A stretch of 64,000 nt of DNA from a virus (Duplodnaviria; Caudoviricetes): IMG/VR virus record IMGVR_UViG_3300005434_000009, positions 8,581 through 72,580 of that record; one strand, 5' to 3'. This document shows, piece after piece, positions 1 through 64,000 of the stretch. Below the pieces are notes generated by a model, which ran no database searches, had not been told where the DNA came from, and saw only the letters and a list, made by a program, of their open reading frames with translations. How positions within the stretch are numbered: position 1 is the first letter of the stretch; every line of letters begins with the position of its first letter. The position numbers were made by a program, and so were the translations under genes.

Positions 1-191
1 TAGGAGTCCCTGGGGACACTCAAACCCGACCCGACCGGTTCAGCCAGGCCCATCATTTCCAGCGACTCCCGCAGCTCATCCTTCGGGATATTTCGCCGCT
101 CCATCATGTTCACAAGACGGATACGCACCAACCGGGCCTGCTCCGCATCACAACCGACTGGGGTGAGGCGAGAACCACCGCCGAAATCCAT
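1..191 (-). CDS. Hypothetical protein, runs to window edge (MDFGGGSRLTP...)
   Basis: ATG overlaps the TGA of the endonuclease VII gene (TGATG); frame open for 63 codons to the edge. Confidence 0.5.
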   Translation of the reverse strand, partial: MDFGGGSRLTPVGCDAEQARLVRIRLVNMMERRNIPKDELRESLEMMGLAEPVGSGLSVPRDS

Positions 192-637
192 CAGGCCACC
201 TCTGATTCGTTCGCTCGGGCCGCGCGCATTCGGCGCAGCGGGGGATCAGCTAAATACGACAGGCCGTCCTCGAGGTCGCCGACGAACCTTCCGAGGAGCA
301 GGAAATTGTGCGGGGCGCACAAGATCCCCCTCGGCTCCCCCGTGACGTGGTCGTGATCCACCGCCAACTTCCGGGCCCTCCCATTCGCCGTACACGACGG
401 GATCGCGCACGTCCCACCCTGAAACGCCAACAACTCCTCGTACTCCCCCGGGTCCAACCCGTAGGTCTTCACCACCCGGGAGTCATGACGGGCCTGCTTC
501 TGCGCCTTCACATGGGCCCGCCAATGGGTGTTGCAGCGACGCGAACGAGGACCACCATGGACAGCTGGGCGGGGCTTCTGCGGGCGGTCATCCACCGGGA
601 GAGCAGCACAATCGACGCAGGCGTGTTGTGAACTCAC
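191..637 (-). CDS. Recombination endonuclease VII family protein
   Basis: YGL..GEYEELLAFQGGTCAI...LAVDHDHVTGEPRGILC..HN..LG is the T4 endo VII pattern. Confidence 0.85.
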   Translation of the reverse strand: MSSQHACVDCAALPVDDRPQKPRPAVHGGPRSRRCNTHWRAHVKAQKQARHDSRVVKTYGLDPGEYEELLAFQGGTCAIPSCTANGRARKLAVDHDHVTGEPRGILCAPHNFLLLGRFVGDLEDGLSYLADPPLRRMRAARANESEVA

Positions 638-1926
638 GGGATCGCATCCTCGATGTCGAATAACGGATCGACCTCAGGTAGCTCCATGACCTGCGCGGTG
701 TGAGTCACCGCCTGCTCCAGCGCCGCGCGTTCCTTGCGGGCGGACTGGATGGCCCGGAACTGAAGCCAGGCCTCCGACTTAGGCTGCGCCTGGCCGAGCC
801 CCTTGCACCACCAGTCGTTCCGCAGGATGCATTTCGCTAGGCGCCGCCATGACGGAACCCACTGCTTGGCCTCCAACACCATCGGAGCCTCATCGGGGAT
901 CTCCGCGTAACCCCGCCCGATCCAGCCCTTCAGGAACGACTGAAACCGGCGGATGTAGTGCTCGCGGGTCTTCTTCGGCAGCGACGCCAACAGCAGGTTG
1001 GTGTAGGACTTCCAGGTGTGACCGGCAGGTAGGTCAACGTGGCCGTAGCCGGCGACGTTGCCGCGTTCCTGCACGTACAGGGCGCCGGTGTTGGCGCCGT
1101 TGACCCGGGCCACCAGTTTGAACCAGGTGTCCGGCTCGAGCAGGTGGTACAGCCACAACCCCTGCCGTTGGTCGTCGCCGTAGGGCTGGCACAGGCGTTG
1201 CTTAGACAACGGGACGCCGGCTTTGTGCATGAGGTCGTAGATGATGTTGTGCGGGTAGTCCGGGAAGCGGGCGTGGAACCGCCAAATGTCCTCGGTCTGC
1301 CAGTCGTAAATCGGGTACACGTTGTACAGCTCGCGGCCGATCCCGGTGGTGAACCGGCGTCCCTTCCACATGGGTTTGCGGTCCCACTTCACGATCGTCC
1401 CCAACCGGTGCAGGGACTCATCCGCCCGAATGCCGATCATGGCGGCGGTGCGTTGGCCTTCGGAGTACCGGTAGCCCCACTCGACCATGAACTCCTCGAA
1501 CTCCATCCGAGGGATGAACCAGTCATAGCCGGGATGGGCATCGGCGGGGAGTTCGCGCACCCACTTATCCCGCTGGTCGGGGTCCCAGCAGGTCCACTGC
1601 GGTTCGAAGTTCGTGACCGCGTTCCGCAGGTTCAGCGGCAGGCACACCCAGTGCAGGTCGATGTGCTCCCGGTACATGTCCACACAGGTCTGGATGTGGT
1701 CGATGGTGGCCCGGTACTGGGCTTCCATGTCGATGATCAGCACCCCGACCTGGCGGCCGCGCCGGATCGCCTCCTCCATGGCCAGGTGCAGCATGACCGT
1801 GGAGTCCTTGCCGCCGGAGAAGCTGATGTACACCTTCTCGAACTCGTCGAACGTCCAGGCGATCCGCTCCCGGGCCGCCTGAAGGACCGTCTTGTTCGGG
1901 TTGTACTTCTTCCGCAAGTCAGTCAT
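634..1926 (-). CDS. PAPS-reductase-like PP-loop protein (IbrA/YbdN, DUF3440 type)
   Basis: ISFSGGKDS PP-loop, IGIRADES, YPIYDWQTEDIW, RLCQPYG, and C-terminal RRLAKCILRNDWWCKGL. Confidence 0.88.
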   Translation of the reverse strand: MTDLRKKYNPNKTVLQAARERIAWTFDEFEKVYISFSGGKDSTVMLHLAMEEAIRRGRQVGVLIIDMEAQYRATIDHIQTCVDMYREHIDLHWVCLPLNLRNAVTNFEPQWTCWDPDQRDKWVRELPADAHPGYDWFIPRMEFEEFMVEWGYRYSEGQRTAAMIGIRADESLHRLGTIVKWDRKPMWKGRRFTTGIGRELYNVYPIYDWQTEDIWRFHARFPDYPHNIIYDLMHKAGVPLSKQRLCQPYGDDQRQGLWLYHLLEPDTWFKLVARVNGANTGALYVQERGNVAGYGHVDLPAGHTWKSYTNLLLASLPKKTREHYIRRFQSFLKGWIGRGYAEIPDEAPMVLEAKQWVPSWRRLAKCILRNDWWCKGLGQAQPKSEAWLQFRAIQSARKERAALEQAVTHTAQVMELPEVDPLFDIEDAIP

Positions 1927-3110
1927 CAGTACAACTCCGGCTGGGTCTTACGCTCCGCGTCCTTCAACGTCGCCAACGTCGGACGGCCCACCGATGCCAG
2001 CCACTTGTTCAGGTGCTCGAACGCGGCCTGGTTCGCCCGCTCCTGCTCCTCCTTGCTCATGAGGGAGAAGCCGTTGCAGAACGCCGCCGGCACACCGGAG
2101 TCCCAACACATCGCCGCCTGCCCCAACCAGGCGATCCTGTTCATGCGCTCGTTGGACAGGTTGTGCTCGGTGGAGTTCGGCCAGTCCTTGAACACCCCGT
2201 CCATGGCGATCTGGAATCGGGGGATGTCACGGAGGAAGTCCGCGTACATGGCCTTCATCCGATCCGCCGTCAACGTCCGGTTCGGTGGAGTTGAGTCGAA
2301 GAACCCGGCGGCGAACGCCTCCCACTTGTCCCAGGTGTGATAGATGCGCCCCGACTGACCGTCCGGCACCTCCACCTGCGGGATCTCCGCCTCCATGCCC
2401 TCGAAATCGTCGTCAGGGTCGGCGACGTCCCAAGACGCGGAGAACTCATCGTCGGAGAACAGTTCCGCGATGCCGGACATCTGGCACAGCCGCAACACCT
2501 CGTCGGCTTCCATGCCGAGTTCCCGGGCGATCCGCTCATCCGGCCAGTTGCGGGACTTCAGCTCCACCACAATGTCGGACATGGCGTCCACCCGGTGCTT
2601 ACCCCGGGCCCGGTTGTGGCGGATCGTGGAAGCGATGCGGTCGTTGCGTCCCTGCTGCTCAGATCGGATACGGACCGCTGGGAGGTAGCCGTGGACCCGC
2701 TGGGCCACGTCGGGCATTTCCGTGCCGACCCGGTGGCGGTGGAAGCCGTCGATGACCACTCGACCGTCGTCGTCGGGCATGGTCACGATCGGTTGGGTGT
2801 AGCCGTCGTTCATGATGGAGATCCGGAGCAACTCCAGCTCAGGAGGGGCTACGACGTTCGGGTTGTAATCGTTCGCCCTGATGTCGCCGTTCGGGATCCA
2901 CTCGACCAAATCCACGGGCTCCGTCTGAAACGGAGAGTGCTCAGCCAACACCGCGCGGAGCTCGTTGAGCAGCTGCACCCGCTGCGGCATTTCCAACCCG
3001 CGAAACCAGAGCTTGGCCAGTGCGCGCAGATCCGCAACCGCCCGACTGGGGATGGTGGGAGGCGGAGCTGAGTCAGTTGCGGCCACTAGCTTGAGCTGTT
3101 CGGGGGTCAC
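1926..3110 (-). CDS. ParB/Srx-like protein (IbrB/YbdM type) with an extra C-terminal domain
   Basis: ANDYNPNVVAPPE..LL..SI..DGYTQPIV...IDGFHR...STIRHNRARGKH; start set at the GTG overlapping the stop at 3107. Confidence 0.85.
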   Translation of the reverse strand: MTPEQLKLVAATDSAPPPTIPSRAVADLRALAKLWFRGLEMPQRVQLLNELRAVLAEHSPFQTEPVDLVEWIPNGDIRANDYNPNVVAPPELELLRISIMNDGYTQPIVTMPDDDGRVVIDGFHRHRVGTEMPDVAQRVHGYLPAVRIRSEQQGRNDRIASTIRHNRARGKHRVDAMSDIVVELKSRNWPDERIARELGMEADEVLRLCQMSGIAELFSDDEFSASWDVADPDDDFEGMEAEIPQVEVPDGQSGRIYHTWDKWEAFAAGFFDSTPPNRTLTADRMKAMYADFLRDIPRFQIAMDGVFKDWPNSTEHNLSNERMNRIAWLGQAAMCWDSGVPAAFCNGFSLMSKEEQERANQAAFEHLNKWLASVGRPTLATLKDAERKTQPELY

Positions 3111-3304
3111 CGGTGCCACCCCGCCGGCATCCTCGGAACCGCGTACTTCAGCAACCGCCGTGCGGCTTCCGACCAGCTCAGGCCGTCCCGGTCCGCTACC
3201 AGCCCGATCTCCTCCGCGATCACATCCTCCAACCGGAGGGAGTGGGTCGTGCGTGGAGGCTCCTTCTTCGTGTTCGTCATGCTCACATCGTATTGCATCG
3301 TCAT
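3107..3304 (-). CDS. Small ribbon-helix-helix-like DNA-binding protein
   Basis: THSLRLEDVIAEEIGLVADRDGLSWSEAARRLLKYA (beta-alpha-alpha pattern); stop coupled to the ParB start. Confidence 0.55.
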   Translation of the reverse strand: MTMQYDVSMTNTKKEPPRTTHSLRLEDVIAEEIGLVADRDGLSWSEAARRLLKYAVPRMPAGWHR

Positions 3305-3343
3305 GCGTTGTAGCGGGCCAGGGAAGCGCCATCAGGTCGCCGG

Positions 3344-3595
3344 TCACGCCGCACCGTCTTTCTGTTCGTCGTCCTGGACAGCGGTCGGATGGGCGGCCTT
3401 CACATGCCGCTGACCAGCCACAAGCGCCGCGATCTTCGACTCATGCACCGCCTTCCACCCACACCCGCAGCGAGCCACATGGCCGTAGAAAGTGGCAGCC
3501 GTCATCACCTGGTTAATCTCGCTCGGTCCGGGGCTCACGCCTCCTCCCCCTGGGAGGCGAACCTTCAACGCCCTAGCCCTCGTCGGGTCGGTCAT
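3344..3595 (-). CDS. Hypothetical protein with CxCGW...H zinc-finger-like motif
   Basis: ARCGCGW...SK..A.....RH; coupled to neighbouring genes. Confidence 0.55.
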   Translation of the reverse strand: MTDPTRARALKVRLPGGGGVSPGPSEINQVMTAATFYGHVARCGCGWKAVHESKIAALVAGQRHVKAAHPTAVQDDEQKDGAA

Positions 3596-4299
3596 GCCGC
3601 TCCCTCACCGGTCGAAGTGCGCTCCTCTAGATTCGCAAGCTCGCCCTGCCCTGGGATGGTGCGCAACGCCGTGAACGCGGTGACGGCCTTGGCCATCTCC
3701 AACACCACGTGCTCGGGTGTATCGCAGGCTTCCTTCCCGGTGAATCGGGCGATCCGCCAGCCCTCAAGCTCGAGTGCCCTGTGCCGTTTGCGGTCGTTCT
3801 CGAACGTCTTCTTGTCCGAGTGGTAGGCGTAGCCGTCGATCTCGAACGCGATCCGCTTGTCCGGCAGGGCGAAGTCCAGGCGGTACTTGAACAGGTCGTG
3901 CTGGGCGACCAGGCCTTCCAGCTCCGGCAGGTTCATCTGGGTGTGCGCTTCCCAGACGCGAAGCTCAGCCTCGGAGTCGAGCCGCACGGGAACCGGCGGG
4001 TCGATCTCCTGGGACTCCACCAGCGTCACGCCCTTGTGCTGGGTGAAGACGATGGCGAACTTTCCGCCGCACATCTCGCACCACCCGTGGAGCGCGATCC
4101 GATGCCGGTGGCCGGTGCATACCCGATTCCCTATCGGGACCACTTCGGATCCGATCTGGCCGGCCTTGGTGACCGAGATGTGGGTGATCTCGCCGTCCTC
4201 CCGAATGCGAGCAGCTACCCGTGCCTCGTCGACGTGGACGTACACGTCGCCGCAGAGCGGGCAGCAAAGCTGTTCGGCCCTGTCCGTGTAGACGCTCAT
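3592..4299 (-). CDS. Zn-ribbon + DUF559/Vsr-like PD-(D/E)xK nuclease
   Basis: YRLDFALPDKRIAFEIDGYAYHS...DRKRHRALELEGWRIARFT; start at the ATG overlapping the primase stop. Confidence 0.8.
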   Translation of the reverse strand: MSVYTDRAEQLCCPLCGDVYVHVDEARVAARIREDGEITHISVTKAGQIGSEVVPIGNRVCTGHRHRIALHGWCEMCGGKFAIVFTQHKGVTLVESQEIDPPVPVRLDSEAELRVWEAHTQMNLPELEGLVAQHDLFKYRLDFALPDKRIAFEIDGYAYHSDKKTFENDRKRHRALELEGWRIARFTGKEACDTPEHVVLEMAKAVTAFTALRTIPGQGELANLEERTSTGEGAA

Positions 4300-5882
4300 G
4301 CGCGCTCCTTGAAGTCTTCGTCGACCAGCCACGGCCAGTCGTTGGGGTCCTCGCTCCACTTCAGGGCCCGTGGCCAGTGGCGTTCGTCGCGGTTGCCACG
4401 CCACGGCTGCACCACGACGTTCTTGCAGGGGTAGTCGTCGGTGGCCGGCCGGATCCCCATGCCCATCTCGGGCCACCGCATCAGCAGGCTCGACCCGAAC
4501 GGGCGGAGCGTGCGGACACCGTTGGAGGCGTGTGGGGCGTGGTGCTCAACGATCAGTGCGCAATCGGCGTGCACCCGGGCGGCATCCAGCGCGGCAACGA
4601 CTCGGCGGGCGCCCTTCTCCTCTTCGGAGTCGGCGGCGTGGAGGCGGTAGAACGGCCCACACACCAGAAGGTCCGGTTTGTGCGCCACCACCCGCTCCAT
4701 CAGCCAGGCGGTGTCGTCCGGGCGGGACAGGTCGATCCCCGTGGGCCGGTGGATGACGAACATCCCCCCATCCGGCACCCGGTGGTTCTTCAGCCGGGCC
4801 ACCCGCTCCAGTCCGCGGAAGTGCTTGCGGCCCTGCCGTTCGGAGTTCTCGCAGTCGATGTACAGCACCTTCTGGCGTGGGATCGACTCCGACCGGAACG
4901 GGTGGATACCGGCGGCCGCCGCGACGGCGATCTGCCGGACCGTGAGCGACTTACCCAGTCCCTCGGTTCCGGTCCAGATCAGGCGATCCCCACGCTCGAG
5001 CAGCCCAGGTACGACCCAGGTGGTGGGCGGGTCCACTTCGGACAGGAACTCGTGGAGGTCCGGGGCGAGGAACACCACCGGGGCGACCTCGGTCGTCCAC
5101 GTGACCAGCAGGTCGTCGAGCGTGCCGCCGGCCGCCAGGTGGTCGGAGATGTCCTTGCCGCCCGTTGGTTCGACGATCGTCACCGAACCGGCGACCTCAG
5201 CGAGGGAGTCCGCTATCGCGCGGGCGTGGGCCTGGCCGGGCCTGTCGCAGTCGGCGACGATCCGGACGTGGGCGTCCACGAAATGGTCGGTGTACTCGTC
5301 GAGCCACTTTCCCGGCCCGGCGCCGCCGGAGTTGCAGGTGGCGGTGATCCCGTGGCGGGCGAGGGTTTCGACGTCCTTCTCACCTTCGACGACCCACACC
5401 GTCTGCCCTGCTTCGAGCGCGGCGATGAGCTCAGGGAGCCGGTAGAGCACCTTTCGGGTGTCGCCGAGTTTCCAACGCCAGCCAGACTTGGCGATCGGGT
5501 CCGGTACCCGCTGGCGGAAAGTCTTCGATCCGCCGGGCTGCGGGACGCGCAGCACCTGGAACAGGAGCTTCCCGCTCTCGTCGCGGTAGTCGTAGACGTG
5601 GCTTGCCGGGCCGGCCGGGGTCCACTCCTCGTCGTTCTCCCGTCGCTCCTCCGGAGGTAGCGAGATGTCGGCCCACGTGAGTTCCAGGGCGGCGAGGATG
5701 TCCTCGGTCTGACATCCGGCGTGGCAGTTCAGGACGACCGGCTGCGTGGTCCCCGGGGTGATCGACAGGCTCGGGTTGTGATCCTCATGGGCCGGGCAGC
5801 GGGACTGGAATCCGCCGGCGACGCTGCGGACGCCCACCAGTCGTGGGAGCAGCGTGTCGTGCAGGACATCTGCGACCGTCAT
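4296..5882 (-). CDS. Bifunctional DNA primase/helicase (Zn finger + TOPRIM + RecA/AAA_25)
   Basis: RCPAHEDHNPSL...CHAGC; VVEGEKDV..L...DCD; Walker A GTEGLGKS. Confidence 0.9.
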   Translation of the reverse strand: MTVADVLHDTLLPRLVGVRSVAGGFQSRCPAHEDHNPSLSITPGTTQPVVLNCHAGCQTEDILAALELTWADISLPPEERRENDEEWTPAGPASHVYDYRDESGKLLFQVLRVPQPGGSKTFRQRVPDPIAKSGWRWKLGDTRKVLYRLPELIAALEAGQTVWVVEGEKDVETLARHGITATCNSGGAGPGKWLDEYTDHFVDAHVRIVADCDRPGQAHARAIADSLAEVAGSVTIVEPTGGKDISDHLAAGGTLDDLLVTWTTEVAPVVFLAPDLHEFLSEVDPPTTWVVPGLLERGDRLIWTGTEGLGKSLTVRQIAVAAAAGIHPFRSESIPRQKVLYIDCENSERQGRKHFRGLERVARLKNHRVPDGGMFVIHRPTGIDLSRPDDTAWLMERVVAHKPDLLVCGPFYRLHAADSEEEKGARRVVAALDAARVHADCALIVEHHAPHASNGVRTLRPFGSSLLMRWPEMGMGIRPATDDYPCKNVVVQPWRGNRDERHWPRALKWSEDPNDWPWLVDEDFKERA

Positions 5883-6925
5883 GACGAGTACCTCGTCACG
5901 TCGGCCCACGGAGACCGGTTCGGGTTGATCGCGTCGTTGTTGGCCTTCGCGCGGTCGGCGTTCGCGCGCCACTCCTCCCGGGCCCGTAGGGCGAGCTTGT
6001 CGTACTTCTCCCGGAACGTGGGGATCGAGTGGATGTTGGCCATCCAGAACGCGTCCTGCTGACACCAGTCGATCAGGTTCAGCGCCTTCGAGAGCTCGCG
6101 CTTGTCCCGGTCGAGCATCAGCCGCGCCTGCCGCCGCCATTCCTTCGTGATGGTCGGAGCCTTGACACCGTTCTGGATCATCCACTCGCGCAACCGGTCG
6201 CAGAGCGCGTCCACGTCGTCCCGCCGAGCTTCATCGTCCGAGCATTCGTCCGGCTTCGGCGCAGCCGAATCGGACCGAGAAGAATCAACTGCAGAAGCTG
6301 AAGAACTCCCCCTAACCTTCCCCCGTTCCTTACCCGGGGGTTCGGCGAAGTCTTCCGCGAAGGGTTCATTGGAAGGGTTTCCGGAAGGGTTCGGCGAACC
6401 CTCTTCGGGCTGGTTATTTAGGACCCTTGGAGGTGGTTGAGGTGCGCCCTCCGGATCGAGTTCATCCGCACATGCATGCGGGTCTGGGTAGACCATGACC
6501 CGGTTGGTTCCGACCGACTTCGCTGGCGGTGCCGGTGGGAGCTTGCGAAGCTCGACGGCGAGGGTCTTGCGAATGATCGGAGACCGAGCCAGGCGGGCAT
6601 GAGCCAACGCCTGCTTCAGGACGTTCGGCTGGTCGGCGATACCGTCGTTGCGGATGAACGACCGCACCAGAACCTCACGGCGCCGCTCGCCGACCACAAC
6701 GAACCGGGCTTCGACCAGCTCATCCAGCGCGTCTTCCAGCTCACTGAGGCCTAGTCCCAGATCCTCCGCCCACTCTTCGTCGCACACTGGCATCACCCCG
6801 GCGGCATTCAGGTAGGCGTCCTGAAGCAGGAAGACGTACAGCAACTTCGCGTGCGGGGTCAGCGCCCGCATTTCCGGGTCACCACTCAGGGCGCCCACTT
6901 TTAGCCTTGCGTGTGCACGGGCCAT
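5879..6925 (-). CDS. Phage replication initiator / replisome organiser
   Basis: N-terminal wHTH-like AKLLYVFLL...LDELVEARFV, low-complexity linker, C-terminal DAFWMANIHSIPTFREKYDKL; directly upstream of primase-helicase. Confidence 0.75.
   Translation of the reverse strand: MARAHARLKVGALSGDPEMRALTPHAKLLYVFLLQDAYLNAAGVMPVCDEEWAEDLGLGLSELEDALDELVEARFVVVGERRREVLVRSFIRNDGIADQPNVLKQALAHARLARSPIIRKTLAVELRKLPPAPPAKSVGTNRVMVYPDPHACADELDPEGAPQPPPRVLNNQPEEGSPNPSGNPSNEPFAEDFAEPPGKERGKVRGSSSASAVDSSRSDSAAPKPDECSDDEARRDDVDALCDRLREWMIQNGVKAPTITKEWRRQARLMLDRDKRELSKALNLIDWCQQDAFWMANIHSIPTFREKYDKLALRAREEWRANADRAKANNDAINPNRSPWADVTRYSS
6337..6406. repeat. Putative replication-origin iterons inside the initiator gene
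   Basis: GAAGGGTT at 6359, 6372 and 6384; GGGTTCGGCGAA twice (about 6338 and 6387); an inverted partial copy near 6398-6406. Confidence 0.5.
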
Positions 6926-7012
6926 CAGCTGGCTGCCGTTCCTGGTCGCTCATGCGTTGAGCGGGGAGCCCGCATGGTCGACCTCCTCTCGGTCACGTCG
7001 GGGGCACTGGGG

Positions 7013-7438
7013 TCAGAACGGGGCGTCTTGACTGGCCCACGGGTCGCCTGCGGGTGCGTGCTGCGTGGAGCGGTCGCTGCCGCGCTCGACCTTGTTGACC
7101 TTCGCGGTAGCGAATCGGAGCTCCGGGCCGATGGAATCGACCTGGAGTTCCATGTCAGTGCGCTTCTCCCCGCTCTTCGTCTCGTAGGAGCGCGTGGAGA
7201 GCCGGCCGGAAGCGATGACCCTCGTGCCCTTGGTGACGGACTCAGCGACGGACTCAGCGAGTTGGCGCCAGCAGGCCAGCCGGAACCACATGGTCTCGCC
7301 GTCTTTCCAGTCCTGACCGTCCTTCACGCGGGGAGTGACAGCGACGGTCAGGTTCGCCACGGCGACACCGCTGGGCAGGAACCGCAGCTCGGGCTCGCTC
7401 ACGCAGTTGCCGACGATCGTGACAGTGGGCTCGTTCAT
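7013..7438 (-). CDS. ssb: Single-stranded DNA-binding protein
   Basis: TIVGNCVSEPELRFLPSGVAVANLTVAVTPR...acidic C-terminus DPWASQDAPF. Confidence 0.95.
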   Translation of the reverse strand: MNEPTVTIVGNCVSEPELRFLPSGVAVANLTVAVTPRVKDGQDWKDGETMWFRLACWRQLAESVAESVTKGTRVIASGRLSTRSYETKSGEKRTDMELQVDSIGPELRFATAKVNKVERGSDRSTQHAPAGDPWASQDAPF

Positions 7439-7893
7439 GCGACGCCTTCTTCCTCGGGTACTTCGGTGATCGATCCATCGGTGTTCAAGAAGCAGTAGCC
7501 GTGACCACTGAGCCAGACCGGGACATCAGCTGGGTTGCGGGTGGAGGGCACCGCCCATCCCTGCTCGCGGGCGGCTTGGGGGTTCACGGTGATGTGGTGG
7601 TGGTGGGCACGGCACAGGTGCAGGAGGTTCTCGATGGCCCAGAGGCCTCCCTGGCTGCGGTTGCGGCGGTGGTGGGCGTCCGTGGCCAGGCAGCCGATTC
7701 CGATCTCGCAGCGGCCGCCTGAGCGGTGCGCGAGCAGCTTCCGCGCGGAGCGTTCCTCAGGGGTCACGGTCGGGCGCGTGGGCTTGATCGCCGTCTTGGG
7801 GATGAACGCGCCTCGCTTCAGGAAGCCGCCGGGCTTCAGGGGTGTCTTGGCCACCAGGCGGGTCTTCCGGGCCAGCCCGTTGCCGCGCTTCAT
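7435..7893 (-). CDS. HNH endonuclease (actinophage type)
   Basis: RCE..C..TDAHHRRNRSQGG.W..ENLLHLCRAHH. Confidence 0.75.
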   Translation of the reverse strand: MKRGNGLARKTRLVAKTPLKPGGFLKRGAFIPKTAIKPTRPTVTPEERSARKLLAHRSGGRCEIGIGCLATDAHHRRNRSQGGLWAIENLLHLCRAHHHHITVNPQAAREQGWAVPSTRNPADVPVWLSGHGYCFLNTDGSITEVPEEEGVA

Positions 7894-8246
7894 GCCGCGT
7901 CCAGGTTCGACAGGTTCAGCTCAGACCGGATGGCCACACCCATGGAGCGGCCGACGTCGATGCGGATCTTCACGGTGTCGATCTGCCGGCGCAGACCGCG
8001 CACCAGGGCCTCGGCTGCTTCGGCGGCGATGCGTTGGGCGTGGGTGTCGACGATGGACTGGTGTTTGCGGATGTCCATCGGGCCCTCGGCCATCAGGAAC
8101 GCCTTGGACAGGGCGAGGGTGTAGTCCTCCCGCTTGTTCACCGCCTCCCGTTCCTGGACGGCGAGGGCGTCGACCAGGCGGGACAGGTCCCGGGCCAACC
8201 CGGCGAGGTGGGTAGCGACGTCGTTGGCGGTGAGCATCTTCGTCAC
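7890..8246 (-). CDS. Hypothetical coiled-coil protein of the recombination module
   Basis: Helical heptad-rich sequence; GTG start overlaps the upstream stop. Confidence 0.6.
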   Translation of the reverse strand: MTKMLTANDVATHLAGLARDLSRLVDALAVQEREAVNKREDYTLALSKAFLMAEGPMDIRKHQSIVDTHAQRIAAEAAEALVRGLRRQIDTVKIRIDVGRSMGVAIRSELNLSNLDAA

Positions 8247-8794
8247 TTCGCCACCGCCTTGAGCTGTTCGGCGGGAATGGAGAACAGGCTCTCCCGGAAC
8301 TTCTCGATCACAGCCGCGTTGGTGGTCTCCTTGAGCTCCACCCCTTGCTCGCCGGCGAACAGATCGGCGACGATGGTGAGGTCCCACCCGTTCTCTGAGC
8401 AGGACTGGCGCAGCTTCGCCTTCGCCACGTCGGCCTCACTGAGCGGCTTCTCCTGGGCGGCTCGCTGACGGTTGGCCTTGTCCATCTCCTCGCGGGATGG
8501 GCGGGCACCCTTCGGGGCGAACCCGAGTCGGGCCAGGGCTCGTCCTTCGGCGGAGGTTTCGCAGTTCTCCAGGGCGCTGGTCTGGTTCACTCCACGGCCG
8601 GTGACGATCTCCTCGGCGTGGCCGGTGGCGGCTGGTACGGAGTCGTCGGCGCTGCGGAAGATCTCGCAGCGGCAGATGTAGCGGGTGCCGTCCTGGAACA
8701 GGATGTCGGTGTGGATCCGGCCCTCGGGGTACTTCGCCCAGAACTGGGCGTTGCGTTCCTCTACGGGCTGGTAGTCGGCGAGGTTGAAGCCCAT
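8243..8794 (-). CDS. Putative single-strand annealing protein (Rad52/Sak-like)
   Basis: FWAKYPEGRI...ATGHAEE...VNQTSALENCETSAEGRALARLG; located next to ssb. Confidence 0.65.
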   Translation of the reverse strand: MGFNLADYQPVEERNAQFWAKYPEGRIHTDILFQDGTRYICRCEIFRSADDSVPAATGHAEEIVTGRGVNQTSALENCETSAEGRALARLGFAPKGARPSREEMDKANRQRAAQEKPLSEADVAKAKLRQSCSENGWDLTIVADLFAGEQGVELKETTNAAVIEKFRESLFSIPAEQLKAVAK

Positions 8795-8934
8795 CACGCG
8801 CTCCGTTCCTGCTCGGGATGGATGCGGTCCTTGTCGTCGTCCCGCCAGGGCAGCGAGATCAGCGGAACCAGGACGGTTTCGGAGACGATGGGGATGGACT
8901 GGATGAGGACGAGGTTGCGTCCGTCGCCGCTCAT
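8794..8934 (-). CDS. Small hypothetical protein (46 aa)
   Basis: Fills the gap with coupled start and stop codons on both sides. Confidence 0.5.
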   Translation of the reverse strand: MSGDGRNLVLIQSIPIVSETVLVPLISLPWRDDDKDRIHPEQERSA

Positions 8935-9368
8935 GCCGCGCCTTCCTCGGCGATGAGTTCGGCGAGCTCGGAGTCCACGTCGTAGCCGGCGTACTCCGCC
9001 CCACGGGGGCAGCGGTTATACGACATGGCCAGGAAGGAACGGAGAACCTCGGCACTCATGGAGAACGTGGCCGTACCGGAGAGGCTTTCCAGATGCAGAC
9101 CCACGCAGGTGGGGTTGGCGACGGGGAACACCTGGTAGTCCGACAGGCCGGCGGGGAAGGTCATTCCGTCGGCCAAGGCGTCGCGGGACAGGACCCAGGT
9201 GACGGGCATGGTGTCGCGGGCGATGAACTCCATGGTGACCGCGAGGGGGTAGTTGGGGTCCCAGCGGAGACCCACTCGGACCGGGGTGCGGTCGGGAGTG
9301 CCGGGGTCGAGAGTGAAGACGGCCCAGCAGAGGAGGGAGCCGTCGTTGAGGGTGTAGGTGGTCATCAC
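8931..9368 (-). CDS. SsgA-like (SALP) sporulation/cell-division protein
   Basis: LRWDPNYPLAVTMEF...VTWVLSRDALADG..P.G..D..V.P...HLES.SG.A.F....LRSFL...P.G.E...DVDSEL follows the SALP consensus. Confidence 0.8.
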   Translation of the reverse strand: MMTTYTLNDGSLLCWAVFTLDPGTPDRTPVRVGLRWDPNYPLAVTMEFIARDTMPVTWVLSRDALADGMTFPAGLSDYQVFPVANPTCVGLHLESLSGTATFSMSAEVLRSFLAMSYNRCPRGAEYAGYDVDSELAELIAEEGAA

Positions 9369-9862
9369 GACGCCGGCCTCCCCTCAGCGGCCGGCAGCTC
9401 CAGCACTCCGGAGGCGATGAGGTCGGAGAGTTTGGCCTGAATGAGGGCCTTGCCTTCCGGGGACGGGCTCACCACATAGCTGGCGGAGCCTTCCTGGCCT
9501 TCGATGCCGGGGATGATCTCCCCTTCCGCGTCGAAGGCGAAGCCGTGTTCCTTGCACTGCTTGCGCAGGTACTCCAGGAACGCCGGCCGGATGGTGGGGA
9601 CCAGTTCCACCTCGTCGGGGCGGTTCTTGCGGCACCACTTCAGCAGGGCATCGGCGTCTGTGGTGACGGCCACGACGGAGCGTTCGTTGCGGCGAACCTT
9701 CCCGACCCGAGTTCCGTCTCCGAGCTGGGCGGTGATGTGCTCACCGGGCTCCAGGCCGGGCTCCACAACGTCACGGACAGCCTTGGCCAGCCTCGTGGCC
9801 TCTTCGACGAAGACCTTGGCCACGATGGCGCGGCCGGCGAGCTGCCTATCGGTCTCGTTCAC
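9365..9862 (-). CDS. Hypothetical protein, Gam/Gp157-like
   Basis: DADALLKWCRKNRPDEV...GEIIPGIE; located in the recombination module. Confidence 0.5.
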   Translation of the reverse strand: MNETDRQLAGRAIVAKVFVEEATRLAKAVRDVVEPGLEPGEHITAQLGDGTRVGKVRRNERSVVAVTTDADALLKWCRKNRPDEVELVPTIRPAFLEYLRKQCKEHGFAFDAEGEIIPGIEGQEGSASYVVSPSPEGKALIQAKLSDLIASGVLELPAAEGRPAS

Positions 9863-10041
9863 GAATCCTCCAGGTCGTCTGGCCACTCGATGCGGAAGAT
9901 GAGGGAGTCCCAGTAGTGCTCGATGGACTTGACCCACTTGCTCAGCTCGTCCGGCCGGAGGTGCCGGATGTCGTACTCGAGGCAAACGCGGTCGCTGACC
10001 CGGTGGACGATGCGGACGATGCCGCTGGTTCGGACGCTCAC
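9859..10041 (-). CDS. Small hypothetical protein
   Basis: Coupled overlaps on both sides. Confidence 0.5.
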   Translation of the reverse strand: MSVRTSGIVRIVHRVSDRVCLEYDIRHLRPDELSKWVKSIEHYWDSLIFRIEWPDDLEDS

Positions 10042-10220
10042 GCCGCCCACCCCTTCAGTCCGCGACCTGACGTCCCCCAGGGGGCGAGGGCTTCGAGTTC
10101 GTCCCGGTAGTTCTGGCAGCCCTCAACAGCGCAGTGGGCGAGCGGGTGCTCCCCGGTGTCCGGGCAGAGGTCGTCGTCCGGTAGGGGTTCCCGGGGGATG
10201 GAGTAGACGGAGGAGGTCAT
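10038..10220 (-). CDS. Small Cys/His-containing hypothetical protein
   Basis: CPDTGEHPLAHCAVEGC; coupled overlaps. Confidence 0.5.
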   Translation of the reverse strand: MTSSVYSIPREPLPDDDLCPDTGEHPLAHCAVEGCQNYRDELEALAPWGTSGRGLKGWAA

Positions 10221-11074
10221 GAGGCCGCCGCCGTGGTCGAGACAGGTCGTCCGGCGATGTCCACCTCGCGGACCACGAACGCACGGTTGGTCTTACATTT
10301 CGCCGTGCCGGAGTCGGTCAGAGGCCGGAGGTCGGACAGCTTGATCGTGCACTCCAGGAACCGGGTGGCCGCGTAGTCGTAGGACGACGCCTGAGCGGGG
10401 CTGGGCGAGAAGTGCAGGCCGTTGCCGCACTCGTTGGTGTCGCGCCAGTCATCACAAGTGACCTCGGTGCCGACCGTGTAGAGGGCGCCGTGGGCGGAGC
10501 GGTAGTCGTCCCGGACGGCCTTGAACACGGTGACGGTGTCTTCGTTAGGGAGTTGCGCCCCGTGGTAGTCGGCCCAGGTGGCGGGGGCTGACTGGTCGAC
10601 AGCGGTGTGGTCGATGAGGACCCCGCCTTCGATACAGGCGCGGCCGGAGTGCAGGTGCACTGCGGTGTGCGATGAGGCCCTCACCGTGCTGGAGCCGTAG
10701 GCCCTCACCGTGCTGGAGTCGCAGGCCGTCACCGTGCTGGAGCCGCAGGCCGTCACCGTGCTGGAGTCGTAGGCCCTCACCGTGCTGGAGCCGCAGGCCG
10801 TCACCGTGCTGGAGCCGTAGGCCGTCACCGTGCTGGAGCCGTAGGCCGTCACCGTGCTGGAGTCGTAGGCCGTCACCGTGCTGGAGTCGTAGGCCGTCAC
10901 CGTGCTGGAGCCGCAGGCCCTCACCGTGCTGGAGTCGTAGGCCGTCACCGTGCTGGAGTCGCAGGCCGTCACCTCGATCCATACCCCCTGCGGGGAACGG
11001 ATCTCGATCCAACCGACCTTGTCGGCGATCGCCTTGTTCAGTTCAACCTGGTTCTTGACGATGCGCTCGCTCAT
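10217..11074 (-). CDS. Octapeptide-repeat (beta-solenoid) protein with DUF7666-like C-terminus
   Basis: 12 x (T/R)A(Y/C)(D/G)SSTV followed by VFKAV...Y.VG...ECGNGLHF... Confidence 0.75.
   Translation of the reverse strand: MSERIVKNQVELNKAIADKVGWIEIRSPQGVWIEVTACDSSTVTAYDSSTVRACGSSTVTAYDSSTVTAYDSSTVTAYGSSTVTAYGSSTVTACGSSTVRAYDSSTVTACGSSTVTACDSSTVRAYGSSTVRASSHTAVHLHSGRACIEGGVLIDHTAVDQSAPATWADYHGAQLPNEDTVTVFKAVRDDYRSAHGALYTVGTEVTCDDWRDTNECGNGLHFSPSPAQASSYDYAATRFLECTIKLSDLRPLTDSGTAKCKTNRAFVVREVDIAGRPVSTTAAAS
10675..10973. repeat. 24-bp tandem repeat, 12 full units plus a partial unit
   Basis: Unit AGGCC(C/G)TCACCGTGCTGGAG(C/T)CG(T/C) on the + strand. Confidence 0.98.
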
Positions 11075-11637
11075 GCCGCCACCTGCTCTCGGGTCGTAAC
11101 GGGAAGGGGCTGGACGGTGACGGGGGTGAATCGGCCGAACTTCTCGGCGTAGTCCACGAGCTCGAGCACATGGTCGCGGCAGGCGCATTCGCGGCGGGCG
11201 GCGTGTCCCCGGGACTCGAACTCCACGACATACGCCACCGCCTGGTCACACCCGGGGAGACCCTCACAGCGGGTGGAGGCGAGGTGGGACAGCTCGTCGT
11301 CGTGCCGGAACTCGGCCGGCAGGTGCAGGGTCACGTCGTAGACGCGGCGGGCGTACAGGCCCAGATCCAACAGGTCCCGGATGACCCGATCCGCACACCA
11401 ACGGCCGCACACGTCGGTGAAGAACACCGACCCGCCCTCCGTCTTGCGGTAGGTGACACGCCACTGGGCGGGAACGTCCTCGGCGTCGCACTCCCCGCAG
11501 GCTCCGACGGTGTAGGCGTCCAGGTCGACCAGGACGGTGACCCGGGAGTCACGGGCGACCGGAGGGAGGTCGTCGGTGAAGGGGGTGGCGTTCGACAGGT
11601 CGCGGGCCGGGGCAAGTTGTGGGAACATGGTGGTCAC
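11071..11637 (-). CDS. Cys-rich hypothetical protein (paralog of 15891-16373)
   Basis: AGGAGAG RBS before GTG at 11637; CxxC and VCGRWCA motifs. Confidence 0.65.
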   Translation of the reverse strand: MTTMFPQLAPARDLSNATPFTDDLPPVARDSRVTVLVDLDAYTVGACGECDAEDVPAQWRVTYRKTEGGSVFFTDVCGRWCADRVIRDLLDLGLYARRVYDVTLHLPAEFRHDDELSHLASTRCEGLPGCDQAVAYVVEFESRGHAARRECACRDHVLELVDYAEKFGRFTPVTVQPLPVTTREQVAA

Positions 11638-11724
11638 AGCGATTCTCTCCTGAGTTTCCGTTGTCACGAGAGCCCACTTCTGCTTGCCGGCGCGGTGGGC
11701 TTTCGTGCTGTCTGGGGTCGAGCT

Positions 11725-11805
11725 GTTACGTGTAACCCTAGACCCGAACGGGCGTTGTGCGCAACCCCTGTTCCGTGTAACGTCACTTGTGTTGTTACGT
11801 GTATC
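11725..11805. promoter_or_regulatory. Three near-palindromic operator sites in a divergent promoter region
   Basis: GTTACGTGTAAC (11725), GTTCCGTGTAAC (11770), GTTACGTGTATC (11794). Confidence 0.65.
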
Positions 11806-11842
11806 CACCCCATCTGACCAGGGCCTACGTTGTGGAGGTGTG

Positions 11843-12097
11843 ATGGAGCTAGTTACAGTGCTTCCCGTGTCCGGGAGCCGTCGCGTGATCCCCCCGCGCT
11901 CGGCGCAGATTGAGGACGAGGTCTGGTTTCCCGCGCTGCGCATCGCATTCCTGCGCCGCGAGAAGATGTCGCAGGTCATCAGAGCGGCCGTGGTGCGATA
12001 CGTCGGCAGGCACAAGGGGCTGCTGGATGCTGATCCCGAGTGGCCAGACGCGGCCATGGAGGAGTACCGCCGAAACGGCAGATGGTCAAGGCGCTGA
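11843..12097 (+). CDS. Ribbon-helix-helix transcriptional regulator
   Basis: GGAGG RBS; PPRSAQIEDEVW..A..IA..R.EKMSQVIRAAVVRYV. Confidence 0.7.
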   Translation: MELVTVLPVSGSRRVIPPRSAQIEDEVWFPALRIAFLRREKMSQVIRAAVVRYVGRHKGLLDADPEWPDAAMEEYRRNGRWSRR

Positions 12098-12100
12098 TCA

Positions 12101-12445
12101 GTGGCTGCTACTCGAGAGAGATCGGTCAAGGTCAGACTGCGCAACCAGTCGCATGTGCTGTACCGCATGTACGGCCCGGATCGTCGGCTGCTGTACATCG
12201 GGCTGACCACGAACCTTGAGGACCGCCTGGCCGACCACCGCAGCATGAAGCGGTGGTGGCGGGAGGTTGCGACGATCGAGCTGGAGCACTTCTCCACCCG
12301 CCCTGAAGCGGTGGAGGCCGAGCGCCGGGCCATCATCGACGAGGTGCCCGAGTACAACGTGACGAACGGGTACGCGCCGGCCGTTTCGCTGCATCCGAAG
12401 CCGGCGCGGCGCCGGCGGCCCAGCTCGGTTGAGGCAGGCGAGTAG
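12101..12445 (+). CDS. Small GIY-YIG nuclease
   Basis: LYRMY...LLYIGLT..LEDR...H...EAERRAI..E.PEYN. Confidence 0.8.
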   Translation: MAATRERSVKVRLRNQSHVLYRMYGPDRRLLYIGLTTNLEDRLADHRSMKRWWREVATIELEHFSTRPEAVEAERRAIIDEVPEYNVTNGYAPAVSLHPKPARRRRPSSVEAGE

Positions 12446-12446
12446 C

Positions 12447-12731
12447 TCACGCGGCCACCTGCCCGGCGATCAGATCCTGACCGGTTCGGTTCGCCCACCG
12501 ACACCGCCAGCAGGCTTCCTCTCCGTTGCGGAGGTGCCGTTTGTACGCCGCTCGCGTACCGCAGGGCTTCAAGACTCGCGCGACTCCCGCTCGCCGCTTC
12601 CAGTCCTGCCACGCCAGTCGGTGAGCGTCCAGGCAGTCAAGGCACGGGTACTCGCTGGCGGCGAGGTGCAGCCGGTAACCATGATCACGGCCGCACTGCT
12701 TCCGGGTAGTCGGGGGCAGCTTCCGCATCAC
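12447..12731 (-). CDS. Zn-finger repeat protein (CGT.AAY.RH.R.GE..C..C, two copies)
   Basis: Two C-x-G...H...C-xx-C units; adjacent to whiB. Confidence 0.7.
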   Translation of the reverse strand: MMRKLPPTTRKQCGRDHGYRLHLAASEYPCLDCLDAHRLAWQDWKRRAGVARVLKPCGTRAAYKRHLRNGEEACWRCRWANRTGQDLIAGQVAA

Positions 12732-13021
12732 GCCACCCGGCCTTCCCGGATGCGGCGACGCTGCTGCTCCCCCAACCCGCCACGCACACCCCACAGGTCA
12801 CCGGTCGAGTCCGCGTCTTCGAGGCATTCGTCCCGGACCGGGCACCGGCGACAGATACGCACAGCGGGGAGCGCGGACTCACCCTTCTCCGGGAAGAAAA
12901 TGGCGGGATCAACCTCACGGCAGGCCGCGTACTCCACCCACGGCCGGTCGCAGTCGAGCCCGAGTAGGCGTTGCAGTTGGCCGGGTGTGGCTTTCGGCCA
13001 CCAGGTGCGGACAGCCATCAC
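12728..13021 (-). CDS. whiB: WhiB-family transcription factor
   Basis: AACREVDPAIFFP...CRRCPVRDECL...WGVRGG: four Cys plus a G[VI]xGG turn. Confidence 0.92.
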   Translation of the reverse strand: MMAVRTWWPKATPGQLQRLLGLDCDRPWVEYAACREVDPAIFFPEKGESALPAVRICRRCPVRDECLEDADSTGDLWGVRGGLGEQQRRRIREGRVA

Positions 13022-13410
13022 GCCACCATCCGCAGCAGCAGGTCGGAGAACGGGTGCGACAACGGGGCCTCACCGGCCGGCCGGGTCGCCAACTCGGTGT
13101 TGGCCTGGACCAACGCCCGGTACACCCGTTCCAATTCGGCCCGCAGGTGGTCGTTTTCCGCTCTCAGCCCGGTTACGTCGGATCGGCCGGGGATGAGGAT
13201 CCCGGTTTCGAATCCGCGTCGTACCGCGTGCGCGGCTGTTCTTGCCCCCATCCGGTCGTAGGCCCGTTTCAGGTGGGACACCACTGACGGCAGGGTGAGC
13301 TCTAGTTCTTGGGCGGCGTGTTGGTAGGTGGCGCCGTGGGAGATGAGGTCCAGGATTTGTTCTTGGCGGTCGTGGGACCGGGCGAGACGGGCGGAACGCT
13401 TGTCGGTCAC
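13018..13410 (-). CDS. LuxR/GerE-type HTH protein
   Basis: QEQILDLISHGATYQHAAQELELT..SVVSHLKRAYDRMGART.AHAV..G.E.GIL. Confidence 0.85.
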   Translation of the reverse strand: MTDKRSARLARSHDRQEQILDLISHGATYQHAAQELELTLPSVVSHLKRAYDRMGARTAAHAVRRGFETGILIPGRSDVTGLRAENDHLRAELERVYRALVQANTELATRPAGEAPLSHPFSDLLLRMVA

Positions 13411-13622
13411 TTCGCTTCCCCCAGGATTCGACGGGCCTCAGCCCACAGCGGGGTCATGTCGCCGGCGTGGTCGTCCTCGATGGCGTCCACTAGCTGCTTC
13501 AGCACCTCGCGGGTCGACTCGTCCCTCCGCTGTTCGTCCGGCTGGTCGTCGGTGGTGACAGTCACCAACAGTGCGAGGACGCCGTACGCCAACAGGGCAA
13601 GAAACAACGGTTCGTTCAGCAC
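13407..13622 (-). CDS. Small membrane protein
   Basis: Hydrophobic N-terminus LFLALLAYGVLALLVTV. Confidence 0.5.
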   Translation of the reverse strand: MLNEPLFLALLAYGVLALLVTVTTDDQPDEQRRDESTREVLKQLVDAIEDDHAGDMTPLWAEARRILGEAK

Positions 13623-13732
13623 GGCCACTCCCTGTCCTCCACCCACCCGGTCTCCCACCCTTTGATGAGGGAGGCGAAACCGATGCAGTCGACGGCCAGG
13701 ACGGCGACACAGACGAGGACCACGGCGATCAC
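13616..13732 (-). CDS. Small hydrophobic protein (38 aa)
   Basis: GTG overlaps the MTase stop; VIAVVLVCVAVLAVDC... Confidence 0.4.
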   Translation of the reverse strand: MIAVVLVCVAVLAVDCIGFASLIKGWETGWVEDREWPC

Positions 13733-14846
13733 GCGGCCACCGCCTCGGTTGAAACCAGACGGGGCAGGAGAAGCCGTAGGGCGGCCTCCGCCTGTTGCGG
13801 GATGACGCCGTTACCCAGAAGCTTCAGCTGCTGGTTACGGGTCAGTCCGGGGACGTCGCACACCCAGCCTTCGGGGAGGCCCATGAGCCATTCCACGAAC
13901 GGTGCGGCCAACTGCCGGCCACCACGCAGGCCTAGAACAGTCGGGGCGGGTGCGGGCCGTCCGAGGAGGGCTTCCCATCGTCGGATGGCGGGTTCGTATC
14001 CGGCCCAGTCCAGAACACGTCCGTCAACGTCTGGCCGGCGTGGTGGGCACTGTCCGGGTTCGACCGGCCCGAGGTGGCGTTCCTGGTCCCCCGCGAGTCC
14101 GCGACCGTCGGCGTCGGCAGGAGCATCACGGCGTTCGGTAGCTGGTTGTTCCTGCACGGGTCGTCGCTGACCGATCCGTCGGACAGCACCCGGTTCTTCC
14201 TCGCCGACGGGCCTTTGTGATCCCTGCTCGTCGGGGTGGGAAGCAACGCGATCGCGTCGTCCAGATTCCGTTTGCCTTGGATGAACATCCGCCGGAACGC
14301 CGTCTTCGTCGACATCGACCTGCTCGCTGAGTCTACGTCCCTGGCCTGAGGCGTCGGCAGCAGTGATGAAGATCCGCTCCCGGCGGTGGGGGGCTCCAAC
14401 GGCGGAAGCTCGTAGGCTTCCCCAGCACGCGTCATACCCGATTTGGGCCAGGTCGCCGACGGCTCGGGCAAGCTCCCCAGCGCCAGCGATAGCGCTGACG
14501 TTCTCCAGGACGACGAGTCGTGGTCGTAGCGTGCGAATGGCTCCGGCAACTGCCGGCCAGATGGCCCGCTCATCCTCTGCGCCCTTCCTCTTCCCTGCCT
14601 GCGACCAGGGCTGGCAGGGCCAGCCGGCGGTGATGACTTCGACCGGTTCGGCCCGTGCCCAGTCCATGGCGATCAGGTCGTGGTGGTTCGGGATGCCAGG
14701 GTGGTTGTGGGCGAGCAGTGTTGAGGCTCCAGCGTCGATGTCGCACACCCACGCCAACTCGCCACCCAGCACGGCCTGCACGGCCATATCAAGGCCGCCG
14801 TTCAATAGCCTGAGCACAGGGAACCGATTCGGAGCTGCTCAGACAT
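13729..14846 (-). pseudogene. C5 cytosine DNA methyltransferase with motif I broken by a 5-nt insertion
   Basis: ATG at 14846 gives MSEQLRIGSLCSGY*; the shifted frame resumes GGLDMAV...AGWPCQPWS (motif IV)...LENV (VI)...HRRERIF (VIII)...LGNGV.P (X). Confidence 0.8.
13932..14573 (-). CDS. Nested alternative-frame ORF inside the MTase (EcoHK31I beta-like)
   Basis: 213 codons open in another frame with SWRT, WPKSGMTRAG and three LLPTP repeats. Confidence 0.55.
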   Translation of the reverse strand: MSGPSGRQLPEPFARYDHDSSSWRTSALSLALGSLPEPSATWPKSGMTRAGEAYELPPLEPPTAGSGSSSLLPTPQARDVDSASRSMSTKTAFRRMFIQGKRNLDDAIALLPTPTSRDHKGPSARKNRVLSDGSVSDDPCRNNQLPNAVMLLPTPTVADSRGTRNATSGRSNPDSAHHAGQTLTDVFWTGPDTNPPSDDGKPSSDGPHPPRLF

Positions 14847-15417
14847 AGGACATCACCCCCCGTGGTGGCGAGGTGCGCTCGCCGGTCAGCCTGCGACGTG
14901 CGGCGTCGTAGGTGCGATGGCACGGGACGCACATACGCTCGTAATCAGCGACGTTGTCGTATCGCCCGGTCAGATTGGCCCACTCATAGCGGACATCGGG
15001 GGCGCCAGTCCCGCACTGCTCGCAACGGGACGGTTTGCCCCGAGCGGCGGCGACGCGCAAGTGCAGAGCGGTGTAGCTGGCACCTGACCCGCGCCAGCTG
15101 CCGTTACGCTCGCCGGTCTGGTCGCGCGGTACCGCTGGCCTTCGTTCAGCGATGAACCGCTCAACCAGCGCTTGCGCCTTATACCCGGACCCGATCACGG
15201 TGTCGATCTCGCGGATGGTTGCGCCGTCGGCGTACATCTGCCGAACAGCCTCAACAAGATCCGGCGGATAGTCCCGTTTCGGTCGACCAGGCGAGGGGCG
15301 TTCGCGTTCCCGCAAGCGCGCTCGACACACGGGCGAGCAGGAGCGGGCGGTGAGGGACTTTGTCGTCCACCGAGATCCGCAGTAATCGCAGGTCTTCTCC
15401 CGCAGCGAGGATGGCAT
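14839..15417 (-). CDS. HNH-type homing endonuclease with Zn-finger/HTH N-terminus
   Basis: GERNGSWRG...Y.ALH..V...RGKP..CEQCG...EWANLTG.Y.....Y.RMC..CH..YD. Confidence 0.7.
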   Translation of the reverse strand: MPSSLREKTCDYCGSRWTTKSLTARSCSPVCRARLRERERPSPGRPKRDYPPDLVEAVRQMYADGATIREIDTVIGSGYKAQALVERFIAERRPAVPRDQTGERNGSWRGSGASYTALHLRVAAARGKPSRCEQCGTGAPDVRYEWANLTGRYDNVADYERMCVPCHRTYDAARRRLTGERTSPPRGVMSYV

Positions 15418-15458
15418 CAGAGTCCGCCGTAACCGGTGCAGAGACTCCCGATCTTCAC
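15417..15458 (-). pseudogene. 13-codon stub of an MTase N-terminus (VKIGSLCTGYGGL*)
   Basis: GTG AAG ATC GGG AGT CTC TGC ACC GGT TAC GGC GGA CTC TGA encodes motif I; coupled to the upstream stop (GTGA) and the HNH start (TGATG). Confidence 0.75.
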
Positions 15459-15709
15459 CGGAAACACGCCCCCGTCATCACTGCCGGCCCGTACACGGGC
15501 ACATCAGCGGACACGAACGCCACCTGACCGAGCTCAGTCGGGTCCGGGGGTGCGACGGTGACCCCGAGAGAGCACACGACGGCGAGGAGGATGACGAACC
15601 CGGCGAGGGCGAGGCGGGTTTTCACGCACGGCCAGGCGTCTTCGACGTGGTCGATGACCCGCTGGTGGCGGTGAGGGCGTGGTTTGCGGTGCTTCCCGAC
15701 GTAGGACAT
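15455..15709 (-). CDS. Small membrane protein
   Basis: One TM segment LALAGFVILLAVVCSLGV. Confidence 0.5.
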   Translation of the reverse strand: MSYVGKHRKPRPHRHQRVIDHVEDAWPCVKTRLALAGFVILLAVVCSLGVTVAPPDPTELGQVAFVSADVPVYGPAVMTGACFR

Positions 15710-15894
15710 CAGGCGGCCCTCCGCTCGGCCTGAACCTCAGCCAGCGCCTGGCCGCGAGCCTGAGACAGGCCGTCAGGCACAGGCCGAGCCGGCCTGCCGC
15801 CGACGAGGCATGTGTCGCACAGCTCGAGGTTGGCGAACGCCTGACGGCCGCAGCGGTCGCATGGTCCGGGAACGGATAGGCAGCGGAAGATCAT
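15709..15894 (-). CDS. Small Zn-ribbon protein
   Basis: CDRCG...CDTC. Confidence 0.5.
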   Translation of the reverse strand: MIFRCLSVPGPCDRCGRQAFANLELCDTCLVGGRPARPVPDGLSQARGQALAEVQAERRAA

Positions 15895-16373
15895 GACGCC
15901 ACCGCCAGCTGCTCGATCCTGTTCAGCCCGAGCTGGGCGAGATGGGCACGGATCTCGTTGCGGGTCTTCTCGAACCGGGGGTCACCCGCCGGGTTCGGCA
16001 GAGACTCGACCAGGCGCAGACACCGCTGGATGCCGGCGAACAACGGGTCATCCCCCGAGGCGGGGGTTCGGGCCCAGTCGGTGGGCAGGTGCAGCCCTAG
16101 GCGGTACACCCCCCACTCGAGGAGTTCCCGCAGCTCCGTCTGTGCGCACGCCGCACCGCAGATGTTCTCGAAGTGCACCGGGTGGTCCGGGGAGAACTGG
16201 TAGGAGATCTGCCACCGCCCCATCGGGGCGACGTCCTCCCCCGCCCCCAGGATGTGGACGGAGCACTGGTCGAGTTCGACGTCGGCGTTGGCCTGGACGT
16301 CCACCTCAGGTAGGGAAGCGGCCGGGGGGAGTTCGTCGGCGCGACCTAACGCGGCCACCTGCTGCGCGGTCAT
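15891..16373 (-). CDS. Hypothetical protein (paralog of 11071-11637)
   Basis: W..SY...F.NICGAACA...LRELL..GVY..LHLP. Confidence 0.65.
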   Translation of the reverse strand: MTAQQVAALGRADELPPAASLPEVDVQANADVELDQCSVHILGAGEDVAPMGRWQISYQFSPDHPVHFENICGAACAQTELRELLEWGVYRLGLHLPTDWARTPASGDDPLFAGIQRCLRLVESLPNPAGDPRFEKTRNEIRAHLAQLGLNRIEQLAVAS

Positions 16374-16477
16374 AACGTGCAGCTCCCGTCGCAGGGCCAG
16401 GGCCGGGGCCGCAGGCAGATCGGGCAGATGTTCGAGGCCACTACATGCACCAGAAGGCGGAGGAAGAAGGTGCTCAC
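16370..16477 (-). CDS. Small Cys-rich protein (35 aa)
   Basis: Coupled on both sides; CPIC...PWPCDGSC. Confidence 0.4.
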   Translation of the reverse strand: MSTFFLRLLVHVVASNICPICLRPRPWPCDGSCTL

Positions 16478-17001
16478 GAGGTCACCGCCTGGCCCTTAGC
16501 CCACCGTTCACAGGTGCGGCAGGTAGGCAGGTCCATCAGCCACGGGCGTTCCCACAGGTTCTCGTGGTCCCTGGGTCCCGCGTGAACGTGCTTGGCCCAG
16601 ATGCGGAACTCCTTGGGCGTTTCCGTGCCCACCGCAACGAGGTGCTGACGGCGGTTACCGGTCGCCTCGGCCCACCGGTAACCCTCCGGGACCGCGACCT
16701 TGTTCAGGCCGAACCGGGGCGAGCAGGAACACCTGTTGCCCAGCCGGTCGAGGACCAGATCGCGGGGGGCGAGACGAAGATTGAAACCCGCTGCCTCATC
16801 ACGGCGGCGCTGCTCAGCGTTCGGGGTGATGCGACGGTGCGCGGCTTCCGCGTCGACTGTCTCGGCAATCATGATCCCGCAGGTGCACCCGCACGGGGCC
16901 ACGTGCTCCCAGGCCAGGTTGTCCAGCGACATCGGCTCGTCGGCCTCGGCGACCTTCACGAAGATGTGCGAGACGTCGGCGAATCCAGCTCGCGCGCTCA
17001 C
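16474..17001 (-). CDS. Hypothetical Cys-containing protein
   Basis: PCGCTCG, CSC, CRTC motifs; coupled overlaps. Confidence 0.55.
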   Translation of the reverse strand: MSARAGFADVSHIFVKVAEADEPMSLDNLAWEHVAPCGCTCGIMIAETVDAEAAHRRITPNAEQRRRDEAAGFNLRLAPRDLVLDRLGNRCSCSPRFGLNKVAVPEGYRWAEATGNRRQHLVAVGTETPKEFRIWAKHVHAGPRDHENLWERPWLMDLPTCRTCERWAKGQAVTS

Positions 17002-17474
17002 GCCACCGCCACCCCTCGTACGGTCCGCTTCCGGGCCGGCCGCAGAGCTTCCGTCGTCAACGTCTCCGTCGGAGAGGCGAGGACAGCCCCCTTCACCCCT
17101 TGGGCTTCGTGGCGGATGTCATCGCCGTGCCCTTTGGGGAGGGTGCAGATGTACTGGCCCGCCACCTCAGCGGCCCACCGGTGACCGCACCCAGTGGAGC
17201 GGGGACCGGGCCACGGTGTCGGGGACCAGGACACGTTCATGGCGTCGACTTCGGCCTTCGCCCAGTCGTCCTGCTCCTGGGACACCAGACCAGCGGGGCG
17301 GCCGTTCTCGTCCCACTGCAGGACGGGGGCCGTCCAGGGGACTACCGAGCCCACCTTCAGGTAGCCGGTGGATGGGAGGGTAGGGCTGTTCAGAGCGTGA
17401 GAAGGCACTGGGGTTGCCTCGCTATCGCGTTGGTCTGGCCGTGCTGGGGTCACGGCCTGTAAGGTGTTGCTCAT
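16998..17474 (-). CDS. Hypothetical protein
   Basis: GAGG RBS before ATG at 17474; C...CTLPKGH..H motif. Confidence 0.55.
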   Translation of the reverse strand: MSNTLQAVTPARPDQRDSEATPVPSHALNSPTLPSTGYLKVGSVVPWTAPVLQWDENGRPAGLVSQEQDDWAKAEVDAMNVSWSPTPWPGPRSTGCGHRWAAEVAGQYICTLPKGHGDDIRHEAQGVKGAVLASPTETLTTEALRPARKRTVRGVAVA

Positions 17475-17563
17475 CGACTCGTTCCTCTGGCTGGGGTGCG
17501 ATCGGTTGAGGTTCTGAGGCTTCATCCGTTGCAGCGGATGGGGCCTCGTCTCGTTTACGGAGG

Positions 17564-17737
17564 TCAGGCGGCCTCCTTGCGCCGTTTCACCGGCACCTGC
17601 TCCGCCGCCCACCGCTCCAGTAGCGGAGTCATGAGGTCGGCGATGAGCTGCTTCTGCTCCGAGGAGAACCGGAAACCCCGGGCGATCTCCTGGGCGGCGG
17701 CTTTCGCTTCCGGGGAGAGCCGGGACGAGGCGGTCAC
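17564..17737 (-). CDS. Small protein after cro (57 aa)
   Basis: GTG overlaps the cro stop; VTASSRLSPEAKAAAQEIARG... Confidence 0.55.
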   Translation of the reverse strand: MTASSRLSPEAKAAAQEIARGFRFSSEQKQLIADLMTPLLERWAAEQVPVKRRKEAA

Positions 17738-17985
17738 GCGGCCGCGCCGTTCGAGTCGTCGTTTTCGTCGGTGAAGTCGTCCAGGCTCACGGGACGCTCG
17801 AGTGCCTTACTGAGCTGCCTCCGTAGGCGGTGGGCCAGCACCGTGCTGGGCTCGTAACCCCACATCTCCATGTTGCGGAGATGGCCTTCGCTGCACTGGA
17901 TCAACACTGCGAGTTGGGAGCGGGACAAGCCAGCTTCTTCCCGGAGTGCCTTCAGGTCACGGCCTCTGATCTTGCGTCCGTCCAT
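17734..17985 (-). CDS. Cro-like XRE HTH regulator
   Basis: LKALREEAGLSRSQLA...SEGHLRNME...PS; divergent from the repressor. Confidence 0.85.
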   Translation of the reverse strand: MDGRKIRGRDLKALREEAGLSRSQLAVLIQCSEGHLRNMEMWGYEPSTVLAHRLRRQLSKALERPVSLDDFTDENDDSNGAAA

Positions 17986-18154
17986 GCGCAGTAATTTAGC
18001 ATTTCCTGCGCTTTCTGCGCAACCGAACGTGTGGGATTTCTACCAGAACGACGCAGGGTTTGCGATGGTGGGGTGTACCGACCCGTGGACCTGGGGAGCA
18101 TCCATGCAGGTGGGCCTAGTTAGTCCTGCGCATGTTCTGCGCTATCGTCGCGTC
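17986..18154. promoter_or_regulatory. Divergent lysis/lysogeny switch with leaderless promoters and repeated operator motifs
   Basis: Minus strand TTGCGC-N18-TAAATT then 7 nt to the cro ATG; plus strand TATCGT then 6 nt to GTG 18155; CCTGCGC...TTCTGCGC at about 18005 and 18125. Confidence 0.55.
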
Positions 18155-18538
18155 GTGCGCTGGACACCCGAGAGCATCCGCAAACGGCGAGACGCCCTTG
18201 GCATGACCCAAGAGCAACTCGCTGAGCGCGTAGGCGCGAGCCTGCGCACGGTATGGGGATGGGAAGACGGTGTAACCCCCCAGAGGAAGTGGACCGAGAA
18301 ACTCAACGAAGTCCTCGGCCCACCGTCAGCGGACACGCCGCGCCAGGAGTCCCTGGCCGACAAGGGCGCCGCACAGTTGGTCGCGGAGATCGCCGAACGC
18401 CTGACCGAGCTGGCCAGCCGCGTACCCCCTGACCGGCTCGCCGGCACCTACGAGAGCCGTTCTGACGACGTCCCAGCGTTTGTAACCGAATCGTTAGAAA
18501 GTGCTCATGAGCAAGAGCGGCGGGAGGCGCTCGGTTGA
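18155..18538 (+). CDS. CI-like immunity repressor (XRE HTH, no S24 peptidase domain)
   Basis: IRKRRDALGMTQEQLAERVGASLRTVWGWEDG..P; alternative start ATG 18104. Confidence 0.85.
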   Translation: MRWTPESIRKRRDALGMTQEQLAERVGASLRTVWGWEDGVTPQRKWTEKLNEVLGPPSADTPRQESLADKGAAQLVAEIAERLTELASRVPPDRLAGTYESRSDDVPAFVTESLESAHEQERREALG

Positions 18539-18611
18539 GATTGCACTCAGGTGGCCTATACCCAACCGTCCCCTGTCGGTTCTTGGGGAGTTACTGAACT
18601 GTCGATTTAGA

Positions 18612-18627
18612 TCGAACGAGCGTTCGA
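18612..18627. promoter_or_regulatory. LexA (SOS) box
   Basis: TCGAAC-GAGC-GTTCGA, a perfect match to the actinobacterial TCGAAC-N4-GTTCGA consensus, intergenic. Confidence 0.85.
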
Positions 18628-18796
18628 AGCATCCGGGTCACCCCTCGACGGACTATTGACACCGCATGAGGACGATGGTGCACCCTGCGGGTGACAAGAT
18701 CCCCCTGGTTGCTCTAACGAAACGGTGCGAGTAGTAATACTCCGCTCAGTCTTACGGCGGACCGGGGCACCGCCACCTGAAGGGGGATCAGGAGCT

Positions 18797-19099
18797 GTGG
18801 CACAACCGATCGACTGGAACTACTCTTACCGCTCAGACCCTGCGGCGCAGTGGCTGTTCGACCGAGTGGAAACGAACTACGACCTCAAGATAGTGACCGA
18901 TCCGCGCCAGACCAGCCCCGTCCGGGTGAGCCTGCCCCGGGGTGTCATCGCCCTCAAGCCGGACATGGAGTTCCCACGGCTGCACTGGTGGGTGTGCCGG
19001 GCGGTGGCGCTCACCGAACTCGGCCCGAATCTGATCCCCGACCTGATCCCCGTGCAGCGCACCGACAACGTGGTGCCCATCCTGCGACGACCGTGGTGA
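18797..19099 (+). CDS. Putative SOS-inducible antirepressor, ImmA/IrrE-like without HExxH
   Basis: AGGAG RBS + GTG; between repressor and integrase; IALKPDM...VCRAVALTELG aligns by eye with ImmA I.L.P.L...TLAHELVH.ERG. Confidence 0.45.
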   Translation: MAQPIDWNYSYRSDPAAQWLFDRVETNYDLKIVTDPRQTSPVRVSLPRGVIALKPDMEFPRLHWWVCRAVALTELGPNLIPDLIPVQRTDNVVPILRRPW

Positions 19100-19108
19100 C
19101 TGCCCCAG

Positions 19109-20476
19109 TCAGCGCGGGGTGATCCGCACCGTCTCCGGTCGGAACGTCCGTGTGCCCCGGCCCACCGGGAACAGCTCCACGGTGCACAAGGCGTCGATCA
19201 GAGCCCGCTGAACGTGGAAACCGGCCGCCTCGAACTTCTCCTCCCGTTCCTTCTCCGCAAGGTTGAGGAAGGGGCCGATGATGTCGAAGCGGCCGGAATC
19301 GGTCATGCGGAGCTCCACCGCATCCAATCTCGCCCGCACCCGGCTGGTCATCAACCGGAACTGCGCGGGGGTGACGACCGGGTCGTCGGTGAACTCCTCG
19401 GCGAGTTCCCGCAGCTGCCGGTGCAGGTCGTCCGCCTCGGCCCGCAGGGCGTCCAGGTCGGGTTTGTCCCGGTCGACGATGTACTCGAACGCGCCCGGCT
19501 CACCCAGGATGAGCAGCACGGTGTAGGTGACGTAGTCGTCCACCGGTTGGGCGAGGCGGTTGACGTGTTTCATGGACCGGCAGCGGTAGATGCGTTTCCC
19601 GTGGGAGGCGCCGCCGCCGTGGACGAGCAGCCCACACACCCCACACCTTCCGATCCCGGTCAACAGTTGGGTGGCGCCGGGGGTGCCGGTCCGGCGTTCG
19701 GGGCGGGACAGGATGTCCACCACATCCCGCCACACCCCTTCATCGACCAGCGCCTCCCACTCAGCGCGGACGTCCATGATCTCGCCCTTGTAACGACGTT
19801 TCCCACAGTTGCGGGGGTTCAACAACACCCGGCGGACGTTGTCGATCCGCCACACACTGTTCTGCCCGGTGCGCAACCCGGCGTTGTTCCAACGGCGGGC
19901 GATCTCAGCCAACGGCACACCCGACTGCGCCCACACGTAGCCGTCACGGATGGCGTCGGCTTCTTCGGGGACGATCTCGACACCGCGACTGTTGTAGCCG
20001 AAGGGTCGCCGGCCGCCCATGCGTCGGCCTTGCTCGGCGGCCTGGCGGTGTGCGCGGATCTGCCTCTCCGACTTCATGTCGATTTCGTGCTGCGCGACCT
20101 CGCCCAGCAACCCGATCAACAGTCTCCCAGATGGGGACGTCGGGTCCATGTCGGTGCCCTGGACGAGGGCGACGACCACGTTGTGGGCTTGGCAGGCCTC
20201 AACGAGCGCGAGACGGTCCCGGGGGTTGCGGGTGAGCCTGTCCAACGCCCAGGCGACGATGACGTCCACGCGGCGGTCCTGGACGGCTTTGAGCATGGCC
20301 TGGAACTGGGGGCGGGGTTTGCGTCCGGAGGCGGACACGTCGTTCTCGGTGTAGACCACCGTCTTGGTCCAGCCTCGTTGCTGGATGAGGCGTTCGCAGT
20401 CCTCGAGCTGCCGGGCCACGCCGAGGCCTTCGCCGACGCGGTCCTGCGAAATCCTCACGTATATGGCGGCTCTCAC
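19109..20476 (-). CDS. int: Large serine integrase
   Basis: AAIYVRISQD, END.SAS, DRLTR, recombinase domain, Zn ribbon CGVCG...YRC; TAGTCT -10 seven nt before GTG (leaderless). Confidence 0.95.
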   Translation of the reverse strand: MRAAIYVRISQDRVGEGLGVARQLEDCERLIQQRGWTKTVVYTENDVSASGRKPRPQFQAMLKAVQDRRVDVIVAWALDRLTRNPRDRLALVEACQAHNVVVALVQGTDMDPTSPSGRLLIGLLGEVAQHEIDMKSERQIRAHRQAAEQGRRMGGRRPFGYNSRGVEIVPEEADAIRDGYVWAQSGVPLAEIARRWNNAGLRTGQNSVWRIDNVRRVLLNPRNCGKRRYKGEIMDVRAEWEALVDEGVWRDVVDILSRPERRTGTPGATQLLTGIGRCGVCGLLVHGGGASHGKRIYRCRSMKHVNRLAQPVDDYVTYTVLLILGEPGAFEYIVDRDKPDLDALRAEADDLHRQLRELAEEFTDDPVVTPAQFRLMTSRVRARLDAVELRMTDSGRFDIIGPFLNLAEKEREEKFEAAGFHVQRALIDALCTVELFPVGRGTRTFRPETVRITPR

Positions 20477-20551
20477 GTGCGCTAGACTAGCCCCCAGGCC
20501 AGCGGAAGCACGTGTTTCTAGCGTACGTTGCAGGTATAGATGGGGGCGGCC

Positions 20552-20761
20552 ATGACCAGCACAAAGACGGTGCGAGTACCTAAGCCGGCCCCGCCGACTG
20601 AGCCGCCCCGTTCCGGCGCCTTCCGCTTCTGGCTGGGAACGGCCCCGAACCCCTTCCCCGAGTACACCCCGCTCGACGAGTGTGAACACTGCGGGGCGAT
20701 GGTCCTCACCGCCACCTTGTCCCGACACCACGCCTGGCATCGACGTCAGGCCCACATCTGA
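20552..20761 (+). CDS. Small Zn-binding protein (possible directionality factor, unproven)
   Basis: CEHCG...H..WH; divergent from int. Confidence 0.45.
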   Translation: MTSTKTVRVPKPAPPTEPPRSGAFRFWLGTAPNPFPEYTPLDECEHCGAMVLTATLSRHHAWHRRQAHI

Positions 20762-20802
20762 TGGTGTCAGGGTCACCGGTAGTGGGAGAGGAAGGTGGGG
20801 GG

Positions 20803-21318
20803 ATGAGCGAACTGGTCGAGTGGTTGACCGCGATCCTGGACGAGCACGAGCGGGTGGCGCGGGCTGCGGACGAGAAGGCGTTGAGCCCCTGGCGCAACTC
20901 CAACGGACTCGTCAAGCACTCCGGACCACCCGAGGGTGGACATGGGCGCGACAATGGCCTCTGGGACGACGAGGGAACTTCGGGCATGAAGGTGGACCAC
21001 CAGCTGTGCATGCTCGGTGAGATCGCCGAGCATGTGGCCCTGCACGATCCGGCGGCCGTCCTAGCTCTCATCCAGGCGCAGCGACAGATTTTGGCCGCCC
21101 ACGCCCCGACCCGGTACACCAACGCCGACCTTGGGATCAAGGACGCACCCGTTTGTCTCACCTGCCATGCGGTGATGGACTCCCCCGAGGATTGGCCAGA
21201 CGAAGCAGACTGGTCCTACCCCCTGGTCCAGCGCTCTTTCCCCTGTCCGACTGTTCGGGCCCTTGCTTCCGCCTACCGGCACGCACCGGGCTGGGATGAG
21301 GCGTGGGGGTCGACATGA
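20803..21318 (+). CDS. DUF6221-like protein
   Basis: LVEWLTAILDE.ERVARAA...HVALHDPAAVLA...PCPTVRALASAYRHAPGWDEAW. Confidence 0.75.
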   Translation: MSELVEWLTAILDEHERVARAADEKALSPWRNSNGLVKHSGPPEGGHGRDNGLWDDEGTSGMKVDHQLCMLGEIAEHVALHDPAAVLALIQAQRQILAAHAPTRYTNADLGIKDAPVCLTCHAVMDSPEDWPDEADWSYPLVQRSFPCPTVRALASAYRHAPGWDEAWGST

Positions 21319-21632
21319 CCGACGCGAGGATCGAGTTCATCCGCCGCTGCTTGGACGCCGAAGAGCAGCACATCCGACAGGACGCGGCGAGGGCCCGGGA
21401 GATCCGGACCGCGTGGGGTTTGCCGCAACACGAGCCGACTGGGCTGCTGTCCACCGACTCCCGGATGCTCCCCATCGAGGCGCACAGGGAGATCGTGGAC
21501 ACCTGCGAGCACTACCTGCACGAGTACGAGTCGGGCATCGATCCCTGCGCTAACGGGGTTCTCGATGCGCTCGTGGCCGCGTACAGGGAGCACAGCTTCG
21601 ACGGCCGACACCCCAGTTGGGGGCCGACGTGA
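21315..21632 (+). CDS. Second DUF6221-like protein
   Basis: IEFIRRCLDAEE...IEAHREIV...VLDALVAAY...HPSW. Confidence 0.6.
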   Translation: MTDARIEFIRRCLDAEEQHIRQDAARAREIRTAWGLPQHEPTGLLSTDSRMLPIEAHREIVDTCEHYLHEYESGIDPCANGVLDALVAAYREHSFDGRHPSWGPT

Positions 21633-22306
21633 CCCGCCCTGGAACGTTCGCCTGGTTCGGCGCGAGCACCGTGTGGTTCGGAGCCGCAACCCTCTCGTTC
21701 TCTGGTCTGGACGGCCTAGCCCAGTCCTGCTACATCTCCCCCACACTCGCTCCGCTCATGCCCCTGGTGATCGACGTCGGGGTTGCTGTCGCCGCCTGGG
21801 TGTGGCGCAGAGGTGTCAACCCTGACGCGGCACGGTTAGCCGGCCGGATGACGTGGAGCCTGTTGGTGCTCACCGTTGTGGGTAACGGGTCGCATCTGGG
21901 CATGGAGGCCAGTCACGTCCTCCCGCCGTGGTGGGCGGCCGCGATCGTTGGAGCGGTGCCGCCTGCCGTCGCTGGAGCCGTCGCTCACCTGCTGGTGCTG
22001 CTCGGGCGAGGCGATGTGCAGCTGGATGTACAGGAGCCCGTTATTTGCGCGCAGGAGCCCGAGGTAATTGCACAGCGCAAACCGGCCCCTGCACCGTCTC
22101 GGCCGAAGCGGACCAGCGTAGCCGCACCCACCGACAGAACGGTTTCCGAGACCCGGGCCGCTGCTCTCCTCGCCTCCGGGGCAGGGAGACGGCGGATCAG
22201 CCGTGAGCTTGGGGTGTCGGAGCATCAGGCCCGGGTGTTGCTTGAGCAGCACGCGGCGGAGAAGACCCCGAACAATGGTCACCCGGTGTTAGAGGAGGCG
22301 AAATAG
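21629..22306 (+). CDS. DUF2637-like membrane protein with C-terminal HTH (plasmid/AICE spread-type)
   Basis: LSFSGLDGLA...APLMPLVIDV...VGNGSH...GAVPP.V...AHL; 4 TM segments; C-terminal AGRRRISRELGVSEHQAR. Confidence 0.75.
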   Translation: MTRPGTFAWFGASTVWFGAATLSFSGLDGLAQSCYISPTLAPLMPLVIDVGVAVAAWVWRRGVNPDAARLAGRMTWSLLVLTVVGNGSHLGMEASHVLPPWWAAAIVGAVPPAVAGAVAHLLVLLGRGDVQLDVQEPVICAQEPEVIAQRKPAPAPSRPKRTSVAAPTDRTVSETRAAALLASGAGRRRISRELGVSEHQARVLLEQHAAEKTPNNGHPVLEEAK

Positions 22307-22752
22307 TGGGCTGCGACATCCACCTGATCGTCCAGGCCCGTCGTGACGGGAAGTGGGAAGACGTGGAACTCAACCTGGACGGGACCAACGAGTACAACGA
22401 ATCGTTCTGGGAGTCTCAGTCCTACGCCACGTTCGCGGTCCTGGCAGCTGTGCGCAACTGGCCCGAGTCAGGTCTCACTCCCATCTCGACTCCACGCGGG
22501 CTGCCGGACGACTTCGAGTGCCAGGACGACCGCGTGCCCTCGCGCCGTCGTTTCAACCTGGGAGCCCTCGTCGGCGACGTGGAGCGCAACGGCAAGGACT
22601 TGGGCGAGCACTCCCACTCCTGGGTCACCCTCGCTGAACTGAAGGCTGTTCCGGAGGGCCAGCAGTGGGCGTTGCCTGAGGGCTGGATCCCGGAGCTGGA
22701 GAAGTACGGCGCACCCGATGACGTCCGGCTCGTGTTCGGCTTTGACTCGTGA
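22306..22752 (+). CDS. Conserved phage hypothetical protein
   Basis: MGCDIH...Y..FA.LA.VRN...PRGLPDD...HSHSWVTL.EL. Confidence 0.7.
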   Translation: MGCDIHLIVQARRDGKWEDVELNLDGTNEYNESFWESQSYATFAVLAAVRNWPESGLTPISTPRGLPDDFECQDDRVPSRRRFNLGALVGDVERNGKDLGEHSHSWVTLAELKAVPEGQQWALPEGWIPELEKYGAPDDVRLVFGFDS

Positions 22753-22910
22753 CAGCCCTCCTCATCGCCTTCGTGGTCTGGCTCTTCTGGCCGGAAAAGA
22801 CGCGCTGGCATCCCTTCGAGGGCATCTACAACTTCAACCGTAAGACCGGGCAACTGAAGATCGCGGTCACGTTGCCGACCAAGAAGAACGCCAGGAAGAG
22901 GAAGAGATGA
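22749..22910 (+). CDS. Small membrane protein with basic tail (53 aa)
   Basis: VTALLIAFVVWLFW...KKNARKRKR; coupled on both sides. Confidence 0.5.
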   Translation: MTALLIAFVVWLFWPEKTRWHPFEGIYNFNRKTGQLKIAVTLPTKKNARKRKR

Positions 22911-23128
22911 GCCGTTCGCACCCGCGCTGCTGGACGGGCGAAGCCTACGTCCACACCTGCCACGAGCCGTCTGGTCGAACCTGCCTGGACTGCGACCGGC
23001 CCGCTGGAACGCCGTGGGGGCCGTACTGGTGCCCGGATTGCGACGTGAAGCGACTCGACCGTTGCACCGCTGGGTTGATGGAGATCCAGGCGGCACTGGA
23101 CGAGCAACGCGAACTGAGGCAGTCGTGA
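22907..23128 (+). CDS. Small Cys-rich protein
   Basis: CLDC...W.PYWCPDCDVKR. Confidence 0.6.
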   Translation: MSRSHPRCWTGEAYVHTCHEPSGRTCLDCDRPAGTPWGPYWCPDCDVKRLDRCTAGLMEIQAALDEQRELRQS

Positions 23129-23241
23129 CCCCCACCATCGCCTCCCTCTTGGCTGCTCTCCTGGTATGGGGAACACGGATCGAGGTTCGGGTCAGGCGGG
23201 AGCAGAGGCCGGCACCGGAGAGCGTGGAGGTGGAGGGCTGA
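23125..23241 (+). CDS. Small membrane peptide
   Basis: IASLLAALLVW; coupled on both sides. Confidence 0.4.
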   Translation: MTPTIASLLAALLVWGTRIEVRVRREQRPAPESVEVEG

Positions 23242-23552
23242 TGGGCGGCTGGATGACGTACGGCCGCTTGCGCTCCCGGAACAACTTGCAGCGGAAGCCC
23301 GACGACGACCCAGACCCCTACTGGCGAGATCAGAGTAAGCACTCCTACGCCTCCGGCAACCCAGTCCGCGCGCTGCTCGCAGGCGAGCTGAACAGGATGG
23401 AGCGCGACTACCTGGACCCGCAGTACCCGGAGCCCCCGTTCGCCGCCCGGTCGCCTGGCAGCGACCCGCTCACCGAGTGCGCCACCGCCACTGGAGTGGA
23501 CCGTGAGGTCGTCCGTCGGGTGCTCCGTCATGTGTTCCGAGAGTCCCCATGA
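23241..23552 (+). CDS. Hypothetical protein
   Basis: GGAGG RBS; coupled to the traB-like start. Confidence 0.55.
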   Translation: MGGWMTYGRLRSRNNLQRKPDDDPDPYWRDQSKHSYASGNPVRALLAGELNRMERDYLDPQYPEPPFAARSPGSDPLTECATATGVDREVVRRVLRHVFRESP

Positions 23553-25633
23553 CCGAGCCCGTCCCGGCTGTCCTTGTCTCCGACGAGGAGTTCGCCCGCC
23601 GCTTCAACGCCCGCCAGGCTGTGGCCGCCCGGGCGAACGTCGCCCGCTCCGACGTGGTGACTGTCGCCCGGGTCACCCGCCGTGTCGCCACCCACGACCG
23701 CACCCGGGCGGTATGCCGGGAGATCGCCTACATCCCAGGTGGGGTGGCAGCGGCGGCAAAGTGGTGGCGGGAGAACTGCACGGGGGCCGGATACCAGCGG
23801 GCGATCCGTGACGCCGAAGCGAAAGGCGACTACGAAGCCGTCATCCAGCTGCGGAAGTTGGCGGACGACGAGCGGCATCGCCGGTTCGAACGGATCATGA
23901 CCTACATCCGGGCCCCGCAGGAGCTGCTGAAAGCCCTCGTCGTCATCGCCGTCGTCGCCGTCGGCGGCCTGCTGCTGCTGGGTGTGGCGGCTGCGTTGGC
24001 GTTCGGGGATCCCACCCTGGCCACCGGGCCCATCCGGGCCGTCATGTGGGCGGTCGCCACAGCGGTATGGCTGTGCACCGTCGGCGGCAGCCTGCTGGTG
24101 GGCGGGTTGTGTGGGCTGGTCGTGCTGTGCCTGTGGGCTGCTGGGAGGCGGGCGGGGAACGTCCCGGAGTTCCTGGCGCCAGCGGCGGAGCGGGAGGCCC
24201 GGCGGGAGGAAATCACGCCCGCCCTGGCGGTGATGGCGTTCCGGGACCTGGGGGTCGCCGAGCTCCGCAAACGGATCCTGGCGTTGCCGGACAACGGGGC
24301 GCCCATGATCTCTCAGATCCGCCCGGCCGGGTGCGGGGTGGAGTTCGACGCCACCCCACCCAGAGGTTCCACATCCACGGCGGTGATCCTGTCCCGCCAC
24401 GACCGGCTGTCGGAGAACATCAACCGCCACCCGCACGAGGTGCACCTGTCGGTCCCGCAGAACCAGCCGGGGACGGTGCGGGTGTGGGCGGCGGACCCGG
24501 GGGCGTTGGACGAACCGATCGGGGCGTCTCCGCTGGTCTACGACGACGAGATCAAAGCGGACTACCGGCGAGGCGCGGCCCCGTGGGGTGTGACGCTGCG
24601 GAACGACCCGGCTGAGATCCGGCTGTATCAGATCCACGTGCTCATCACCGGCAAGTCGAACCAGGGCAAAACGGCGGCGCTGCGGTCGCTGGCTTTGTGG
24701 CTGTCCCTGGATAAGCGTCCTGAGCTGCGGATAGCTGACCTGAAGGGGATGAACCCCACCACGAAACGGTCGGATTGGGCGATGTTCGAGGGCATCGCCA
24801 CCGAGTTCATCGCCGGCCCCACCGATGACCACGTCGCTGAGGCCACGGAGATGTTGGAGCGGGTGGTGGCGGAGATGAACCGTCGTATTCAACGGGGCGG
24901 GAACTGGGATCCGCTGATCGCCATCGTCGACGAAGCCCAGGTGGCGTACATGTGCCCTGCGAAAGGGCCGGACGGGCGACCCTACGGCGGGTCGAAGAAC
25001 ACCTCCCGGTTCCTGACCGCTGTGCGGCAGATCCAGAACCAGGGGCGGGCGGTTGATGTGCTGCTGTGGGAGGGGACCCAGGACCCCACGAACCAGAACC
25101 TCCCCATCCTGGCCCGCGAGGGCGCCCACCTGCGGATTTGCCTGGCGGTGGGGACGGAGGAGAAGTCCCGGATGGCGTTGGGTGACAACGCGGTGGAAGG
25201 CGGGGCCGCACCGCACCGTCTACGGCCTGGCCTGGACAAGGGGACTGTGGTGGTGGCGGGTGACGGTGCACCGTTGTCGGCCGGGCAGGCGTCGGTGACG
25301 ATCCGAACCCACTTCATCGATGACAAGGACGCCACCGCCATCGCCAACCGGGCGAAGAAACTGCGCGGCCCGCTGGTCCCCCGCCCCCCGGAGCAGGAGC
25401 GGGACCTGCTTGAGGACGTGTTCGAGCTGATGGGCGACGCCGAGCAGGTGCCGGCCGCGACGATGGCCCGCCTGCTGCACCCGGTGGACCGCCGGTACGC
25501 CGTGATGGACGGGGTTCAGCTCAAGGCCCGACTGGACGATCTGGGGGCTCTGGTGACGAAGAACAAGGGTGTTCCGATGGTGTACCGGTCCCGCATCCAG
25601 GCGGCGATGGAATCCCGGGGGGAGGGCGCGTGA
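23549..25633 (+). CDS. FtsK/SpoIIIE-family DNA translocase, actinomycete plasmid TraB type
   Basis: N-terminal TM pair, Walker A ITGKSNQGKT, Walker B IAIVDEAQ, TQDPT, C-terminal winged-helix-like DLLEDV..LMG. Confidence 0.85.
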   Translation: MTEPVPAVLVSDEEFARRFNARQAVAARANVARSDVVTVARVTRRVATHDRTRAVCREIAYIPGGVAAAAKWWRENCTGAGYQRAIRDAEAKGDYEAVIQLRKLADDERHRRFERIMTYIRAPQELLKALVVIAVVAVGGLLLLGVAAALAFGDPTLATGPIRAVMWAVATAVWLCTVGGSLLVGGLCGLVVLCLWAAGRRAGNVPEFLAPAAEREARREEITPALAVMAFRDLGVAELRKRILALPDNGAPMISQIRPAGCGVEFDATPPRGSTSTAVILSRHDRLSENINRHPHEVHLSVPQNQPGTVRVWAADPGALDEPIGASPLVYDDEIKADYRRGAAPWGVTLRNDPAEIRLYQIHVLITGKSNQGKTAALRSLALWLSLDKRPELRIADLKGMNPTTKRSDWAMFEGIATEFIAGPTDDHVAEATEMLERVVAEMNRRIQRGGNWDPLIAIVDEAQVAYMCPAKGPDGRPYGGSKNTSRFLTAVRQIQNQGRAVDVLLWEGTQDPTNQNLPILAREGAHLRICLAVGTEEKSRMALGDNAVEGGAAPHRLRPGLDKGTVVVAGDGAPLSAGQASVTIRTHFIDDKDATAIANRAKKLRGPLVPRPPEQERDLLEDVFELMGDAEQVPAATMARLLHPVDRRYAVMDGVQLKARLDDLGALVTKNKGVPMVYRSRIQAAMESRGEGA

Positions 25634-25694
25634 CGATCGCGAAAAACCATCGGATCCAGGCCGATCCGAGGTTCGGAGCCCCCGCTCTCCCATG

Positions 25695-25740
25695 CCACCT
25701 GAGCAGCATAAGTGCAGGTCAGCGTGCTATACTCAGGTGG
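25695..25740. promoter_or_regulatory. Inverted repeat enclosing a -10 box at the recombinase 5' end
   Basis: CCACCTGAG-N28-CTCAGGTGG; TATACT at 25728-25733 six nt before the in-frame GTG at 25740. Confidence 0.45.
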
Positions 25741-26783
25741 TGGACGGCGTGAAGCATTCGCAACCTCGCCCCCCGAGTCAAGCTCCCGTTGAGGATCCAA
25801 AAAACGGGGTCGACCAGGTCGTCTTGAGCACCGTTAACAAAACTTATGGCGGTCCGCTCGCCGAGGAACTGGACGATCTCACGCGCGCCGATCTCGATAG
25901 CGCGCCACCACAGAACACGCTGGACGCCTACAGGTACGCACACGAGTCGTTCGCCAAGTTCTGCCGTGAGATCGGCTCGCCCATCTGCCCGGCTCCGGAG
26001 TCCACGTTGACCCGCTATGTGTCCCGGATGAACCGGGACGGGTACGCGCCCGCCACCATTACCCAGCACGTCGGGGCGATCCGGGCGATGCACAACCAGC
26101 ACGGCCACCCGGGCGAGCCGAACACCTACCGTGCGTCGCTACTGCTGCGGAAGTACCGGCGACAGCTGGCTCAGGGAGACGGGCAGCGGCAAGCCATCCC
26201 GATCGAGCCGGAGTCGCTCCGCCGCATGATCGCCACCCTGGACGTGACCACAGTGAAGGGGCAGCGGGACCGGCTGGCGTTGACGCTCGGGTTCTGCGGG
26301 ATGCTCCGCCGCTCCGAGCTTGTCGGGCTGCGAGTACACGATGTGACCGTGACCGGCGACGGAGTGACTCTGCGGGTGCGGACCAGCAAGACGGACAAGG
26401 ACTCGCAGGGGCGCGTGGTGCCGATCCCACCGCAGGGCGATCCTGACCCGAAGGCGCTCACGAGGGCGTGGTTGAACCTGGTCAATTCCGGCTTCCTGCT
26501 GCCACGTGTGTCCCGCTCGGACGAACTGATGGACGGGGCGTGGCGCGCGGCCGGTGTGTGCGACATGGTGGCCCGTTGCGCCCGGGATGCACACCTTCCG
26601 TCGCCGGATCGCTACACGGCCCACTCCCTGCGGGCCGGTGGCCTCACCGCATCGCTGCGCGCCGGCACCCCCGCTGGCGTGGCCGCACGGCACGGAGGCT
26701 GGTCACCGGAGTCCGCGATGGTGGGCCGGTACGCCCGTGTTGCCGATCAGTGGAAGCACAACGCCATGAGAGGCGTCCTATGA
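25740..26783 (+). CDS. Tyrosine recombinase, Cre-like
   Basis: SAM-like core-binding domain, then MLRRSEL, SKTDK, HSLRAG, HGGW, catalytic Y in MVGRY; start may be 25692. Confidence 0.9.
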   Translation: MDGVKHSQPRPPSQAPVEDPKNGVDQVVLSTVNKTYGGPLAEELDDLTRADLDSAPPQNTLDAYRYAHESFAKFCREIGSPICPAPESTLTRYVSRMNRDGYAPATITQHVGAIRAMHNQHGHPGEPNTYRASLLLRKYRRQLAQGDGQRQAIPIEPESLRRMIATLDVTTVKGQRDRLALTLGFCGMLRRSELVGLRVHDVTVTGDGVTLRVRTSKTDKDSQGRVVPIPPQGDPDPKALTRAWLNLVNSGFLLPRVSRSDELMDGAWRAAGVCDMVARCARDAHLPSPDRYTAHSLRAGGLTASLRAGTPAGVAARHGGWSPESAMVGRYARVADQWKHNAMRGVL

Positions 26784-27112
26784 GCGAAGCGCGCCGGTTC
26801 TGGACCTACGGTAAGGACCAGTGGTCGGGCCCGCTGATCTCACGCAGCGGGGACGAGTACGGCAACTCCACCGTGGTCTTCCGCCTGCCGGGTGAGCGGG
26901 CGCTGATCGTGGCGTACAACTGGCCGCTGCGCCGTGAGCTGGAACCGTGCGAAGGCCGAGTCGAGTGGGGCGCGGTGAACGATGACCACGGCGCCCCGAT
27001 GGACAACCCGTTGCCGCTCGCGGGCCCCGACTTGCGGGGCTTGCCTCCGGAGGAGTGGAAGCTGGTTCGGCGTGAGCTTTGGGCCAGCCCGTGGCAGGAG
27101 GTGCTGGAATGA
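26780..27112 (+). CDS. Hypothetical protein
   Basis: ATGA overlap with the recombinase stop. Confidence 0.55.
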   Translation: MSEARRFWTYGKDQWSGPLISRSGDEYGNSTVVFRLPGERALIVAYNWPLRRELEPCEGRVEWGAVNDDHGAPMDNPLPLAGPDLRGLPPEEWKLVRRELWASPWQEVLE

Positions 27113-27420
27113 GCGGCGACGGCTGGCCGTACATGTCTGACGCTGAGATCGAAGCCGTCCAGCGCAAGGTGAGCGAACCGGGTTACGTCCCACCTCCGTA
27201 TCCGCCTCTTCACGGTCTCCTGCACCAGCTTCTGTCCTCAATCGACCGGAAGCCTGACATCCACCGCGTTCGGGTCGACAGCACGTGGTGGGACGTCCTG
27301 GGTTGGGAGTGCTCCTACCGGTATCAGGCGAAGTGTCGGTGCGGTTGGTACGGCGACGAGACCAAGTCGAAGGTGACAGCTGAGCGGCAGGCGGAGTGGC
27401 ATGCGAGCTCGAAGCTTTAG
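27109..27420 (+). CDS. Hypothetical protein with CxCGW...H motif
   Basis: AKCRCGW...SK..AERQAEWH. Confidence 0.55.
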   Translation: MSGDGWPYMSDAEIEAVQRKVSEPGYVPPPYPPLHGLLHQLLSSIDRKPDIHRVRVDSTWWDVLGWECSYRYQAKCRCGWYGDETKSKVTAERQAEWHASSKL

Positions 27421-27434
27421 CAGGTGGGGACGTT

Positions 27435-27741
27435 ATGAGTGACGTGATTCGCTGGGAAGACCCACCGGAATGGCGAACCCTCCCGCTGTTTGATGAACTC
27501 CACGCCCAACCGTTGCGGTGGGCGGTGATCTGGGAGGAAGGCAGCGGGACGACCGATGAGCTGTGGGCACTCCAGAAGGCCTTGCTATCTACATCCCCGC
27601 GTGAAGTCCGACCTGGAGCAACGACACCAGGTCAGGCCCGACGGTGGCGACTCCTACTACCCCAAGGCGCTGCGCGCGGTGTACGTACCGTTCGGGGAAT
27701 CGTGGCATGGTCCGACCTACCGGGGCCAGTCGGATGCCTGA
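27435..27741 (+). pseudogene. Probably frameshifted small gene
   Basis: N-terminal half in one frame, C-terminal half (..DGGDSYY..) in the +1 frame ending in ATGCCTGA coupling to the next gene; break near 27585-27591. Confidence 0.4.
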
Positions 27742-27985
27742 CTCCCCGCCGACGCTCACCCGCGTGTCCATCGACCTGAACGTGCGAGTCCGTGGGCGGC
27801 AGACTCTCGCTGGCCTGGAGGACGTCCACGGTCCGATCGAGGTGGGCCAACTGGTGGAGGTGTTCGAGGAGGAGTCCGGTGCCTACGGTCCGGGGTATGT
27901 GATGGACATCGACACGAAGAAGCGGCTGGTGTACCTGTCGGTGGACTGGGCTGGGATGCGACTACCGGAGGCTGACTGTGGTTGA
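27734..27985 (+). CDS. Hypothetical protein
   Basis: IDLNVRVRG...VFEEESG..G.G.V.DID...LVYLSVDW. Confidence 0.65.
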   Translation: MPDSPPTLTRVSIDLNVRVRGRQTLAGLEDVHGPIEVGQLVEVFEEESGAYGPGYVMDIDTKKRLVYLSVDWAGMRLPEADCG

Positions 27986-28448
27986 GCTCGACATCATTGA
28001 GTCCGAAGCCGTTCCAGCTGACGGTAAGGACGGGCGGCCGGCGTCATTCATCCAGTGGAAGGGCACCGACCTGTGCGCTGATTTCTTCTGCCCGTGCGGG
28101 AGCGGTGGGCACATCGACGCCGGGTTCGCCTACTCGGTGCACTGCACAGAATGTGGTCGCCGCTGGCACCTGGCCCCCGTGCTGTTGGTGCGGGAGATGA
28201 AACCCGGTGAGTTCGACCCGGGTGAGGCGGTGATCGACCTCTACGACGATGACGCCGACGAGAGAATGGCGATGCCGGTATTCACCAGGAACTGGCCTGG
28301 CCACAAGTGCCCGGTATGCGGGGTGATGATCGCAGAGGTGAACACCACCCGGGACGGTGACGCCGCCCAAACGCTCCCCTGTGGTTGTCGTTGGGACCGC
28401 AGCCGTGAGGGGCAGTGGAAGCACCAGGGCGAGCACCGGCATGTCTGA
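27978..28448 (+). CDS. Zn-ribbon hypothetical protein
   Basis: FIQWKGTDLC.DF.CPCG..GH.D..F.Y...CTECG plus a second CPVC...PCGC. Confidence 0.7.
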   Translation: MVELDIIESEAVPADGKDGRPASFIQWKGTDLCADFFCPCGSGGHIDAGFAYSVHCTECGRRWHLAPVLLVREMKPGEFDPGEAVIDLYDDDADERMAMPVFTRNWPGHKCPVCGVMIAEVNTTRDGDAAQTLPCGCRWDRSREGQWKHQGEHRHV

Positions 28449-28656
28449 GCCTAAGACCCAGCGGGTCCTCGTCCACGTCCGCTACCCCGACGATCCTCCA
28501 CTGGAGATGGTGTACAGCGCTGACGGGACGGTGGAGCAGTTGGCCGGCCCTCCGGGTGTGGTGATGGAGGTCCCGGTGTCGGAACCTGGGCCGACCATGA
28601 CGGTTCGGCTCGAGCACAGCCCGGAGGACGGGACGACATGGACGGAGCTGACGTGA
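28441..28656 (+). CDS. Hypothetical protein
   Basis: ATG overlap with the previous stop. Confidence 0.5.
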   Translation: MSEPKTQRVLVHVRYPDDPPLEMVYSADGTVEQLAGPPGVVMEVPVSEPGPTMTVRLEHSPEDGTTWTELT

Positions 28657-28944
28657 GCGACGCCGAGTCCATCGCCCTGATCCGCTGGCTGGACGAACGG
28701 CCGCCCACCGAACGCGGGTGATGGAGCAACAGGGACCTTACGGAACTCGCCGGTGACCCGGCCGAGCAAGGTGCGGGTGACCGAGTACAGCAACATCGCT
28801 GGGGCGTCTCGCTCGGTATATGTGGCCTGATGGTCGGGTGCGGCGGTTCGACCGCAACCGTGGAGATCTGGGGTGGACCGAGGTGGATGATGCCTGATCT
28901 CGTCGGACGAGTACACCGACGTTTGCCCCTGAACGCAACAAAGG

Positions 28945-29045
28945 ACCCCACCTCCCCGATCCCGTAGGACCGAAGAGGTGGGGCCAATGTGGGGTTCCGC
29001 CGCCCCAGGAGTCGCTCCGGGGGGAGCTGACGACGGAACCCCGAT
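28945..29045. terminator. Paired hairpins where the + accessory operon and the - late operon converge
   Basis: CCCCACCTC...GAGGTGGGG and GGGGTTCCG...CGGAACCCC stems. Confidence 0.5.
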
Positions 29046-29078
29046 CCGTGGGGCGGTTAGTCAGATGTTGGTATGGCT

Positions 29079-29696
29079 CTACGGAAGGACAGCCGCGTAA
29101 TACCGTTGCCCCGACGCGACGAGCGAGGCCGCGGTGAACGACGACGGCAGATCGGTCTGCCCAGTGAGCGTGCCGATGATGCGTGGGACTAGAGCCGTCT
29201 CGTTGATGACACCGGTGCCCACGGACAACCCCGGCAACGTGGGGGCTGTCGCCGCTGTGACCACCAAGATCGCCAACGCGTACCGCTGCCCGGCGACCTT
29301 CGCGTAACTGGACGACCACGACCGGGTGTAGGCGGTATTGGCCGCTGCGAAGATCGTGGTGTCGTTGGCGATCGACGCGACCAGAGTGCCGTTGTCGGAG
29401 CCGTCCACCGTGTACAGGCCGAAGCGGACCAGGGTGGGAGTCGCGCCCGCCGCTGTCCCGCCGGAGTACACGCGGACCTGGGTGGTGGTCTCCGTTTTTC
29501 GGGCGGTGAAGAAACTCAGCCGCAACGACTGGGACACCGTGGTCAGGGCGTTGCTTGCCGCCATGGTTACCGGGAACGTCGCTTCCCCGGTTGCCAGGGC
29601 GTCAGGGTCGCGCAGCAACGCCGGCGGCAGGTTGTCCCCGTCGGGGATCTCGGTGAGAGTCCCGCCGTTGTTGTAGACGGGCCTGCGGGAGGCCAC
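29079..29696 (-). CDS. Tail/fibre-associated structural protein
   Basis: Thr/Ala/Gly-rich beta protein ending the late operon. Confidence 0.55.
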   Translation of the reverse strand: MASRRPVYNNGGTLTEIPDGDNLPPALLRDPDALATGEATFPVTMAASNALTTVSQSLRLSFFTARKTETTTQVRVYSGGTAAGATPTLVRFGLYTVDGSDNGTLVASIANDTTIFAAANTAYTRSWSSSYAKVAGQRYALAILVVTAATAPTLPGLSVGTGVINETALVPRIIGTLTGQTDLPSSFTAASLVASGQRYYAAVLP

Positions 29697-29699
29697 CGC

Positions 29700-30206
29700 C
29701 TACGCCAGGACGATCGTGGTGGTCGGCTTGAAGTCGATGGCGGTGGTGGTGAGCCCTACCCCGATCTTCTGCACCGTCTTACCCGTGCCGGAGGGCGCGG
29801 TGGTGGTGAACCCGCCCGGGGTGGTGTCGGACAGGAACACCTCAGCCCCGGCGGTGACAGAGGTGACGGCGGTGTTGATCCCGGCCAGGTACACAGCCGC
29901 GGTGCCTCCGTTGGAGACGGAGGCCAACACGAACCCGTCGGCTTTCTTGCCGGAGGTGGACGCGTCGGCCTTGCGCACCTTCGCCCCGGTGGAGGTCCAC
30001 ACGTTGACGAAGTCCCCGGCGTTCAACGCTTCGGTGGCGACCAGGTTCTGGATCTCGATGTCGGTGCCGACCGGCATGAACGAGGGGTCCAGGCGCCCGG
30101 AGCCGTCCAGGCCGGGGATCTTACCGGCGTCCCCGGCGCCCGCCGACGACGCCAACGCGGCCTTCTCGGTGAGAGTTCCGGCGACCTGGGCGATGTACTT
30201 GTCCAC
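29700..30206 (-). CDS. Fibre-associated structural protein
   Basis: ATEALNAGDFVNVW...KVRKADA...ADGFV...FLS..PG..T.TAP...VQKIG; AGGAG RBS. Confidence 0.6.
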   Translation of the reverse strand: MDKYIAQVAGTLTEKAALASSAGAGDAGKIPGLDGSGRLDPSFMPVGTDIEIQNLVATEALNAGDFVNVWTSTGAKVRKADASTSGKKADGFVLASVSNGGTAAVYLAGINTAVTSVTAGAEVFLSDTTPGGFTTTAPSGTGKTVQKIGVGLTTTAIDFKPTTTIVLA

Positions 30207-30279
30207 TGAGGCTCCTATGTCAAGGCACGACGAATAGCCCTGAACCGGCGGCGGTCGGGGCGAAGTGGGGGGGGTGAGG

Positions 30280-30702
30280 TCAGGTGAGCCGGCCGACGTG
30301 CAGCGGCACCACATCGGAGAAGGTGTCGCGCTTTTGAGTGGCCGCGTGTGTCAGGTCGTGGGTGACGCCCGCTTTCGTTTCCCGGACCTGGGGGTCGAAG
30401 AAAGCGTGGTATTGCTGGAAGGCGCCCCCGGTGAAACTCAAACTATGTTGAGCATCAATGCATTCGTAGGCGGGCTGCTGGGACCAGTCGCCACCGGTGG
30501 GAAGGTTGAACCCGCCCTCGAGCTCGGTGCGGCCACCGCTGGTGGTCTTAATGATCGTCCCGTACTTCTCGATCTTCAGGCCGAAGCACCACAAATCGCC
30601 ACCGGCATTCAAGATCCGCCGATTCGGTGTCACCCCGGCGCCGGTGTGGGTGATGAACCGGCCTCGGACCCAGACGTGGGAGATGTTCCCCGGTAGCGCC
30701 AT
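30280..30702 (-). CDS. Hypothetical late protein
   Basis: Intact ORF in the late operon. Confidence 0.5.
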   Translation of the reverse strand: MALPGNISHVWVRGRFITHTGAGVTPNRRILNAGGDLWCFGLKIEKYGTIIKTTSGGRTELEGGFNLPTGGDWSQQPAYECIDAQHSLSFTGGAFQQYHAFFDPQVRETKAGVTHDLTHAATQKRDTFSDVVPLHVGRLT

Positions 30703-30741
30703 CCAGTCCCTCCACTTTCCGACAGAACGAAGGGACTCGAG

Positions 30742-31356
30742 TCACATGAAGAACGGGAGGAAGGATCCCACGCCCAACGGGGGGATCGCCACCGTCCACC
30801 CGCCGGCGGTGTTCGCGGTCCCAGTGAACGCGCCCGGATCCTCAGAGCTGGCGTTGAGGGTGCGGCGAGCCAGGGCGAGAAGGTGGTCGCCGGCGTTGAA
30901 CGACGCGTTAGCGAGGTTGGTGTAGTTCGTCGGGGCGGCGGTGATCGAGTTGGTGAAGTTCGAACCACCCGCGAACCACAGATAATCCCTGGCGGTCGTC
31001 ATATTCAACGCCGGCGGGTTGATCGCCCCCGTGGTCCCGGCGTACCCGATCCCGGCGATAGACCCTGACCAGTTGTCGATGGAGGTGATGAAGCCTCCGG
31101 ACCGGCCGCCACCAGCTACCGTGCACGTGTCGCTAGCCTGGGCAACCTTCGCCCACACCTTCACAAACGTGGTCGAGCCGACGTTGGTCGAGCCCACCAG
31201 GGTCCAGGCGCCGTTGACGCTCGATGCCCCGGTCGCCGAGGTGAGACAGCCGACGTTGGCGAGAAGCAGCTGCCCGGCGGTGAAGGCGGGCATCGTGAAA
31301 ACGCCGGTGGTGGTGTCGGTGGTGGCGGCCTGGGCGTTGACGGTGGGGAACGCCAT
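30742..31356 (-). CDS. Minor tail / receptor-binding-like protein
   Basis: AGQLLLA...GAWTLVG...VWAKVA...EDPG.F repeat typical of actinophage tail proteins. Confidence 0.55.
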   Translation of the reverse strand: MAFPTVNAQAATTDTTTGVFTMPAFTAGQLLLANVGCLTSATGASSVNGAWTLVGSTNVGSTTFVKVWAKVAQASDTCTVAGGGRSGGFITSIDNWSGSIAGIGYAGTTGAINPPALNMTTARDYLWFAGGSNFTNSITAAPTNYTNLANASFNAGDHLLALARRTLNASSEDPGAFTGTANTAGGWTVAIPPLGVGSFLPFFM

Positions 31357-31359
31357 CGG

Positions 31360-31830
31360 TCAGAGGGTTTGGCTGGAAGCGAGCAGGATCCACACCCCGC
31401 CGGCGAGGGAGCTGTACCGCATCCCGATTAACCCGACCTTCCCGGAGGCGATAGCCAGGGTGGAGGACAGCCCGGTGGACAGGACGATGGACCCGTTGTA
31501 GGTGACCGTCCTGGCACCGCCGGACGCCAGGACTTCCACGAACAACATCTGCCCGTTGGTGCCGTTTGTGGGCACCGACATGGCCGGGTTGCCGGTGGCG
31601 GTGATCTGGTGATTGTCCCCGGTGGAGGCGTCGATCGCCAACGTGGTGGTGACCGACTGGGTCTGGGGGGTGCGCACCTCACGGACAGCGGTGACCAGCC
31701 CGGTGAACGTCGGGGACGCCAACGGTGCTTTGAGTGCGTCGGCGGCGTCCATCTGCTGCTTCGTTGCCGCCTGCAACGCCGACGTCGCATCGGCTGGCAG
31801 AACGACTGGGGTGGTGAACTGCCGCGCCAC
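31360..31830 (-). CDS. Tail fibre-like protein
   Basis: AATKQ..D...KAPLASPTFTG motif. Confidence 0.6.
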   Translation of the reverse strand: MARQFTTPVVLPADATSALQAATKQQMDAADALKAPLASPTFTGLVTAVREVRTPQTQSVTTTLAIDASTGDNHQITATGNPAMSVPTNGTNGQMLFVEVLASGGARTVTYNGSIVLSTGLSSTLAIASGKVGLIGMRYSSLAGGVWILLASSQTL

Positions 31831-32930
31831 TACCCCTCCACCATGCACGTCCAGTTATTCGACGCCGGGGCGGCGGGCAGTGTCACGACAAGGTTGTTCG
31901 CGTCCGAGGCGACCTCGTCGAACTCCACCAACTGACCTTGGGTGTACCCGGCGGCCGGGGAGGTGTAAGCGCGCACCGTCAACCGGGGGGCTGAGTTCCC
32001 CAGCGCATGGTTGATCGTCACCGTGGACCCGGAGATGGAGAAGATCCCCGATGTGGACGACGGGATGACCCCGGTGACCTTCCGGACCACCTTCGTGGTG
32101 TCGACCGCCACCCCGGACCCGGACACCGAGATGCCAGTGTCGGCGACCACGGAGAACGTGTTCGTGGACAGGGTCAAACCGTTGCCGGCGGAGTAGGTGG
32201 CCCCGGTGGCACCCCGGAACGCGAACGTCGGAGTCGTAGTGCCCAGGGTGATAGCCGAGTCGTTGGTGAGTACCGCGAACGTGTCCGCGTTCGTGCCCTG
32301 CTCCACGATCCAGAACGACCCCAGCACCGCCTCAGCGGAGGTGTCCCAGTTCGTCGCCCTGGTCATGGCCGACCCGGCACCGTTGAACACGTACGGGCCA
32401 CCCTGGGAGCCGGTGGTCTGGTTCGTCAGCAGGAAGATCTGCCCGTTGGATGCGGTGACACCGTCGATCGTGGACGGCGCCGACGCGATGTTGATGTTCG
32501 TGGTGGCGGCGGCGACCACAGCGCCCTTGATGATCAGTCCAGTGGACAGCCCGGAGATCTGGGTGTCGACGTAGTTCTTCGTCGCCGCATCCTGGGCCGA
32601 CCCCGGGTCGGTGACGTTGGTGAGCTTGTGCGACCCGATGGACAGGTCCGTGTTCGGGGTGGCGAACTGGTCCAGCCGGTAAGCCTGCACCGTGGCAGCC
32701 AGGTCCGAAATGGTGGACGACAGCTGGGTGCCGGTGTGGTTTGCCCGCGCCCGCACATCAATGGCGGTGGTGCCGTCCCAGTACATGAGCCGGTTGGTCG
32801 AGGTGTTGAACCATACCCGGCCTGCCTGCCCAGACCCCAACCCTGCCGGGTCCGAGGAGACGGGGTTGAGCATGGCGTTGAGGAGACTGAACCCCAGCAG
32901 GTCCAGGTCGGTGGCGAACCTACGGCTCAA
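31830..32930 (-). CDS. Tail fibre protein
   Basis: RARANHTGTQ, KLTNVTDP..AQDAATKNYVD, YSAGNGLTL; TTG start 8 nt after AGGAG. Confidence 0.75.
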   Translation of the reverse strand: MSRRFATDLDLLGFSLLNAMLNPVSSDPAGLGSGQAGRVWFNTSTNRLMYWDGTTAIDVRARANHTGTQLSSTISDLAATVQAYRLDQFATPNTDLSIGSHKLTNVTDPGSAQDAATKNYVDTQISGLSTGLIIKGAVVAAATTNINIASAPSTIDGVTASNGQIFLLTNQTTGSQGGPYVFNGAGSAMTRATNWDTSAEAVLGSFWIVEQGTNADTFAVLTNDSAITLGTTTPTFAFRGATGATYSAGNGLTLSTNTFSVVADTGISVSGSGVAVDTTKVVRKVTGVIPSSTSGIFSISGSTVTINHALGNSAPRLTVRAYTSPAAGYTQGQLVEFDEVASDANNLVVTLPAAPASNNWTCMVEG

Positions 32931-32941
32931 GGGGCACGCTC

Positions 32942-33352
32942 CTAAGACACGTAAACGACGCCGGAGAACGGCACCCCGAAGGTGAGTTCGGTGATGCCGG
33001 TGGCGGGGTGAGAGAGGGTGGCCCACTCGGTGGAGTAGCCGTCGTTTTCCACGGCCACAACCCCGGCCGGTTTGAACAGGAACCCGTGCTGGATCTGCAC
33101 CAGCAACGCCGGAGAGGACTGGGTGTGCACGTACCCGAGCCCCGCCTCATCACCGGCCGGACCCGCTGGTCCTTGCGGTCCAGGTGGTCCCTGCACTCCG
33201 ACGTCGGAGATCTGGATGACCGGTGCCGTCTCGGTGATGGACAGCCGCACCGGCTCCTCTGTGACTTCCAGTACCGTCACGCCGTTCACCACGGTCACCT
33301 GCACCGACGGGGAGGTGACCTGGAGGTTGGCCGTCTCTTCGACGACCGTCAC
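32942..33352 (-). CDS. Short collagen-repeat structural protein
   Basis: GVQGPPGPQGPAGPAG, then YVHTQS.P...IQH. Confidence 0.65.
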   Translation of the reverse strand: MTVVEETANLQVTSPSVQVTVVNGVTVLEVTEEPVRLSITETAPVIQISDVGVQGPPGPQGPAGPAGDEAGLGYVHTQSSPALLVQIQHGFLFKPAGVVAVENDGYSTEWATLSHPATGITELTFGVPFSGVVYVS

Positions 33353-33717
33353 CTCCACCGGGTCACCGCCCGCTCCAGCGACGACTTCCCCTTCAATAGC
33401 TTCTTGTCCTGACCGCCGGCGAGGATGACGAACAGATCCCATTTGCCGAGGGTGAAGTCCAACAAGGCGGTGATGTCACCGGATACGTTGGCGTCGATGA
33501 CCCCGGAGGTGTTCAGCGGGCCGATGGTCTGGCCGTCGCGGAGGTTGTCCGAGTCGAAGTCGAGCAAGGTGTCGGCTGAGTCGACCGCGTCACGGACCTG
33601 GAACAGCACCCGCGCCCCGGTCAGGTCGACCAGGGCGCCGGCCTTGTCTCGCCACACGATGTACAGCTGGAGGTCTTCACCCTGGGCGATGGGTAAGTCG
33701 TAGGTCTGGGCAGTCAC
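33349..33717 (-). CDS. BppU-N/baseplate adaptor-like protein
   Basis: YDLPIAQG.D...DLTGA...QVR...WDL...LLKG. Confidence 0.6.
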   Translation of the reverse strand: MTAQTYDLPIAQGEDLQLYIVWRDKAGALVDLTGARVLFQVRDAVDSADTLLDFDSDNLRDGQTIGPLNTSGVIDANVSGDITALLDFTLGKWDLFVILAGGQDKKLLKGKSSLERAVTRWR

Positions 33718-33769
33718 CTGCTCCGCCTCCTTGCGAGCTCAGGGGAACGAGGGAGACGGAGCGGGCGGG

Positions 33770-33916
33770 CTAGTACCAGCGGTTGCCCCACGGGGCGGCC
33801 GTACCGAGGACCAGAAGGACCAATCCCAACACCAGGAGCAGGACGCCCAAGGTCTGGAGGATCCCGATTCCGAAGACGACACCGAGGATGATCAGCAGGA
33901 TTCCGAGCAGGATCAT
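33770..33916 (-). CDS. DUF6131-like small 2-TM protein (48 aa, not in the ORF track)
   Basis: MILLGILLIILGVVFGIGILQTLGVLLLVLGLVLLVLG...RWY. Confidence 0.65.
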   Translation of the reverse strand: MILLGILLIILGVVFGIGILQTLGVLLLVLGLVLLVLGTAAPWGNRWY

Positions 33917-34260
33917 GCGACCACCTCGGGCGCCGAGGCCGGGGCGACCACCTGAGTGCGGATGAAGAATGCGGTCACGGCGGACACGAACACCATCACC
34001 GACGACTGAACATCCGGAGCGAGCGCCAGACCGAACGAGAGAGCGCAGGCGATGCCGGCCTGGACAAGCCCGGAGGCGGCGGCGGCGGCCTTCTCAGCGG
34101 ACACCGACGCGGCGAGGACGAACCCGAGCAGCGCCACGGCGACCGCGTTCAGGGTCCCCTGCTCCGCCACGGAGAGATGCAGGAACAGAGCCGAGGCCAG
34201 CTGGATGACGGCCGCTGCGAAGCCGAGGATCTGGGCGGGCTCTCGCTTGAGGTAGTTCAC
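33913..34260 (-). CDS. Holin-like membrane protein
   Basis: KREPA + 4 hydrophobic segments + FIRTQVV.P, typical of actinophage holins. Confidence 0.7.
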   Translation of the reverse strand: MNYLKREPAQILGFAAAVIQLASALFLHLSVAEQGTLNAVAVALLGFVLAASVSAEKAAAAASGLVQAGIACALSFGLALAPDVQSSVMVFVSAVTAFFIRTQVVAPASAPEVVA

Positions 34261-34559
34261 GACGGGACCTCCTGGGTTGTGCCGGCCTCCTGGTCGGCGT
34301 CGATGAGTACGAAGTGCGCGGACAGAGCCGCCCAGAAAAGGGCGAACGCCGCCGCTCCGATCCACCTACAGCTGTTGTCGGGGCCCAGCCCCAACTTGCG
34401 GGAGGCCCACCGGCTCACACGGCCCAGCCAGCGGTTCATCACCCGAGACAGGGTGAGGTGTTTGTTCCGCCGGAACGCGGCCTCCTCGAGCAGCGCGAAG
34501 CTGCCCAACACCCCGGCGATCCAGAAGGCCCAAGCGCGGGGCCACAGCCGTGCTGCCAT
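34257..34559 (-). CDS. 2-TM membrane protein in the lysis cassette
   Basis: W..W...FALLE.AA...TLSR...FALFWAALSAHF. Confidence 0.6.
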   Translation of the reverse strand: MAARLWPRAWAFWIAGVLGSFALLEEAAFRRNKHLTLSRVMNRWLGRVSRWASRKLGLGPDNSCRWIGAAAFALFWAALSAHFVLIDADQEAGTTQEVPS

Positions 34560-34592
34560 CGCCGGTCTCCCGTTCGACGTGACGTTGGAGCC

Positions 34593-34640
34593 GCCCCGGG
34601 GGTGCGGCGGGGAGCGGGCGAGTTACCGCACCCCCGGGGC
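34593..34640. terminator. Perfect 15-bp inverted repeat (hairpin) within the lysis cassette
   Basis: GCCCCGGGGGTGCGG-N18-CCGCACCCCCGGGGC, intergenic. Confidence 0.6.
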
Positions 34641-34655
34641 TGGCGAGGGAGGTGG

Positions 34656-35084
34656 TCAGGCGACAGGCGGGACGTCCCCACCATCAGCCGGGGCCTCCGG
34701 GGACGGGTCGATGTCGGAGGTGGTCTGGTCCAGGGACCCCACCGCCGACTCCAGAGCCGACAGGTCCAGGTCCGGGTGACCGGCCTTGATCTCGTCGACC
34801 TCCGCGCGGATCTTCGCCACGTCGTCGGTGATCCGCTGCGCGAACGCGTTCAGGTCATCCTGCTGGCTCATCGCCATCTCCCTTAGTTGCTCGATCTGCT
34901 TCTTCTGGGCCGCGAGCTCCGCGTACACCAGTCGGAGGTCACCCCACAGGACGGGCACCCACCAGCGGGGATGCCAGCCGGGTGACGGGGTTGTGCACCG
35001 GCACGGCTGGTTGTCACCGCACAGGCAACGCTCATGCTTGTGACGGGCACGGGCACGGTCCTGGGAGTCCGGCCGGCGGGTCAC
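34656..35084 (-). CDS. Coiled-coil protein downstream of the endolysin
   Basis: MSQQDDLNAFAQRI.DDVAKIRAEVDE; true start may be internal. Confidence 0.55.
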   Translation of the reverse strand: MTRRPDSQDRARARHKHERCLCGDNQPCRCTTPSPGWHPRWWVPVLWGDLRLVYAELAAQKKQIEQLREMAMSQQDDLNAFAQRITDDVAKIRAEVDEIKAGHPDLDLSALESAVGSLDQTTSDIDPSPEAPADGGDVPPVA

Positions 35085-35827
35085 GGCTGCTTTCCGGACT
35101 GGGCGGCCGTCAGGGCGCCGATGAGGGCGTCGACCTTCGCGCCCAGCAACTTCACGGCGTCGCGGATCTCGTCGAGCTCGGCGTGCTTGTCCGCCAGGTC
35201 CGAACGCAGGTCCCGGTCGAGGAGGTCGTACTTGCCCACCCGGGAGTCGAGGTCAGCGATCTGCTTGCGGACGGTGTCCCACTGGTCCTGCGGCACTGCG
35301 GCCATGTCATCTCCCGGCGGTGGTGGGTTGACGGTTGCGCCGGCGAGGCGCTGCTTCCAGGTGGCGTAGCGGGCCATGAACGTGGTCGCGTACCGTTCGG
35401 CGGCCGGTCCGGAGCCGTTGTAGCGGCGAGCGCCGTCGCGGGTGCCGTAGGTGTGAATGAGCCGCTGGAGGCCCCGGAATCCGCTGCGGTAGTTGGCGAC
35501 CGGATCCCAGCAGCCGCCCAATGCGTCGGCGGTGTCCTGGTAGCCGGCGCTGGTGCACTGGGCGGGGCCGACGCCTTGCCTGCCGATCTTCCCGGCCTTC
35601 ACCAGGTTCCGGTAGGCGAGGTAGTTGGCCTTCGTGACCGGACCACCCTTTGTGTAGGCCCCGCCGGTGGAGACCGGGTCCGAACCCCAGACGTTGCGGC
35701 CGTTGGACTCCATCGAGATGACCGTCGCGGCGGCGGCGAGCTCAATGCCTTCCATCTGGGCGGCTTGGACAAGTTCGTCGGCGAGCCCCATTCCGTACTG
35801 GCGCAGGATCGCGGCGGCATCGGCCAT
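35081..35827 (-). CDS. Endolysin, lysozyme/SLT-like catalytic domain
   Basis: ISMESNG, GVGPAQ, RRYNGSG motifs; Pro linker and helical C-terminus. Confidence 0.75.
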   Translation of the reverse strand: MADAAAILRQYGMGLADELVQAAQMEGIELAAAATVISMESNGRNVWGSDPVSTGGAYTKGGPVTKANYLAYRNLVKAGKIGRQGVGPAQCTSAGYQDTADALGGCWDPVANYRSGFRGLQRLIHTYGTRDGARRYNGSGPAAERYATTFMARYATWKQRLAGATVNPPPPGDDMAAVPQDQWDTVRKQIADLDSRVGKYDLLDRDLRSDLADKHAELDEIRDAVKLLGAKVDALIGALTAAQSGKQP

Positions 35828-35902
35828 GCGGGACCTCCCAGTCACACGGGGTATGGAGTTTCAGGCCGTCAGCGGCCACTACAGGGCCGCACAGGATGGC
35901 TT

Positions 35903-38900
35903 CTACGGGGTGACACCGGAGGTGGTGACGACCTTCGTCCACGGCCCCGGTGGGGGTGCGTCCACGAACTGCCAGGTGATGTGGTCGTTCTCCCCGTCGA
36001 GTTCGGCGTAACCAAGGCAGCCGTTCAAACTGGGGCTCACGTCGGCGCCCGCGCCGTTGTACTCGCGGTTGGCGGGTCGGGCGTCGTTGTCCCCGAACGC
36101 GTAGGCGGCGTCGTGGTAGGTGCCCGGCCCGGCGTCCTCCACTTGCCCGTAGCAGGTGTTCCCGTTCGGGCCGGTGAGCTTCACCCAACGGTTCTTCATG
36201 TAGGAGAAGTTCGGGTCGGAGCACTTGCCCGCATAGCCGGGGTCGTTCGCCCACGGGACCGTCTGACAGCGCGACTTGAACGCCGAGCTGTCATTGATGT
36301 CATCGAAGGGCAGATCCAGGTAGAACGGGTTCTCCTTCGGTGTGGCCTTCGTCGGCCAGAAGTCGGGGGCTTTCCGCGCCTCGGTGGCGCAGGTGTTCTT
36401 GCCTGCCACGCCGTCGCAGCCGCCCAGTGGGGAGCCCGCGCAGTCGGTGCCGCTCCCGGCCACAGCGGTGCTCTTCACCCCTGACCAGTGGTAGGCCCAC
36501 TGGGAGTCGTAGGTGGAACACACCTGGGAGCCGTCTGGGCGGGACGGGTCGAAGATCTCCCCCACCCAGAACGTCGTGCTGACGATGCCGGTGTGCACCG
36601 GGTACACCCGGCCGGTAGACGGGGTGGTCGTCGGCGCGGGAGTTGTCGTAGTCGGAACCGGCGTCGGTACGGGTGTGCTCGTCACCGGCACCGGGGGCGG
36701 CGGGGTGGTGCCTGGGTCGCCGCCGGCGTGGATGCCGATCGCCGCCAACGCCGCCAACAGTGCGGCGATGAACGCCGCCCACCAAAGAGGCTTCGTCGAA
36801 GGCGGAGCAGGGTCCGGTACGGGTGCAGGGTCTGGCTGCGGCGTGGGATCAGGCACAGGCGTCGGCGTCGGATCGGGAACCGGCACGGGATCCGGAACAG
36901 GCACCGGGGCCGGGGCCGGCTTCACATAACCCGGGTCCCCCTCGAGCACGCCTTCGTCGGTCTTCGAGAACAACCAGTTCCCCGCGCCATCACCGACGAA
37001 CTTCCAGATGGAGGAGAAGTCCGCGTCGTCCCACGAGCTCGGGGTCTTCGCGTTCCACTTCCCACCGAGCACCTTCACCAGAGCGGAGGCCACGGCGGCG
37101 ATGGCGGAGTGCTCGAGCACCGCCAGCACCGTCTTGCCGGCCAAAGCCTGCTTCGCCAGGAGTTGCGCGGTCTGGGTGACCGCGTTCTCCGAGTCCAGGC
37201 TGGTGTCGATCGACAGACCGAGAGCGGTCGCCGTGGGTTGCGCGGTTTGGAGCATCCGCATCGACATGGTGTTGCCCTTCGACGCGAAGATCCACGTCGG
37301 CCGGTACAGGTCCGCCTTGGGGCCTGTGAAGATGGGCGGTAGGGCGTTGGCCCGCTGTACACCCTTCGGGGCGAGGGTGTGGTCGTTGGCGTCGGCGGGC
37401 TTCTCACCATGCCGGATTATCTGGATCTTGATTCCGGCGGACGGTGCAGGAACCGGTACAGGATCCGGCGTGGGCGTCGGAGCCGGCGCCGAGCCGGGCC
37501 CTGGGCCCTTCGTGACCGGGATACCGACGCCGTTCTTGTAGCTCCCCGTGATGTTGTTGTCCTCGTAGAACTTCACGTTGGAGCCCTGCGGCAGGTCCAC
37601 GATCTTGTCGGAGCTGCCGGCGAAGGTGTTCCGGGTGATGTCGACGTTGTCGACGCCGTCGAGCTTGATGCACTGGTTCCAGGAGTCGCCGAAGTAGTTG
37701 TCGGCGACCACCCAGTTCTTCATGCCGCTGGAGCTGCCGCCGCTGTTCCCGCCCCGGCCGTAGTCCTCGGCCATGATGCACTGGTGGATCGACGGCACCT
37801 TCGGGTCACGCTTCGGGTTGGCCGGGCCGACGAACTTGTTGCCCCGGATCTCGATGTTGCTGGACGCCGTGGGATGCGAGCTCGAGACCCAAAATTGAAT
37901 CGCGTCCGTGTGGCTGTCCCCGGGGTCCCCGACGACATAGTTGATCGCCGTGTTGTACAGGATGCGCAGGTTGTTCCCGAACGCGGTGATCGCGTTCAGG
38001 TCCCCGTCACCGCTGACCTTCACTCCGGTGATGTCGTTGTTCTGGAACGTGATGTTGTCGGCGTTGAGCACAGCCCCGTACTGGCCGCCGGCGACGATCC
38101 GGTAGTTCTGCACCGTCACATTCGAAGCGTTCACGGTGACCCGGCCGACCTTGTGCCCCTGGCCGTCGTACGTTCCGGCCTTGGTTATGGTCAGCGGGGA
38201 CGTCGAGTCGGCGGTGGCCACAATCGCCCCGGCCGGGGTAGCCACTCCCCCGACACCGAGCGTCTGAGTCGCCGGCGGGGTAACGACCGGCGGCGGGTCC
38301 ACCACAGGCGGTGGGGTGACCACAGGAGGCGCGCTCTGCGGTCCCGGGTACGCGCCCAGGCCGGAGCGGACCTTCCGGGCTAGGATCTCCCCGTACTGAC
38401 CCCTCGAATCCGTCTTCAGATTCGACTGCAAGTAGTTCAGCAGCTTCGCGTAGGTCTTGGAGCTCTGCGGCATCTTCGTGGTGGTCAGGATCGGAGTGCC
38501 GTCCCGGTACACCGTGGGGGCACCCTTGACGATCCCGAACCCCAGCACCATGGGCCGCCCGGCCTCGTGGGGGATGACCGGCTGCCCCTTCGAGGTTCCA
38601 GCCACCCGCTGGGTGAGTTCGAACCCGCCGGCGGAGTTGCGCTGCCAGATGACCTCGAGCAGATCGTCTTTGTCGGAGTGCAGCTGGAAGATGCACATCT
38701 GCGGCTTGCCGTCAGGCAGGTGCAGCGGGGACACCTCATACTCGAACCAGCAGTCCAGTTTGCTTGAGTCCCAGGCCGCTTCCTTGCCGGCCGCCGTCAT
38801 CTGCCGGAGCTCGCCACGCGGATACGACGATCCGTCCGTGGTTCCCGCGTCCACCGGGACCCGGATGTCGACCCACTGGCCGTCCTTCGTGACCTGAAAA

Positions 38901-39037
38901 TACCCGGTCACATCGTCGCCGGCGGACAGCTGAGCCTGGGAAAGTTCCTTGATGCCGGACTGCCCGGAGATACCGTACTGGTACTTCCACAGGGCGTTCG
39001 GGCCGGTGATGCCGAGGATTTCAGCGGGTGTCGGCAC
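35903..39037 (-). CDS. 1044-aa multidomain protein: PL7-like lyase + beta-helix + histidine phosphatase + TM + DPBB-like domain
   Basis: YPRGELRQM/QLH/Y.K..YLQSN; parallel beta-helix repeats with HTDAIQ; IIRHGEKP; TM PLWWAAFIAALLAALAAIG; TTFWVGE...NPFY.DLPFDD...KNRWV...EDAGP; AGGAG RBS. Confidence 0.75.
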   Translation of the reverse strand: MPTPAEILGITGPNALWKYQYGISGQSGIKELSQAQLSAGDDVTGYFQVTKDGQWVDIRVPVDAGTTDGSSYPRGELRQMTAAGKEAAWDSSKLDCWFEYEVSPLHLPDGKPQMCIFQLHSDKDDLLEVIWQRNSAGGFELTQRVAGTSKGQPVIPHEAGRPMVLGFGIVKGAPTVYRDGTPILTTTKMPQSSKTYAKLLNYLQSNLKTDSRGQYGEILARKVRSGLGAYPGPQSAPPVVTPPPVVDPPPVVTPPATQTLGVGGVATPAGAIVATADSTSPLTITKAGTYDGQGHKVGRVTVNASNVTVQNYRIVAGGQYGAVLNADNITFQNNDITGVKVSGDGDLNAITAFGNNLRILYNTAINYVVGDPGDSHTDAIQFWVSSSHPTASSNIEIRGNKFVGPANPKRDPKVPSIHQCIMAEDYGRGGNSGGSSSGMKNWVVADNYFGDSWNQCIKLDGVDNVDITRNTFAGSSDKIVDLPQGSNVKFYEDNNITGSYKNGVGIPVTKGPGPGSAPAPTPTPDPVPVPAPSAGIKIQIIRHGEKPADANDHTLAPKGVQRANALPPIFTGPKADLYRPTWIFASKGNTMSMRMLQTAQPTATALGLSIDTSLDSENAVTQTAQLLAKQALAGKTVLAVLEHSAIAAVASALVKVLGGKWNAKTPSSWDDADFSSIWKFVGDGAGNWLFSKTDEGVLEGDPGYVKPAPAPVPVPDPVPVPDPTPTPVPDPTPQPDPAPVPDPAPPSTKPLWWAAFIAALLAALAAIGIHAGGDPGTTPPPPVPVTSTPVPTPVPTTTTPAPTTTPSTGRVYPVHTGIVSTTFWVGEIFDPSRPDGSQVCSTYDSQWAYHWSGVKSTAVAGSGTDCAGSPLGGCDGVAGKNTCATEARKAPDFWPTKATPKENPFYLDLPFDDINDSSAFKSRCQTVPWANDPGYAGKCSDPNFSYMKNRWVKLTGPNGNTCYGQVEDAGPGTYHDAAYAFGDNDARPANREYNGAGADVSPSLNGCLGYAELDGENDHITWQFVDAPPPGPWTKVVTTSGVTP

Positions 39038-39707
39038 GGTGTTCTCCTGGGATCGGCGAATCAGCGGTGGGGCGCGGCTCCGGCATCCCGGGAACTGGGC
39101 GCGTGAACTGCTGAGCTGCGATGGCGGCCTGGCGGGCCGCCGCACGCCGCCGCACGTTGCGCTTATCACGGTTGGCTTCGCGGAGCAGGCGGACACATAA
39201 CTGACACTGTCGAGAGCCGGATGTTCGGTTGATCTTTACGTTTTCCGGGCTCAGTTCATGCCCACGCTTACAGTGGGCCTGCCGGTGCGGCCGAGCCTTG
39301 AGGTTCTCCGACCGCGTTTGTGCCACAAGGTGATCCGGGTTGATGCAGCGCCGATGCGTGCAGGTGCGCCAGTCCTGACAATCCAGGTCTTTGTCGTGGC
39401 ATGCGTGACCGACGTCGTACTTCTCAGGGACCGGTCCGATGTGGTGCTCGTAGGACGCGACATGAGCCGCAGTGTGCTTCTTGGTCACTCCGTACCCGTT
39501 GTCGTTCACGAAGCCGGGCCAAAGCCAACAGCCGTTCTCGTCGGGGACGATCGTGGCCAAGTGCTCCTCAAACGAGTGAGTGCGCTTCGCGTGCTCGCCG
39601 AGAGTGCCGCGTCTGCGGCGCCTGTAGTAGCAGCTCTTGCAAAGTCCTCGCGCGCCACCGGCTCTGCGTTCTTTGCCACAGTCCAGACAGGCGTTATCGT
39701 CCGACAT
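39021..39707 (-). CDS. HNH homing endonuclease
   Basis: CWLWPG..N.NGYG...AHVASYE..IGP.P...HACH...CINPDHL...SEN + CKRGH. Confidence 0.85.
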   Translation of the reverse strand: MSDDNACLDCGKERRAGGARGLCKSCYYRRRRRGTLGEHAKRTHSFEEHLATIVPDENGCWLWPGFVNDNGYGVTKKHTAAHVASYEHHIGPVPEKYDVGHACHDKDLDCQDWRTCTHRRCINPDHLVAQTRSENLKARPHRQAHCKRGHELSPENVKINRTSGSRQCQLCVRLLREANRDKRNVRRRAAARQAAIAAQQFTRPVPGMPEPRPTADSPIPGEHRADTR

Positions 39708-39739
39708 GTCGGTCTCCTGGTCGCTCAGGTTTCCGGCAG

Positions 39740-39768
39740 CTCAGGGGGTGTTACCAGCACCCTCTGAG
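39740..39768 (-). promoter_or_regulatory. Leader hairpin upstream of the HNH gene
   Basis: CTCAGAGGGTG-ctggtaa-CACCCCCTGAG between GTAGGATTTACCTAC and the AGGAG RBS. Confidence 0.4.
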
Positions 39769-39832
39769 CCCCTTAAGTTGTAGGTAAATCCTACCATGTT
39801 TCCGCAGGTCAGAAGCGGTGCGAGCCGCTCCG

Positions 39833-40066
39833 CTACTCCTGCGCCGCTCTCGGTTCAGGCATCCGGTCGGCGATCCGTTCCCGACAGATCAACTCAGCGA
39901 ACGATGCCAACATCGCCGTCATGCACGGGTACCGCTCCCGGCGGGAATGGGCCACACACAGGCCGTCCACGTCAGGCCGGTGGGTCTGTTGGGCCGCGAA
40001 CACCCGCCAGGCGTCCGCGGCCATCCATTCGGCGGCGGCGGACATGTCCCGGCTCAGCTGGTTCAC
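39833..40066 (-). CDS. Small hypothetical protein
   Basis: H.PD..GLC..H...YPC; GTG coupled to the upstream stop. Confidence 0.5.
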   Translation of the reverse strand: MNQLSRDMSAAAEWMAADAWRVFAAQQTHRPDVDGLCVAHSRRERYPCMTAMLASFAELICRERIADRMPEPRAAQE

Positions 40067-40245
40067 CGGTCGTCCCGCAACCCGACAGGGCGGACGTACA
40101 TTTGCGGGCCCACGGTGCACACCAGCGACGAGGTCACATACCGGGACGGTTCGCTGACATCGGAGGGGCTGGTGGTGGTCATCGCCCACCCCACAGCAAC
40201 GAAGGCGACGGCAACTAACGCGGCGGCGAGGTTGGCCCGGTTCAT
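40063..40245 (-). CDS. Small secreted/membrane protein (60 aa)
   Basis: N-terminal hydrophobic helix; coupled on both sides. Confidence 0.45.
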   Translation of the reverse strand: MNRANLAAALVAVAFVAVGWAMTTTSPSDVSEPSRYVTSSLVCTVGPQMYVRPVGLRDDR

Positions 40246-40703
40246 TTCGGCCCCGTGGTGACCAGATCGGAACGGGGTGGAACGAGGGCGCCGGAGCAGT
40301 GCAGCACCGCGTACTGGGACCACATGTCCCTGAACGCGGCCTGGTACTTGTCCCGGTCCGGGCCGGCCGCCCTGGTTTCGGGTTGGTAGCTGCCGAGGAA
40401 CACCTTGTACATCGGGCACAGCACCTGTGCCCGCACGGTCTCCTGGTCGCGCACCAGGTCGGAGATCTTCAGGTATCCGACGAGCATGGCGGCGGACAAC
40501 ACCAGATCCATGATGACCAGGGCGATCATCCACCGGATCTTCACGGTGGTCTTCCACGTCTTGATTTGGAGCTCGCCCCGGAGTTTGGCGATCTCGTCGG
40601 TCTGGTTGCTCGACGCCACCGTCAACCGGGCCACCTCGGCACCGAGTTCGGCGGCGACGACCGCCAACACCCGGCGGCGTTCCAGTTCATCGTCGGAGGT
40701 CAA
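40242..40703 (-). CDS. Single-pass membrane coiled-coil protein
   Basis: TM WMIALVIMDLVLSAAMLVGY. Confidence 0.6.
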   Translation of the reverse strand: MTSDDELERRRVLAVVAAELGAEVARLTVASSNQTDEIAKLRGELQIKTWKTTVKIRWMIALVIMDLVLSAAMLVGYLKISDLVRDQETVRAQVLCPMYKVFLGSYQPETRAAGPDRDKYQAAFRDMWSQYAVLHCSGALVPPRSDLVTTGPK

Positions 40704-40864
40704 CGGCTCTCCTGGTCGTCATCGTCGTCTTCGGTATCCAGCTCGTGTTGCAGGACAGCCACGAACCAGTTCAGGCGGGCGGTGACAGCGGCCAGTTGGG
40801 CTCGAGAGCGTTCCGACTCGACCAGCAACGCCTCCCCTGTGCGTTCCCGGTCGGCGACCATCAC
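40700..40864 (-). CDS. Small coiled-coil protein
   Basis: Coupled on both sides. Confidence 0.45.
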   Translation of the reverse strand: MMVADRERTGEALLVESERSRAQLAAVTARLNWFVAVLQHELDTEDDDDDQESR

Positions 40865-41154
40865 GTCTGCCCCCGTCGGGCCTTCTGTGCAAGCTGCGCC
40901 ATCACCTCGGTGGCCTTCACCACGGCCGGGAGGGTGGAGGACTGGATTTCGGCGTTGAGCCGGCGCACTTCCGCTTCGGAGGCCTCAAGGCGTTGTCTCA
41001 GGTACTCGCTGTTCTTGATCTCCCGGGAGAACAGCACCTTCACCGCGCCCACGCTCAAGGTGGCGAGGATGACCAGACCCGACTTCGACCACAGGTCGGT
41101 GGCGCCGTCGGACGCTTCGGCGGCGACGATGATCGCGGCGGCGAGAGTCAACAC
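40861..41154 (-). CDS. Membrane protein with coiled coil (holin/lysis accessory-like)
   Basis: TM GLVILATLSVGAVKVLF followed by heptads. Confidence 0.6.
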   Translation of the reverse strand: MLTLAAAIIVAAEASDGATDLWSKSGLVILATLSVGAVKVLFSREIKNSEYLRQRLEASEAEVRRLNAEIQSSTLPAVVKATEVMAQLAQKARRGQT

Positions 41155-41559
41155 TTAGAGGCCTGACGCCCGCTGCTGGTGCTCCCGCAGCTCGTCCAGG
41201 CCGGTACCGACTTCGTAAACGACCAGCATGTGCCAACCCCCCATGCCGATCAACAACACAAGATCCCCGTACGAGGCGGGGGTCCCGGACACCGCCGACA
41301 TCACCCAGGCGAACGCGAACACCGACCAGGCGAACGAACTGATCCCCGCCCCCAGGATCGACCACCCCAAACCGATCAAACCGCAGGACACCAGCAGCAG
41401 ACACGTCCCGGCGATCGGTAACACCAGCGGGTCAGACTCGGGGCGGCCGAGGATGTTCACCGCCCCGTACCCGGCGTCCTGGATGAGCAGCCACGTCAAC
41501 CAGTGCTTCCGGATCGCATCGACGGAAACCCAAATTGGCATCCGGCCGAGTCTGTCCAC
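41155..41559 (-). CDS. 4-TM membrane protein
   Basis: Four hydrophobic segments; AGGAGG RBS. Confidence 0.65.
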   Translation of the reverse strand: MDRLGRMPIWVSVDAIRKHWLTWLLIQDAGYGAVNILGRPESDPLVLPIAGTCLLLVSCGLIGLGWSILGAGISSFAWSVFAFAWVMSAVSGTPASYGDLVLLIGMGGWHMLVVYEVGTGLDELREHQQRASGL

Positions 41560-41608
41560 GCCCTTGTCCCCCTCCTGCGGCGGTACTGACGCTGAGGTGA
41601 GGGGAAGG

Positions 41609-42001
41609 TCAGGCGAAGGAGTAGGAGGTGACGAGGTCCCAGTTGACCCGCTGGCCTGACGGAAGAGTGTAGAACCCGCCAGCCTCCGCTGCCGCGTCCA
41701 CCTCGTCGACCTGATCCGCCGGGATCAGGTAGGCCTGAGTGGTTGGGCCGGTGTGGATGTACAACTTCTTCGAAGCGGTCGCGGCAGCCATGCTTGCCGG
41801 AGGGGTGGCGGACACGTCGTAGCGAGCCACCCCCGACAGATGCCATTGCTGGGCGGGAGTAGCTGGATCCGCCCACCAGTCACCCTTGCGGATGGCCTCC
41901 TCAAGATTCGAAGCCTCTGGCAACGAAACCGTGAAGATAAGAACAGGGACCGGGTTATCGATCGCCGTGAACAGCTGAAAAGTCTTCATCGTCCCAGGCA
42001 T
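41609..42001 (-). CDS. Hypothetical late protein
   Basis: TGATG coupling to the upstream gene. Confidence 0.5.
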   Translation of the reverse strand: MPGTMKTFQLFTAIDNPVPVLIFTVSLPEASNLEEAIRKGDWWADPATPAQQWHLSGVARYDVSATPPASMAAATASKKLYIHTGPTTQAYLIPADQVDEVDAAAEAGGFYTLPSGQRVNWDLVTSYSFA

Positions 42002-42438
42002 CAGAGGCTCCATGCCAAACGGATCTCCTCGTAATACACGGTGAACAAGTAGACGGGGCTCGCGGAGCCCCCACCCGCCGGTAGCTGATAGTGGTTCAAC
42101 CTCAACGCATTCCCGGGCTGAATGATCACATCGAACGGATACGAGAATGACCCACTCGAGCTGCCGAAGGAGTTGATGATCGTGCTCGTGCCCGAGGTGG
42201 TTACCCCAGACTTCGCCGACACGGTCGACGCCGGGGCCCCGTCCCTGAGCGCGGCCGGTGTCAATGTACTCCCGCCGGTCAATGTGGCCCCAGCGTATCG
42301 GTAGGCGGTGACGAATCCGGCCGTGCTGAACGAAACATCGATACGCGCGATCTTGACCGGATAAGAGACCGCTTTGATCGCGACCTCGTTTACAGTGGCG
42401 GGGGAACCGCTGCTCGCGTAAACGACGTACGTCGTCAT
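42001..42438 (-). CDS. Minor tail-associated protein
   Basis: Ser/Thr/Gly-rich beta protein, I.PG..L. Confidence 0.5.
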   Translation of the reverse strand: MTTYVVYASSGSPATVNEVAIKAVSYPVKIARIDVSFSTAGFVTAYRYAGATLTGGSTLTPAALRDGAPASTVSAKSGVTTSGTSTIINSFGSSSGSFSYPFDVIIQPGNALRLNHYQLPAGGGSASPVYLFTVYYEEIRLAWSL

Positions 42439-42466
42439 CCGGAAGCGCCTCTTCTCTATTCAGTAA

Positions 42467-42926
42467 TCACGGGATGATCACCGTGGAGTTCGGCACGATG
42501 TGCCGCCCCAACACCAGAAGGTCCGTCCCGTTGTGCTGAGCCCACGCCACATCCCCCACCTGCGGGGGGTCCGAATCGGAATAGGCCTGGAGGTAGGGCC
42601 TAGAAGGACACCCGGCCGGTGGGCCGGTACTGGCGGGCCCACACACCCAACGTTTCGCCGATCTGCACCAACTGCACGTAGTCCCCGGCCTGCGGATCCA
42701 CACCCATGGGGTAGGCCCGGAACACCGGCAGACGGGACACCGGGGAGTCGTCGAAGTCGTTCAACGTCGCCTGTGACTCGTTCCGGCCCGCGTCGTGGCC
42801 CAAGATCGTGGCCAAATGGAACTGCGGGTAGTCCGTGGGGTCCATGAACGCCGGCAGGTTCGGCTGCAACACCTGAGAGGCCAGCTTGTTAGCGGCCGCC
42901 CTGTCGAAGTTGAACCGTGCCACCAC
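42467..42926 (-). pseudogene. Minor tail protein with an apparent frameshift near 42595-42603
   Basis: First frame stops at RVSF*; the second frame YLQAY..PQVGD.AW..HNG.DLLVLG is a typical C-terminus but has no nearby start of its own. Confidence 0.5.
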
Positions 42927-42931
42927 TCACC

Positions 42932-45004
42932 TCACGGGTTGTCGGTCTGGCGGAAACAGGTGAGTTGCATCTGGTCCGCCACCGAATCCATCAGCTGGTA
43001 GCCCTGGATGAGGAACCGGCCCACCACCCCGGTCTCCGGGGAGTTGATACGGGCGATGTCACCCAAGGCCACCCCGGGGTGGGCGACGATGCCGATGGTG
43101 ACGGTGTTCGCCAGACCGAGGCTGTTGTTCAGTGACCCGTCGGCGATGTCCTGGCACTGCTGCACCGTTTTCGCCAGCGAGAACGTCTTGCGTTTGATCC
43201 GTTTCCCGATACCGACCGGCGGCGGGTAGATGTTGTACTTGCTGGCCGGGTCGGTGTTGAACGCGTACGCATTCACCGGGTTCTTACTGGTCGTGGACTC
43301 GCCCTTGATGACCCAGCCGTTGACGATCTGGGAAGTGTCGAGTTCCGACTCCAACCCGATGATGACCGGCCGGATCGTGTGGTCCCAGTTCCAGGAGATC
43401 GCGCCACGGCGCGGGTCAGGGACAGGCCGGGAGGTGAACGCCCCGATGACGTCGTAGAAGCATTCCGAGCCGATGGAGGTGTAGACACCGCGGATGTTCT
43501 GCCACGGGTTCGCCCCCTCCCCCAACCCCCACACCAGCAGGGAGTCATCCACGGTATGGTCGGAGGAGAACTGGTTGAACAACGTCTGGTTGGGCCGGCG
43601 GTCCAACACCATGGCTTTGCCGAGCTGGTCGTAGGTGACGCCGGTGGGCCCGGTGTACACCTGCTCCCATTCGGCCAACTGGATGAGTCGTGACGGGTCG
43701 GTGGCGTGGACTTTCACCACAGCCCCACCGCCGACTAGGCCTCCACCGCGCCCGATGGAGCCGGCACCGCTGGATGCGCCACCGGTGCCGCCGGACGAAC
43801 CGGGGGTGATCTTCGTTTTGGCTTTGTCGACCGGTCCGTAGAAGGTGGGGATCAGTTCGTCGGAGGAGATGACGCAGCCGATTCGGACCTTCAGCGACTT
43901 CACCTTCGGGATGCCCCCGAGGGCGCTTTGGCGGGTGAACGTCACCCGCGACAGCACCGTGCGGGTGGTGGTGTCACCCTCGCGGAGGCGTGGGACCGGG
44001 CCGTAGTTGGTGGCGACATCCCAGCTGAGCCCGTTGTTGATCGACGTCTCCACCACAGCCGTGGCACCGTCGGGGACCACCAAGTCGAACGTCACCCGCG
44101 ACGCCGCGACAGGTGCACCGTTCAACGGGTAGGGGTCGGAGATCCAGTAGCCGGCCAGCGGGTTGAACCCGGTGGACATGCTGGCTGTGGACACCATCGG
44201 GGAGCCCTGGGACACCGGGTTCGTCGTCGACGACGAGGTGCCGGTGGTCATCGACGCGGTGGCGGTCATCGCGCTACCGGTGGAGGAGCTGTCCGGGGCC
44301 TTGCGGAGGAAGAACCACATCCCGGCGGTCGCCGGAGCCCCATCCCCCACCGGAATGGAGACGGTGCCGGTGGTGCCCGAGCTCAGGTATTCCTTGCCGA
44401 TCACGATGACGGCCGGGTTGGTGTCGTACTGGTAGTAGGTCTCCCCGGACTTGTCGGTCGACATGACCGGCTTCCACCCGGTCGGGGTCCCCATCGACGT
44501 CGGCCACGACGGCCAACCACCCTCAGGGTCGGCGGTGTTCCAGACGACGAACACCATCACCCCGGCCGTCGGGACTGACACCGACGACACGTCCACTGTT
44601 GTGGCGCCCACCGTGTGGGTGGTGGTCAGCGCGCCAGCGGTGGGCGCTACCGAAGGGTCCACGCCACGGGCGGTGAGCAGCCCGTACATGAAGTCCCGCC
44701 ACCCGGGCGGTTTCGGGAACGCGACGCTGGTGTCGGTGTCGCCGTTGACGATGGTCCGGTAGTAGATCCCCCGGGTCTCGTTGTCTGAGTCCAGGACGTA
44801 CGCGGCTGTGAACCCGGTGGGTGGGTCCGGGGACATCGGGACCATCAGGGTGGTGTCACTCGAGGTGCCCGACCCGGACACCATTACCAGGCGTACGTCG
44901 TTCTGCTGCTTGTTCGGGCCCAGGGTCAGCGTCAGCGGTTCGAAATGGCCACCGGGTGGGGTGATGACGACCGAGGGGTCATCGAAGTAGATGGTCGCCG
45001 GCAT
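42932..45004 (-). CDS. Minor tail protein with the C-terminal DUF5047/Tal-like half
   Basis: ...ELIPTFYGPV..DPSRLI..W...PW..I...G.ECFYD..G.FT.RPVPD...N.W...GE...K...LG. Confidence 0.65.
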   Translation of the reverse strand: MPATIYFDDPSVVITPPGGHFEPLTLTLGPNKQQNDVRLVMVSGSGTSSDTTLMVPMSPDPPTGFTAAYVLDSDNETRGIYYRTIVNGDTDTSVAFPKPPGWRDFMYGLLTARGVDPSVAPTAGALTTTHTVGATTVDVSSVSVPTAGVMVFVVWNTADPEGGWPSWPTSMGTPTGWKPVMSTDKSGETYYQYDTNPAVIVIGKEYLSSGTTGTVSIPVGDGAPATAGMWFFLRKAPDSSSTGSAMTATASMTTGTSSSTTNPVSQGSPMVSTASMSTGFNPLAGYWISDPYPLNGAPVAASRVTFDLVVPDGATAVVETSINNGLSWDVATNYGPVPRLREGDTTTRTVLSRVTFTRQSALGGIPKVKSLKVRIGCVISSDELIPTFYGPVDKAKTKITPGSSGGTGGASSGAGSIGRGGGLVGGGAVVKVHATDPSRLIQLAEWEQVYTGPTGVTYDQLGKAMVLDRRPNQTLFNQFSSDHTVDDSLLVWGLGEGANPWQNIRGVYTSIGSECFYDVIGAFTSRPVPDPRRGAISWNWDHTIRPVIIGLESELDTSQIVNGWVIKGESTTSKNPVNAYAFNTDPASKYNIYPPPVGIGKRIKRKTFSLAKTVQQCQDIADGSLNNSLGLANTVTIGIVAHPGVALGDIARINSPETGVVGRFLIQGYQLMDSVADQMQLTCFRQTDNP

Positions 45005-45013
45005 CCCGGGCGC

Positions 45014-45496
45014 CTATGTGGCTTGGTCGGTCAGGACACCGAACACGTGCGAGTACGTTCCGCCGGTCGCGCCACCGGTGGTGGTGTCCAGTCCGAGCGG
45101 TTTGCACAGCGACAACGCGGTGCCGGTGGTGGGCCGGTAGAGCAACACCGCCCGCACGATGGAGGGGTTGTTCACCGCACCGCCCGCGGGGTTCCATACC
45201 TGGGTCGCGTTGAGTGACAGTGCGTTCTTGTAGGGCGATGAGCCGGTGGTGATGGTGATGGTTCGGTCGGCGGTTCCGAGGATCTTGGGGGCGTAGTTTG
45301 TGAAGTCGCATTCAACCCAGCCTGCGGTGAGCATCGCCCCGTAGGTGGTGCAGTTCCGGAGAATGGTGTCGGTGGCGGCACCGATGCTCTTGGCCAGGCA
45401 GAGGACGAGGTTGTCAGTCCCCAGCCCGTCCCGCTGCCTGGGGAGCTCGCCGAGCTCGATGAACCGGCCGAGCGCGACTGTGCAGGGAACCGACAC
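45014..45496 (-). CDS. Tail-associated hypothetical protein
   Basis: GAGGAG RBS; EC.FTNY..K.L pattern. Confidence 0.55.
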   Translation of the reverse strand: MSVPCTVALGRFIELGELPRQRDGLGTDNLVLCLAKSIGAATDTILRNCTTYGAMLTAGWVECDFTNYAPKILGTADRTITITTGSSPYKNALSLNATQVWNPAGGAVNNPSIVRAVLLYRPTTGTALSLCKPLGLDTTTGGATGGTYSHVFGVLTDQAT

Positions 45497-45534
45497 GGGC
45501 GCTCCTCAGGGCATGCGTGAGAGCCCCGAACCAC

Positions 45535-45563
45535 AAGGTGGGGGCGAAGAAGGTGGGGGCGAA
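45535..45563. repeat. 14-bp direct tandem repeat, intergenic
   Basis: AAGGTGGGGGCGAA at 45535 and 45550. Confidence 0.85.
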
Positions 45564-45574
45564 CTGTTGGGCCG

Positions 45575-45967
45575 TCAGGGGCCCAGCTGGAGTTCCCCTG
45601 AGCCGTTGACGGTCACCCCGACCATCTGGCCGGTGGACGTGGGCGTCCAGGACGCCACTGAGTTGTGAACACCGCCGAGCATCTCGGTGTCGGTGTAGCG
45701 GATGCCGGCCCAGGACCGGATGTAGGTGTCCGCCACACCCGTGGTCAACGCGGCCTTCGCCGCGTCGGTGAGCACCCCCAGAGGGATGTCGACTTCGCGG
45801 ACCAACTGCTGGGCGGCGTTCCGGTCGGCGGTCACCATGCCTGAGGGGAGGATCGGCACATCCCGCTGGATGGTCGTGCCGCTACCGTTCTCGATGTCGA
45901 CTCGGCGGATCGGGTTGTGCGGAACCCGCTGTTCAGCATCGAAGCGGCTGGTCCGTGGCTGCGGCAC
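45575..45967 (-). CDS. N-terminal half of a DUF5047-like minor tail protein
   Basis: TSRF...PHNP..RVDI...VPI..G.VTADR...R..D...WAGIRY.D. Confidence 0.6.
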   Translation of the reverse strand: MPQPRTSRFDAEQRVPHNPIRRVDIENGSGTTIQRDVPILPSGMVTADRNAAQQLVREVDIPLGVLTDAAKAALTTGVADTYIRSWAGIRYTDTEMLGGVHNSVASWTPTSTGQMVGVTVNGSGELQLGP

Positions 45968-45979
45968 GACACCCCCTGG

Positions 45980-47671
45980 CTAGTAGGTGACCGGTGGGCC
46001 TGTCTGGGTGAACAGCGTCTTCCGCTTGATCATTTGAATCTTGGTCTGGTTACCGGGCACCGTCCGAACCGTCTCCTCGGTGTCCCTACCTGAAGCCCCC
46101 GGGCCCAGAGCGCCCCACAACTGGTCACTCCACGGGAACTGAAGGAACAGCGGACAACGGGCCTCATCGAGCTGGTCCAGAGCCGCCCACAAGGTGGGGT
46201 CCTCGATCATCTTGAACACCATCGACAGGTCGTACTCGAACCCGTACGTGGGCCCCCAGGTAACCATCGGCAACACCTGCGTGGTGGGCCCACCGGAGAA
46301 GAAGAACGTCCCCTGCATCTGCCGCTTGGTTCGTTTGACCGTGGGGTCGCCCTTCGCCGCCTCCAACTCGATGGCGGTATCCAGCAGCTCATCCGTGGGG
46401 TGCTTCAGCAGGATCCGGTCATCGGCCGGGGTGACTGTCAAAGTCGACGAGGGGGACGCGGCCGCAACCAGCGGGCTGCCGGCGTAAGCGACGATCCGGT
46501 ATTGGGTGGGGGCGTTCAACAACGGGAACCGGTCACCCACCGTCACCGGGCTCATTCCGCTCGCCTGGACATAGGTCAAGGACGGGGACGCCGCCGCCCA
46601 CCCATCAGCCGTCCCAGTTGTGTTCTTCTCCACGGTGAACGCCACCGTCGCCGGGCTGGAGCCGCCCGGGTGGAACGTCAGGTAGGTCTGCATGTCGGTG
46701 TAGGAGTACGCCGCCGAATCCAGCATCGCCGTCGCCGGCGGCGATGCGGGGGCCGCCGCGCGGGTCCACGTCCGGGAGGCGATCGCCGTCCGAAAGTCCC
46801 CGCCGGCCCCGGCCCACTGGGCGGTGGCCTGGATGTACACCACGTAGGTGTCGTCCACCAGGTCCCCGGGTAGGACCCACTGCTGGTCCTCCCCCAGCTG
46901 CCAGTAACTGGTGTCCGCGCTCGCCCCGACCTGACCGGAGGTGAACTTCGCCGGGGTGACGAACGGGGCGAACCCGCCAGCCAGCGTCGTCGCCTGGGTG
47001 TACACCGCACCCCGCCAAGACTGCTGCGGGGCCTGGTTCGTGCTGGCGTAAGTCCATTTCACCGTCGGTTGGGTCTCGGACCCGTTCGACGGTGCGGTGA
47101 TCGTGACCGTGGACACCTGCTGGTAGTAGTAGTCGACGTACAGGGCCGCCAGGTCAAGGTTCTGGGAGAAGTCGTCATCCCCACCACCACGGCCGAGCTC
47201 CACGGACAGGGCGGTGAGGTTGCCGTTCTGGTCCCACGCCCCGTCGTCAGGGGCGATGGTGAACTGGCCCAGGTCCAAGTCCTGCCACGACGCGGTCACC
47301 GGGTCCGTGGGGGCTTTTCGGTCGAACGCCGTCTTGGCCACCGGCGCGGTCTGGCCGGCGACCACAACAGGCCCGTACTGGGTACGCAACCAGCCAAGCA
47401 GCAGCGGCCGGTTCGTGCCCTCCACAACGGACTTCATCCGCAGTCGGATCCCGACGGAGAACACCCGGTCGGTGGACGACAGCACCGGGGCAGGGATAGT
47501 CACCCGGGCCACTTCGGCGTCGTTGCGGGCTGGTCCGGTGAACCGGGCAAAGCTCGAGTCGGATGCGTCAGCCAGGGCGGCGTCGATGCTCGCCGCACCG
47601 CTGACCGTGTTCGTGACGACCCCGACCTGGGTGGTCGCACTGGGGCGCAGGGTGCCGGTCAGGAACGTCAC
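45980..47671 (-). CDS. Minor tail protein (distal-tail position)
   Basis: First gene after the tape measure; Ig/FN3-like segments. Confidence 0.7.
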   Translation of the reverse strand: MTFLTGTLRPSATTQVGVVTNTVSGAASIDAALADASDSSFARFTGPARNDAEVARVTIPAPVLSSTDRVFSVGIRLRMKSVVEGTNRPLLLGWLRTQYGPVVVAGQTAPVAKTAFDRKAPTDPVTASWQDLDLGQFTIAPDDGAWDQNGNLTALSVELGRGGGDDDFSQNLDLAALYVDYYYQQVSTVTITAPSNGSETQPTVKWTYASTNQAPQQSWRGAVYTQATTLAGGFAPFVTPAKFTSGQVGASADTSYWQLGEDQQWVLPGDLVDDTYVVYIQATAQWAGAGGDFRTAIASRTWTRAAAPASPPATAMLDSAAYSYTDMQTYLTFHPGGSSPATVAFTVEKNTTGTADGWAAASPSLTYVQASGMSPVTVGDRFPLLNAPTQYRIVAYAGSPLVAAASPSSTLTVTPADDRILLKHPTDELLDTAIELEAAKGDPTVKRTKRQMQGTFFFSGGPTTQVLPMVTWGPTYGFEYDLSMVFKMIEDPTLWAALDQLDEARCPLFLQFPWSDQLWGALGPGASGRDTEETVRTVPGNQTKIQMIKRKTLFTQTGPPVTY

Positions 47672-50600
47672 CCGTTGGCCCCCGTCAGCGCGTTCAACAG
47701 CAGCTCAAAGAGCTGATTGCCACCCTCTGTGACCAGGTCCCGGAACGGCTGGCTGTCGAGGCTGATCTGGATCACCTGGGGTTGAGTGGTGACCCCCTGA
47801 AGCGCCGCCGTCAGCGCGGCCACAGCCCCGCTGCCGTCGAAGTTGAGTGACTTGTTCTTGTAGACCGACGCCCCGCCGTACCCGCCCAACGAGTTGGTGC
47901 CGGCGAGTGCGGTGGCGATCTGCTCGTTGTCGACGTTCGGGGTGCCCGCTTGGAAGTCAGCGGTCTTCAGCTGCGACTGAGCACCGGTGAGGACGCTTCG
48001 GCTCCAGGTGTAGCCGATCTGCAGTCCGGAGTCCGACATCGGCCCAACGGCGGCGTTCTGCATCGCCCCCGCCATGCCGGACCCGGCGGCGGCGAGGGAA
48101 GGGATGCCCGCGTTGACTCCCCCGACAGCACCGGCGACGGAGTTTCCACCTATGGCGGCCCACTCCGCTGAGGGGGACGACTGCTTGTCCTTCTTCTTGT
48201 AACCGGCGTGCCCTGCACCGGCCAACGCGGCACCGGAGGCTTGGATCTTCCCGACGTGAGCGGACAGCCCCTGGGACAAACCCTGGGCGGAGTTCTGACC
48301 GGCCTTGTTGAACATGCCCGGTAGCTGGGAGAACGGGTTGATGACCGCGTTCAACCCCCGGGAACGGGCCTGGTCGGCGGCGAACGGGTTCACATCACCA
48401 GACGGCTTCGCGTGACCTGAGATGTGCAGGTTCGCCAGAGCCCGCTCATGCAAGCCGGCCCGGTTCTGTAGGAGCTGGTCGCGGCGCTCGTCGTGAGTCA
48501 TCCCACCGATCGCCTGCCGCTGACGGCCCTCCCGGGCAGCAGCCAACGCGGCGGCGCGGTCGTTGTGAGCCTGGAACCGGGCCATCGCGTCGGGGCTGTA
48601 CTCCCGGGCGGTGTTCGGGTCCTGCTTGCGTACCGACACCACGGGGGCGGACCCGTCCTGGTAGTCGTACCCGAACTTCTGCACACCATCCTGAGCGGCG
48701 GACAGCACCCCACCCATGTGGTTGGACATGGCCCCGAACGTGCCCGCGGAGGCCCGCTGAGCACCCTGCCCGAAGCCGGCCATCGTCATCCGGCCCAGGT
48801 AGTCGAACTCCTTGGACGGGGAGTGAATACCGAGAGCACCGGCAGCGATCTCAATGAGATGCTTGACGTGCTTGACCATGACCGTGTCCGTAACGGTCAT
48901 GGTCGAGGTCGTGCCCGCCGCTATGCCGCCACTGACCCCACCGCCGATAGCCGCACCGCCGGCCACCGCCGCTGGCGCGGCCACAGACACGGCCTTCTGG
49001 ATGTGCTGCACCATCGCCGCACCCGTCGAAGCCCCACCACCGGCGATCTGAGGGGCGGCGGCTCGCATCATGTCGTTCAAGGGTGCGACACCGCCACCAC
49101 CGAGGCCCACAGCGGCGCTTACGGGCATCGGCCCCACCGACTGACCGGGACCTCGGGGACCAACACCGGAGTACATCGGATGACCCACCGGCGGCAGACC
49201 AGCGTCAGCGCGGGCAGAGGTCAAGGCATCCGCGGCCGACTGGCCCGGGGGGACCATCGGCCCGCCCGAACCTGGCCCGAAGTTGCCAGCTCCGGCGCGT
49301 GATCCGATGCCCATGCTCTTCTGCGACTGAGGCGGGCCCAGGTTCATGGGACCGGTGCTGGCATTCGGGTCGGCCGGAGTGAAGCCGGGGACCCCGAACA
49401 GGCCCGCGAGGCCACCACCGATACCACCGATGAGGCCACCGATCGGGGCGGTGATCTCAGCCGCTGGCCCGCCGAACAGGCCAACCGCCGCGCCGATCGG
49501 AGCACCCTTGGCGGCCCCGGAGAAGAACTTGGACAGGGGCGAGGCCCCCGGCGTCTTCACCGTGCCGCCCATGCCATCAGGGACCCCGGTGTCCACAGAT
49601 CCAGGCAACGAACCGTCCGGGCCGGGGGTGCTGGAGAAGTTGGAGGGAATGCCGAACGCCCCGGACACCGCATCGGTACCCCACGCCGCCGCGTTGGCGG
49701 CGCCGTGCAGGAACGGAGCCGCCGCCGAGACACCCTGGACGAGCCCGCCACCGAGCGCGGAGGCGCCGCGGACAATGCTCTCGGTCGCGGACTGCAAACC
49801 ACCCGCGTTCTGGGTGACGATGTTCGCGAACCGGGCGATCTCGGGGGCAGAATTCCCGAACGCCCCCAACGCGGCACCGGCCAAAGAGGTGAGAGCCTGC
49901 TCTGACGGCCCGATCGCCGGGGCCAGCTGCTTCATCGTCTGAGTGAGGGTGCCGGCGAGGTCGTTCGCGTGCTTCAGAGTGGGTGCCATGTTGTCGGCGC
50001 CGATCCGGGCCAACTCGTGACCAACACCCTTGATCGACGTGCCGAGGGCGTCCATGCCTGGCAGGCCCGCCGCGGAGGTTTCCGACCGCATCTGCCGGAA
50101 TTCCTTGTTGAAGCCGCGTATGGCCTCTTGACCCTTGTTCATCAGCTGGCTGTTGTGCGCGAAGTCCTCAGCGACACCGGCCAGCCCTACACCGGCCACG
50201 GCCGCCCCGAGAGCGCCCATGCCGATCGCGGAAACACCAGCGACCAGGCCGACCATCATCAGCGGACGGGCGGCCGATCCAGCCATGCCAGCAACGCCGC
50301 CCAGAGTGGAGCCGACACCCTCGAACCCGCTCGTGGCGGATCCCAGGGTGTCGCGGAGACCCTTGGCTGCGAGGTCTATCCCGGACAGACCGTTACCTGA
50401 TCTGCCAATGTTGTTGACGGCGTCGCCGACCTTTGCGAGTTCCTTGCCCGCTTGGCCAGCACTCGCTCCGGTACGGGCGAGATCGGTACCCATCTGGCTG
50501 GTATGTCCGGATGCGGTGGAGAATGCCGAACCCATCTCGCCGGCGGAGGTGATGGCCTGCCGGGCGTTCCGGTAGATCCCCATCACCTCAACGGTGGTGG

Positions 50601-51114
50601 CGTGCGCATCAGCCGCCATCCCACGGAACCCGCGCCCCGCGCTGGCGGCGCCGGATTCGATGGCCCGCATACCGACCGAGCCGGAACCGATCTCGCCGAT
50701 CGATCCCCGGGCCCGGTCGGCTTCGTTGGCCAGCTGCCGCATTCCAGAGGCCGACCGGGAGATGCTGGACGGTGCCCCGCCGCCCATGATCCGGTTGACG
50801 GCGTCCAGGTGGTCGTTCAGCCGCCCAGCGTGATCGGCGGCGCGACCAACATGGTCGCCCATGCCATGGGCCGAACGACCCGCCCGGTCGAAGCTGTCGC
50901 CCATCCCCCGGCCGGCGCGGCTGGCACGGTCAGCGGCGTCCCTAACCCGACCCAGGTCACCAGCCAGGCCGCCAACCCCAGACCCATTCTGGCGGACGTT
51001 TATGTCAACGTTGACCGTCTTACCGTGCAAAGCATCAATGGCACCCTGGGCGGCCGCGACGGCGGCGAGCGCACCGGAGGCGTCACCGCCGATGTTCACA
51101 GTTGCGTCAGGCAT
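47668..51114 (-). CDS. Tape measure protein
   Basis: 1148 aa, Ala/Gly-rich, helical, follows the chaperones, central hydrophobic stretch, GIHSPSK motif. Confidence 0.92.
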   Translation of the reverse strand: MPDATVNIGGDASGALAAVAAAQGAIDALHGKTVNVDINVRQNGSGVGGLAGDLGRVRDAADRASRAGRGMGDSFDRAGRSAHGMGDHVGRAADHAGRLNDHLDAVNRIMGGGAPSSISRSASGMRQLANEADRARGSIGEIGSGSVGMRAIESGAASAGRGFRGMAADAHATTVEVMGIYRNARQAITSAGEMGSAFSTASGHTSQMGTDLARTGASAGQAGKELAKVGDAVNNIGRSGNGLSGIDLAAKGLRDTLGSATSGFEGVGSTLGGVAGMAGSAARPLMMVGLVAGVSAIGMGALGAAVAGVGLAGVAEDFAHNSQLMNKGQEAIRGFNKEFRQMRSETSAAGLPGMDALGTSIKGVGHELARIGADNMAPTLKHANDLAGTLTQTMKQLAPAIGPSEQALTSLAGAALGAFGNSAPEIARFANIVTQNAGGLQSATESIVRGASALGGGLVQGVSAAAPFLHGAANAAAWGTDAVSGAFGIPSNFSSTPGPDGSLPGSVDTGVPDGMGGTVKTPGASPLSKFFSGAAKGAPIGAAVGLFGGPAAEITAPIGGLIGGIGGGLAGLFGVPGFTPADPNASTGPMNLGPPQSQKSMGIGSRAGAGNFGPGSGGPMVPPGQSAADALTSARADAGLPPVGHPMYSGVGPRGPGQSVGPMPVSAAVGLGGGGVAPLNDMMRAAAPQIAGGGASTGAAMVQHIQKAVSVAAPAAVAGGAAIGGGVSGGIAAGTTSTMTVTDTVMVKHVKHLIEIAAGALGIHSPSKEFDYLGRMTMAGFGQGAQRASAGTFGAMSNHMGGVLSAAQDGVQKFGYDYQDGSAPVVSVRKQDPNTAREYSPDAMARFQAHNDRAAALAAAREGRQRQAIGGMTHDERRDQLLQNRAGLHERALANLHISGHAKPSGDVNPFAADQARSRGLNAVINPFSQLPGMFNKAGQNSAQGLSQGLSAHVGKIQASGAALAGAGHAGYKKKDKQSSPSAEWAAIGGNSVAGAVGGVNAGIPSLAAAGSGMAGAMQNAAVGPMSDSGLQIGYTWSRSVLTGAQSQLKTADFQAGTPNVDNEQIATALAGTNSLGGYGGASVYKNKSLNFDGSGAVAALTAALQGVTTQPQVIQISLDSQPFRDLVTEGGNQLFELLLNALTGANG

Positions 51115-51176
51115 GACGACCCCACCTCCGATCGAGGGCTAGCAACACAGGTGGAAACGTGGTCAACTAGTGAGTT

Positions 51177-51458
51177 ATGCGGATCTACCAGCGTGTAGGC
51201 GCCAACACTGCTATCAGCTACGGGGTGGGCGGGCTCCTACTCGTGGCGTTGCTGTTCGTCGGCATGCTCGTGGCGATGGGGCAAATGTTCTTGCAGACCC
51301 CGGCGGTTCTAGCGTTGTTCGCCGGAGGGTTCGCCGTGATGTTCGCGTCCTACGCCGTGTTCACCCACCGTCGGCACGGCGTGTGGCCGTGGCAGCCGCT
51401 ACCCCTCGGATCTGACGACACCGAAGATGAGCTGGAGCGCGATCCCGTCGAGAACTAG
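51177..51458 (+). CDS. Antisense 2-TM membrane protein (possible superinfection-exclusion moron)
   Basis: Two TM helices, acidic tail, opposite to the late operon. Confidence 0.55.
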   Translation: MRIYQRVGANTAISYGVGGLLLVALLFVGMLVAMGQMFLQTPAVLALFAGGFAVMFASYAVFTHRRHGVWPWQPLPLGSDDTEDELERDPVEN

Positions 51459-51472
51459 CCAGCTCAACGAGC

Positions 51473-51799
51473 TCAGTCGAAGGTCCGGTCGCCCTTTCTG
51501 CGCACCCCGACCCGGCACTGGCACATGTTCCCCCCGCCCGAGAGCCCAGCCTCGGCCAAGTCCTCTGCCGGGTCCTCATCGTTGGACTCCGTGAGCAGGC
51601 GAAGAATGTTGCCGTTGCACTGCTCGCAGGGGACGTTGCGTGGGTCCTGATTCGCCCTACACGGCCCGCACGCGCCCGGTCCGTGGATGACATACAGCTC
51701 GAACCCGGAATCCGACAGAGAGTCTTCCAGAATGTCGTCCGAGGACGGACCGCCACGACTGATGGTGACGTTGATGACCACACCAGCCATCGGCGGCAC
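51473..51799 (-). CDS. Cys-rich hypothetical protein between chaperone and tape measure
   Basis: HGPGACGPC...CEQC...CQC. Confidence 0.55.
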   Translation of the reverse strand: MPPMAGVVINVTISRGGPSSDDILEDSLSDSGFELYVIHGPGACGPCRANQDPRNVPCEQCNGNILRLLTESNDEDPAEDLAEAGLSGGGNMCQCRVGVRRKGDRTFD

Positions 51800-51802
51800 C
51801 CC

Positions 51803-52554
51803 CTAGTCGTCGCCTGTGAACTCTTCCGGTGCGGGGTCCGGGCCGAGATCGAGTCCCCAGGCCAGGTAGTCCGACGGTTTGCGCCCGAACGGCAGGAAAT
51901 CGGCGATCCTCCGCTCTTCTCCCGCCTTGCCGAGAATTGAGGTCCGCATCGCCAGTTCGGCGTGCCGGAGATCATCCCCCAAAGCTCCGAGCGGGCCCTG
52001 CAGGCGAGCCCAGGCGAGCCACTCCAGCCACACGGACAGACGCATCTCCCGGCGCATCCGCTTCGGGTCCGGATGCCCGCACTGGGCGGCCAGGTAGTGG
52101 GCCAGCTGCAGCTCTAGGCTTCCTCGGAGTTTCCCTCTGCGTCCGCGACAGCCTCGTCAGGGGTGGTGTTGTCGTCCCCGTAGTTGGCCTTGTTCGCCGC
52201 CGTGACCATCTTGTTCGTGATGGACTTCCCCAGCGGCTTGAGGCGTTTCTCGCAGGCCTCAGCGTTCTGCCACACCCGCTGGCCGTCCCCGTCACGGGTG
52301 CAGCGGGCCAGGAACTCGTACTGCTTCGACCCGACCTTGAGCCGGACGACCTGACCGAACTTGTCGTACACCTTGTCCGACCGGTCGAAGTCGTCGTGCT
52401 CCCCGGTGGACAGCTCGTGCATCACGTAGGCGACACACGAACCGTCTTCGAGGAGCCAGTCCTCCAGGATCACCAGTTCCTTGTTCAGATCCGGTGGGGG
52501 CGCGTTGTCCAGTTCGGCATCGGTGGAGATGATCCGGTACTTCACCTCGGACAT
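51803..52554 (-). CDS. Tail assembly chaperones G (52114-52554) and GT via -1 frameshift
   Basis: G GGA AAC slippery site near the G stop; the -1 frame reads KLRGSLELQLAHYLA..G.PDP..M...M..S.W.EW. Confidence 0.9.
52129..52135 (-). other. Programmed -1 ribosomal frameshift heptamer GGGAAAC
   Basis: X XXY YYZ in the correct frame at the end of the chaperone gene. Confidence 0.9.
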
Positions 52555-53357
52555 CAGAGGGACCGGTCGAAGCTGCGGGCGAACCCGATCAGCGCCTGGA
52601 CACCAGTGACGGTCCCAGTGGTGGACCAGGACACCTGGATGAACTCGTTGATCGTCTGCGAGGACTGGACGTAGGCCTGCTGCGCCCAGTTGACCGGGGC
52701 CGCCAGAGTTCCGGATGCGGTGGAGAACGTCGCTCCGGGGATGTCGGTGTAGGTGCCGCCAGAGGTGGTGCAGTGCTGAACCTTCGCGGTGAACGTGGGG
52801 TTGCTGGAACCCTGGATGTCCCACACGTACAGGTAGGCGGCACCGCCGAACGTGGTGGCCCCACCGTAGGCGGTGTTCGCGTCGACCGGGCCCAGGCCGG
52901 ACGCACCGGACAGCAGGGTCCCCTTCGGAGACAGCACGATGCGGCCCATGTGGAAGGCGCCGCGGGTGCCGAACTCGGTGTTCTCGGTGGCGACGGACTT
53001 CTCGTCGAACTTGCTTCCGTCCTTGCCGAAGGACCCAGGGAACATTTCGATGTGAGAGCCGGCGGACAGGCCGCGCTTGGCGATCCACCCGTACACCGGA
53101 GACTGGCGCCTCTTGAGCGGCTGCAGCTGGTAGTCGAGGGCGGGGCTGTGAACCAGCTCCATCTTGATCATGCCCTTGGGGATGCCGGGCAGGTTGTTCT
53201 GCGCCTCGTTCCCCAGCGTGGTCGCATCCGCCATGTCCACGTCGAAGTCGGAGTCCACCGACTTGATCTGGCTGGTCAGCAGGTAGCGGTCGATACCGGC
53301 GTGGCCGTACTGGCCGTGGGAGGCGTCCGCCCCGAGCCTGTTGAGGTCGTAAGCCAT
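52554..53357 (-). CDS. Major tail (tube) protein
   Basis: Position before the chaperones; D.ADATTLG..A...PG. Confidence 0.8.
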   Translation of the reverse strand: MAYDLNRLGADASHGQYGHAGIDRYLLTSQIKSVDSDFDVDMADATTLGNEAQNNLPGIPKGMIKMELVHSPALDYQLQPLKRRQSPVYGWIAKRGLSAGSHIEMFPGSFGKDGSKFDEKSVATENTEFGTRGAFHMGRIVLSPKGTLLSGASGLGPVDANTAYGGATTFGGAAYLYVWDIQGSSNPTFTAKVQHCTTSGGTYTDIPGATFSTASGTLAAPVNWAQQAYVQSSQTINEFIQVSWSTTGTVTGVQALIGFARSFDRSL

Positions 53358-53362
53358 GGTGG

Positions 53363-53620
53363 TCAGCTCTCCTTGCTGGAGGTCGTCGAGGAGGACTCCT
53401 CGTCAGGGATGGGGAAGAGCAGGCCGTGAGCGAGCAGCTCTTCGACCTCGTCGGAGCCGGGGACACCGGTGAACTTGGGCTTCGCGCCGGGCCACCCGTC
53501 GGCTCCGTCGGGGTCGTAGGAGACGGACACGTCGATCCCGGTCTTCGGGTTGCGTTCCTTGCGGCGGAAGTGGGCCCGTACCGGGTAGTCCCTGGTCTCC
53601 GGGTCTTTGGCTGCGGGCAT
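53363..53620 (-). CDS. Small hypothetical virion-module protein
   Basis: AGGAGAGG RBS. Confidence 0.55.
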   Translation of the reverse strand: MPAAKDPETRDYPVRAHFRRKERNPKTGIDVSVSYDPDGADGWPGAKPKFTGVPGSDEVEELLAHGLLFPIPDEESSSTTSSKES

Positions 53621-53650
53621 GACAGGGAGACCTCTCCTTGTGCGGGCATG

Positions 53651-53683
53651 AGAAAGGCCCCCGGACCGTGACGGCGGGGGCCT
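53651..53683 (-). terminator. Intrinsic terminator
   Basis: AGGCCCCCG-loop-CGGGGGCCT followed by TTCTC. Confidence 0.6.
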
Positions 53684-53699
53684 GGAGTGCGAGGCGGGA

Positions 53700-54227
53700 T
53701 TACACGATGTCGGGGGTGAACGTGCTGGCCTGACGGGTGATCGTCAGCGGCTGGTTCGTCGCCGTGGCGGTCGCGGCGGTGCTGATGACCACGGTGGTCG
53801 AGTTGGTGACCGACGCGATCGTGGTGCCGCTGGGGATACCGGGTCCGGCGATGACCGCACCCACATCAGCCGGGGATGCGAACGAAGCTGTGGCACTGGT
53901 GACCGTGGTGTTCGAGTTGGTCGCCCCATCGGCGACGGTGCGACCCAGTGCGGCGGCGGGCACCACAGACCAGGTGCCGTAGTTGTAGCCGATCGCATCA
54001 CCGGGGTTGACCTCGAGCACCTGGCCGGGGGCGATGATGACCTCGGCGACGGTGGAAGCACCTGGTTTGGCCACCACACCCAGGCCGGCCCCACCGTTGG
54101 GGAGGACAGCGGCCCAGTCGGCGGCGAACTGGGCGGCGAAGGATGCCACCGAACCCTGCGAGTAGGTGGTGAACAGGTAGCGGCGGATATCCGCCACCTT
54201 CAGGTACTGGATCCGCGTGTCAGCCAC
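53700..54227 (-). CDS. Structural protein (decoration/tail accessory)
   Basis: VIAGPGIPSGTTIASV...STAATATA repeat. Confidence 0.55.
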   Translation of the reverse strand: MADTRIQYLKVADIRRYLFTTYSQGSVASFAAQFAADWAAVLPNGGAGLGVVAKPGASTVAEVIIAPGQVLEVNPGDAIGYNYGTWSVVPAAALGRTVADGATNSNTTVTSATASFASPADVGAVIAGPGIPSGTTIASVTNSTTVVISTAATATATNQPLTITRQASTFTPDIV

Positions 54228-54268
54228 GTCAGAGCTCCTTCAACGTCAATGAGGTGAGTCGGACGGGA

Positions 54269-54703
54269 CTAGTCGGCGCCGATCCGCACACCCAGATCGG
54301 CCTCGAGGTAGGTGTTCCGCTTCTCGCGGGTCAGATCCCAGCCCTTACCGGTGGTGGCGACGACGTTCCGTGGTGCCAGCCGCCACAGGGTGTCGTCGAT
54401 GTCTTCGGAGTGCAGGGCGCTGATGACCGGCCCGAACTTGTCGAACATCCCCGCCATGTCCCGGCGGGACTGCTCCTGGTTCTTCACGGTCAGGTAGAAC
54501 GTCAACCGGAACGACCACAGCGACGGGGTTTGGAGGTGGTCGACGAAACTGGATTTCTCCGCCTCAACGCACAGCAGCGGAAGCTCAACGATCGGGTCCG
54601 GTTTGAACCACTCCACATGCCAACCCGGCTGCAACGGCTCCAGCACCGGCAGCAACCGTTCGACCAGGGCGTCGGACAGTTCGACGAGGTCGGTCACCAC
54701 CAA
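54269..54703 (-). CDS. Head-tail joining / tail terminator-like protein
   Basis: Position after the adaptor. Confidence 0.6.
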   Translation of the reverse strand: MVVTDLVELSDALVERLLPVLEPLQPGWHVEWFKPDPIVELPLLCVEAEKSSFVDHLQTPSLWSFRLTFYLTVKNQEQSRRDMAGMFDKFGPVISALHSEDIDDTLWRLAPRNVVATTGKGWDLTREKRNTYLEADLGVRIGAD

Positions 54704-55167
54704 CCCCAGCCACGGTTACCGCACCCGTAACCCAACCCGAAGTCCGACAGCCCGAACATGGTGCCGTCATACCGGTTGATCGGGGCACCCATGTTGTTTC
54801 CGGAATCGGTCATCGCCGCCCCACCGTCGCCGGCGTCCAGTTCGATCTCACCGCACGCAACGGACTTGAGCAGCGCCATCGCCCGCGCATACCGCAACGC
54901 CAACGGATCCGATGCCAACAGTTCCGTTTCCTGATACCAGTTCAACCCGGCCAGGTAGGCGGCGATGTCGATCGTCAACGACTTCACCAACGCCGGATAC
55001 GGCTCCTCGAACGGCAAGGTGTACCGGCCGCGTAGGTAGCCGTCGATCTGGGATTGGGCGTTCTCGATGGCCTCATCCAGCTGGTCATCACCCAGGTCGG
55101 CGGTGGAGTTGGGGCGGGAGGGGTCGCGCGCCACCGCCAGCCGGACATCGTTGGCGGTGGCGTACAC
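54694..55167 (-). CDS. Head-tail adaptor, Mu gp36/DUF1320-like
   Basis: YAT..DV...AIE.A.S.IDGYL.GRY.LP...L..L..DIA.Y...RY..A...L..VA.G.I.L. Confidence 0.85.
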   Translation of the reverse strand: MYATANDVRLAVARDPSRPNSTADLGDDQLDEAIENAQSQIDGYLRGRYTLPFEEPYPALVKSLTIDIAAYLAGLNWYQETELLASDPLALRYARAMALLKSVACGEIELDAGDGGAAMTDSGNNMGAPINRYDGTMFGLSDFGLGYGCGNRGWGWW

Positions 55168-55173
55168 GACGTC

Positions 55174-55584
55174 CTACTTGCTCGAGGACCGGCGCTGGTT
55201 GGGCTTCGCCTGCGCACTCGCCGGCGAACCCGCCCCGGAACCCTCGTTCGACGCGGATTCCTCGGCTGTGGCCTTGTCGTCCAGGTCGGACTTCGGGTCG
55301 CCGTGCAGACGACGCTGCTCGGCCTCCACCCGGCGGTGGGCTTCGGCGTCGTCGCGCTCGATCTGTTCGAGACGACGCTCCTCAGCTTCCTCGTCGGCCT
55401 TCTCCTGCTCCTTGCGGAGCTTCTCGGCGTGACCCGGCTCAACCAGGGTGCCGCGCTCGACGAGACCGTCGATGAACAGCTGGTGGTCGTCGTCCAAGTC
55501 GTCGCCGATGTCGACCACGTCACCGCGCTTGTACTCGTGGCCCTTGTAGAACCACAGGTCGCCGTTGTACTCGTACTCAGCCAT
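55174..55584 (-). CDS. Acidic head-associated protein
   Basis: AAGGA RBS; Y.RGDVVDI...GLVERG. Confidence 0.6.
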   Translation of the reverse strand: MAEYEYNGDLWFYKGHEYKRGDVVDIGDDLDDDHQLFIDGLVERGTLVEPGHAEKLRKEQEKADEEAEERRLEQIERDDAEAHRRVEAEQRRLHGDPKSDLDDKATAEESASNEGSGAGSPASAQAKPNQRRSSSK

Positions 55585-55670
55585 AGCTGATTCCTTTTCG
55601 GTAGAATGAAAAGACCCCGCGACCTGCGCGAACAGGCCCGGGGCGATGGCCGACCAATGAGGAGATCGAC

Positions 55671-56624
55671 GTGGCCGAGGGTACCTGTTCAATCGCTGGA
55701 TGCGAGAAACCGAACCATTGCAAGTCGTATTGCGAGAACCACTATCGGAAGTTCCGCAAGTACGGGGACCCGCTCGCCGGGAAGTCCCATGTCCGGCTGA
55801 CCGGGACACCCGAGGAGCGGTTCTGGCCCCGAGTGGACAAGAACGGGCCGATACCGGAGCACCGACCCGACCTCGGCCCCTGCTGGTTGTGGACCACCAC
55901 CGCGAGCACTAAAAACGGCTACCCGCAGTTCCGATGCGGTGACCGGATGGTGCTGGCCTACCGCTTCGCCTACGAAAACGTGACCGGGCCGATCCCCGAG
56001 GGGTTTCAGCTTGACCACATGTGCCACAACCAGCACCCGACTTGTTCAGGCGGTCCGGAGTGTCCGCACCGGAAGTGCGTGAACCCGGCCCACCTGGACC
56101 CCGTGACCAACGACGAGAACGCGGCCCGCAGAGCTGGGATGCGCTACCCCAGCAGGTTGTGTCGCAAGAAGCTGCACCGCATGACCGAGGGCAACGTACG
56201 AATCACGCCTAGCGGGGCCCGTGTATGCATCGCATGCGTCCCCGGACGCCGGGCTGACGTGGATCGGACGTGTCCAGCTGGCCATGAGCGAACCTCTGAG
56301 AACACGCGAACGAATAAGAGGGGTTCGCTCGTGTGTCTCGTGTGCCAGCGCGAACTCATGCGTCGGAAAAGATCCGATCAGGTGGTGCCGGTCATCACGA
56401 AGACTGACCGCGGCTGGTCGATCCCTACTGCGGACTGGCGGAGCACGTCACTGCGAGATGACTTGCGGGTCTCGTCCCTGTACATCGCGGTGGCCTGCAA
56501 CGGCACCTCATCGGCGATGAACCCCGACGCCCCGCGCTGGAGGAAGATGACCGTGCCGGCCGGGATCCGCGGCGAGGCGAGCACGTTCAGACCCATGATC
56601 TTCTGCGGGAGCAGGCCCGTGTAG
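55671..56624 (+). CDS. HNH homing endonuclease, antisense, overlapping the capsid gene 3' end
   Basis: GAGGAG RBS; EERFW..VDK...CWLW..GY..F...AYR.AY...GPIPEG.QLDH.C...CVNPAHL..VT..EN. Confidence 0.88.
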   Translation: MAEGTCSIAGCEKPNHCKSYCENHYRKFRKYGDPLAGKSHVRLTGTPEERFWPRVDKNGPIPEHRPDLGPCWLWTTTASTKNGYPQFRCGDRMVLAYRFAYENVTGPIPEGFQLDHMCHNQHPTCSGGPECPHRKCVNPAHLDPVTNDENAARRAGMRYPSRLCRKKLHRMTEGNVRITPSGARVCIACVPGRRADVDRTCPAGHERTSENTRTNKRGSLVCLVCQRELMRRKRSDQVVPVITKTDRGWSIPTADWRSTSLRDDLRVSSLYIAVACNGTSSAMNPDAPRWRKMTVPAGIRGEASTFRPMIFCGSRPV

Positions 56625-57286
56625 CGGAGGTTCTGGTCGGCGATGTCCCCGCCCAGGTACTCCGCGTTGAACTGGGTGGACCGCATGATGTCGAACTTGT
56701 TCGTCCGGTTCACGATCATGGTGTCGCACTCGTAGCCCAGCTCCGAACCCTGCGCGTCCTGCGCGGACTCGATGGCCTTCATCGCGGTCAGGATGTCCGA
56801 CCGGATGTCGGTGGAGCTGATGTTCCAGTGCGCCGACGCCGCACCGGTCTGCACGTTCGCGTTCCCGATGACGGCCTGGACGAAGATGTCATCCCAGGCC
56901 CGGGAGATCGAGTTGATGGCCTGCTTCATCTTCAGCGACATCACGTCGATGGCGTTGCGGCGGCGCATCCAGTCCGACACCACCACACCGATGGAGGTTT
57001 CCTGGGTGTACACCACGTTCGGGGAACCCAGCGACCCCACACCGACCGGGACCTCGGAGAACTCCGCCCGGGTGGTGATGGTGGAATCCAGGTACAGCGG
57101 GGTGGACTCGTGGAACCGGACCACACCGGCCTCTGCGGTGCCGCCGGGGCGCAGCACAGCGTCGGCGATGAAACCCTGCTTGGACTGATCCAGGATGTAC
57201 TCCGGGATCGTGAGCGGGTCCTTCAGCCAGTCGTTGACTGTGATCTGAGGCCCGTCCTGGGACGAGATGATGGGCAGTGCGCTCAT
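56378..57286 (-). CDS. Major capsid protein
   Basis: 302 aa, after protease and decoration genes; HK97-like pattern (RAEFSEVPV, ILT...IES...YE.DT.IVN). Confidence 0.85.
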   Translation of the reverse strand: MSALPIISSQDGPQITVNDWLKDPLTIPEYILDQSKQGFIADAVLRPGGTAEAGVVRFHESTPLYLDSTITTRAEFSEVPVGVGSLGSPNVVYTQETSIGVVVSDWMRRRNAIDVMSLKMKQAINSISRAWDDIFVQAVIGNANVQTGAASAHWNISSTDIRSDILTAMKAIESAQDAQGSELGYECDTMIVNRTNKFDIMRSTQFNAEYLGGDIADQNLRYTGLLPQKIMGLNVLASPRIPAGTVIFLQRGASGFIADEVPLQATAMYRDETRKSSRSDVLRQSAVGIDQPRSVFVMTGTT

Positions 57287-57303
57287 GGTTGGTTACCTGT
57301 CCC

Positions 57304-57711
57304 TCAGAAGAGCCGGATGCGGCCGGCGACGCCGACAGTGAGACCGGCCGGTTCGACACAGCGGCCGATGGCCTGGTCGAACGTTCCGGCGCCGATGGTG
57401 GCCACCTGGCCGCTCGCGGCGGAGGTGACGAGCGCGCCGAACGCGATGGTTCCGGCGGCGGTGAGCTTCACCGTGGCCGGCCCGTAAGCCACCGAGGTGG
57501 TCTTCGGGGCGGTGCCGAACGCGGTGTTGGAGCCGGAACCGGCCGGGACGGCATCGGTGAGGGCAACACCGAGGACGTTGGACACCACACCGGTGGTGGG
57601 CTTCACCTTGCCGGTGGAGCCGTCGACCATGACCAGCTGGCCTCCGGTGACGGTGGCGGAAACTTCGTACGTGTCCGGACCCAGCTGGGTCACGGGGTAG
57701 GTGCCTGCCAT
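57304..57711 (-). CDS. Capsid decoration/cement protein (DUF2190-like)
   Basis: V.GGQLV...G...VLGVALTDA...I.FG.LV.SAA.G. Confidence 0.7.
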   Translation of the reverse strand: MAGTYPVTQLGPDTYEVSATVTGGQLVMVDGSTGKVKPTTGVVSNVLGVALTDAVPAGSGSNTAFGTAPKTTSVAYGPATVKLTAAGTIAFGALVTSAASGQVATIGAGTFDQAIGRCVEPAGLTVGVAGRIRLF

Positions 57712-57723
57712 GTCTGGCCCCCT

Positions 57724-58941
57724 CTACTTTCCGAGTCCGGCGGCGTTGGCCGCGTCGTGGATGCGCTTGCGTGCGGCCTTCGCCTCGTCTTCAGCACCGT
57801 CGCCGTCGTAGGCGGACCCGAGCGGCCCGGACAGGTCGACGCGGCGGCCGTAGGTCTTCGCCACGGTGTGGAGCACGTTCCGCAGCACCGATCCGGCGTC
57901 CACGGAGCCGCCCTGGGACAGCTCCACGGTGTGCTTGGCCCCCTTCAGGAGGGGTTCGGCGAGGGCGACGATGGCCGGCGGGATGCCGTAGTCACGTACG
58001 AGCTGCTCCCGCTCGTACTTCCACTTCTCCTCGTCCCGCTCAGCCTTGAGCTCGGCGAGCTCGATGGCCTGCCGGTCGGCGGCGGTACGCAGCTCGACCA
58101 GGGCCAGGTCGACGGTCTTGTCCTCGTCGGGTTCGACGGCGGCGGCGATGGCCTGCTCGACCTCGGCGTCCTCGTCGACCTCAACGGCAGGCTCGGCCTT
58201 GATCGGGGCGACCGCTTCCGGCTTCACCTCGGTCTCGGTCACGGCCTCGTCGGGCTCGGCGAGCTTCTTGATGAGGGGGAAGATGGACCGAACAGCGGCC
58301 AGCTCCTCCTCGTTGAGCGCAGTCACAGGTGACTCCTCATGGGTGGGGGTTTGGCCGCCGGGGTCGGCGGGGCTTGCGTTCTCCTGGGGCTGTGCGTCGC
58401 CGTCGGGCGTGAACGTGAGGGCCGACAGGTCCAGCACCTCGTCGGTTTCCTCGGAGCACTCCACGGCCTGCCAGGGCGCCATCCCGGACACCCGGGGCGC
58501 CCACGTGGCCAGCACGTGCTGCAACGCGGCCTTGTGAGGGGTGGTGCTCTTGCCGTCCTGGCGGACGTAGTCCTCTACTAGCCGCACCGACACACCCAGG
58601 TTCGGGTGGTCCCGCAGGATCTGGGAACCCTTGTCGGTGGTGGAGACGGTGGCGAACAAACCCTGGTCGGTGGCTTCCAGGCCGATGACTTCGCCGGCGG
58701 CCCGGTCGGGTTCGTTGGTGTGCGAGTTGGAGGCGTCGGCCAGCTGCAACGGCACGGCGTCGAAGGCGCGGGACTTGAACGCGGAGACGATGTCGTTGAG
58801 GTACTCGCGGGTGAAGTTCAGCTTCCGGCCCGAGTAGTCCAGGGACCCGACGGGCAGGATCTGCTTGCGCCAGGTGGACCGGCCCAGCTCGATCGCTTCG
58901 GACTCGTCCTTCGGGGTGAGGACGGTGACACGTCCAGCCAC
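57724..58941 (-). CDS. Prohead protease/scaffold (Mu gpI-like)
   Basis: WRKQILPVG...L...PLQLAD..N.H...HV..T..P...GM..W; acidic helical C-terminus. Confidence 0.8.
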   Translation of the reverse strand: MAGRVTVLTPKDESEAIELGRSTWRKQILPVGSLDYSGRKLNFTREYLNDIVSAFKSRAFDAVPLQLADASNSHTNEPDRAAGEVIGLEATDQGLFATVSTTDKGSQILRDHPNLGVSVRLVEDYVRQDGKSTTPHKAALQHVLATWAPRVSGMAPWQAVECSEETDEVLDLSALTFTPDGDAQPQENASPADPGGQTPTHEESPVTALNEEELAAVRSIFPLIKKLAEPDEAVTETEVKPEAVAPIKAEPAVEVDEDAEVEQAIAAAVEPDEDKTVDLALVELRTAADRQAIELAELKAERDEEKWKYEREQLVRDYGIPPAIVALAEPLLKGAKHTVELSQGGSVDAGSVLRNVLHTVAKTYGRRVDLSGPLGSAYDGDGAEDEAKAARKRIHDAANAAGLGK

Positions 58942-59011
58942 GTGGAAACCTCCTCGAGGCATGGCAAGGAACCCCGAACCGGTGCGGTGCGGGGTTAGAG
59001 GTGTGAGCGGG

Positions 59012-59311
59012 CTACATGCCCGGCTTCTTGGCCTTCATGGCGTCGTCGGTCTTGTCGGTATCGACACCGTGGGACTTGAGGAAGTTGTCCACCCACGGCA
59101 GATCCTCAGCGCCCAACGCCTTGGCCCGGGCGGCGATGTGCGCCACCACCTTCGGCCGGTCATCGGGGCGGGCACGGCCAAACGACAGGATCGCCCTACG
59201 CAGGTACTGCACGTTCGGGATCGGCCACGAACCGCCCCCGTTCAGGGAGGTGGAGGCCAGTTTGTCCCGCTGGGACTGGTTGAGGTTCGCCTCGGCGAGC
59301 TCGATGGTCAT
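59012..59311 (-). CDS. Small head-module protein
   Basis: SWPIPN...LRRAI.SFGRA...V.AHI.ARAKALG. Confidence 0.65.
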   Translation of the reverse strand: MTIELAEANLNQSQRDKLASTSLNGGGSWPIPNVQYLRRAILSFGRARPDDRPKVVAHIAARAKALGAEDLPWVDNFLKSHGVDTDKTDDAMKAKKPGM

Positions 59312-59320
59312 CGGGTCCCC

Positions 59321-59761
59321 TCACAGTCGGATGAGCACGTCGCCCCGGGCCGGTTTGTACCGGCGGTGCCAGTTGGTGATGGCCTTCATGGTGTCCACGG
59401 CGGCGCTGTCCTGGTCGCGTTCCAGCGCCCGGGTGTACAGCACGTCCCGGGGTGGGAGGAGGACCACGATGCGGGTGGCCCCGCACGCTTCGGCGAGCTT
59501 CTGGCGGGCGGCCGGTTCGGGTGCACCACGGATGACCCAGGCGGGAACGGTGGAGGTTCGGACGAGCTCGCACAGCGCCTGGTATTCGACCTGGGCGGCC
59601 CGGTAGTAGCGGCCCTCATGCCCGTGGTCCCGGGGGGAACCGTTGAGCTTCGCCAGGACGTCGATGTCGAGGACGGTGTCCCCAGGTTTGGCCTGTTCCG
59701 CCACGTATGTGCTTTTGCCGGCACACGGTGGACCGCAGACGAGGGTGACGCGGTGTTTCAC
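59321..59761 (-). CDS. P-loop kinase/AAA_33-like protein
   Basis: LVCGPPCAGKSTYV..A.PGD.VLD.D. Confidence 0.8.
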   Translation of the reverse strand: MKHRVTLVCGPPCAGKSTYVAEQAKPGDTVLDIDVLAKLNGSPRDHGHEGRYYRAAQVEYQALCELVRTSTVPAWVIRGAPEPAARQKLAEACGATRIVVLLPPRDVLYTRALERDQDSAAVDTMKAITNWHRRYKPARGDVLIRL

Positions 59762-60516
59762 GAGACGGTGGGGGCAGCTGCGTTGAACCCGCCGACCGGA
59801 TCACCGGTGCAGTGACAGTGCGGATGCATCATCCCTGGCCGGGCCTCCATCGGGCCGTTCTCCGTCTGCACGACGATCAAGTTGTCGAGCGTGAAGAGAC
59901 GGCCTTCCAACTCCTCGCAGTCGGGGGTGACATCGCCCTTTTCAGGGTGCGTGGTCCACCGAAGCTTGCCATTGGGGCCAGCCTCTGCGGCTGCCTTGTC
60001 CAGCGCGGCGGCCGCTCGAGCCCGGTTCTGCCCAGCCTGCCGGTGCTGGTCCAGGTAGACCTTCTCCTGCCGGACAGCGGTGACGAACAGGTCCACCTTC
60101 GACTTCGGTGTCGCCTCATCACCGCTCGAGGTCGACTTCGGCTCCTGCTTGGCCTGGCGGTCGTTCAACAGCAGCGCCCTGGTTAACCGTTTGGAGGCGG
60201 CGAGGACGTAGCGGGCACGCATGAGCGGCTCTTCAGCCTTGACGGTGCGCAGCGTTGTGGTGGCTGGGCCGGTCGTGCGTGTAGGTGAGCCGTAGCGTCC
60301 ACGCCCGGTCAGGGGTGGCGCCATGGCAAGGCGGCCGGCGGCGCGGACAGCACGCGGCTCCAGGCCTAGGGCGACGAGCTTGTCGACCAGTCGCGCCGGC
60401 AGCAGCGTGGCTTTCACGGCGGCCACGGAGGCGAAGAACACCACCAGGGCGGCGATGACGGCAGCTTCCTCGGCCGTGTGCTGCTCGTCCTGCTGGTCAG
60501 GCTGCGGGCTTGTCAC
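59758..60516 (-). CDS. MuF-like minor head protein
   Basis: W...D.T..C..L.G...PG..HPHCHC. Confidence 0.7.
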   Translation of the reverse strand: MTSPQPDQQDEQHTAEEAAVIAALVVFFASVAAVKATLLPARLVDKLVALGLEPRAVRAAGRLAMAPPLTGRGRYGSPTRTTGPATTTLRTVKAEEPLMRARYVLAASKRLTRALLLNDRQAKQEPKSTSSGDEATPKSKVDLFVTAVRQEKVYLDQHRQAGQNRARAAAALDKAAAEAGPNGKLRWTTHPEKGDVTPDCEELEGRLFTLDNLIVVQTENGPMEARPGMMHPHCHCTGDPVGGFNAAAPTVS

Positions 60517-61207
60517 CGAGGCGCCTGCTGCCACGGGAGAACTCCGCCTTCTTGGCCTGCCGGCGCCAGTCGGGCATCTTCTCCCCGAACTTCTGCGACG
60601 CCTTACCGGCCTTGGACTGCACCCAGTAGCCGCCCTTGGACATGGTGAACGGGGCTTTGAGGTGGCCCATGTAGTCGAACCGGTCAGCCTTAGCGGCTTG
60701 TGGGTCGAACCATTCGGCGGTGACGAAGTTACTGACCCCCACCGAGTCGATGAGGTAGGTGTCGTTCTCCACCGGGTCGGCGCACTCGTAGGCCACCAGG
60801 TAGCCCTTGCCGGTGTCGAACCAGCCGGAGCAGTACGGGTCCACGAACGCCTCAGCGACCTCGTGGCTGAGGATGGAGCTGATGGAGTACGGGCCGGTGA
60901 GCGCCTTCGCGCCCTGGTCCATCGCCACCTTGGTCCCCACGACGCCCCAGATGTGCTCTGAGCCGTCCTCTGTGTGGTAACCCAACGCCTGCGGGTCGTC
61001 GAGCTCGTCCATGACGGTGATGACCCGGGCCGTGGTGGGCAGGGTGGTGCCAGCGTCCAACCACTTCACCGCAACAGGGGCTAGACCGTAGGCGGGAGCG
61101 ACGTGCTGGGTGATCTGCTTGGCGCAGGCGGCGACACCCTTCTTCATGTCGGCGTCGGAGACCTGGGTGGAGTGGTTGGCGACGTAGATCGTCGGGTCCA
61201 TCGTCAC
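60497..61207 (-). CDS. Zincin-like metalloprotein (HExxE)
   Basis: ALGYH...LSHEVAEAFVDP...YE.ADPVE...VSNFV...WF. Confidence 0.65.
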   Translation of the reverse strand: MTMDPTIYVANHSTQVSDADMKKGVAACAKQITQHVAPAYGLAPVAVKWLDAGTTLPTTARVITVMDELDDPQALGYHTEDGSEHIWGVVGTKVAMDQGAKALTGPYSISSILSHEVAEAFVDPYCSGWFDTGKGYLVAYECADPVENDTYLIDSVGVSNFVTAEWFDPQAAKADRFDYMGHLKAPFTMSKGGYWVQSKAGKASQKFGEKMPDWRRQAKKAEFSRGSRRLGDKPAA

Positions 61208-61407
61208 GTCGCTTCCCCGGATCCGCGCAGCTTGCGCTTGAACTCCTCGAACCTGGCCAGGTAGTCGGCGTCGGACTCGCCAGGGAGGCGCGGGAAGTCG
61301 ACTTCCACGGACTTGCCGTGCAGCGACTCGATGGCGGCCTGGACGCGGGCGATCTCGGCGAGGAGGCCAGAAGCGTCCCTGCTGAACGTGACGTTCACGT
61401 TGGCCAT
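61204..61407 (-). CDS. 67-aa protein homologous to the tape-measure N-terminus
   Basis: GGAGG RBS; DASGLLAEIARVQAAIESLHGKSVEVDF versus TMP DASGALAAVAAAQGAIDALHGKTVNVDI. Confidence 0.7.
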   Translation of the reverse strand: MANVNVTFSRDASGLLAEIARVQAAIESLHGKSVEVDFPRLPGESDADYLARFEEFKRKLRGSGEAT

Positions 61408-61487
61408 CGGTCCACCTCCACGGGTCTTGAGCTGCGAGGCGAATTCGTAGCCGAGCCTGATGCCGCCGTCCAAGTACGGACCGACGC

Positions 61488-63029
61488 TCACCGTCGCCTC
61501 CGGTCCCGCTTGCTCGGGTTGCGCGCCGGAGCCTTCATCGCGTTCAAAGCCTCAACGGGGTCACGACCTTCGTTGGCGGCCACGTTCAGCTCGGTGGCCA
61601 CGTCGATCGCGGCCGCCAGCTGTGCCGCCTGCTCCGCCTCAGGGGTGCCCGTCAGCGGCTGCTGGGCGGACGGGTTCGCCATCGGTGTCGGCTGGGATGC
61701 GGCCGCGACCTGGGCTGCCTGAGCGGCTTCCATCTCGGCCTGCATGTGGTCGCCCCACTGCACCACCACGTCTTCGACGTCCTTGTTGTCCAACCCCAAA
61801 GCGGACGCGGTTTGGTTGAGCAGCATCGCGGTGAACTGGAACGGCACATTGGGCTTGGTGGCGGTGATGATGGACTCCATCAACGCCAAAGCCCGGTCGG
61901 TCTGCCGGTTCCCGATGGGCTGGAAGTGCAGCTGTGGGCATTCCTCGTCGGGGCCGTAGTTGTAAGCCACCAGGTCACCGATGAGGCCACAGTTGATCTG
62001 CTCGGCCATCTCATCCGCCCGAGCCTGGGAGGACTGCAGGTAGAACTCCGACTGGTCCGCGGACAACGCGTTGGAGCCGGCGTTGGACATGGACGCGTTC
62101 TGCGCCAGATCCGTGAACGACGCCAACACCGACTGGGTCTGCATGGAGGAGAAGTAGAGGATCGCCTTCTGGAACTGGTCCGCGCCCCGGCCGGAGGACT
62201 CGACAACGTCGAACACCTTCTGCGCCGAGTCCGGGCGGTAGGACAGCGGGACAGTCGCCGACGCGCTAGCGGACGCCAACATTTCGGCGTTCTGCTGGGC
62301 CTGGGTGTCGTCGTCGCCGTACACCAACACCTTCGGCAGGGACTGCTGCTCCAGGTACTGGCACCACAGGAACTCAAGCTTCTTGATGTTCTGCCAACAC
62401 CGGAGGCTGACGTCCAGGTCGGACACCCCGGAGATCGGTTCCCGGTACGCGCCGTAGGTGAACACGAACGACCGGTTCGCGGGGATGTCCACCCACCCCA
62501 ACCGGTTGCCCAACTGGGCTCGTTTGGCGAAGTCGGTGACCGGGTTCAACCGTTGCCGGAACCCGTCCGGCTCCCCTGTGTCGTCCCGGAACGACGCCTC
62601 GCAGGCCACGGCGGGGCGTAGGACGATCTGGTCGTACACGACCTGGCCGGCGTCGAGGGCCCACAGGGTCTCGAAGAACGCCCGCCGGTAGGCGAATGCT
62701 GAGGTGCACTGGTCGACGATGCGGTTGATCAGCGGTTCCAGGTTCGCCTTCACCAGCGCGGCGGCACGCCTGGAGCCGCCCTTGATCTCCCAGTTGGCGC
62801 TACGGATCGGGAGGGTCAGTACCTGCTCGAGCTTCCGGGGGTTCCCGTCCTCGGCCAGCATGGTGCGCATGGCCCGGAGGTCGAGGTCGCCGTACTCGTA
62901 GACCTTGCCCCAGTCCTCGAAGCTGCGGTACAGCCTCAGGTCAGGGTTGAAAGAGTTCGCCAAAGCTGGGCCGGCGAGCTGCCGCCTTTGCGCGGAGGTC
63001 AGGGAGACCGCGGAGCCGTTCGTTGCCAT
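61488..63029 (-). CDS. Portal protein (Mu gp29/DUF935-like)
   Basis: After terminase; FEKL/W-type RAFFETLW, FVF, P.G.S.L...K, S.A.S..Q.E.Y. Confidence 0.85.
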   Translation of the reverse strand: MATNGSAVSLTSAQRRQLAGPALANSFNPDLRLYRSFEDWGKVYEYGDLDLRAMRTMLAEDGNPRKLEQVLTLPIRSANWEIKGGSRRAAALVKANLEPLINRIVDQCTSAFAYRRAFFETLWALDAGQVVYDQIVLRPAVACEASFRDDTGEPDGFRQRLNPVTDFAKRAQLGNRLGWVDIPANRSFVFTYGAYREPISGVSDLDVSLRCWQNIKKLEFLWCQYLEQQSLPKVLVYGDDDTQAQQNAEMLASASASATVPLSYRPDSAQKVFDVVESSGRGADQFQKAILYFSSMQTQSVLASFTDLAQNASMSNAGSNALSADQSEFYLQSSQARADEMAEQINCGLIGDLVAYNYGPDEECPQLHFQPIGNRQTDRALALMESIITATKPNVPFQFTAMLLNQTASALGLDNKDVEDVVVQWGDHMQAEMEAAQAAQVAAASQPTPMANPSAQQPLTGTPEAEQAAQLAAAIDVATELNVAANEGRDPVEALNAMKAPARNPSKRDRRRR

Positions 63030-64000
63030 CAGGCCCAGCTCCCCCCACGGTTCGAGTAGGCGACAGGACGGAGGGGAGGCTTATCGGCGTCGTCAGCGCG
63101 GGGGAACGCGTCCACCCAGCACGCCATCGCCACAGCGTCACCCAGGTCCGGGGAGTGGCCGAGGCGTTTCTTCACCGAGTCTTTGTCCTCCACCCACAGC
63201 ACCCCGCCGGCACGCGGCTCATAGGTGGGGGCGGTCAGGTCGGCGGTCAAATCGTCGTCGGGGGGCAGGCACAAACTCGCACCCAGCGCCGGGTCGAGGA
63301 GTTCGCGCAGGTTGTACCAGGAGGCGACCCGGGTGTTCGCCATCTTCCACGACCCTGAGGAGTCGCGGCGTTTGGTGGCGGTGGAGCCGTTGAACGCCCG
63401 CACCGAACACCCGGCGCGGCGCAGCTGGTCGACCACTCCGGCTCCGACGCCGACCACGTCAACCACGGCGAGGCCTTGCACCGTTGACCGGAGCCGGGCC
63501 TGCACCAAACCGGTCGTTTGGGTGGTGTCGAGCTTGGAGAACGACTCGATACCCAGCACCACATCGCCTTGCCGGGTGGCGATGGCCGTCTTGTCGTCCC
63601 CGTACCGGGCGACGTCGACCCCGAAGACCTTGCGGCCTTTCGGTTCGTGGATGCCGTCGTAGTTGTCGTTCCACTCACGCCACCGGTTGTTCGCGGCGAT
63701 GACCCAGGACAGCGGGATGAGGCCGTCTTCGGAGTCGGAGAACTCACCCCGAACTTTGACCTGGTACAGCGGGGAGTTCTCACCCCACCGGACCCTTTTG
63801 TCCTCCACCCACTCCGGGGACACCAGCCCGTCCAGCACCTTCTGCGGGACGTCCTCACCGGTCCAGGCGGGGGTGTCGAAGGAGGAGATCTTGATGCGGT
63901 TCCAGCCCGGTTCAGTGGTGCACACCTTGTGGAACTGGGACCCGAGACTGTCCGGGTTACCGACCGCGCACACCCTGGACGCCGGCGTGGTCACCAGGGA
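63029..64000 (-). CDS. terL: Terminase large subunit, C-terminal part (truncated by the window)
   Basis: GNP, YQVKVRGEF, nuclease motif GVDVARYGDDKT, SPDLGDA. Confidence 0.92.
   Translation of the reverse strand, partial: SLVTTPASRVCAVGNPDSLGSQFHKVCTTEPGWNRIKISSFDTPAWTGEDVPQKVLDGLVSPEWVEDKRVRWGENSPLYQVKVRGEFSDSEDGLIPLSWVIAANNRWREWNDNYDGIHEPKGRKVFGVDVARYGDDKTAIATRQGDVVLGIESFSKLDTTQTTGLVQARLRSTVQGLAVVDVVGVGAGVVDQLRRAGCSVRAFNGSTATKRRDSSGSWKMANTRVASWYNLRELLDPALGASLCLPPDDDLTADLTAPTYEPRAGGVLWVEDKDSVKKRLGHSPDLGDAVAMACWVDAFPRADDADKPPLRPVAYSNRGGSWA

Follow-up and report, generated by a model that had tools for sequence, protein, structure and literature searches.

In the window (the whole 64,000-nucleotide stretch of viral DNA analysed here), a C5 DNA methyltransferase gene is broken inside motif I by five nucleotides that begin with a stop codon and shift the frame. 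Comparison with other loci reveals that this motif I frame break is conserved, stop-containing and cassette-associated, which is new here; a literature search turned up no account of such a break, of bypassing or of a homing cassette in the C5 methyltransferases of phages. We favour, with moderate confidence, reading the locus as a mobile cassette akin to the MobA/gene 60 element of phage T4, targeting motif I, with the enzyme made by recoding at UAU-UGA-AC. The cassette would comprise a free-standing HNH gene, a recoded 14-codon replacement start that folds into an RNA hairpin, and five inserted nucleotides, TGAAC, which separate the Tyr codon of motif I from its Gly-Gly codons (S-G-Y/G-G-L-D). 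The HNH protein would nick or cut the unbroken motif I DNA of cassette-free phages, and a carrier would be immune through the insert and recoded codons, which would block cleavage. A short ribosomal hop or frameshift probably yields the methyltransferase itself.

Layout of the locus

All features lie on the minus strand. An 84-amino-acid ORF without a family match (15455–15709) precedes a 13-codon minigene (15417–15458), its TGA sharing bases with the minigene GTG (GTGA); searches of IMG/VR and of phage records gave no relatives either for this ORF or for 2.3 kb of DNA upstream. The minigene joins a 192-amino-acid HNH homing-endonuclease-like gene (14839–15417) through a TGATG overlap, and the end of the HNH ORF, ATGTCTGA, overlaps the ATG at 14846 of a 14-codon leader ORF, MSEQLRIGSLCSGY plus TGA (14802–14846), which is borne by the cassette and encodes a recoded first strand and first half of motif I. 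Within the recoding site UAU UGA AC (14800–14807), the same across diverged loci, UAU (14807–14805) is the proposed take-off Tyr codon and TGAAC (14804–14800) the 5-nt coding gap, with its stop right after Tyr and its AAC right before GGC GGC. The methyltransferase body opens with GGC GGC CTT GAT ATG at 14799, 5 nt past the leader end and in a different frame, and occupies the GGLDMAV frame (13729–14799). Reading the minus strand confirms the minigene, HNH gene and second N-terminus of the preliminary description, which had placed the HNH gene between two recoded copies of motif I; it had also attached the second copy to the enzyme, and here the N-terminus is present but an in-frame TGA and the 5-nt frame break separate it from the body. 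An Rfam search (13300–16000, E ≤ 1) for a group I intron or any other known RNA flanking the HNH gene gave two irrelevant sub-threshold matches and no intron family; an intron is ruled out also because abutting ORFs with overlapping stops and starts leave no room for one. No tRNA gene (a suppressor or odd tRNA was sought) was found in the window.

The body matches PF00145 (E = 3.7e-29) and TIGR00675, with motifs IV (GWPCQPWS), VI (ENV), VIII (RRERIF) and a C-terminal IX–X region with GNGV. The set expected of a C5 methyltransferase is present, namely motifs I, IV (PCQ), VI (ENV), VIII (RxR) and X (GNG), motif I becoming complete only once the leader is linked to the body over the gap. BLASTP aligns both ends of the body with the WillSterrel methyltransferase (6e-73) and leaves the middle unaligned; about 110 middle codons of the body frame have no homology to relatives. 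Overlapping the catalytic and C-terminal parts is a nested ORF of 213 codons in the +1 frame (13932–14573), an LLPTP-repeat target-recognition region that matches phrog_1008 (E = 6.4e-22) and is matched by tblastn in 263 phage records. Such nesting recurs at L001, L002, L018, L039, L063, L073, L075, L086, L092, L104, L111 and L116 (L numbers denote the loci compared here), and the enzyme family is one encoded by overlapping or nested ORFs, with a catalytic part and a target-recognition part in the +1 frame.

Family and modelled-structure matches identify the product of the HNH gene as an HNH (beta-beta-alpha-metal) nuclease. It matches the PHROG HNH families phrog_8446 (E = 2.7e-8) and phrog_1271 (E = 5.6e-6), with no match in Pfam, and is built from an N-terminal CxxC...CSPxC zinc ribbon, a helix-turn-helix and a C-terminal HNH domain with invariant residues H119, C132xxC135 and C163xxC166-H167. 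In the AF2 model (pLDDT 76), residues 104–180 match the HNH domains of GVE2, Gme, Hpy99I and ZRANB3 (Z 4.5–5.0) and residues 44–97 match HTH domains; Foldseek with the model returned nothing at E ≤ 0.001, and a sequence search against solved structures gave no match. Homologues are present in the phages Gudmit (56%) and Lton (59%) and at L010 and L022, and 136 database homologues reach E ≤ 1e-10. A single-sequence search of IMG/VR gave no match and a profile search 5 loci; HNH profile patterns were not found in genome contigs, and a sample of 401 genomes of the class yielded only 2 matches in the HNH search.

The minigene, VKIGSLCTGYGGL and a stop, is on sequence comparison the orphaned 5′ end of the resident methyltransferase, left upstream of the HNH gene by insertion. 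It runs from GTG AAG ATC GGG AGT CTC TGC ACC through the unbroken motif I codons GGT TAC GGC GGA CTC to TGA. The two motif I copies are not paired by chance, because (M/V/L)KIGSLCTGYGGLDMAV is the usual N-terminus of intact relatives (L058, for example, has VKIGSLCTGYGGLDMA; the break falls between Y and GG), and most synonymous positions differ between the minigene and cassette copies. The suggestion that the HNH gene carries a recoded replacement 5′ end has held up, with the HNH behaving as a free-standing homing gene and the minigene representing the resident start; contiguous methyltransferases beginning (M/V/L)KIGSLCTGYGG, whose lack the preliminary description had named as a ground for refutation, are common among HNH-free relatives. 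Only one of 14 cassette loci checked, the one in the window, retains a minigene-type remnant; the point at which this remnant ends would put the cut near GGA CTC^GAT. We regard this remnant as a fossil, and not as half of a genes-in-pieces enzyme of the mobE/nrdA class, because it stems from a different allele and is confined to the window; the body, too, lacks a conserved start codon, and that class was rejected. One point against the homing reading is that the minigene keeps an unbroken motif I core, which the HNH protein would have to spare.

Conservation of the break and movement of the cassette

Sequence comparison indicates that the break is a conserved feature and not damage, and that the coding sequence on either side is under purifying selection in its own frame. 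The consensus GGC-TAY-TGA-AY-GGN-GGN is represented by 16 distinct alleles and a 4-nt derivative, TAT-TAA-C, by 5; by gap, the 21 unique alleles divide into TGAAT (10), TGAAC (6) and TAAC (5), counts that may miss other gap variants since most 5-nt alleles were retrieved by a pattern with a fixed gap sequence (those of the window, Gudmit, Lton, L010, L022 and the TAAC group were retrieved without fixing the gap). They come from the Gordonia phages Gudmit and Lton, IMG/VR contigs, metagenomes and two actinobacterial MAGs, at 45–71% GC. The 5-nt site as in the window occurs in Gudmit, Lton, L010, L022, L025, L033–L045, L145 and L146, and the 4-nt variant TAT TAA C in L106, L108, L114 and L126–L144. 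Gudmit, Lton and L010 share the same 16-mer at the break, surrounding nucleotide identity being about 66%, and all 13 matches of a metagenome pattern search are true methyltransferase starts. The 4-nt variant equals the 5-nt variant minus one G, with Tyr, the adjoining stop and AAC before GG all kept, and is maintained in about 17 contigs separated by synonymous changes. A stop (UGA or UAA) comes directly after UAY in 21 of the 21 unique alleles, a feature that the search pattern had fixed for most of the 5-nt ones. Other gap sequences were sought with a GS-LFSGY-stop pattern, which gave only TGAAY and TAAC types plus chance matches; a leader pattern search for ungapped MSE-type leaders (revertants) gave L025 alone. 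An assembly or sequencing error, conceivable for an IMG/VR record derived from a metagenome, is refuted because two cultured phages, sequenced independently, show the identical break, as do dozens of contigs from unrelated samples; its probability is negligible.

Among the 21 unique alleles, dividing distinct amino acids by distinct codons gives 0.52 upstream of the break in the leader frame and 0.56 downstream of it in the body frame, compared with 0.78–0.92 in other frames; the leader frame is taken to be under selection because its 0.52 contrasts with 0.78 and 0.92 in other frames of the leader stretch. Substitutions flanking the break are mostly synonymous in each side's own frame. Leaders have diverged to 48–75% nucleotide identity with the peptide kept (Ser codons TCC, TCG, AGC and AGT are used across alleles), and bodies downstream stay open, with intact catalytic motifs and mostly synonymous divergence. 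Low-GC alleles have no ATG, GTG or TTG in the body frame ahead of GGN GGN, and the L025 body frame contains TAG six codons upstream.

An hmmsearch with the HNH profile places a full HNH gene directly upstream in the window, L001, L002, L010, L022/L044, L034, L036, L037, L043 and L045, and also in L146. Overall, the HNH family stands upstream of about half of the broken alleles and is elsewhere a remnant or absent; L035/L039 keep a clear C-terminal remnant, and L041 and L042 no more than short C-terminal tails. None of 77 loci with intact motif I among close relatives has this HNH gene upstream. The break is retained in HNH-less lineages (L025, L035, the L106 group and L145), and by this comparison the gap travels with the cassette and outlives HNH loss. 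In a catalytic-domain tree, broken and intact alleles are interleaved, and starred branches force at least 5 changes. There L043 (broken) and L120 (intact) are sisters on a starred branch at 99, 92% identical over 689 nt from the first G after the gap and 56% identical in the preceding 27 nt. The comparison with HNH-free relatives proposed beforehand for mapping the insertion was made on such a pair, because this virus's own upstream DNA is without relatives in IMG/VR or phage records. Gudmit and Lton are 98% identical in the leader, 80% in the HNH gene and 64% in the body. Every cassette allele has a 4–5-nt insert in the motif I codons together with recoded flanking codons. As judged from these alignments, the methyltransferase bodies that carry the cassette are unrelated to one another, and the closest relatives of each are intact and HNH-free; the presence of the cassette beside one target gene is sporadic, with near-identical cassette-free alleles.

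Predicted leader hairpin and possible routes to a full-length enzyme

Folding and covariation predict a leader hairpin (14808–14844, minus strand; closing stem GUCUGAGCA/UGCUCAGGC) that starts at the G of the ATG and ends with GGC, the codon immediately preceding Tyr. RNAalifold recovers the same 8 pairs across alleles, 3 of them with compensatory double changes, and in-register pairing reaches 108/126 compared with 34–73/126 in slid controls. The hairpin is found in 95% of broken versus 21% of intact alleles (Mann–Whitney p about 3e-10, a value that overstates the support because the alleles share ancestry and are not phylogenetically independent), and these comparisons identify it as covarying and specific to broken alleles. 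Re-forming behind the ribosome, it may drive forward movement, a role that is speculative because its 3′ arm would be inside the ribosome at take-off; it could alternatively regulate initiation or HNH coupling.

Recoding would begin when peptidyl-tRNA(Tyr) occupies the P site and a slow stop codon the A site. From there the ribosome would advance 5 nt (4 nt at TAT-TAA-C), bringing AAY into the P site, and would read GGN GGN next, restoring canonical SGYGGLD; an alternative of the same class, out-of-frame reading of AAY in the A site, would give SGYNGGLD. A single take-off and landing mechanism explains both the 4-nt and 5-nt variants, which a fixed −1 or +1 slip does not. We rejected simple −1/+1 slippage, since none of CUA, AUU and YUG allows tRNA(Tyr) to re-pair and the two gap lengths would call for opposite shifts, and also a hop from GGC to the next GGC, which would delete the Y-G of motif I. 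A point against the hop is that the landing triplet AAY matches tRNA(Tyr) at 2 of 3 positions, whereas gene 60 and classical stop-hops have matched codons. Taken to its full extent, this reading would make the locus a second natural family of programmed bypassing, in which a hairpin helps a 4–5-nt hop over a stop from a Tyr codon to near-cognate AAY, across a gap that a homing HNH installed in the AdoMet-binding motif as protection from its own cleavage; we offer this larger claim tentatively.

Among the routes to activity listed in the preliminary description, translational recoding is the best supported, with peptide complementation and recombination both weaker. Complementation would require termination at TGA and restart at an overlapping TTG (TTGA), the 14-amino-acid peptide then completing an M-N-G-G-L-D body non-covalently. 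Such an NTGA stop–start overlap is the usual coupling signal of this operon (GTGA, TGATG and the HNH–leader junction), the family body is already spread over two overlapping ORFs, and C5 methyltransferases tolerate two polypeptides (M.AquI, M.EcoHK31I and fragment complementation; PMC3404938). We nevertheless consider a split enzyme unlikely: high-GC alleles would have to restart at TTG, low-GC alleles at CTG and the TAAC variant at ATT, three weak or non-start codons with no convincing Shine-Dalgarno sequence ahead; a free 14-residue peptide must find and complete the central sheet and AdoMet loop; and the splits known from nature fall in the variable region and leave motif I whole (PMC3404938). 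GenBank annotation of Gudmit gp58 and Lton gp60 follows another scheme, with the body translated alone from a start in its own frame (GTG at 14817 in the window, the annotated GTG in Gudmit) and the leader serving as a coupling uORF. Those starts are not conserved and are missing from low-GC alleles, the product would lack the first strand and first glycine of motif I, and the leader peptide keeps a methyltransferase N-terminal sequence under selection, all of which leaves a truncated enzyme very improbable.

Homing elements can be deleterious, and the HNH gene and broken leader do spread horizontally, so that the cassette might simply inactivate the methyltransferase, its apparent conservation reflecting recent spread of one selfish element. 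The divergence of the leaders with peptide retained, synonymous changes including switches between Ser codon families, the persistence of the break in HNH-less lineages, the open bodies with intact motifs and the compensatory changes in the hairpin all argue against this reading, which we hold to be improbable, though a little less so than translation of the body alone. The enzyme might instead be off in the window and restored by deletion between 7-bp direct repeats (ACGGCGG, minus strand), one within the minigene (15424–15430) and the other formed by the last two gap bases and GGC GG (14795–14801). Deletion would excise the HNH gene, leader and gap and produce a continuous ORF, VKIGSLCTGYGGLDMAV, but the minigene and repeat pair are confined to the window while the break is general, 7 bp is a poor substrate and the repeat is conserved Y-G-G coding sequence of both alleles; we give such a recombinational switch very little weight.

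Comparison with known systems

To our knowledge, utilized translational bypassing outside yeast mitochondria amounts to essentially one system, T4 gene 60 with its MobA element. The origin of gene 60, endonuclease self-protection by a coding gap, has been argued from a single family. If our reading is right, a further, unrelated cassette built on this logic would make endonuclease, protective gap and recoding a recurrent evolutionary solution, this one distinguished by its minimal 4–5-nt gap, another target gene and other phages. It would also provide a very small, experimentally tractable recoding site in cultured Gordonia phages. Methyltransferase starts would then be wrongly annotated in Gudmit, Lton and many metagenomic phages, and motif I of phage methyltransferases would be a homing hot spot, affecting predictions of anti-restriction capacity.

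In bacterial stop-hops and shifty stops (Weiss et al. 1987 and later; PMC5009743) and in the prfB +1 frameshift at CUU UGA C, as proposed here, a sense codon is followed by a slow A-site stop and peptidyl-tRNA re-pairs a few nucleotides downstream; known stop-hops differ in using matched codons and in being synthetic or of low efficiency, and that review (PMC5009743) describes no +5/+4 event at UAY-stop-AAY that is both natural and conserved. M.AquI and M.EcoHK31I, which are naturally made as two polypeptides, resemble this family in its overlapping or nested body ORFs, but their splits fall in the variable region or motif IX (PMC3404938), whereas the break here is inside motif I, 14 residues from the N-terminus. 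The comparison first suggested, Aeh1 mobE/nrdA, shares a free-standing HNH gene inside a target gene whose function is presumably retained; the Aeh1 halves, however, are sizeable and separately translated, whereas the 13-codon piece here is a fossil of another allele and the working N-terminus would come from the cassette.

T4 mobA/gene 60, with its endonuclease and protective coding gap, is closer. There, the bypassed insert guards against nicking by MobA, the take-off codon has a stop right behind it, and the insert survives after the endonuclease has gone (10.1101/2022.08.31.505936); the 50-nt bypass and its relation to MobA go back to Bonocora et al. 2011, as described by Manning & Atkins (10.1101/2022.08.31.505936). 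The target here is motif I of a C5 DNA methyltransferase and not topoisomerase II, the gap is 4–5 nt and not 50 nt, no stem-loop holds the take-off codon (the whole-leader hairpin ends just 5′ of it) and, the fossil in the window excepted, the HNH gene lies upstream of the whole gene and does not split it. The hosts are actinobacterial and lower-GC phages. The T4 insert disrupts the endonuclease's site, and in our locus the insert would presumably do likewise. Matched take-off and landing codons are absent (UAY versus AAY, a 2/3 match), and we therefore describe the locus as only possibly similar in working and do not file it as a gene 60-type member. Common to both are a free-standing HNH-family endonuclease accompanied by a recoded part of the gene it targets and by a non-coding insert that breaks the frame, a stop after the take-off codon, decay or disappearance of the endonuclease with persistence of the insert, and repeated insertion at the same place in diverged target genes.

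Locus layout and conservation of the frame break

The preliminary description of an HNH gene wedged into a methyltransferase, coordinates included, is correct when read on the minus strand, on which every gene of the methyltransferase region lies. An 84-aa ORF (15709–15455) ends in a TGA overlapping the GTG that opens a 13-codon minigene, VKIGSLCTGYGGL (15458–15417), whose own TGA overlaps the next ATG as TGATG. The HNH ORF that follows (192 aa, 15417–14839) overlaps, through its 3′ end ATGTCTGA, the ATG of a 14-codon leader, MSEQLRIGSLCSGY-TGA (14846–14802). The methyltransferase body (PF00145, E = 3.7e-29) starts at 14799 with GGC GGC CTT GAT ATG, 5 nt past the leader's Tyr codon and in a different frame; taking out TGAAC yields canonical motif I, S-G-Y-G-G-L-D.

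The Gordonia phages Gudmit and Lton (comparison loci L001 and L002) match this region at about 66% nucleotide identity, and in both a homologous HNH gene adjoins the annotated methylase on its upstream side, with a break site reading ATG TCC GAA ACA CTC CGC ACC GGA AGC CTG TTT TCG GGC TAT TGA AC GGC GGA. An exact-pattern scan of IMG/VR added a third, diverged case (L010), the HNH profile recovered L022 and a degenerate pattern L025; all 13 of 13 metagenome pattern matches are genuine methyltransferase starts, most 5-nt alleles having come from a pattern with the gap sequence fixed. The break also occurs in two actinobacterial MAGs, and contigs with the 5-nt form span 45 to 71% GC. A 4-nt form, TCG GGC TAT TAA C GGT GGC (the 5-nt form with one G removed), is present in 3 of the 80 nearest IMG/VR methyltransferase loci and in about 17 large contigs from a single sample, with synonymous differences among them.

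When distinct amino acids are counted against distinct codons over 21 unique alleles, the ratio is lowest in the leader frame before the gap (0.52, versus 0.78 and 0.92 in the other frames) and in the body frame after it (0.56, versus 0.80 and 0.81), and serine is encoded variously by TCC, TCG, AGC and AGT, which argues that leader and body are both translated and under selection as protein. On the sequence evidence, the frame break is neither error nor decay. GenBank sets the CDS starts of Gudmit gp58 (L001:2722-4107) and Lton gp60 (L002:2767-3897) ahead of the gap but in the body frame, thereby leaving out the conserved leader peptide; both annotations probably need a recoding note.

Within the body, the catalytic and C-terminal parts (motifs IX–X) share one frame, and the LLPTP-repeat recognition region (13932–14573, minus strand) forms a nested 213-codon ORF in the +1 frame (phrog_1008, E = 6.4e-22) that overlaps them by about 210 nt and about 85 nt, respectively; across the roughly 70 overlapping codons, conservation in the +1 frame about equals that in the catalytic frame. 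Because this nested layout recurs in relatives (L001, L002, L018, L039, L063, L073, L075, L086, L092, L104, L111 and L116), the body is not a decayed pseudogene. Many other relatives have two overlapping ORFs, one catalytic and the other, in the +1 frame, carrying recognition and C-terminal parts. The body resembles the two-polypeptide enzymes M.AquI and M.EcoHK31I (PMC3404938).

Proposed decoding across the gap

Both gap forms keep a Tyr codon, then a stop, plus AAY directly ahead of GGN GGN. A simple shift was rejected: the 5-nt form needs −1 or +2 and the 4-nt form +1, which are different events, and tRNA(Tyr) re-pairing is not possible at CUA, YUG or AUU. Reinitiation at the body after the leader stop would require TTG, CTG or ATT as starts in the three allele groups; in low-GC alleles the body frame offers no ATG, GTG or TTG ahead of GGN GGN, in L025 it carries a TAG six codons upstream, and neither GenBank start codon (Gudmit gp58, Lton gp60) is conserved. 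If the ribosome left UAY while the stop codon occupied the A site and landed on AAY, where two of three positions pair, both gap forms would be covered and the exact canonical motif restored. Out-of-frame reading of AAY in the A site also covers both forms, but adds an Asn to the glycine loop. Translational recoding at this site probably yields the enzyme, with a hop from UAY to AAY over the stop as the proposed route.

The leader itself folds as a predicted hairpin whose 3′ arm ends at the GGC codon preceding the Tyr codon. When its closing stem is aligned in register, pairing scores 108/126, versus 34–73/126 in slid controls; RNAalifold gives the same eight pairs, three with compensatory double changes, and L010, L106 and L145 form the hairpin from differing primary sequences. 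It is found in 95% of broken versus 21% of intact alleles (mean z −2.4 versus +0.06; Mann–Whitney p about 4e-9 and 3e-10, for sequences that are not independent), pointing to a cassette-specific signal. For gene 60 bypassing, pairing of the mRNA behind the ribosome has been proposed to play a part, and by analogy the leader hairpin may draw the message forward; a role in regulating initiation is just as conceivable.

The HNH gene and cassette mobility

In the HNH protein, a zinc ribbon and a helix-turn-helix precede the C-terminal HNH domain; the protein matches PHROG HNH families (E = 2.7e-8 and 5.6e-6) and has 136 database homologues at E ≤ 1e-10, with H119, CxxC and CxxCH as family invariants. 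Its AF2 model (pLDDT 76) aligns with the HNH domains of GVE2, Gme, Hpy99I and ZRANB3 in VIA-align (Z 4.5–5.0); Foldseek alone gave no significant match with this model. The window, Gudmit, L010 and L146 have the N-terminal zinc ribbon; a shorter protein (about 150 aa) without it occurs in Lton (L002:2324-2767), L022, L034, L036, L043 and L045, and is the form in Lton and all low-GC cassettes. One homologue (L021:3441-3890, IMGVR_UViG_3300032770_000020; 44% identity) lies beside an unrelated non-methyltransferase gene, so the family has members with other contexts or targets.

In profile searches over all retrieved loci, the broken start is immediately preceded by a full-length HNH gene in the window, L001, L002, L010, L022/L044, L034, L036, L037, L043, L045 and L146. 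The gene is reduced to a clear C-terminal remnant in L035/L039, and only short C-terminal tails precede the break in L041 and L042. The L035 remnant, ending in RMCVPCHRRFDAARRAETGERTSPVRR, abuts an unrelated gene. L035, L041 and L042 look like stages of endonuclease decay in which the gap is kept. The profile had no match in the broken alleles L025, L038, L040, L145 and the 4-nt group, nor in any of the 77 loci whose motif I is intact.

A maximum-likelihood tree of catalytic domains, from a quick search, interleaves broken and intact alleles, its starred branches requiring at least five changes; L043 (broken, with HNH) is sister to intact L120 (starred support of 99), and L025 pairs with L096, L010 with L105 and the 4-nt group with L070. 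The L043–L120 pair shares 92% identity across 689 nt starting exactly at the first G past the gap, versus 56% (15 of 27 nt, other synonymous codons) over the nine codons ahead of it; in most of 11 other broken/intact pairs, detectable homology also starts 0–2 nt from the gap. Gudmit and Lton, with bodies in different subfamilies of the tree, are 98% identical in the leader, 80% in the 3′ part of HNH and 64% in the body. The pattern is the signature of a homing cassette that supplants the initial 14 codons in a variety of resident genes. In line with the preliminary description, the HNH gene behaves as one that brings a replacement 5′ end. We infer cleavage specificity, decoding and methylation for this system.

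The preliminary description presupposed relatives with a contiguous KIGSLCTGYGG-type start; (M/V/L)KIGSLCTGY-GGLDMAV is indeed how intact relatives such as L049–L052 and L058 ordinarily begin. A minigene-type remnant lies upstream of HNH in one of 14 cassette loci, the window. In our reading, the remnant represents the left end of the resident gene after it was broken; for want of upstream homology between donor and recipient, it would have been joined illegitimately to the arriving cassette. Its end, GGC GGA CTC, may mark the break position. The cassette lies between two copies of a 7-bp repeat, ACGGCGG (15430–15424 and 14801–14795), and a deletion joining them would give back a single ORF; the repeat is no more than the Y-G-G coding sequence common to both alleles.

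Among relatives, L086 (L086:1837-2547, IMGVR_UViG_3300002145_000097) comes nearest to the window in the catalytic domain (76%). Its motif I is intact, but an in-frame insertion between 'AIDWE' and motif IV holds a different HNH domain (…HHRDHDKTNN…NLECLTADEH…) plus HTH; methyltransferase genes of such phages thus seem to be targeted by more than one endonuclease family. An opposite-strand ORF (12101–12445, plus strand; …LYRMYGPDRRLLYIGLTTNLEDRLADH…) resembles by eye a GIY-YIG nuclease domain; if it is one, this gene block may hold a further endonuclease. An ORF at 12728–13021 (minus strand) is WhiB-like by eye (…C…CxxCPVRDxC…GVxGG), and the methyltransferase follows a WhiB-like gene in the 4-nt contigs L106, L108 and L114 as well.

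Comparison with known systems

A literature search returned no account of such an arrangement in phage C5 methyltransferases. The earlier comparison with mobE splitting nrdA fits less well than MobA, since the minigene would be the fossil of another allele. The closest known system is the T4 MobA element: as described by Manning & Atkins (10.1101/2022.08.31.505936), this HNH homing endonuclease is associated with a diverged target stretch and a 50-nt bypass insert that guards against MobA nicking, and in gene 60 the take-off codon stands before a stop, with the insert outlasting endonuclease loss. The window cassette differs in target gene (a methyltransferase), in its gap (4–5 nt versus 50 nt), in take-off and landing codons that are unmatched, unlike those of gene 60, and in RNA structure and hosts, and we therefore rank it as a variant of the MobA kind rather than a member.

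Follow-up and report, generated by a model that had tools for sequence, protein, structure and literature searches.

An AICE-type TraB module within the genome of a temperate actinophage and its uncultured relatives

The window analysed in this work is a stretch of 64,000 nt (positions 8,581 to 72,580 of the IMG/VR record IMGVR_UViG_3300005434_000009), and a block of genes at 21617-26783 within it, called the module below, encodes a DUF2637 membrane protein, four small proteins, a 694-aa FtsK/TraB-type translocase and a recombinase (Table 1). Lysogeny and early phage genes lie on one flank of the module and late genes on the other. Replication genes of the phage occupy 1-18 kb of the window, and those for the major capsid, portal, large terminase (TerL), tape measure and tail are found at 31-64 kb. 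The initial annotation described a complete tailed phage; a tailed phage it is, but the record is a linear contig with an estimated completeness of 89% (CheckV) and with TerL truncated at the contig end, hence the genome is better regarded as nearly complete. An SsgA-like gene points to a mycelial, sporulating actinomycete as the likely host.

The module shares its strand with the cI-like repressor, whose arrangement is the same as in two relatives, L049 and L138. The true start of this repressor ORF is probably internal, and that of the large serine integrase lies probably near 20480. Of the two DUF6221 genes at the head of the plus-strand operon, the first scores 69.7 bits in Pfam and the second 20.9 bits, which is below the cut-off; this family was found in the phage-type relatives, and tblastn revealed none in 80 AICE-type genome loci. 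The small ORFs which close the plus-strand block gave no Pfam matches and differ between relatives, just one of them having a weak match in L008.

Table 1. Features of the module and of its surroundings (positions in the window)
Feature	Position	Strand	Basis or remark
Cro-like HTH protein, immunity switch context	17734..17985	-	Pfam HTH_31/HTH_3
CI-like repressor ORF	17870..18538	+	Pfam HTH_31 27.5 bits, HTH_3 25 bits
Large serine integrase, the phage's own	19109..20776	-	Pfam Resolvase 114.6 bits and Recombinase 44.1 bits; phrog_95 4.6e-97
Two DUF6221 genes, head of the plus-strand operon	20761-21318, 21303-21632	+	Pfam DUF6221
DUF2637 membrane protein, basic HTH-like C-terminal tail	21617-22306	+	Pfam PF10935 31.6 bits
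Four small coupled ORFs	22306..23552	+	148 aa (phrog_10141), 53 aa, 73 aa, 128 aa
TraB-type FtsK-like dsDNA translocase, 694 aa	23549-25633	+	AICE TraB homology, predicted fold
Imperfect inverted repeat, 11-nt arms, 6-nt spacer	25646..25673	.	begins 13 nt past the traB stop
Promoter-like motif ending TGC-TATACT (extended -10)	25712..25733	+	conserved block
Cre/Xer-like tyrosine recombinase	25740..26783	+	Pfam Phage_integrase; P1 Cre
Four or five small coupled ORFs closing the plus-strand block	26780..28448	+	ORF lists, sequence

Most gene junctions in the module are overlaps of 4 nt, which indicates a translationally coupled operon, as had been proposed before. The assignment of its first product as a DUF2637 membrane protein also stood, with a score above the PF10935 gathering cut-off of 22.8 bits, TM-like segments and a C-terminus conserved in the alignment. 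The gene lies upstream of traB, that is, at the position of the spdB or DUF2637 gene in AICEs (seen in AICE L050), SpdB being the plasmid-spreading membrane protein of these elements. The match to the AICE copy is at the family level only, with no significant similarity in pairwise BLAST, and the protein is at most a putative counterpart of SpdB2 of pSVH1/pIJ101. Apart from TraB, none of the module proteins has BLAST-level similarity to AICE proteins, and the DUF2637 protein found no match in the INPHARED phage collection (tblastn). Among the four small ORFs, previously described as several micro-membrane ORFs, only the 53-aa one bears a hydrophobic helix (a single, N-terminal one), and the products of 148, 73 (Cys-rich, zinc-finger-like) and 128 aa look soluble, so that this description had to be given up. 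The 53-aa ORF is kept in L005, L007, L008 and L048, and dN/dS for the four ORFs is 0.26-0.55.

The central gene of the module encodes a TraB protein with a Walker A motif GKSNQGKT and a Walker B motif IVDEAQ, and its predicted domains are an N-terminal region, two to three TM helices, a motor and a winged-helix-like tail. Hydrophobic helices were located at about aa 120-200, with three hydrophobic 19-mers at aa 120-187, and long helices span aa 95-202 in the AlphaFold2 model; these N-terminal helices are predicted to act as a membrane anchor. When the modelled motor domain was compared with known structures by Foldseek, TcpA (E 6e-12) and the FtsK motor (E 3e-11) were retrieved, and a sequence search of PDB gave no match. 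The Pfam FtsK_SpoIIIE profile (PF01580) scored 17.2 bits, below its 24-bit cut-off, compared with 35.8 bits for the AICE homologue. The last 75 aa are modelled with a pLDDT of 80.5 in an H-S-H-H-S-S topology, the structural neighbours of which are nearly all winged helices, at weak scores (Foldseek E 0.2 or worse; VIA-align Z 5-6.3). Thus, from the original proposal of a membrane-anchored FtsK/SpoIIIE ATPase with a wHTH tail, the ATPase motifs, the motor fold and the hydrophobic helices were confirmed, but for the tail the winged-helix match is weak. TraB is 43% identical over 691 aa to its counterpart in the AICE-type plasmid L002 and 50% identical over 648 aa to that in AICE L050, and its dN/dS is 0.20-0.53.

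The last gene of the module had been named a resolvase; it encodes instead a tyrosine recombinase, scoring 34.2 bits against the Pfam Phage_integrase profile (PF00589; cut-off 27.1), with P1 Cre as the best solved relative (E 1e-10 over aa 46-311, the full length) and with the catalytic motifs LRRSE, SKTDK, HSLR and GRY readable in the translation. A serine resolvase was considered for this gene and rejected, as it has no PF00239 match; the sole protein with a Resolvase domain (PF00239) is the large serine integrase, outside the module span. NCBIfam gave no matches to module proteins besides weak XerD/XerC ones for the recombinase, far under the equivalog cut-offs, so that this protein cannot be equated with XerC or XerD. 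It is 59-68% identical to its orthologues in L005, L008 and L049, with a dN/dS of 0.36-0.40. Translation could start at 25740 (a leaderless GTG) or at 25824 (TTG); an earlier call was 25569-26783, and in L008 the extension upstream of the start contains a stop codon.

Two non-coding features lie between traB and the recombinase gene. For the imperfect inverted repeat, which L005 and L008 share only in part, the candidate roles are a terminator, a site for a recombinase and a clt site. The promoter-like motif, which occurs once in the window, is the only non-coding stretch that does not vary between the window, L005, L007 and L008, and in-frame GTG codons (25737, 25740) follow the TATACT hexamer at a distance of 4-7 nt, which is a leaderless-transcript arrangement. 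A promoter consensus scan gave no match. No clt-like repeat cluster was detected: there were no clustered 7-9-mers in traB or after it and no 8-mer clusters in the module, the TraB recognition sequence (TRS) of pSVH1, GACCCGGA, occurred at chance frequency only, and GATCCGA was at chance frequency across the whole window. The same script detected an 8-copy repeat directly after traB in AICE L050. In the search for a clt site in the phage, TRF reported only short coding repeats.

In the tree, TraB of the window belongs to a clade of 26 rows (SH-aLRT 100) separate from the AICE TraBs, and its closest characterised-type relatives are these AICE proteins and not chromosomal FtsK. Context was checked for 11 members of the clade; each comes from a phage-like contig in which the module has the same location, with the immunity/integrase region on one side and convergent lysis/tail genes on the other. 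The main integrase of the relatives may be of the serine or the tyrosine type at the same position, and the module is retained. An AICE replication gene was found in none of the 11. Across all module genes dN/dS is 0.2-0.65, with TraB divergence reaching down to about 52% identity. TraB found no match in the INPHARED phage collection (megablast and tblastn); none of 50,697 sequenced phage isolates contains a TraB of this clade with a Cre-like partner, and the best 80 matches in 185,579 species-representative genomes did not include one either, indicating that this biology sits in uncultured hosts.

A search for direct repeats over 17.5-31.5 kb yielded chance-level pairs only, ARAGORN found no tRNA genes, and GC content does not break across the module; the check for att-like borders thus turned out in favour of the idea that the module is not an insertion. 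The earlier statement that Rep and a separate AICE integrase/excisionase are missing was correct with respect to Rep and the excisionase and incorrect with respect to the second recombinase, which lies beside traB and had been misnamed. No AICE replication gene was recognised in the module either by Pfam or by tblastn with AICE PrimPol, DUF3631 and D5N proteins, whereas 41 of 80 AICE-type genome loci have PrimPol. No excisionase gene (xis) is present. Absence of att-like borders, unchanged GC content and the dN/dS values argue for a module native to the phage lineage and against an inserted AICE. Together with AICE synteny, absence of rep and xis, and the same position in 11 of 11 relatives, they indicate that the module is an inherited part of this lineage; in that sense the claim that it serves the phage itself was upheld. 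L054, which shares two late genes with the window, was tried as an empty site and set aside as too diverged.

These data bear on two other accounts of the block. It might be an independent integrative element nested in the phage, either a rep-less AICE or a phage-parasitic island targeting a conserved phage site, with the tyrosine recombinase as its integrase. The own recombinase with its own promoter-like motif, the gene order like that of an AICE minus rep and xis, and the finding that in L054, which has two adjacent late genes in common, the corresponding location is taken by different accessory genes are consistent with such an element. Nevertheless, we consider it very unlikely, in view of the missing direct repeats, tRNA genes and compositional break, the occurrence of the TraB clade in phage contexts only (11 of 11 checked), and the recombinase/DUF6221 signature in 0 of the best 80 genome loci; moreover, the genes flanking the block vary between relatives, so that no conserved target site is visible. 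Even less probable, and hardly to be expected, is that an old AICE capture left the block behind as an inert remnant: every ORF is intact, purifying selection is seen over the whole range of TraB divergence, and synteny is retained in 11 contigs, against which stand no recognisable clt site and the IS605-family transposase genes (OrfB, Y1 Tnp) just upstream of traB in L049.

A separate problem is whether the module moves DNA between cells at all. TraB and the Cre-like recombinase might be an intracellular segregation and resolution pair in the manner of FtsK-XerCD/dif or P1 Cre-lox, which would resolve replicating or excised circular phage genomes and partition them among hyphal compartments and spores. 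Indeed, a short tyrosine recombinase follows traB directly in 9-10 of the 11 context-checked clade members, even in L007 and L048, where it has been swapped for a copy only 31% identical. The similarity of the recombinase to Cre, the inverted repeat between the two genes, a separate FtsK_gamma-domain gene immediately before traB in L051 and a ParA-like gene in place of the recombinase after traB in L004, which belongs to a sister clade, would also fit such a function. On the other hand, the pump is related to conjugation proteins of AICEs, the DUF2637 gene stands at the AICE spread-gene position, and L052, a clade member, has no recombinase. In addition, the serine integrase implies that the phage integrates, and dimer resolution of the plasmid type would then be less needed. 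We therefore regard a purely intracellular role as unlikely.

Temperate actinophages often place genes expressed in lysogeny near the integrase and the repressor, and the module is situated there, on the repressor strand. This would agree with a function in competition or host manipulation and not in phage movement, such as exclusion of incoming AICEs, plasmids or phage DNA, or mobilisation of the lysogen's chromosomal DNA. GntR or GntR-NUDIX regulators, which resemble KorSA and Pif of pSAM2, adjoin the module in two relatives, and the Pif-like GntR-NUDIX gene in one of them would fit such a function. Among the module proteins, PADLOC returned only a weak match of the ATPase to mad8 (7.9e-5), but this hit reflects a generic P-loop, and the other module proteins have no match among defence families. 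A complete pump with a predicted TM anchor and DNA-binding tail, kept under purifying selection, makes this function distinctly unlikely.

The explanation which we prefer, and to which we give about an even chance, is that an AICE-type Tra/Spd transfer module has turned into a vertically inherited and selected component of an uncultured temperate actinophage clade. It agrees with the full-length TraB homology and the gene order shared with AICEs, with the phage-specific clade and with purifying selection; against it count the missing clt-like cluster, the lack of BLAST-level similarity to AICE proteins outside TraB, the sub-threshold FtsK_SpoIIIE score and the lack of the recombinase in L052 and in L004 of the sister clade. 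Streptomyces plasmids and AICEs pass double-stranded DNA between hyphae by a TraB membrane pump and a helper membrane protein, and all aspects of transfer we infer from homology of the module to such systems, by analogy with which virion-independent spread of the phage is plausible. The more specific proposal, that this integrating clade is dual-mode and spreads both in virions and, after prophage excision, as naked dsDNA moved between hyphae or mating partners by its own TraB and processed by the Cre-like recombinase, is made tentatively, and we would sooner doubt it than rely on it. In the mechanism proposed for the preferred explanation, the module would be transcribed from the repressor strand, and TraB would be anchored in the membrane by its TM helices and would form an FtsK-like ring. 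Its winged-helix tail might bind a cis site on circular phage dsDNA, which would be pumped into neighbouring hyphal compartments or mating partners, with assistance of the DUF2637 membrane protein and the small coupled proteins. The adjacent recombinase, expressed from its own promoter, could convert multimers into monomers or circularise the DNA, and the serine integrase would set up lysogeny in the recipient. If the module works in this way, the phage would have a second, capsid-free route of spreading through mycelium or between strains. Receptors and surface defences would be bypassed, the boundary between phages and conjugative elements would be blurred, and host range, phage resistance and gene flow in antibiotic-producing actinomycetes would be seen differently.

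Among known systems, P1 Cre-lox and FtsK-XerCD/dif are comparable in that the module's tyrosine recombinase is short and simple, has Cre as its best solved relative and is paired with an FtsK-family pump. The pump, however, is of the conjugative TraB lineage, and any lox- or dif-like site is so far hypothetical. TcpA of the clostridial plasmid pCW3 is the best structural match of the TraB motor, at a sequence identity of 16%. Its partners are a relaxase and a multi-protein apparatus that moves single-stranded DNA, whereas the phage module has no relaxase.

The idea of a phage-borne transfer module is not new, and the locus cannot be called an undescribed system, as it was initially. SpdB2 homologues on actinophages were proposed to aid spreading of phage DNA (Thoma et al. 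2015; PMC4447253), and a conjugal transfer locus is mentioned for the Streptomyces plasmid-phage pZL12/phage ZL12 in papers citing Zhong 2010 (PMC3583192, PMC7157519, PMC4487206). To the extent described in those papers, pZL12 is likewise a tailed Streptomyces phage genome with a conjugal transfer locus, and one of its proteins is distantly homologous (25.7% identity) to the Cre-like recombinase. It is, however, an extrachromosomal plasmid-prophage with ParAB, whereas the window phage integrates, and the pZL12 record has no match to PF01580 or to the TraB-clade profile, which makes it a conceptual and not a homologous precedent, as far as tested. In architecture, the module resembles pSVH1 and pIJ101, whose TraB is a hexameric FtsK-like pump and whose clt is an array of 8-bp TRS (PMC4447253): an FtsK-like pump with a (here predicted) membrane anchor and a translationally coupled membrane protein are common to both, the tail of the phage TraB is a candidate for the C-terminal DNA-recognition domain, and an 8-bp TRS/clt array was not found in the phage module.

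The closest likeness is to pSAM2-like AICEs, with which the module shares a homologous TraB and the order DUF2637/spdB, small coupled genes, traB. In our comparators, L050 in a Streptomyces chromosome and the 13.5-kb Streptomyces plasmid NZ_CP108827.1, this order begins with DUF2637 or spdB and continues after traB with PrimPol/helicase, xis and int. In contrast, the module is without PrimPol, RepSA or a DUF3631 replication gene, without xis and att repeats, and around it lie the genes of a tailed phage for virion, lysis, immunity and replication; it adds the DUF6221 genes and the Cre-like recombinase, and its TraB forms a separate clade. It does not qualify as an AICE, since the places of AICE int, xis and rep are taken by integrase, immunity and replication genes of the phage itself. 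Integration and replication modules of AICEs are already thought to be phage-derived (PMC2440964), and the module, if it works, would represent a natural intermediate between prophages and AICEs.

Genes of the window were called from GC3 bias and annotated with PHROGs and Pfam. The Cro/cI genes, a conserved ORF, the serine integrase and the plus-strand block which holds the module are placed between the early and the late minus-strand blocks. The source, a linear IMG/VR virus record of which the window covers bases 8581-72580, has 72,580 bp and is 89% complete by the CheckV estimate; the TerL gene is interrupted by the contig end.

Features of the window, in order of position
Feature	Position	Strand	Remarks
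Early/replication block	1-18 kb	minus	PAPS-reductase-like, ParB-like, primase/helicase, replication initiator, SsgA-like, methyltransferase
SsgA-like gene	8931-9368	minus	PF04686, 74 bits; early region
DUF7666/phrog_15773 gene	10217-11188	minus
24-bp tandem unit	10675-10970		about 12 copies, inside the DUF7666/phrog_15773 gene
Cro-like gene	17734-17985	minus
cI-like HTH_3 gene	within 17870-18538	plus	divergent from the Cro-like gene
Conserved ORF	18725-19099	plus
Large serine integrase	19109-20776	minus
Block holding the module	20761-28448	plus	two DUF6221 genes at its head
DUF2637 membrane protein		plus	31.6 bits (cut-off 22.8); basic HTH-like tail
Four small ORFs		plus	148, 53, 73, 128 aa
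traB (FtsK-like protein)	23549-25633	plus	694 aa
Imperfect inverted repeat	25646-25673
Hairpin-forming motif	25785-25812		CCCGTTG...GGATC...AACGGGG
Tyrosine recombinase	25824-26783	plus	followed by four or five small ORFs
Late block	28.5-64 kb	minus	alginate-lyase-containing tail protein, tape measure, major capsid, portal, TerL
Late protein with alginate-lyase domain	35903-39196	minus	1097 aa

The SsgA-like gene points to a sporulating, mycelial actinomycete as the host, and manipulation of septation by its product is possible. The tandem units encode an 8-residue protein repeat, and the gene bearing them has a homologue (80% identical) at the start of the related locus L048. At the position of the 1097-aa protein, another relative carries separate alginate-lyase and pectate-lyase-fold genes (L052:16971-19345); these proteins are probably tail-associated depolymerases.

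The coupled operon of an FtsK-like ATPase with membrane helices and a DUF2637 protein, recognized in the initial annotation, was confirmed: the 694-aa protein bears Walker A and B motifs and hydrophobic helices at about residues 120-200, the DUF2637 match exceeds its cut-off, and 4-nt overlaps occur at most gene junctions of the plus-strand block. AlphaFold2 predicted the motor domain confidently, with TcpA, the coupling protein of pCW3, and FtsK motors as the top structural matches. The proposed winged-helix tail is consistent with the predicted H-S-H-H-S-S fold of the last 75 residues and with structural neighbours that are nearly all winged helices, although the scores are weak. The 'several micro-membrane ORFs' were reduced to one, as hydrophobic helices among the non-TraB module proteins are confined to the 53-aa ORF and the DUF2637 protein, and the 148-, 73- and 128-aa ORFs have none.

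The last gene had been taken for a resolvase, a label ruled out by its Pfam Phage_integrase match, weak Xer matches and its best solved relative, P1 Cre (E 1e-10, full length); it is a tyrosine recombinase. Its nearest homologues in isolated phages are those of Microcystis phage Mwe-JY05 (PP395638.1, 38% identity) and Streptomyces plasmid-phage ZL12 (GQ919031.1, 25.7%). The recombinase start lies downstream of the traB stop, because the upstream extension in the related locus L008 contains a stop codon. In four relatives, the only non-coding stretch between the two genes that does not vary is a block ending TGC-TATACT; in-frame GTG codons follow its hexamer at a distance of 4-7 nt, and the block resembles an extended -10 promoter that would yield a leaderless transcript. 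The hairpin-forming motif, just ahead of the annotated recombinase start, is shared by the relatives L005 and L049; four relatives have its GATC core unchanged.

All of the closest relatives of TraB (84-52% identity) come from metagenomes. Genomic context was inspected at 11 loci (the window, L005/L006, L007, L008, L048, L049, L051, L052, L053, L137 and L138), and in all of them the module lies downstream of the Cro/cI switch and the main integrase, on the repressor strand. In those relatives whose contig extends far enough it is convergent with lysis and tail genes (GDSL lipase, Peptidase_M15_4, Amidase_2, CHAP, holin, pectate and alginate lyases). A short tyrosine recombinase immediately follows traB in nine or ten of the 11, the copies of two relatives being only 31% identical to that of the window. 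The main integrase varies between serine and tyrosine types among otherwise syntenic relatives, with the TraB block retained; the window's enzyme was compared with L005:2041-3240, L007:4600-5757 and L008:2882-4096. An ML tree of 71 proteins, TraBs throughout, placed the window and all inspected loci in one 26-row clade (SH-aLRT 100), separate from a 30-row clade containing verified AICE copies.

GC content is 64-69% throughout the window, without a shift across the module, and the att-like borders of an inserted element were sought in vain: no tRNA gene, flanking direct repeat or compositional break was found around it. Pairwise dN/dS was 0.20-0.53 for TraB, 0.36-0.40 for the recombinase and 0.24-0.65 for other conserved module genes. 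Shared position, separate clade, absence of insertion marks and the dN/dS values thus argue, as the initial annotation had suggested, that the module is phage-native, and its being a long-standing, selected part of the phage lineage is well supported. A nested AICE was rejected on the grounds of position and borders, and since none of the 11 loci carries an AICE replication gene; a remnant was rejected because of the dN/dS values.

A GntR or GntR-NUDIX gene adjoins the module in two of the 11 loci, divergent upstream of the TraB block (GntR-NUDIX fusion, L053:4805-5482; GntR regulator, L052:4158-4412). In pSAM2, the repressor KorSA and the transfer-immunity factor Pif have these domain types. 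The MAG-borne relative L049 bears IS605-family OrfB and Y1 transposase genes just 5' of traB (L049:7124-8748).

Scanning IMG/VR with a TraB profile revealed 39 further viral contigs (36-50% identity). Together with the viral contig L004, 15 of the 40 records carry the phrog_2 terminase, and circularly assembled ones (direct terminal repeat, 49.8 and 86 kb) are included. Association with phages extends to a third TraB clade (L031, L036, L004 and others), in which L036 again has the gene order DUF2637-TraB-recombinase. No homologue of the TraB clade was found in 50,697 sequenced phages or in pZL12. The system, a candidate for an undescribed one in the initial annotation, cannot be called so, given the precedents: FtsK-like genes of Streptomyces phages were noted previously and tied to host development (PMC10117723, PMC13587820), Thoma et al. 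2015 (PMC4447253) put forward that actinophage homologues of SpdB2 help phage DNA to spread, and a conjugal transfer locus is ascribed to plasmid-phage pZL12 (Zhong 2010, as cited in PMC3583192 and PMC7157519). In the open-access literature, we found no account of integrating phages that carry an AICE-type TraB as a conserved gene.

TraB of pSVH1 forms hexamers that recognise clt via the C-terminus and pump dsDNA, which Spd membrane proteins distribute within the mycelium of the recipient (PMC4447253). By analogy, the most likely role of the module would be pumping of circular phage dsDNA by TraB across membranes or septal cross-walls, with replication and integration functions coming from the phage's own genes; the Cre-like recombinase could resolve multimers or circularise DNA. 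A conjugative function is plausible, and the module, lying on the repressor strand, may be expressed from the prophage. The main weakness of the transfer reading is that a clt site was not found. The pSVH1 TRS occurs at chance frequency in the window, and no 7-9-mer cluster was detected in or after traB; in a control AICE, the script did detect a repeat of eight copies immediately behind traB. The inverted repeat downstream of traB is only a candidate clt.

The main rival explanation would involve an intracellular segregation-resolution pair of the FtsK/Cre type. The conserved pairing of the recombinase with traB is in its favour, as is a separate 189-aa FtsK_gamma protein (33.6 bits) encoded immediately 5' of traB and coupled to it in the relative L051 (L051:8797-9366); it is through its gamma domain that FtsK reads KOPS sequences and activates XerD. 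So is a ParA-like ATPase gene which, in the sister-clade contig L004, stands after traB where the tyrosine recombinase would be expected (L004:1301-1933), and hints at an extrachromosomal prophage.

The transfer reading draws on comparison with AICEs. A 13.5-kb Streptomyces plasmid, whose gene set is that of a textbook AICE (int, xis, DUF3631, Prim-Pol, traB, spdB, GntR), encodes an FtsK/SpoIIIE protein to which TraB of the window is 43-48% identical (by aligned span). Identity rises to 50% with the counterpart from an AICE in a Streptomyces chromosome, ordered DUF6284, DUF6303, DUF2637, two small genes, DUF6257, TraB, Prim-Pol, D5N helicase, xis, int. DUF2637-small genes-traB is therefore the AICE transfer/spread arrangement. 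When 185,579 species-representative genomes were scanned with TraB, all matches were at most 53% identical, the genera being Streptomyces, Kitasatospora, Amycolatopsis, Lentzea and relatives of these. Neither the DUF6221 nor the recombinase signature occurs at the best 80 loci, about half of which have Prim-Pol or DUF2637 of the AICE type. TraB aside, the phage and AICE modules are alike at the family level only, through DUF2637.
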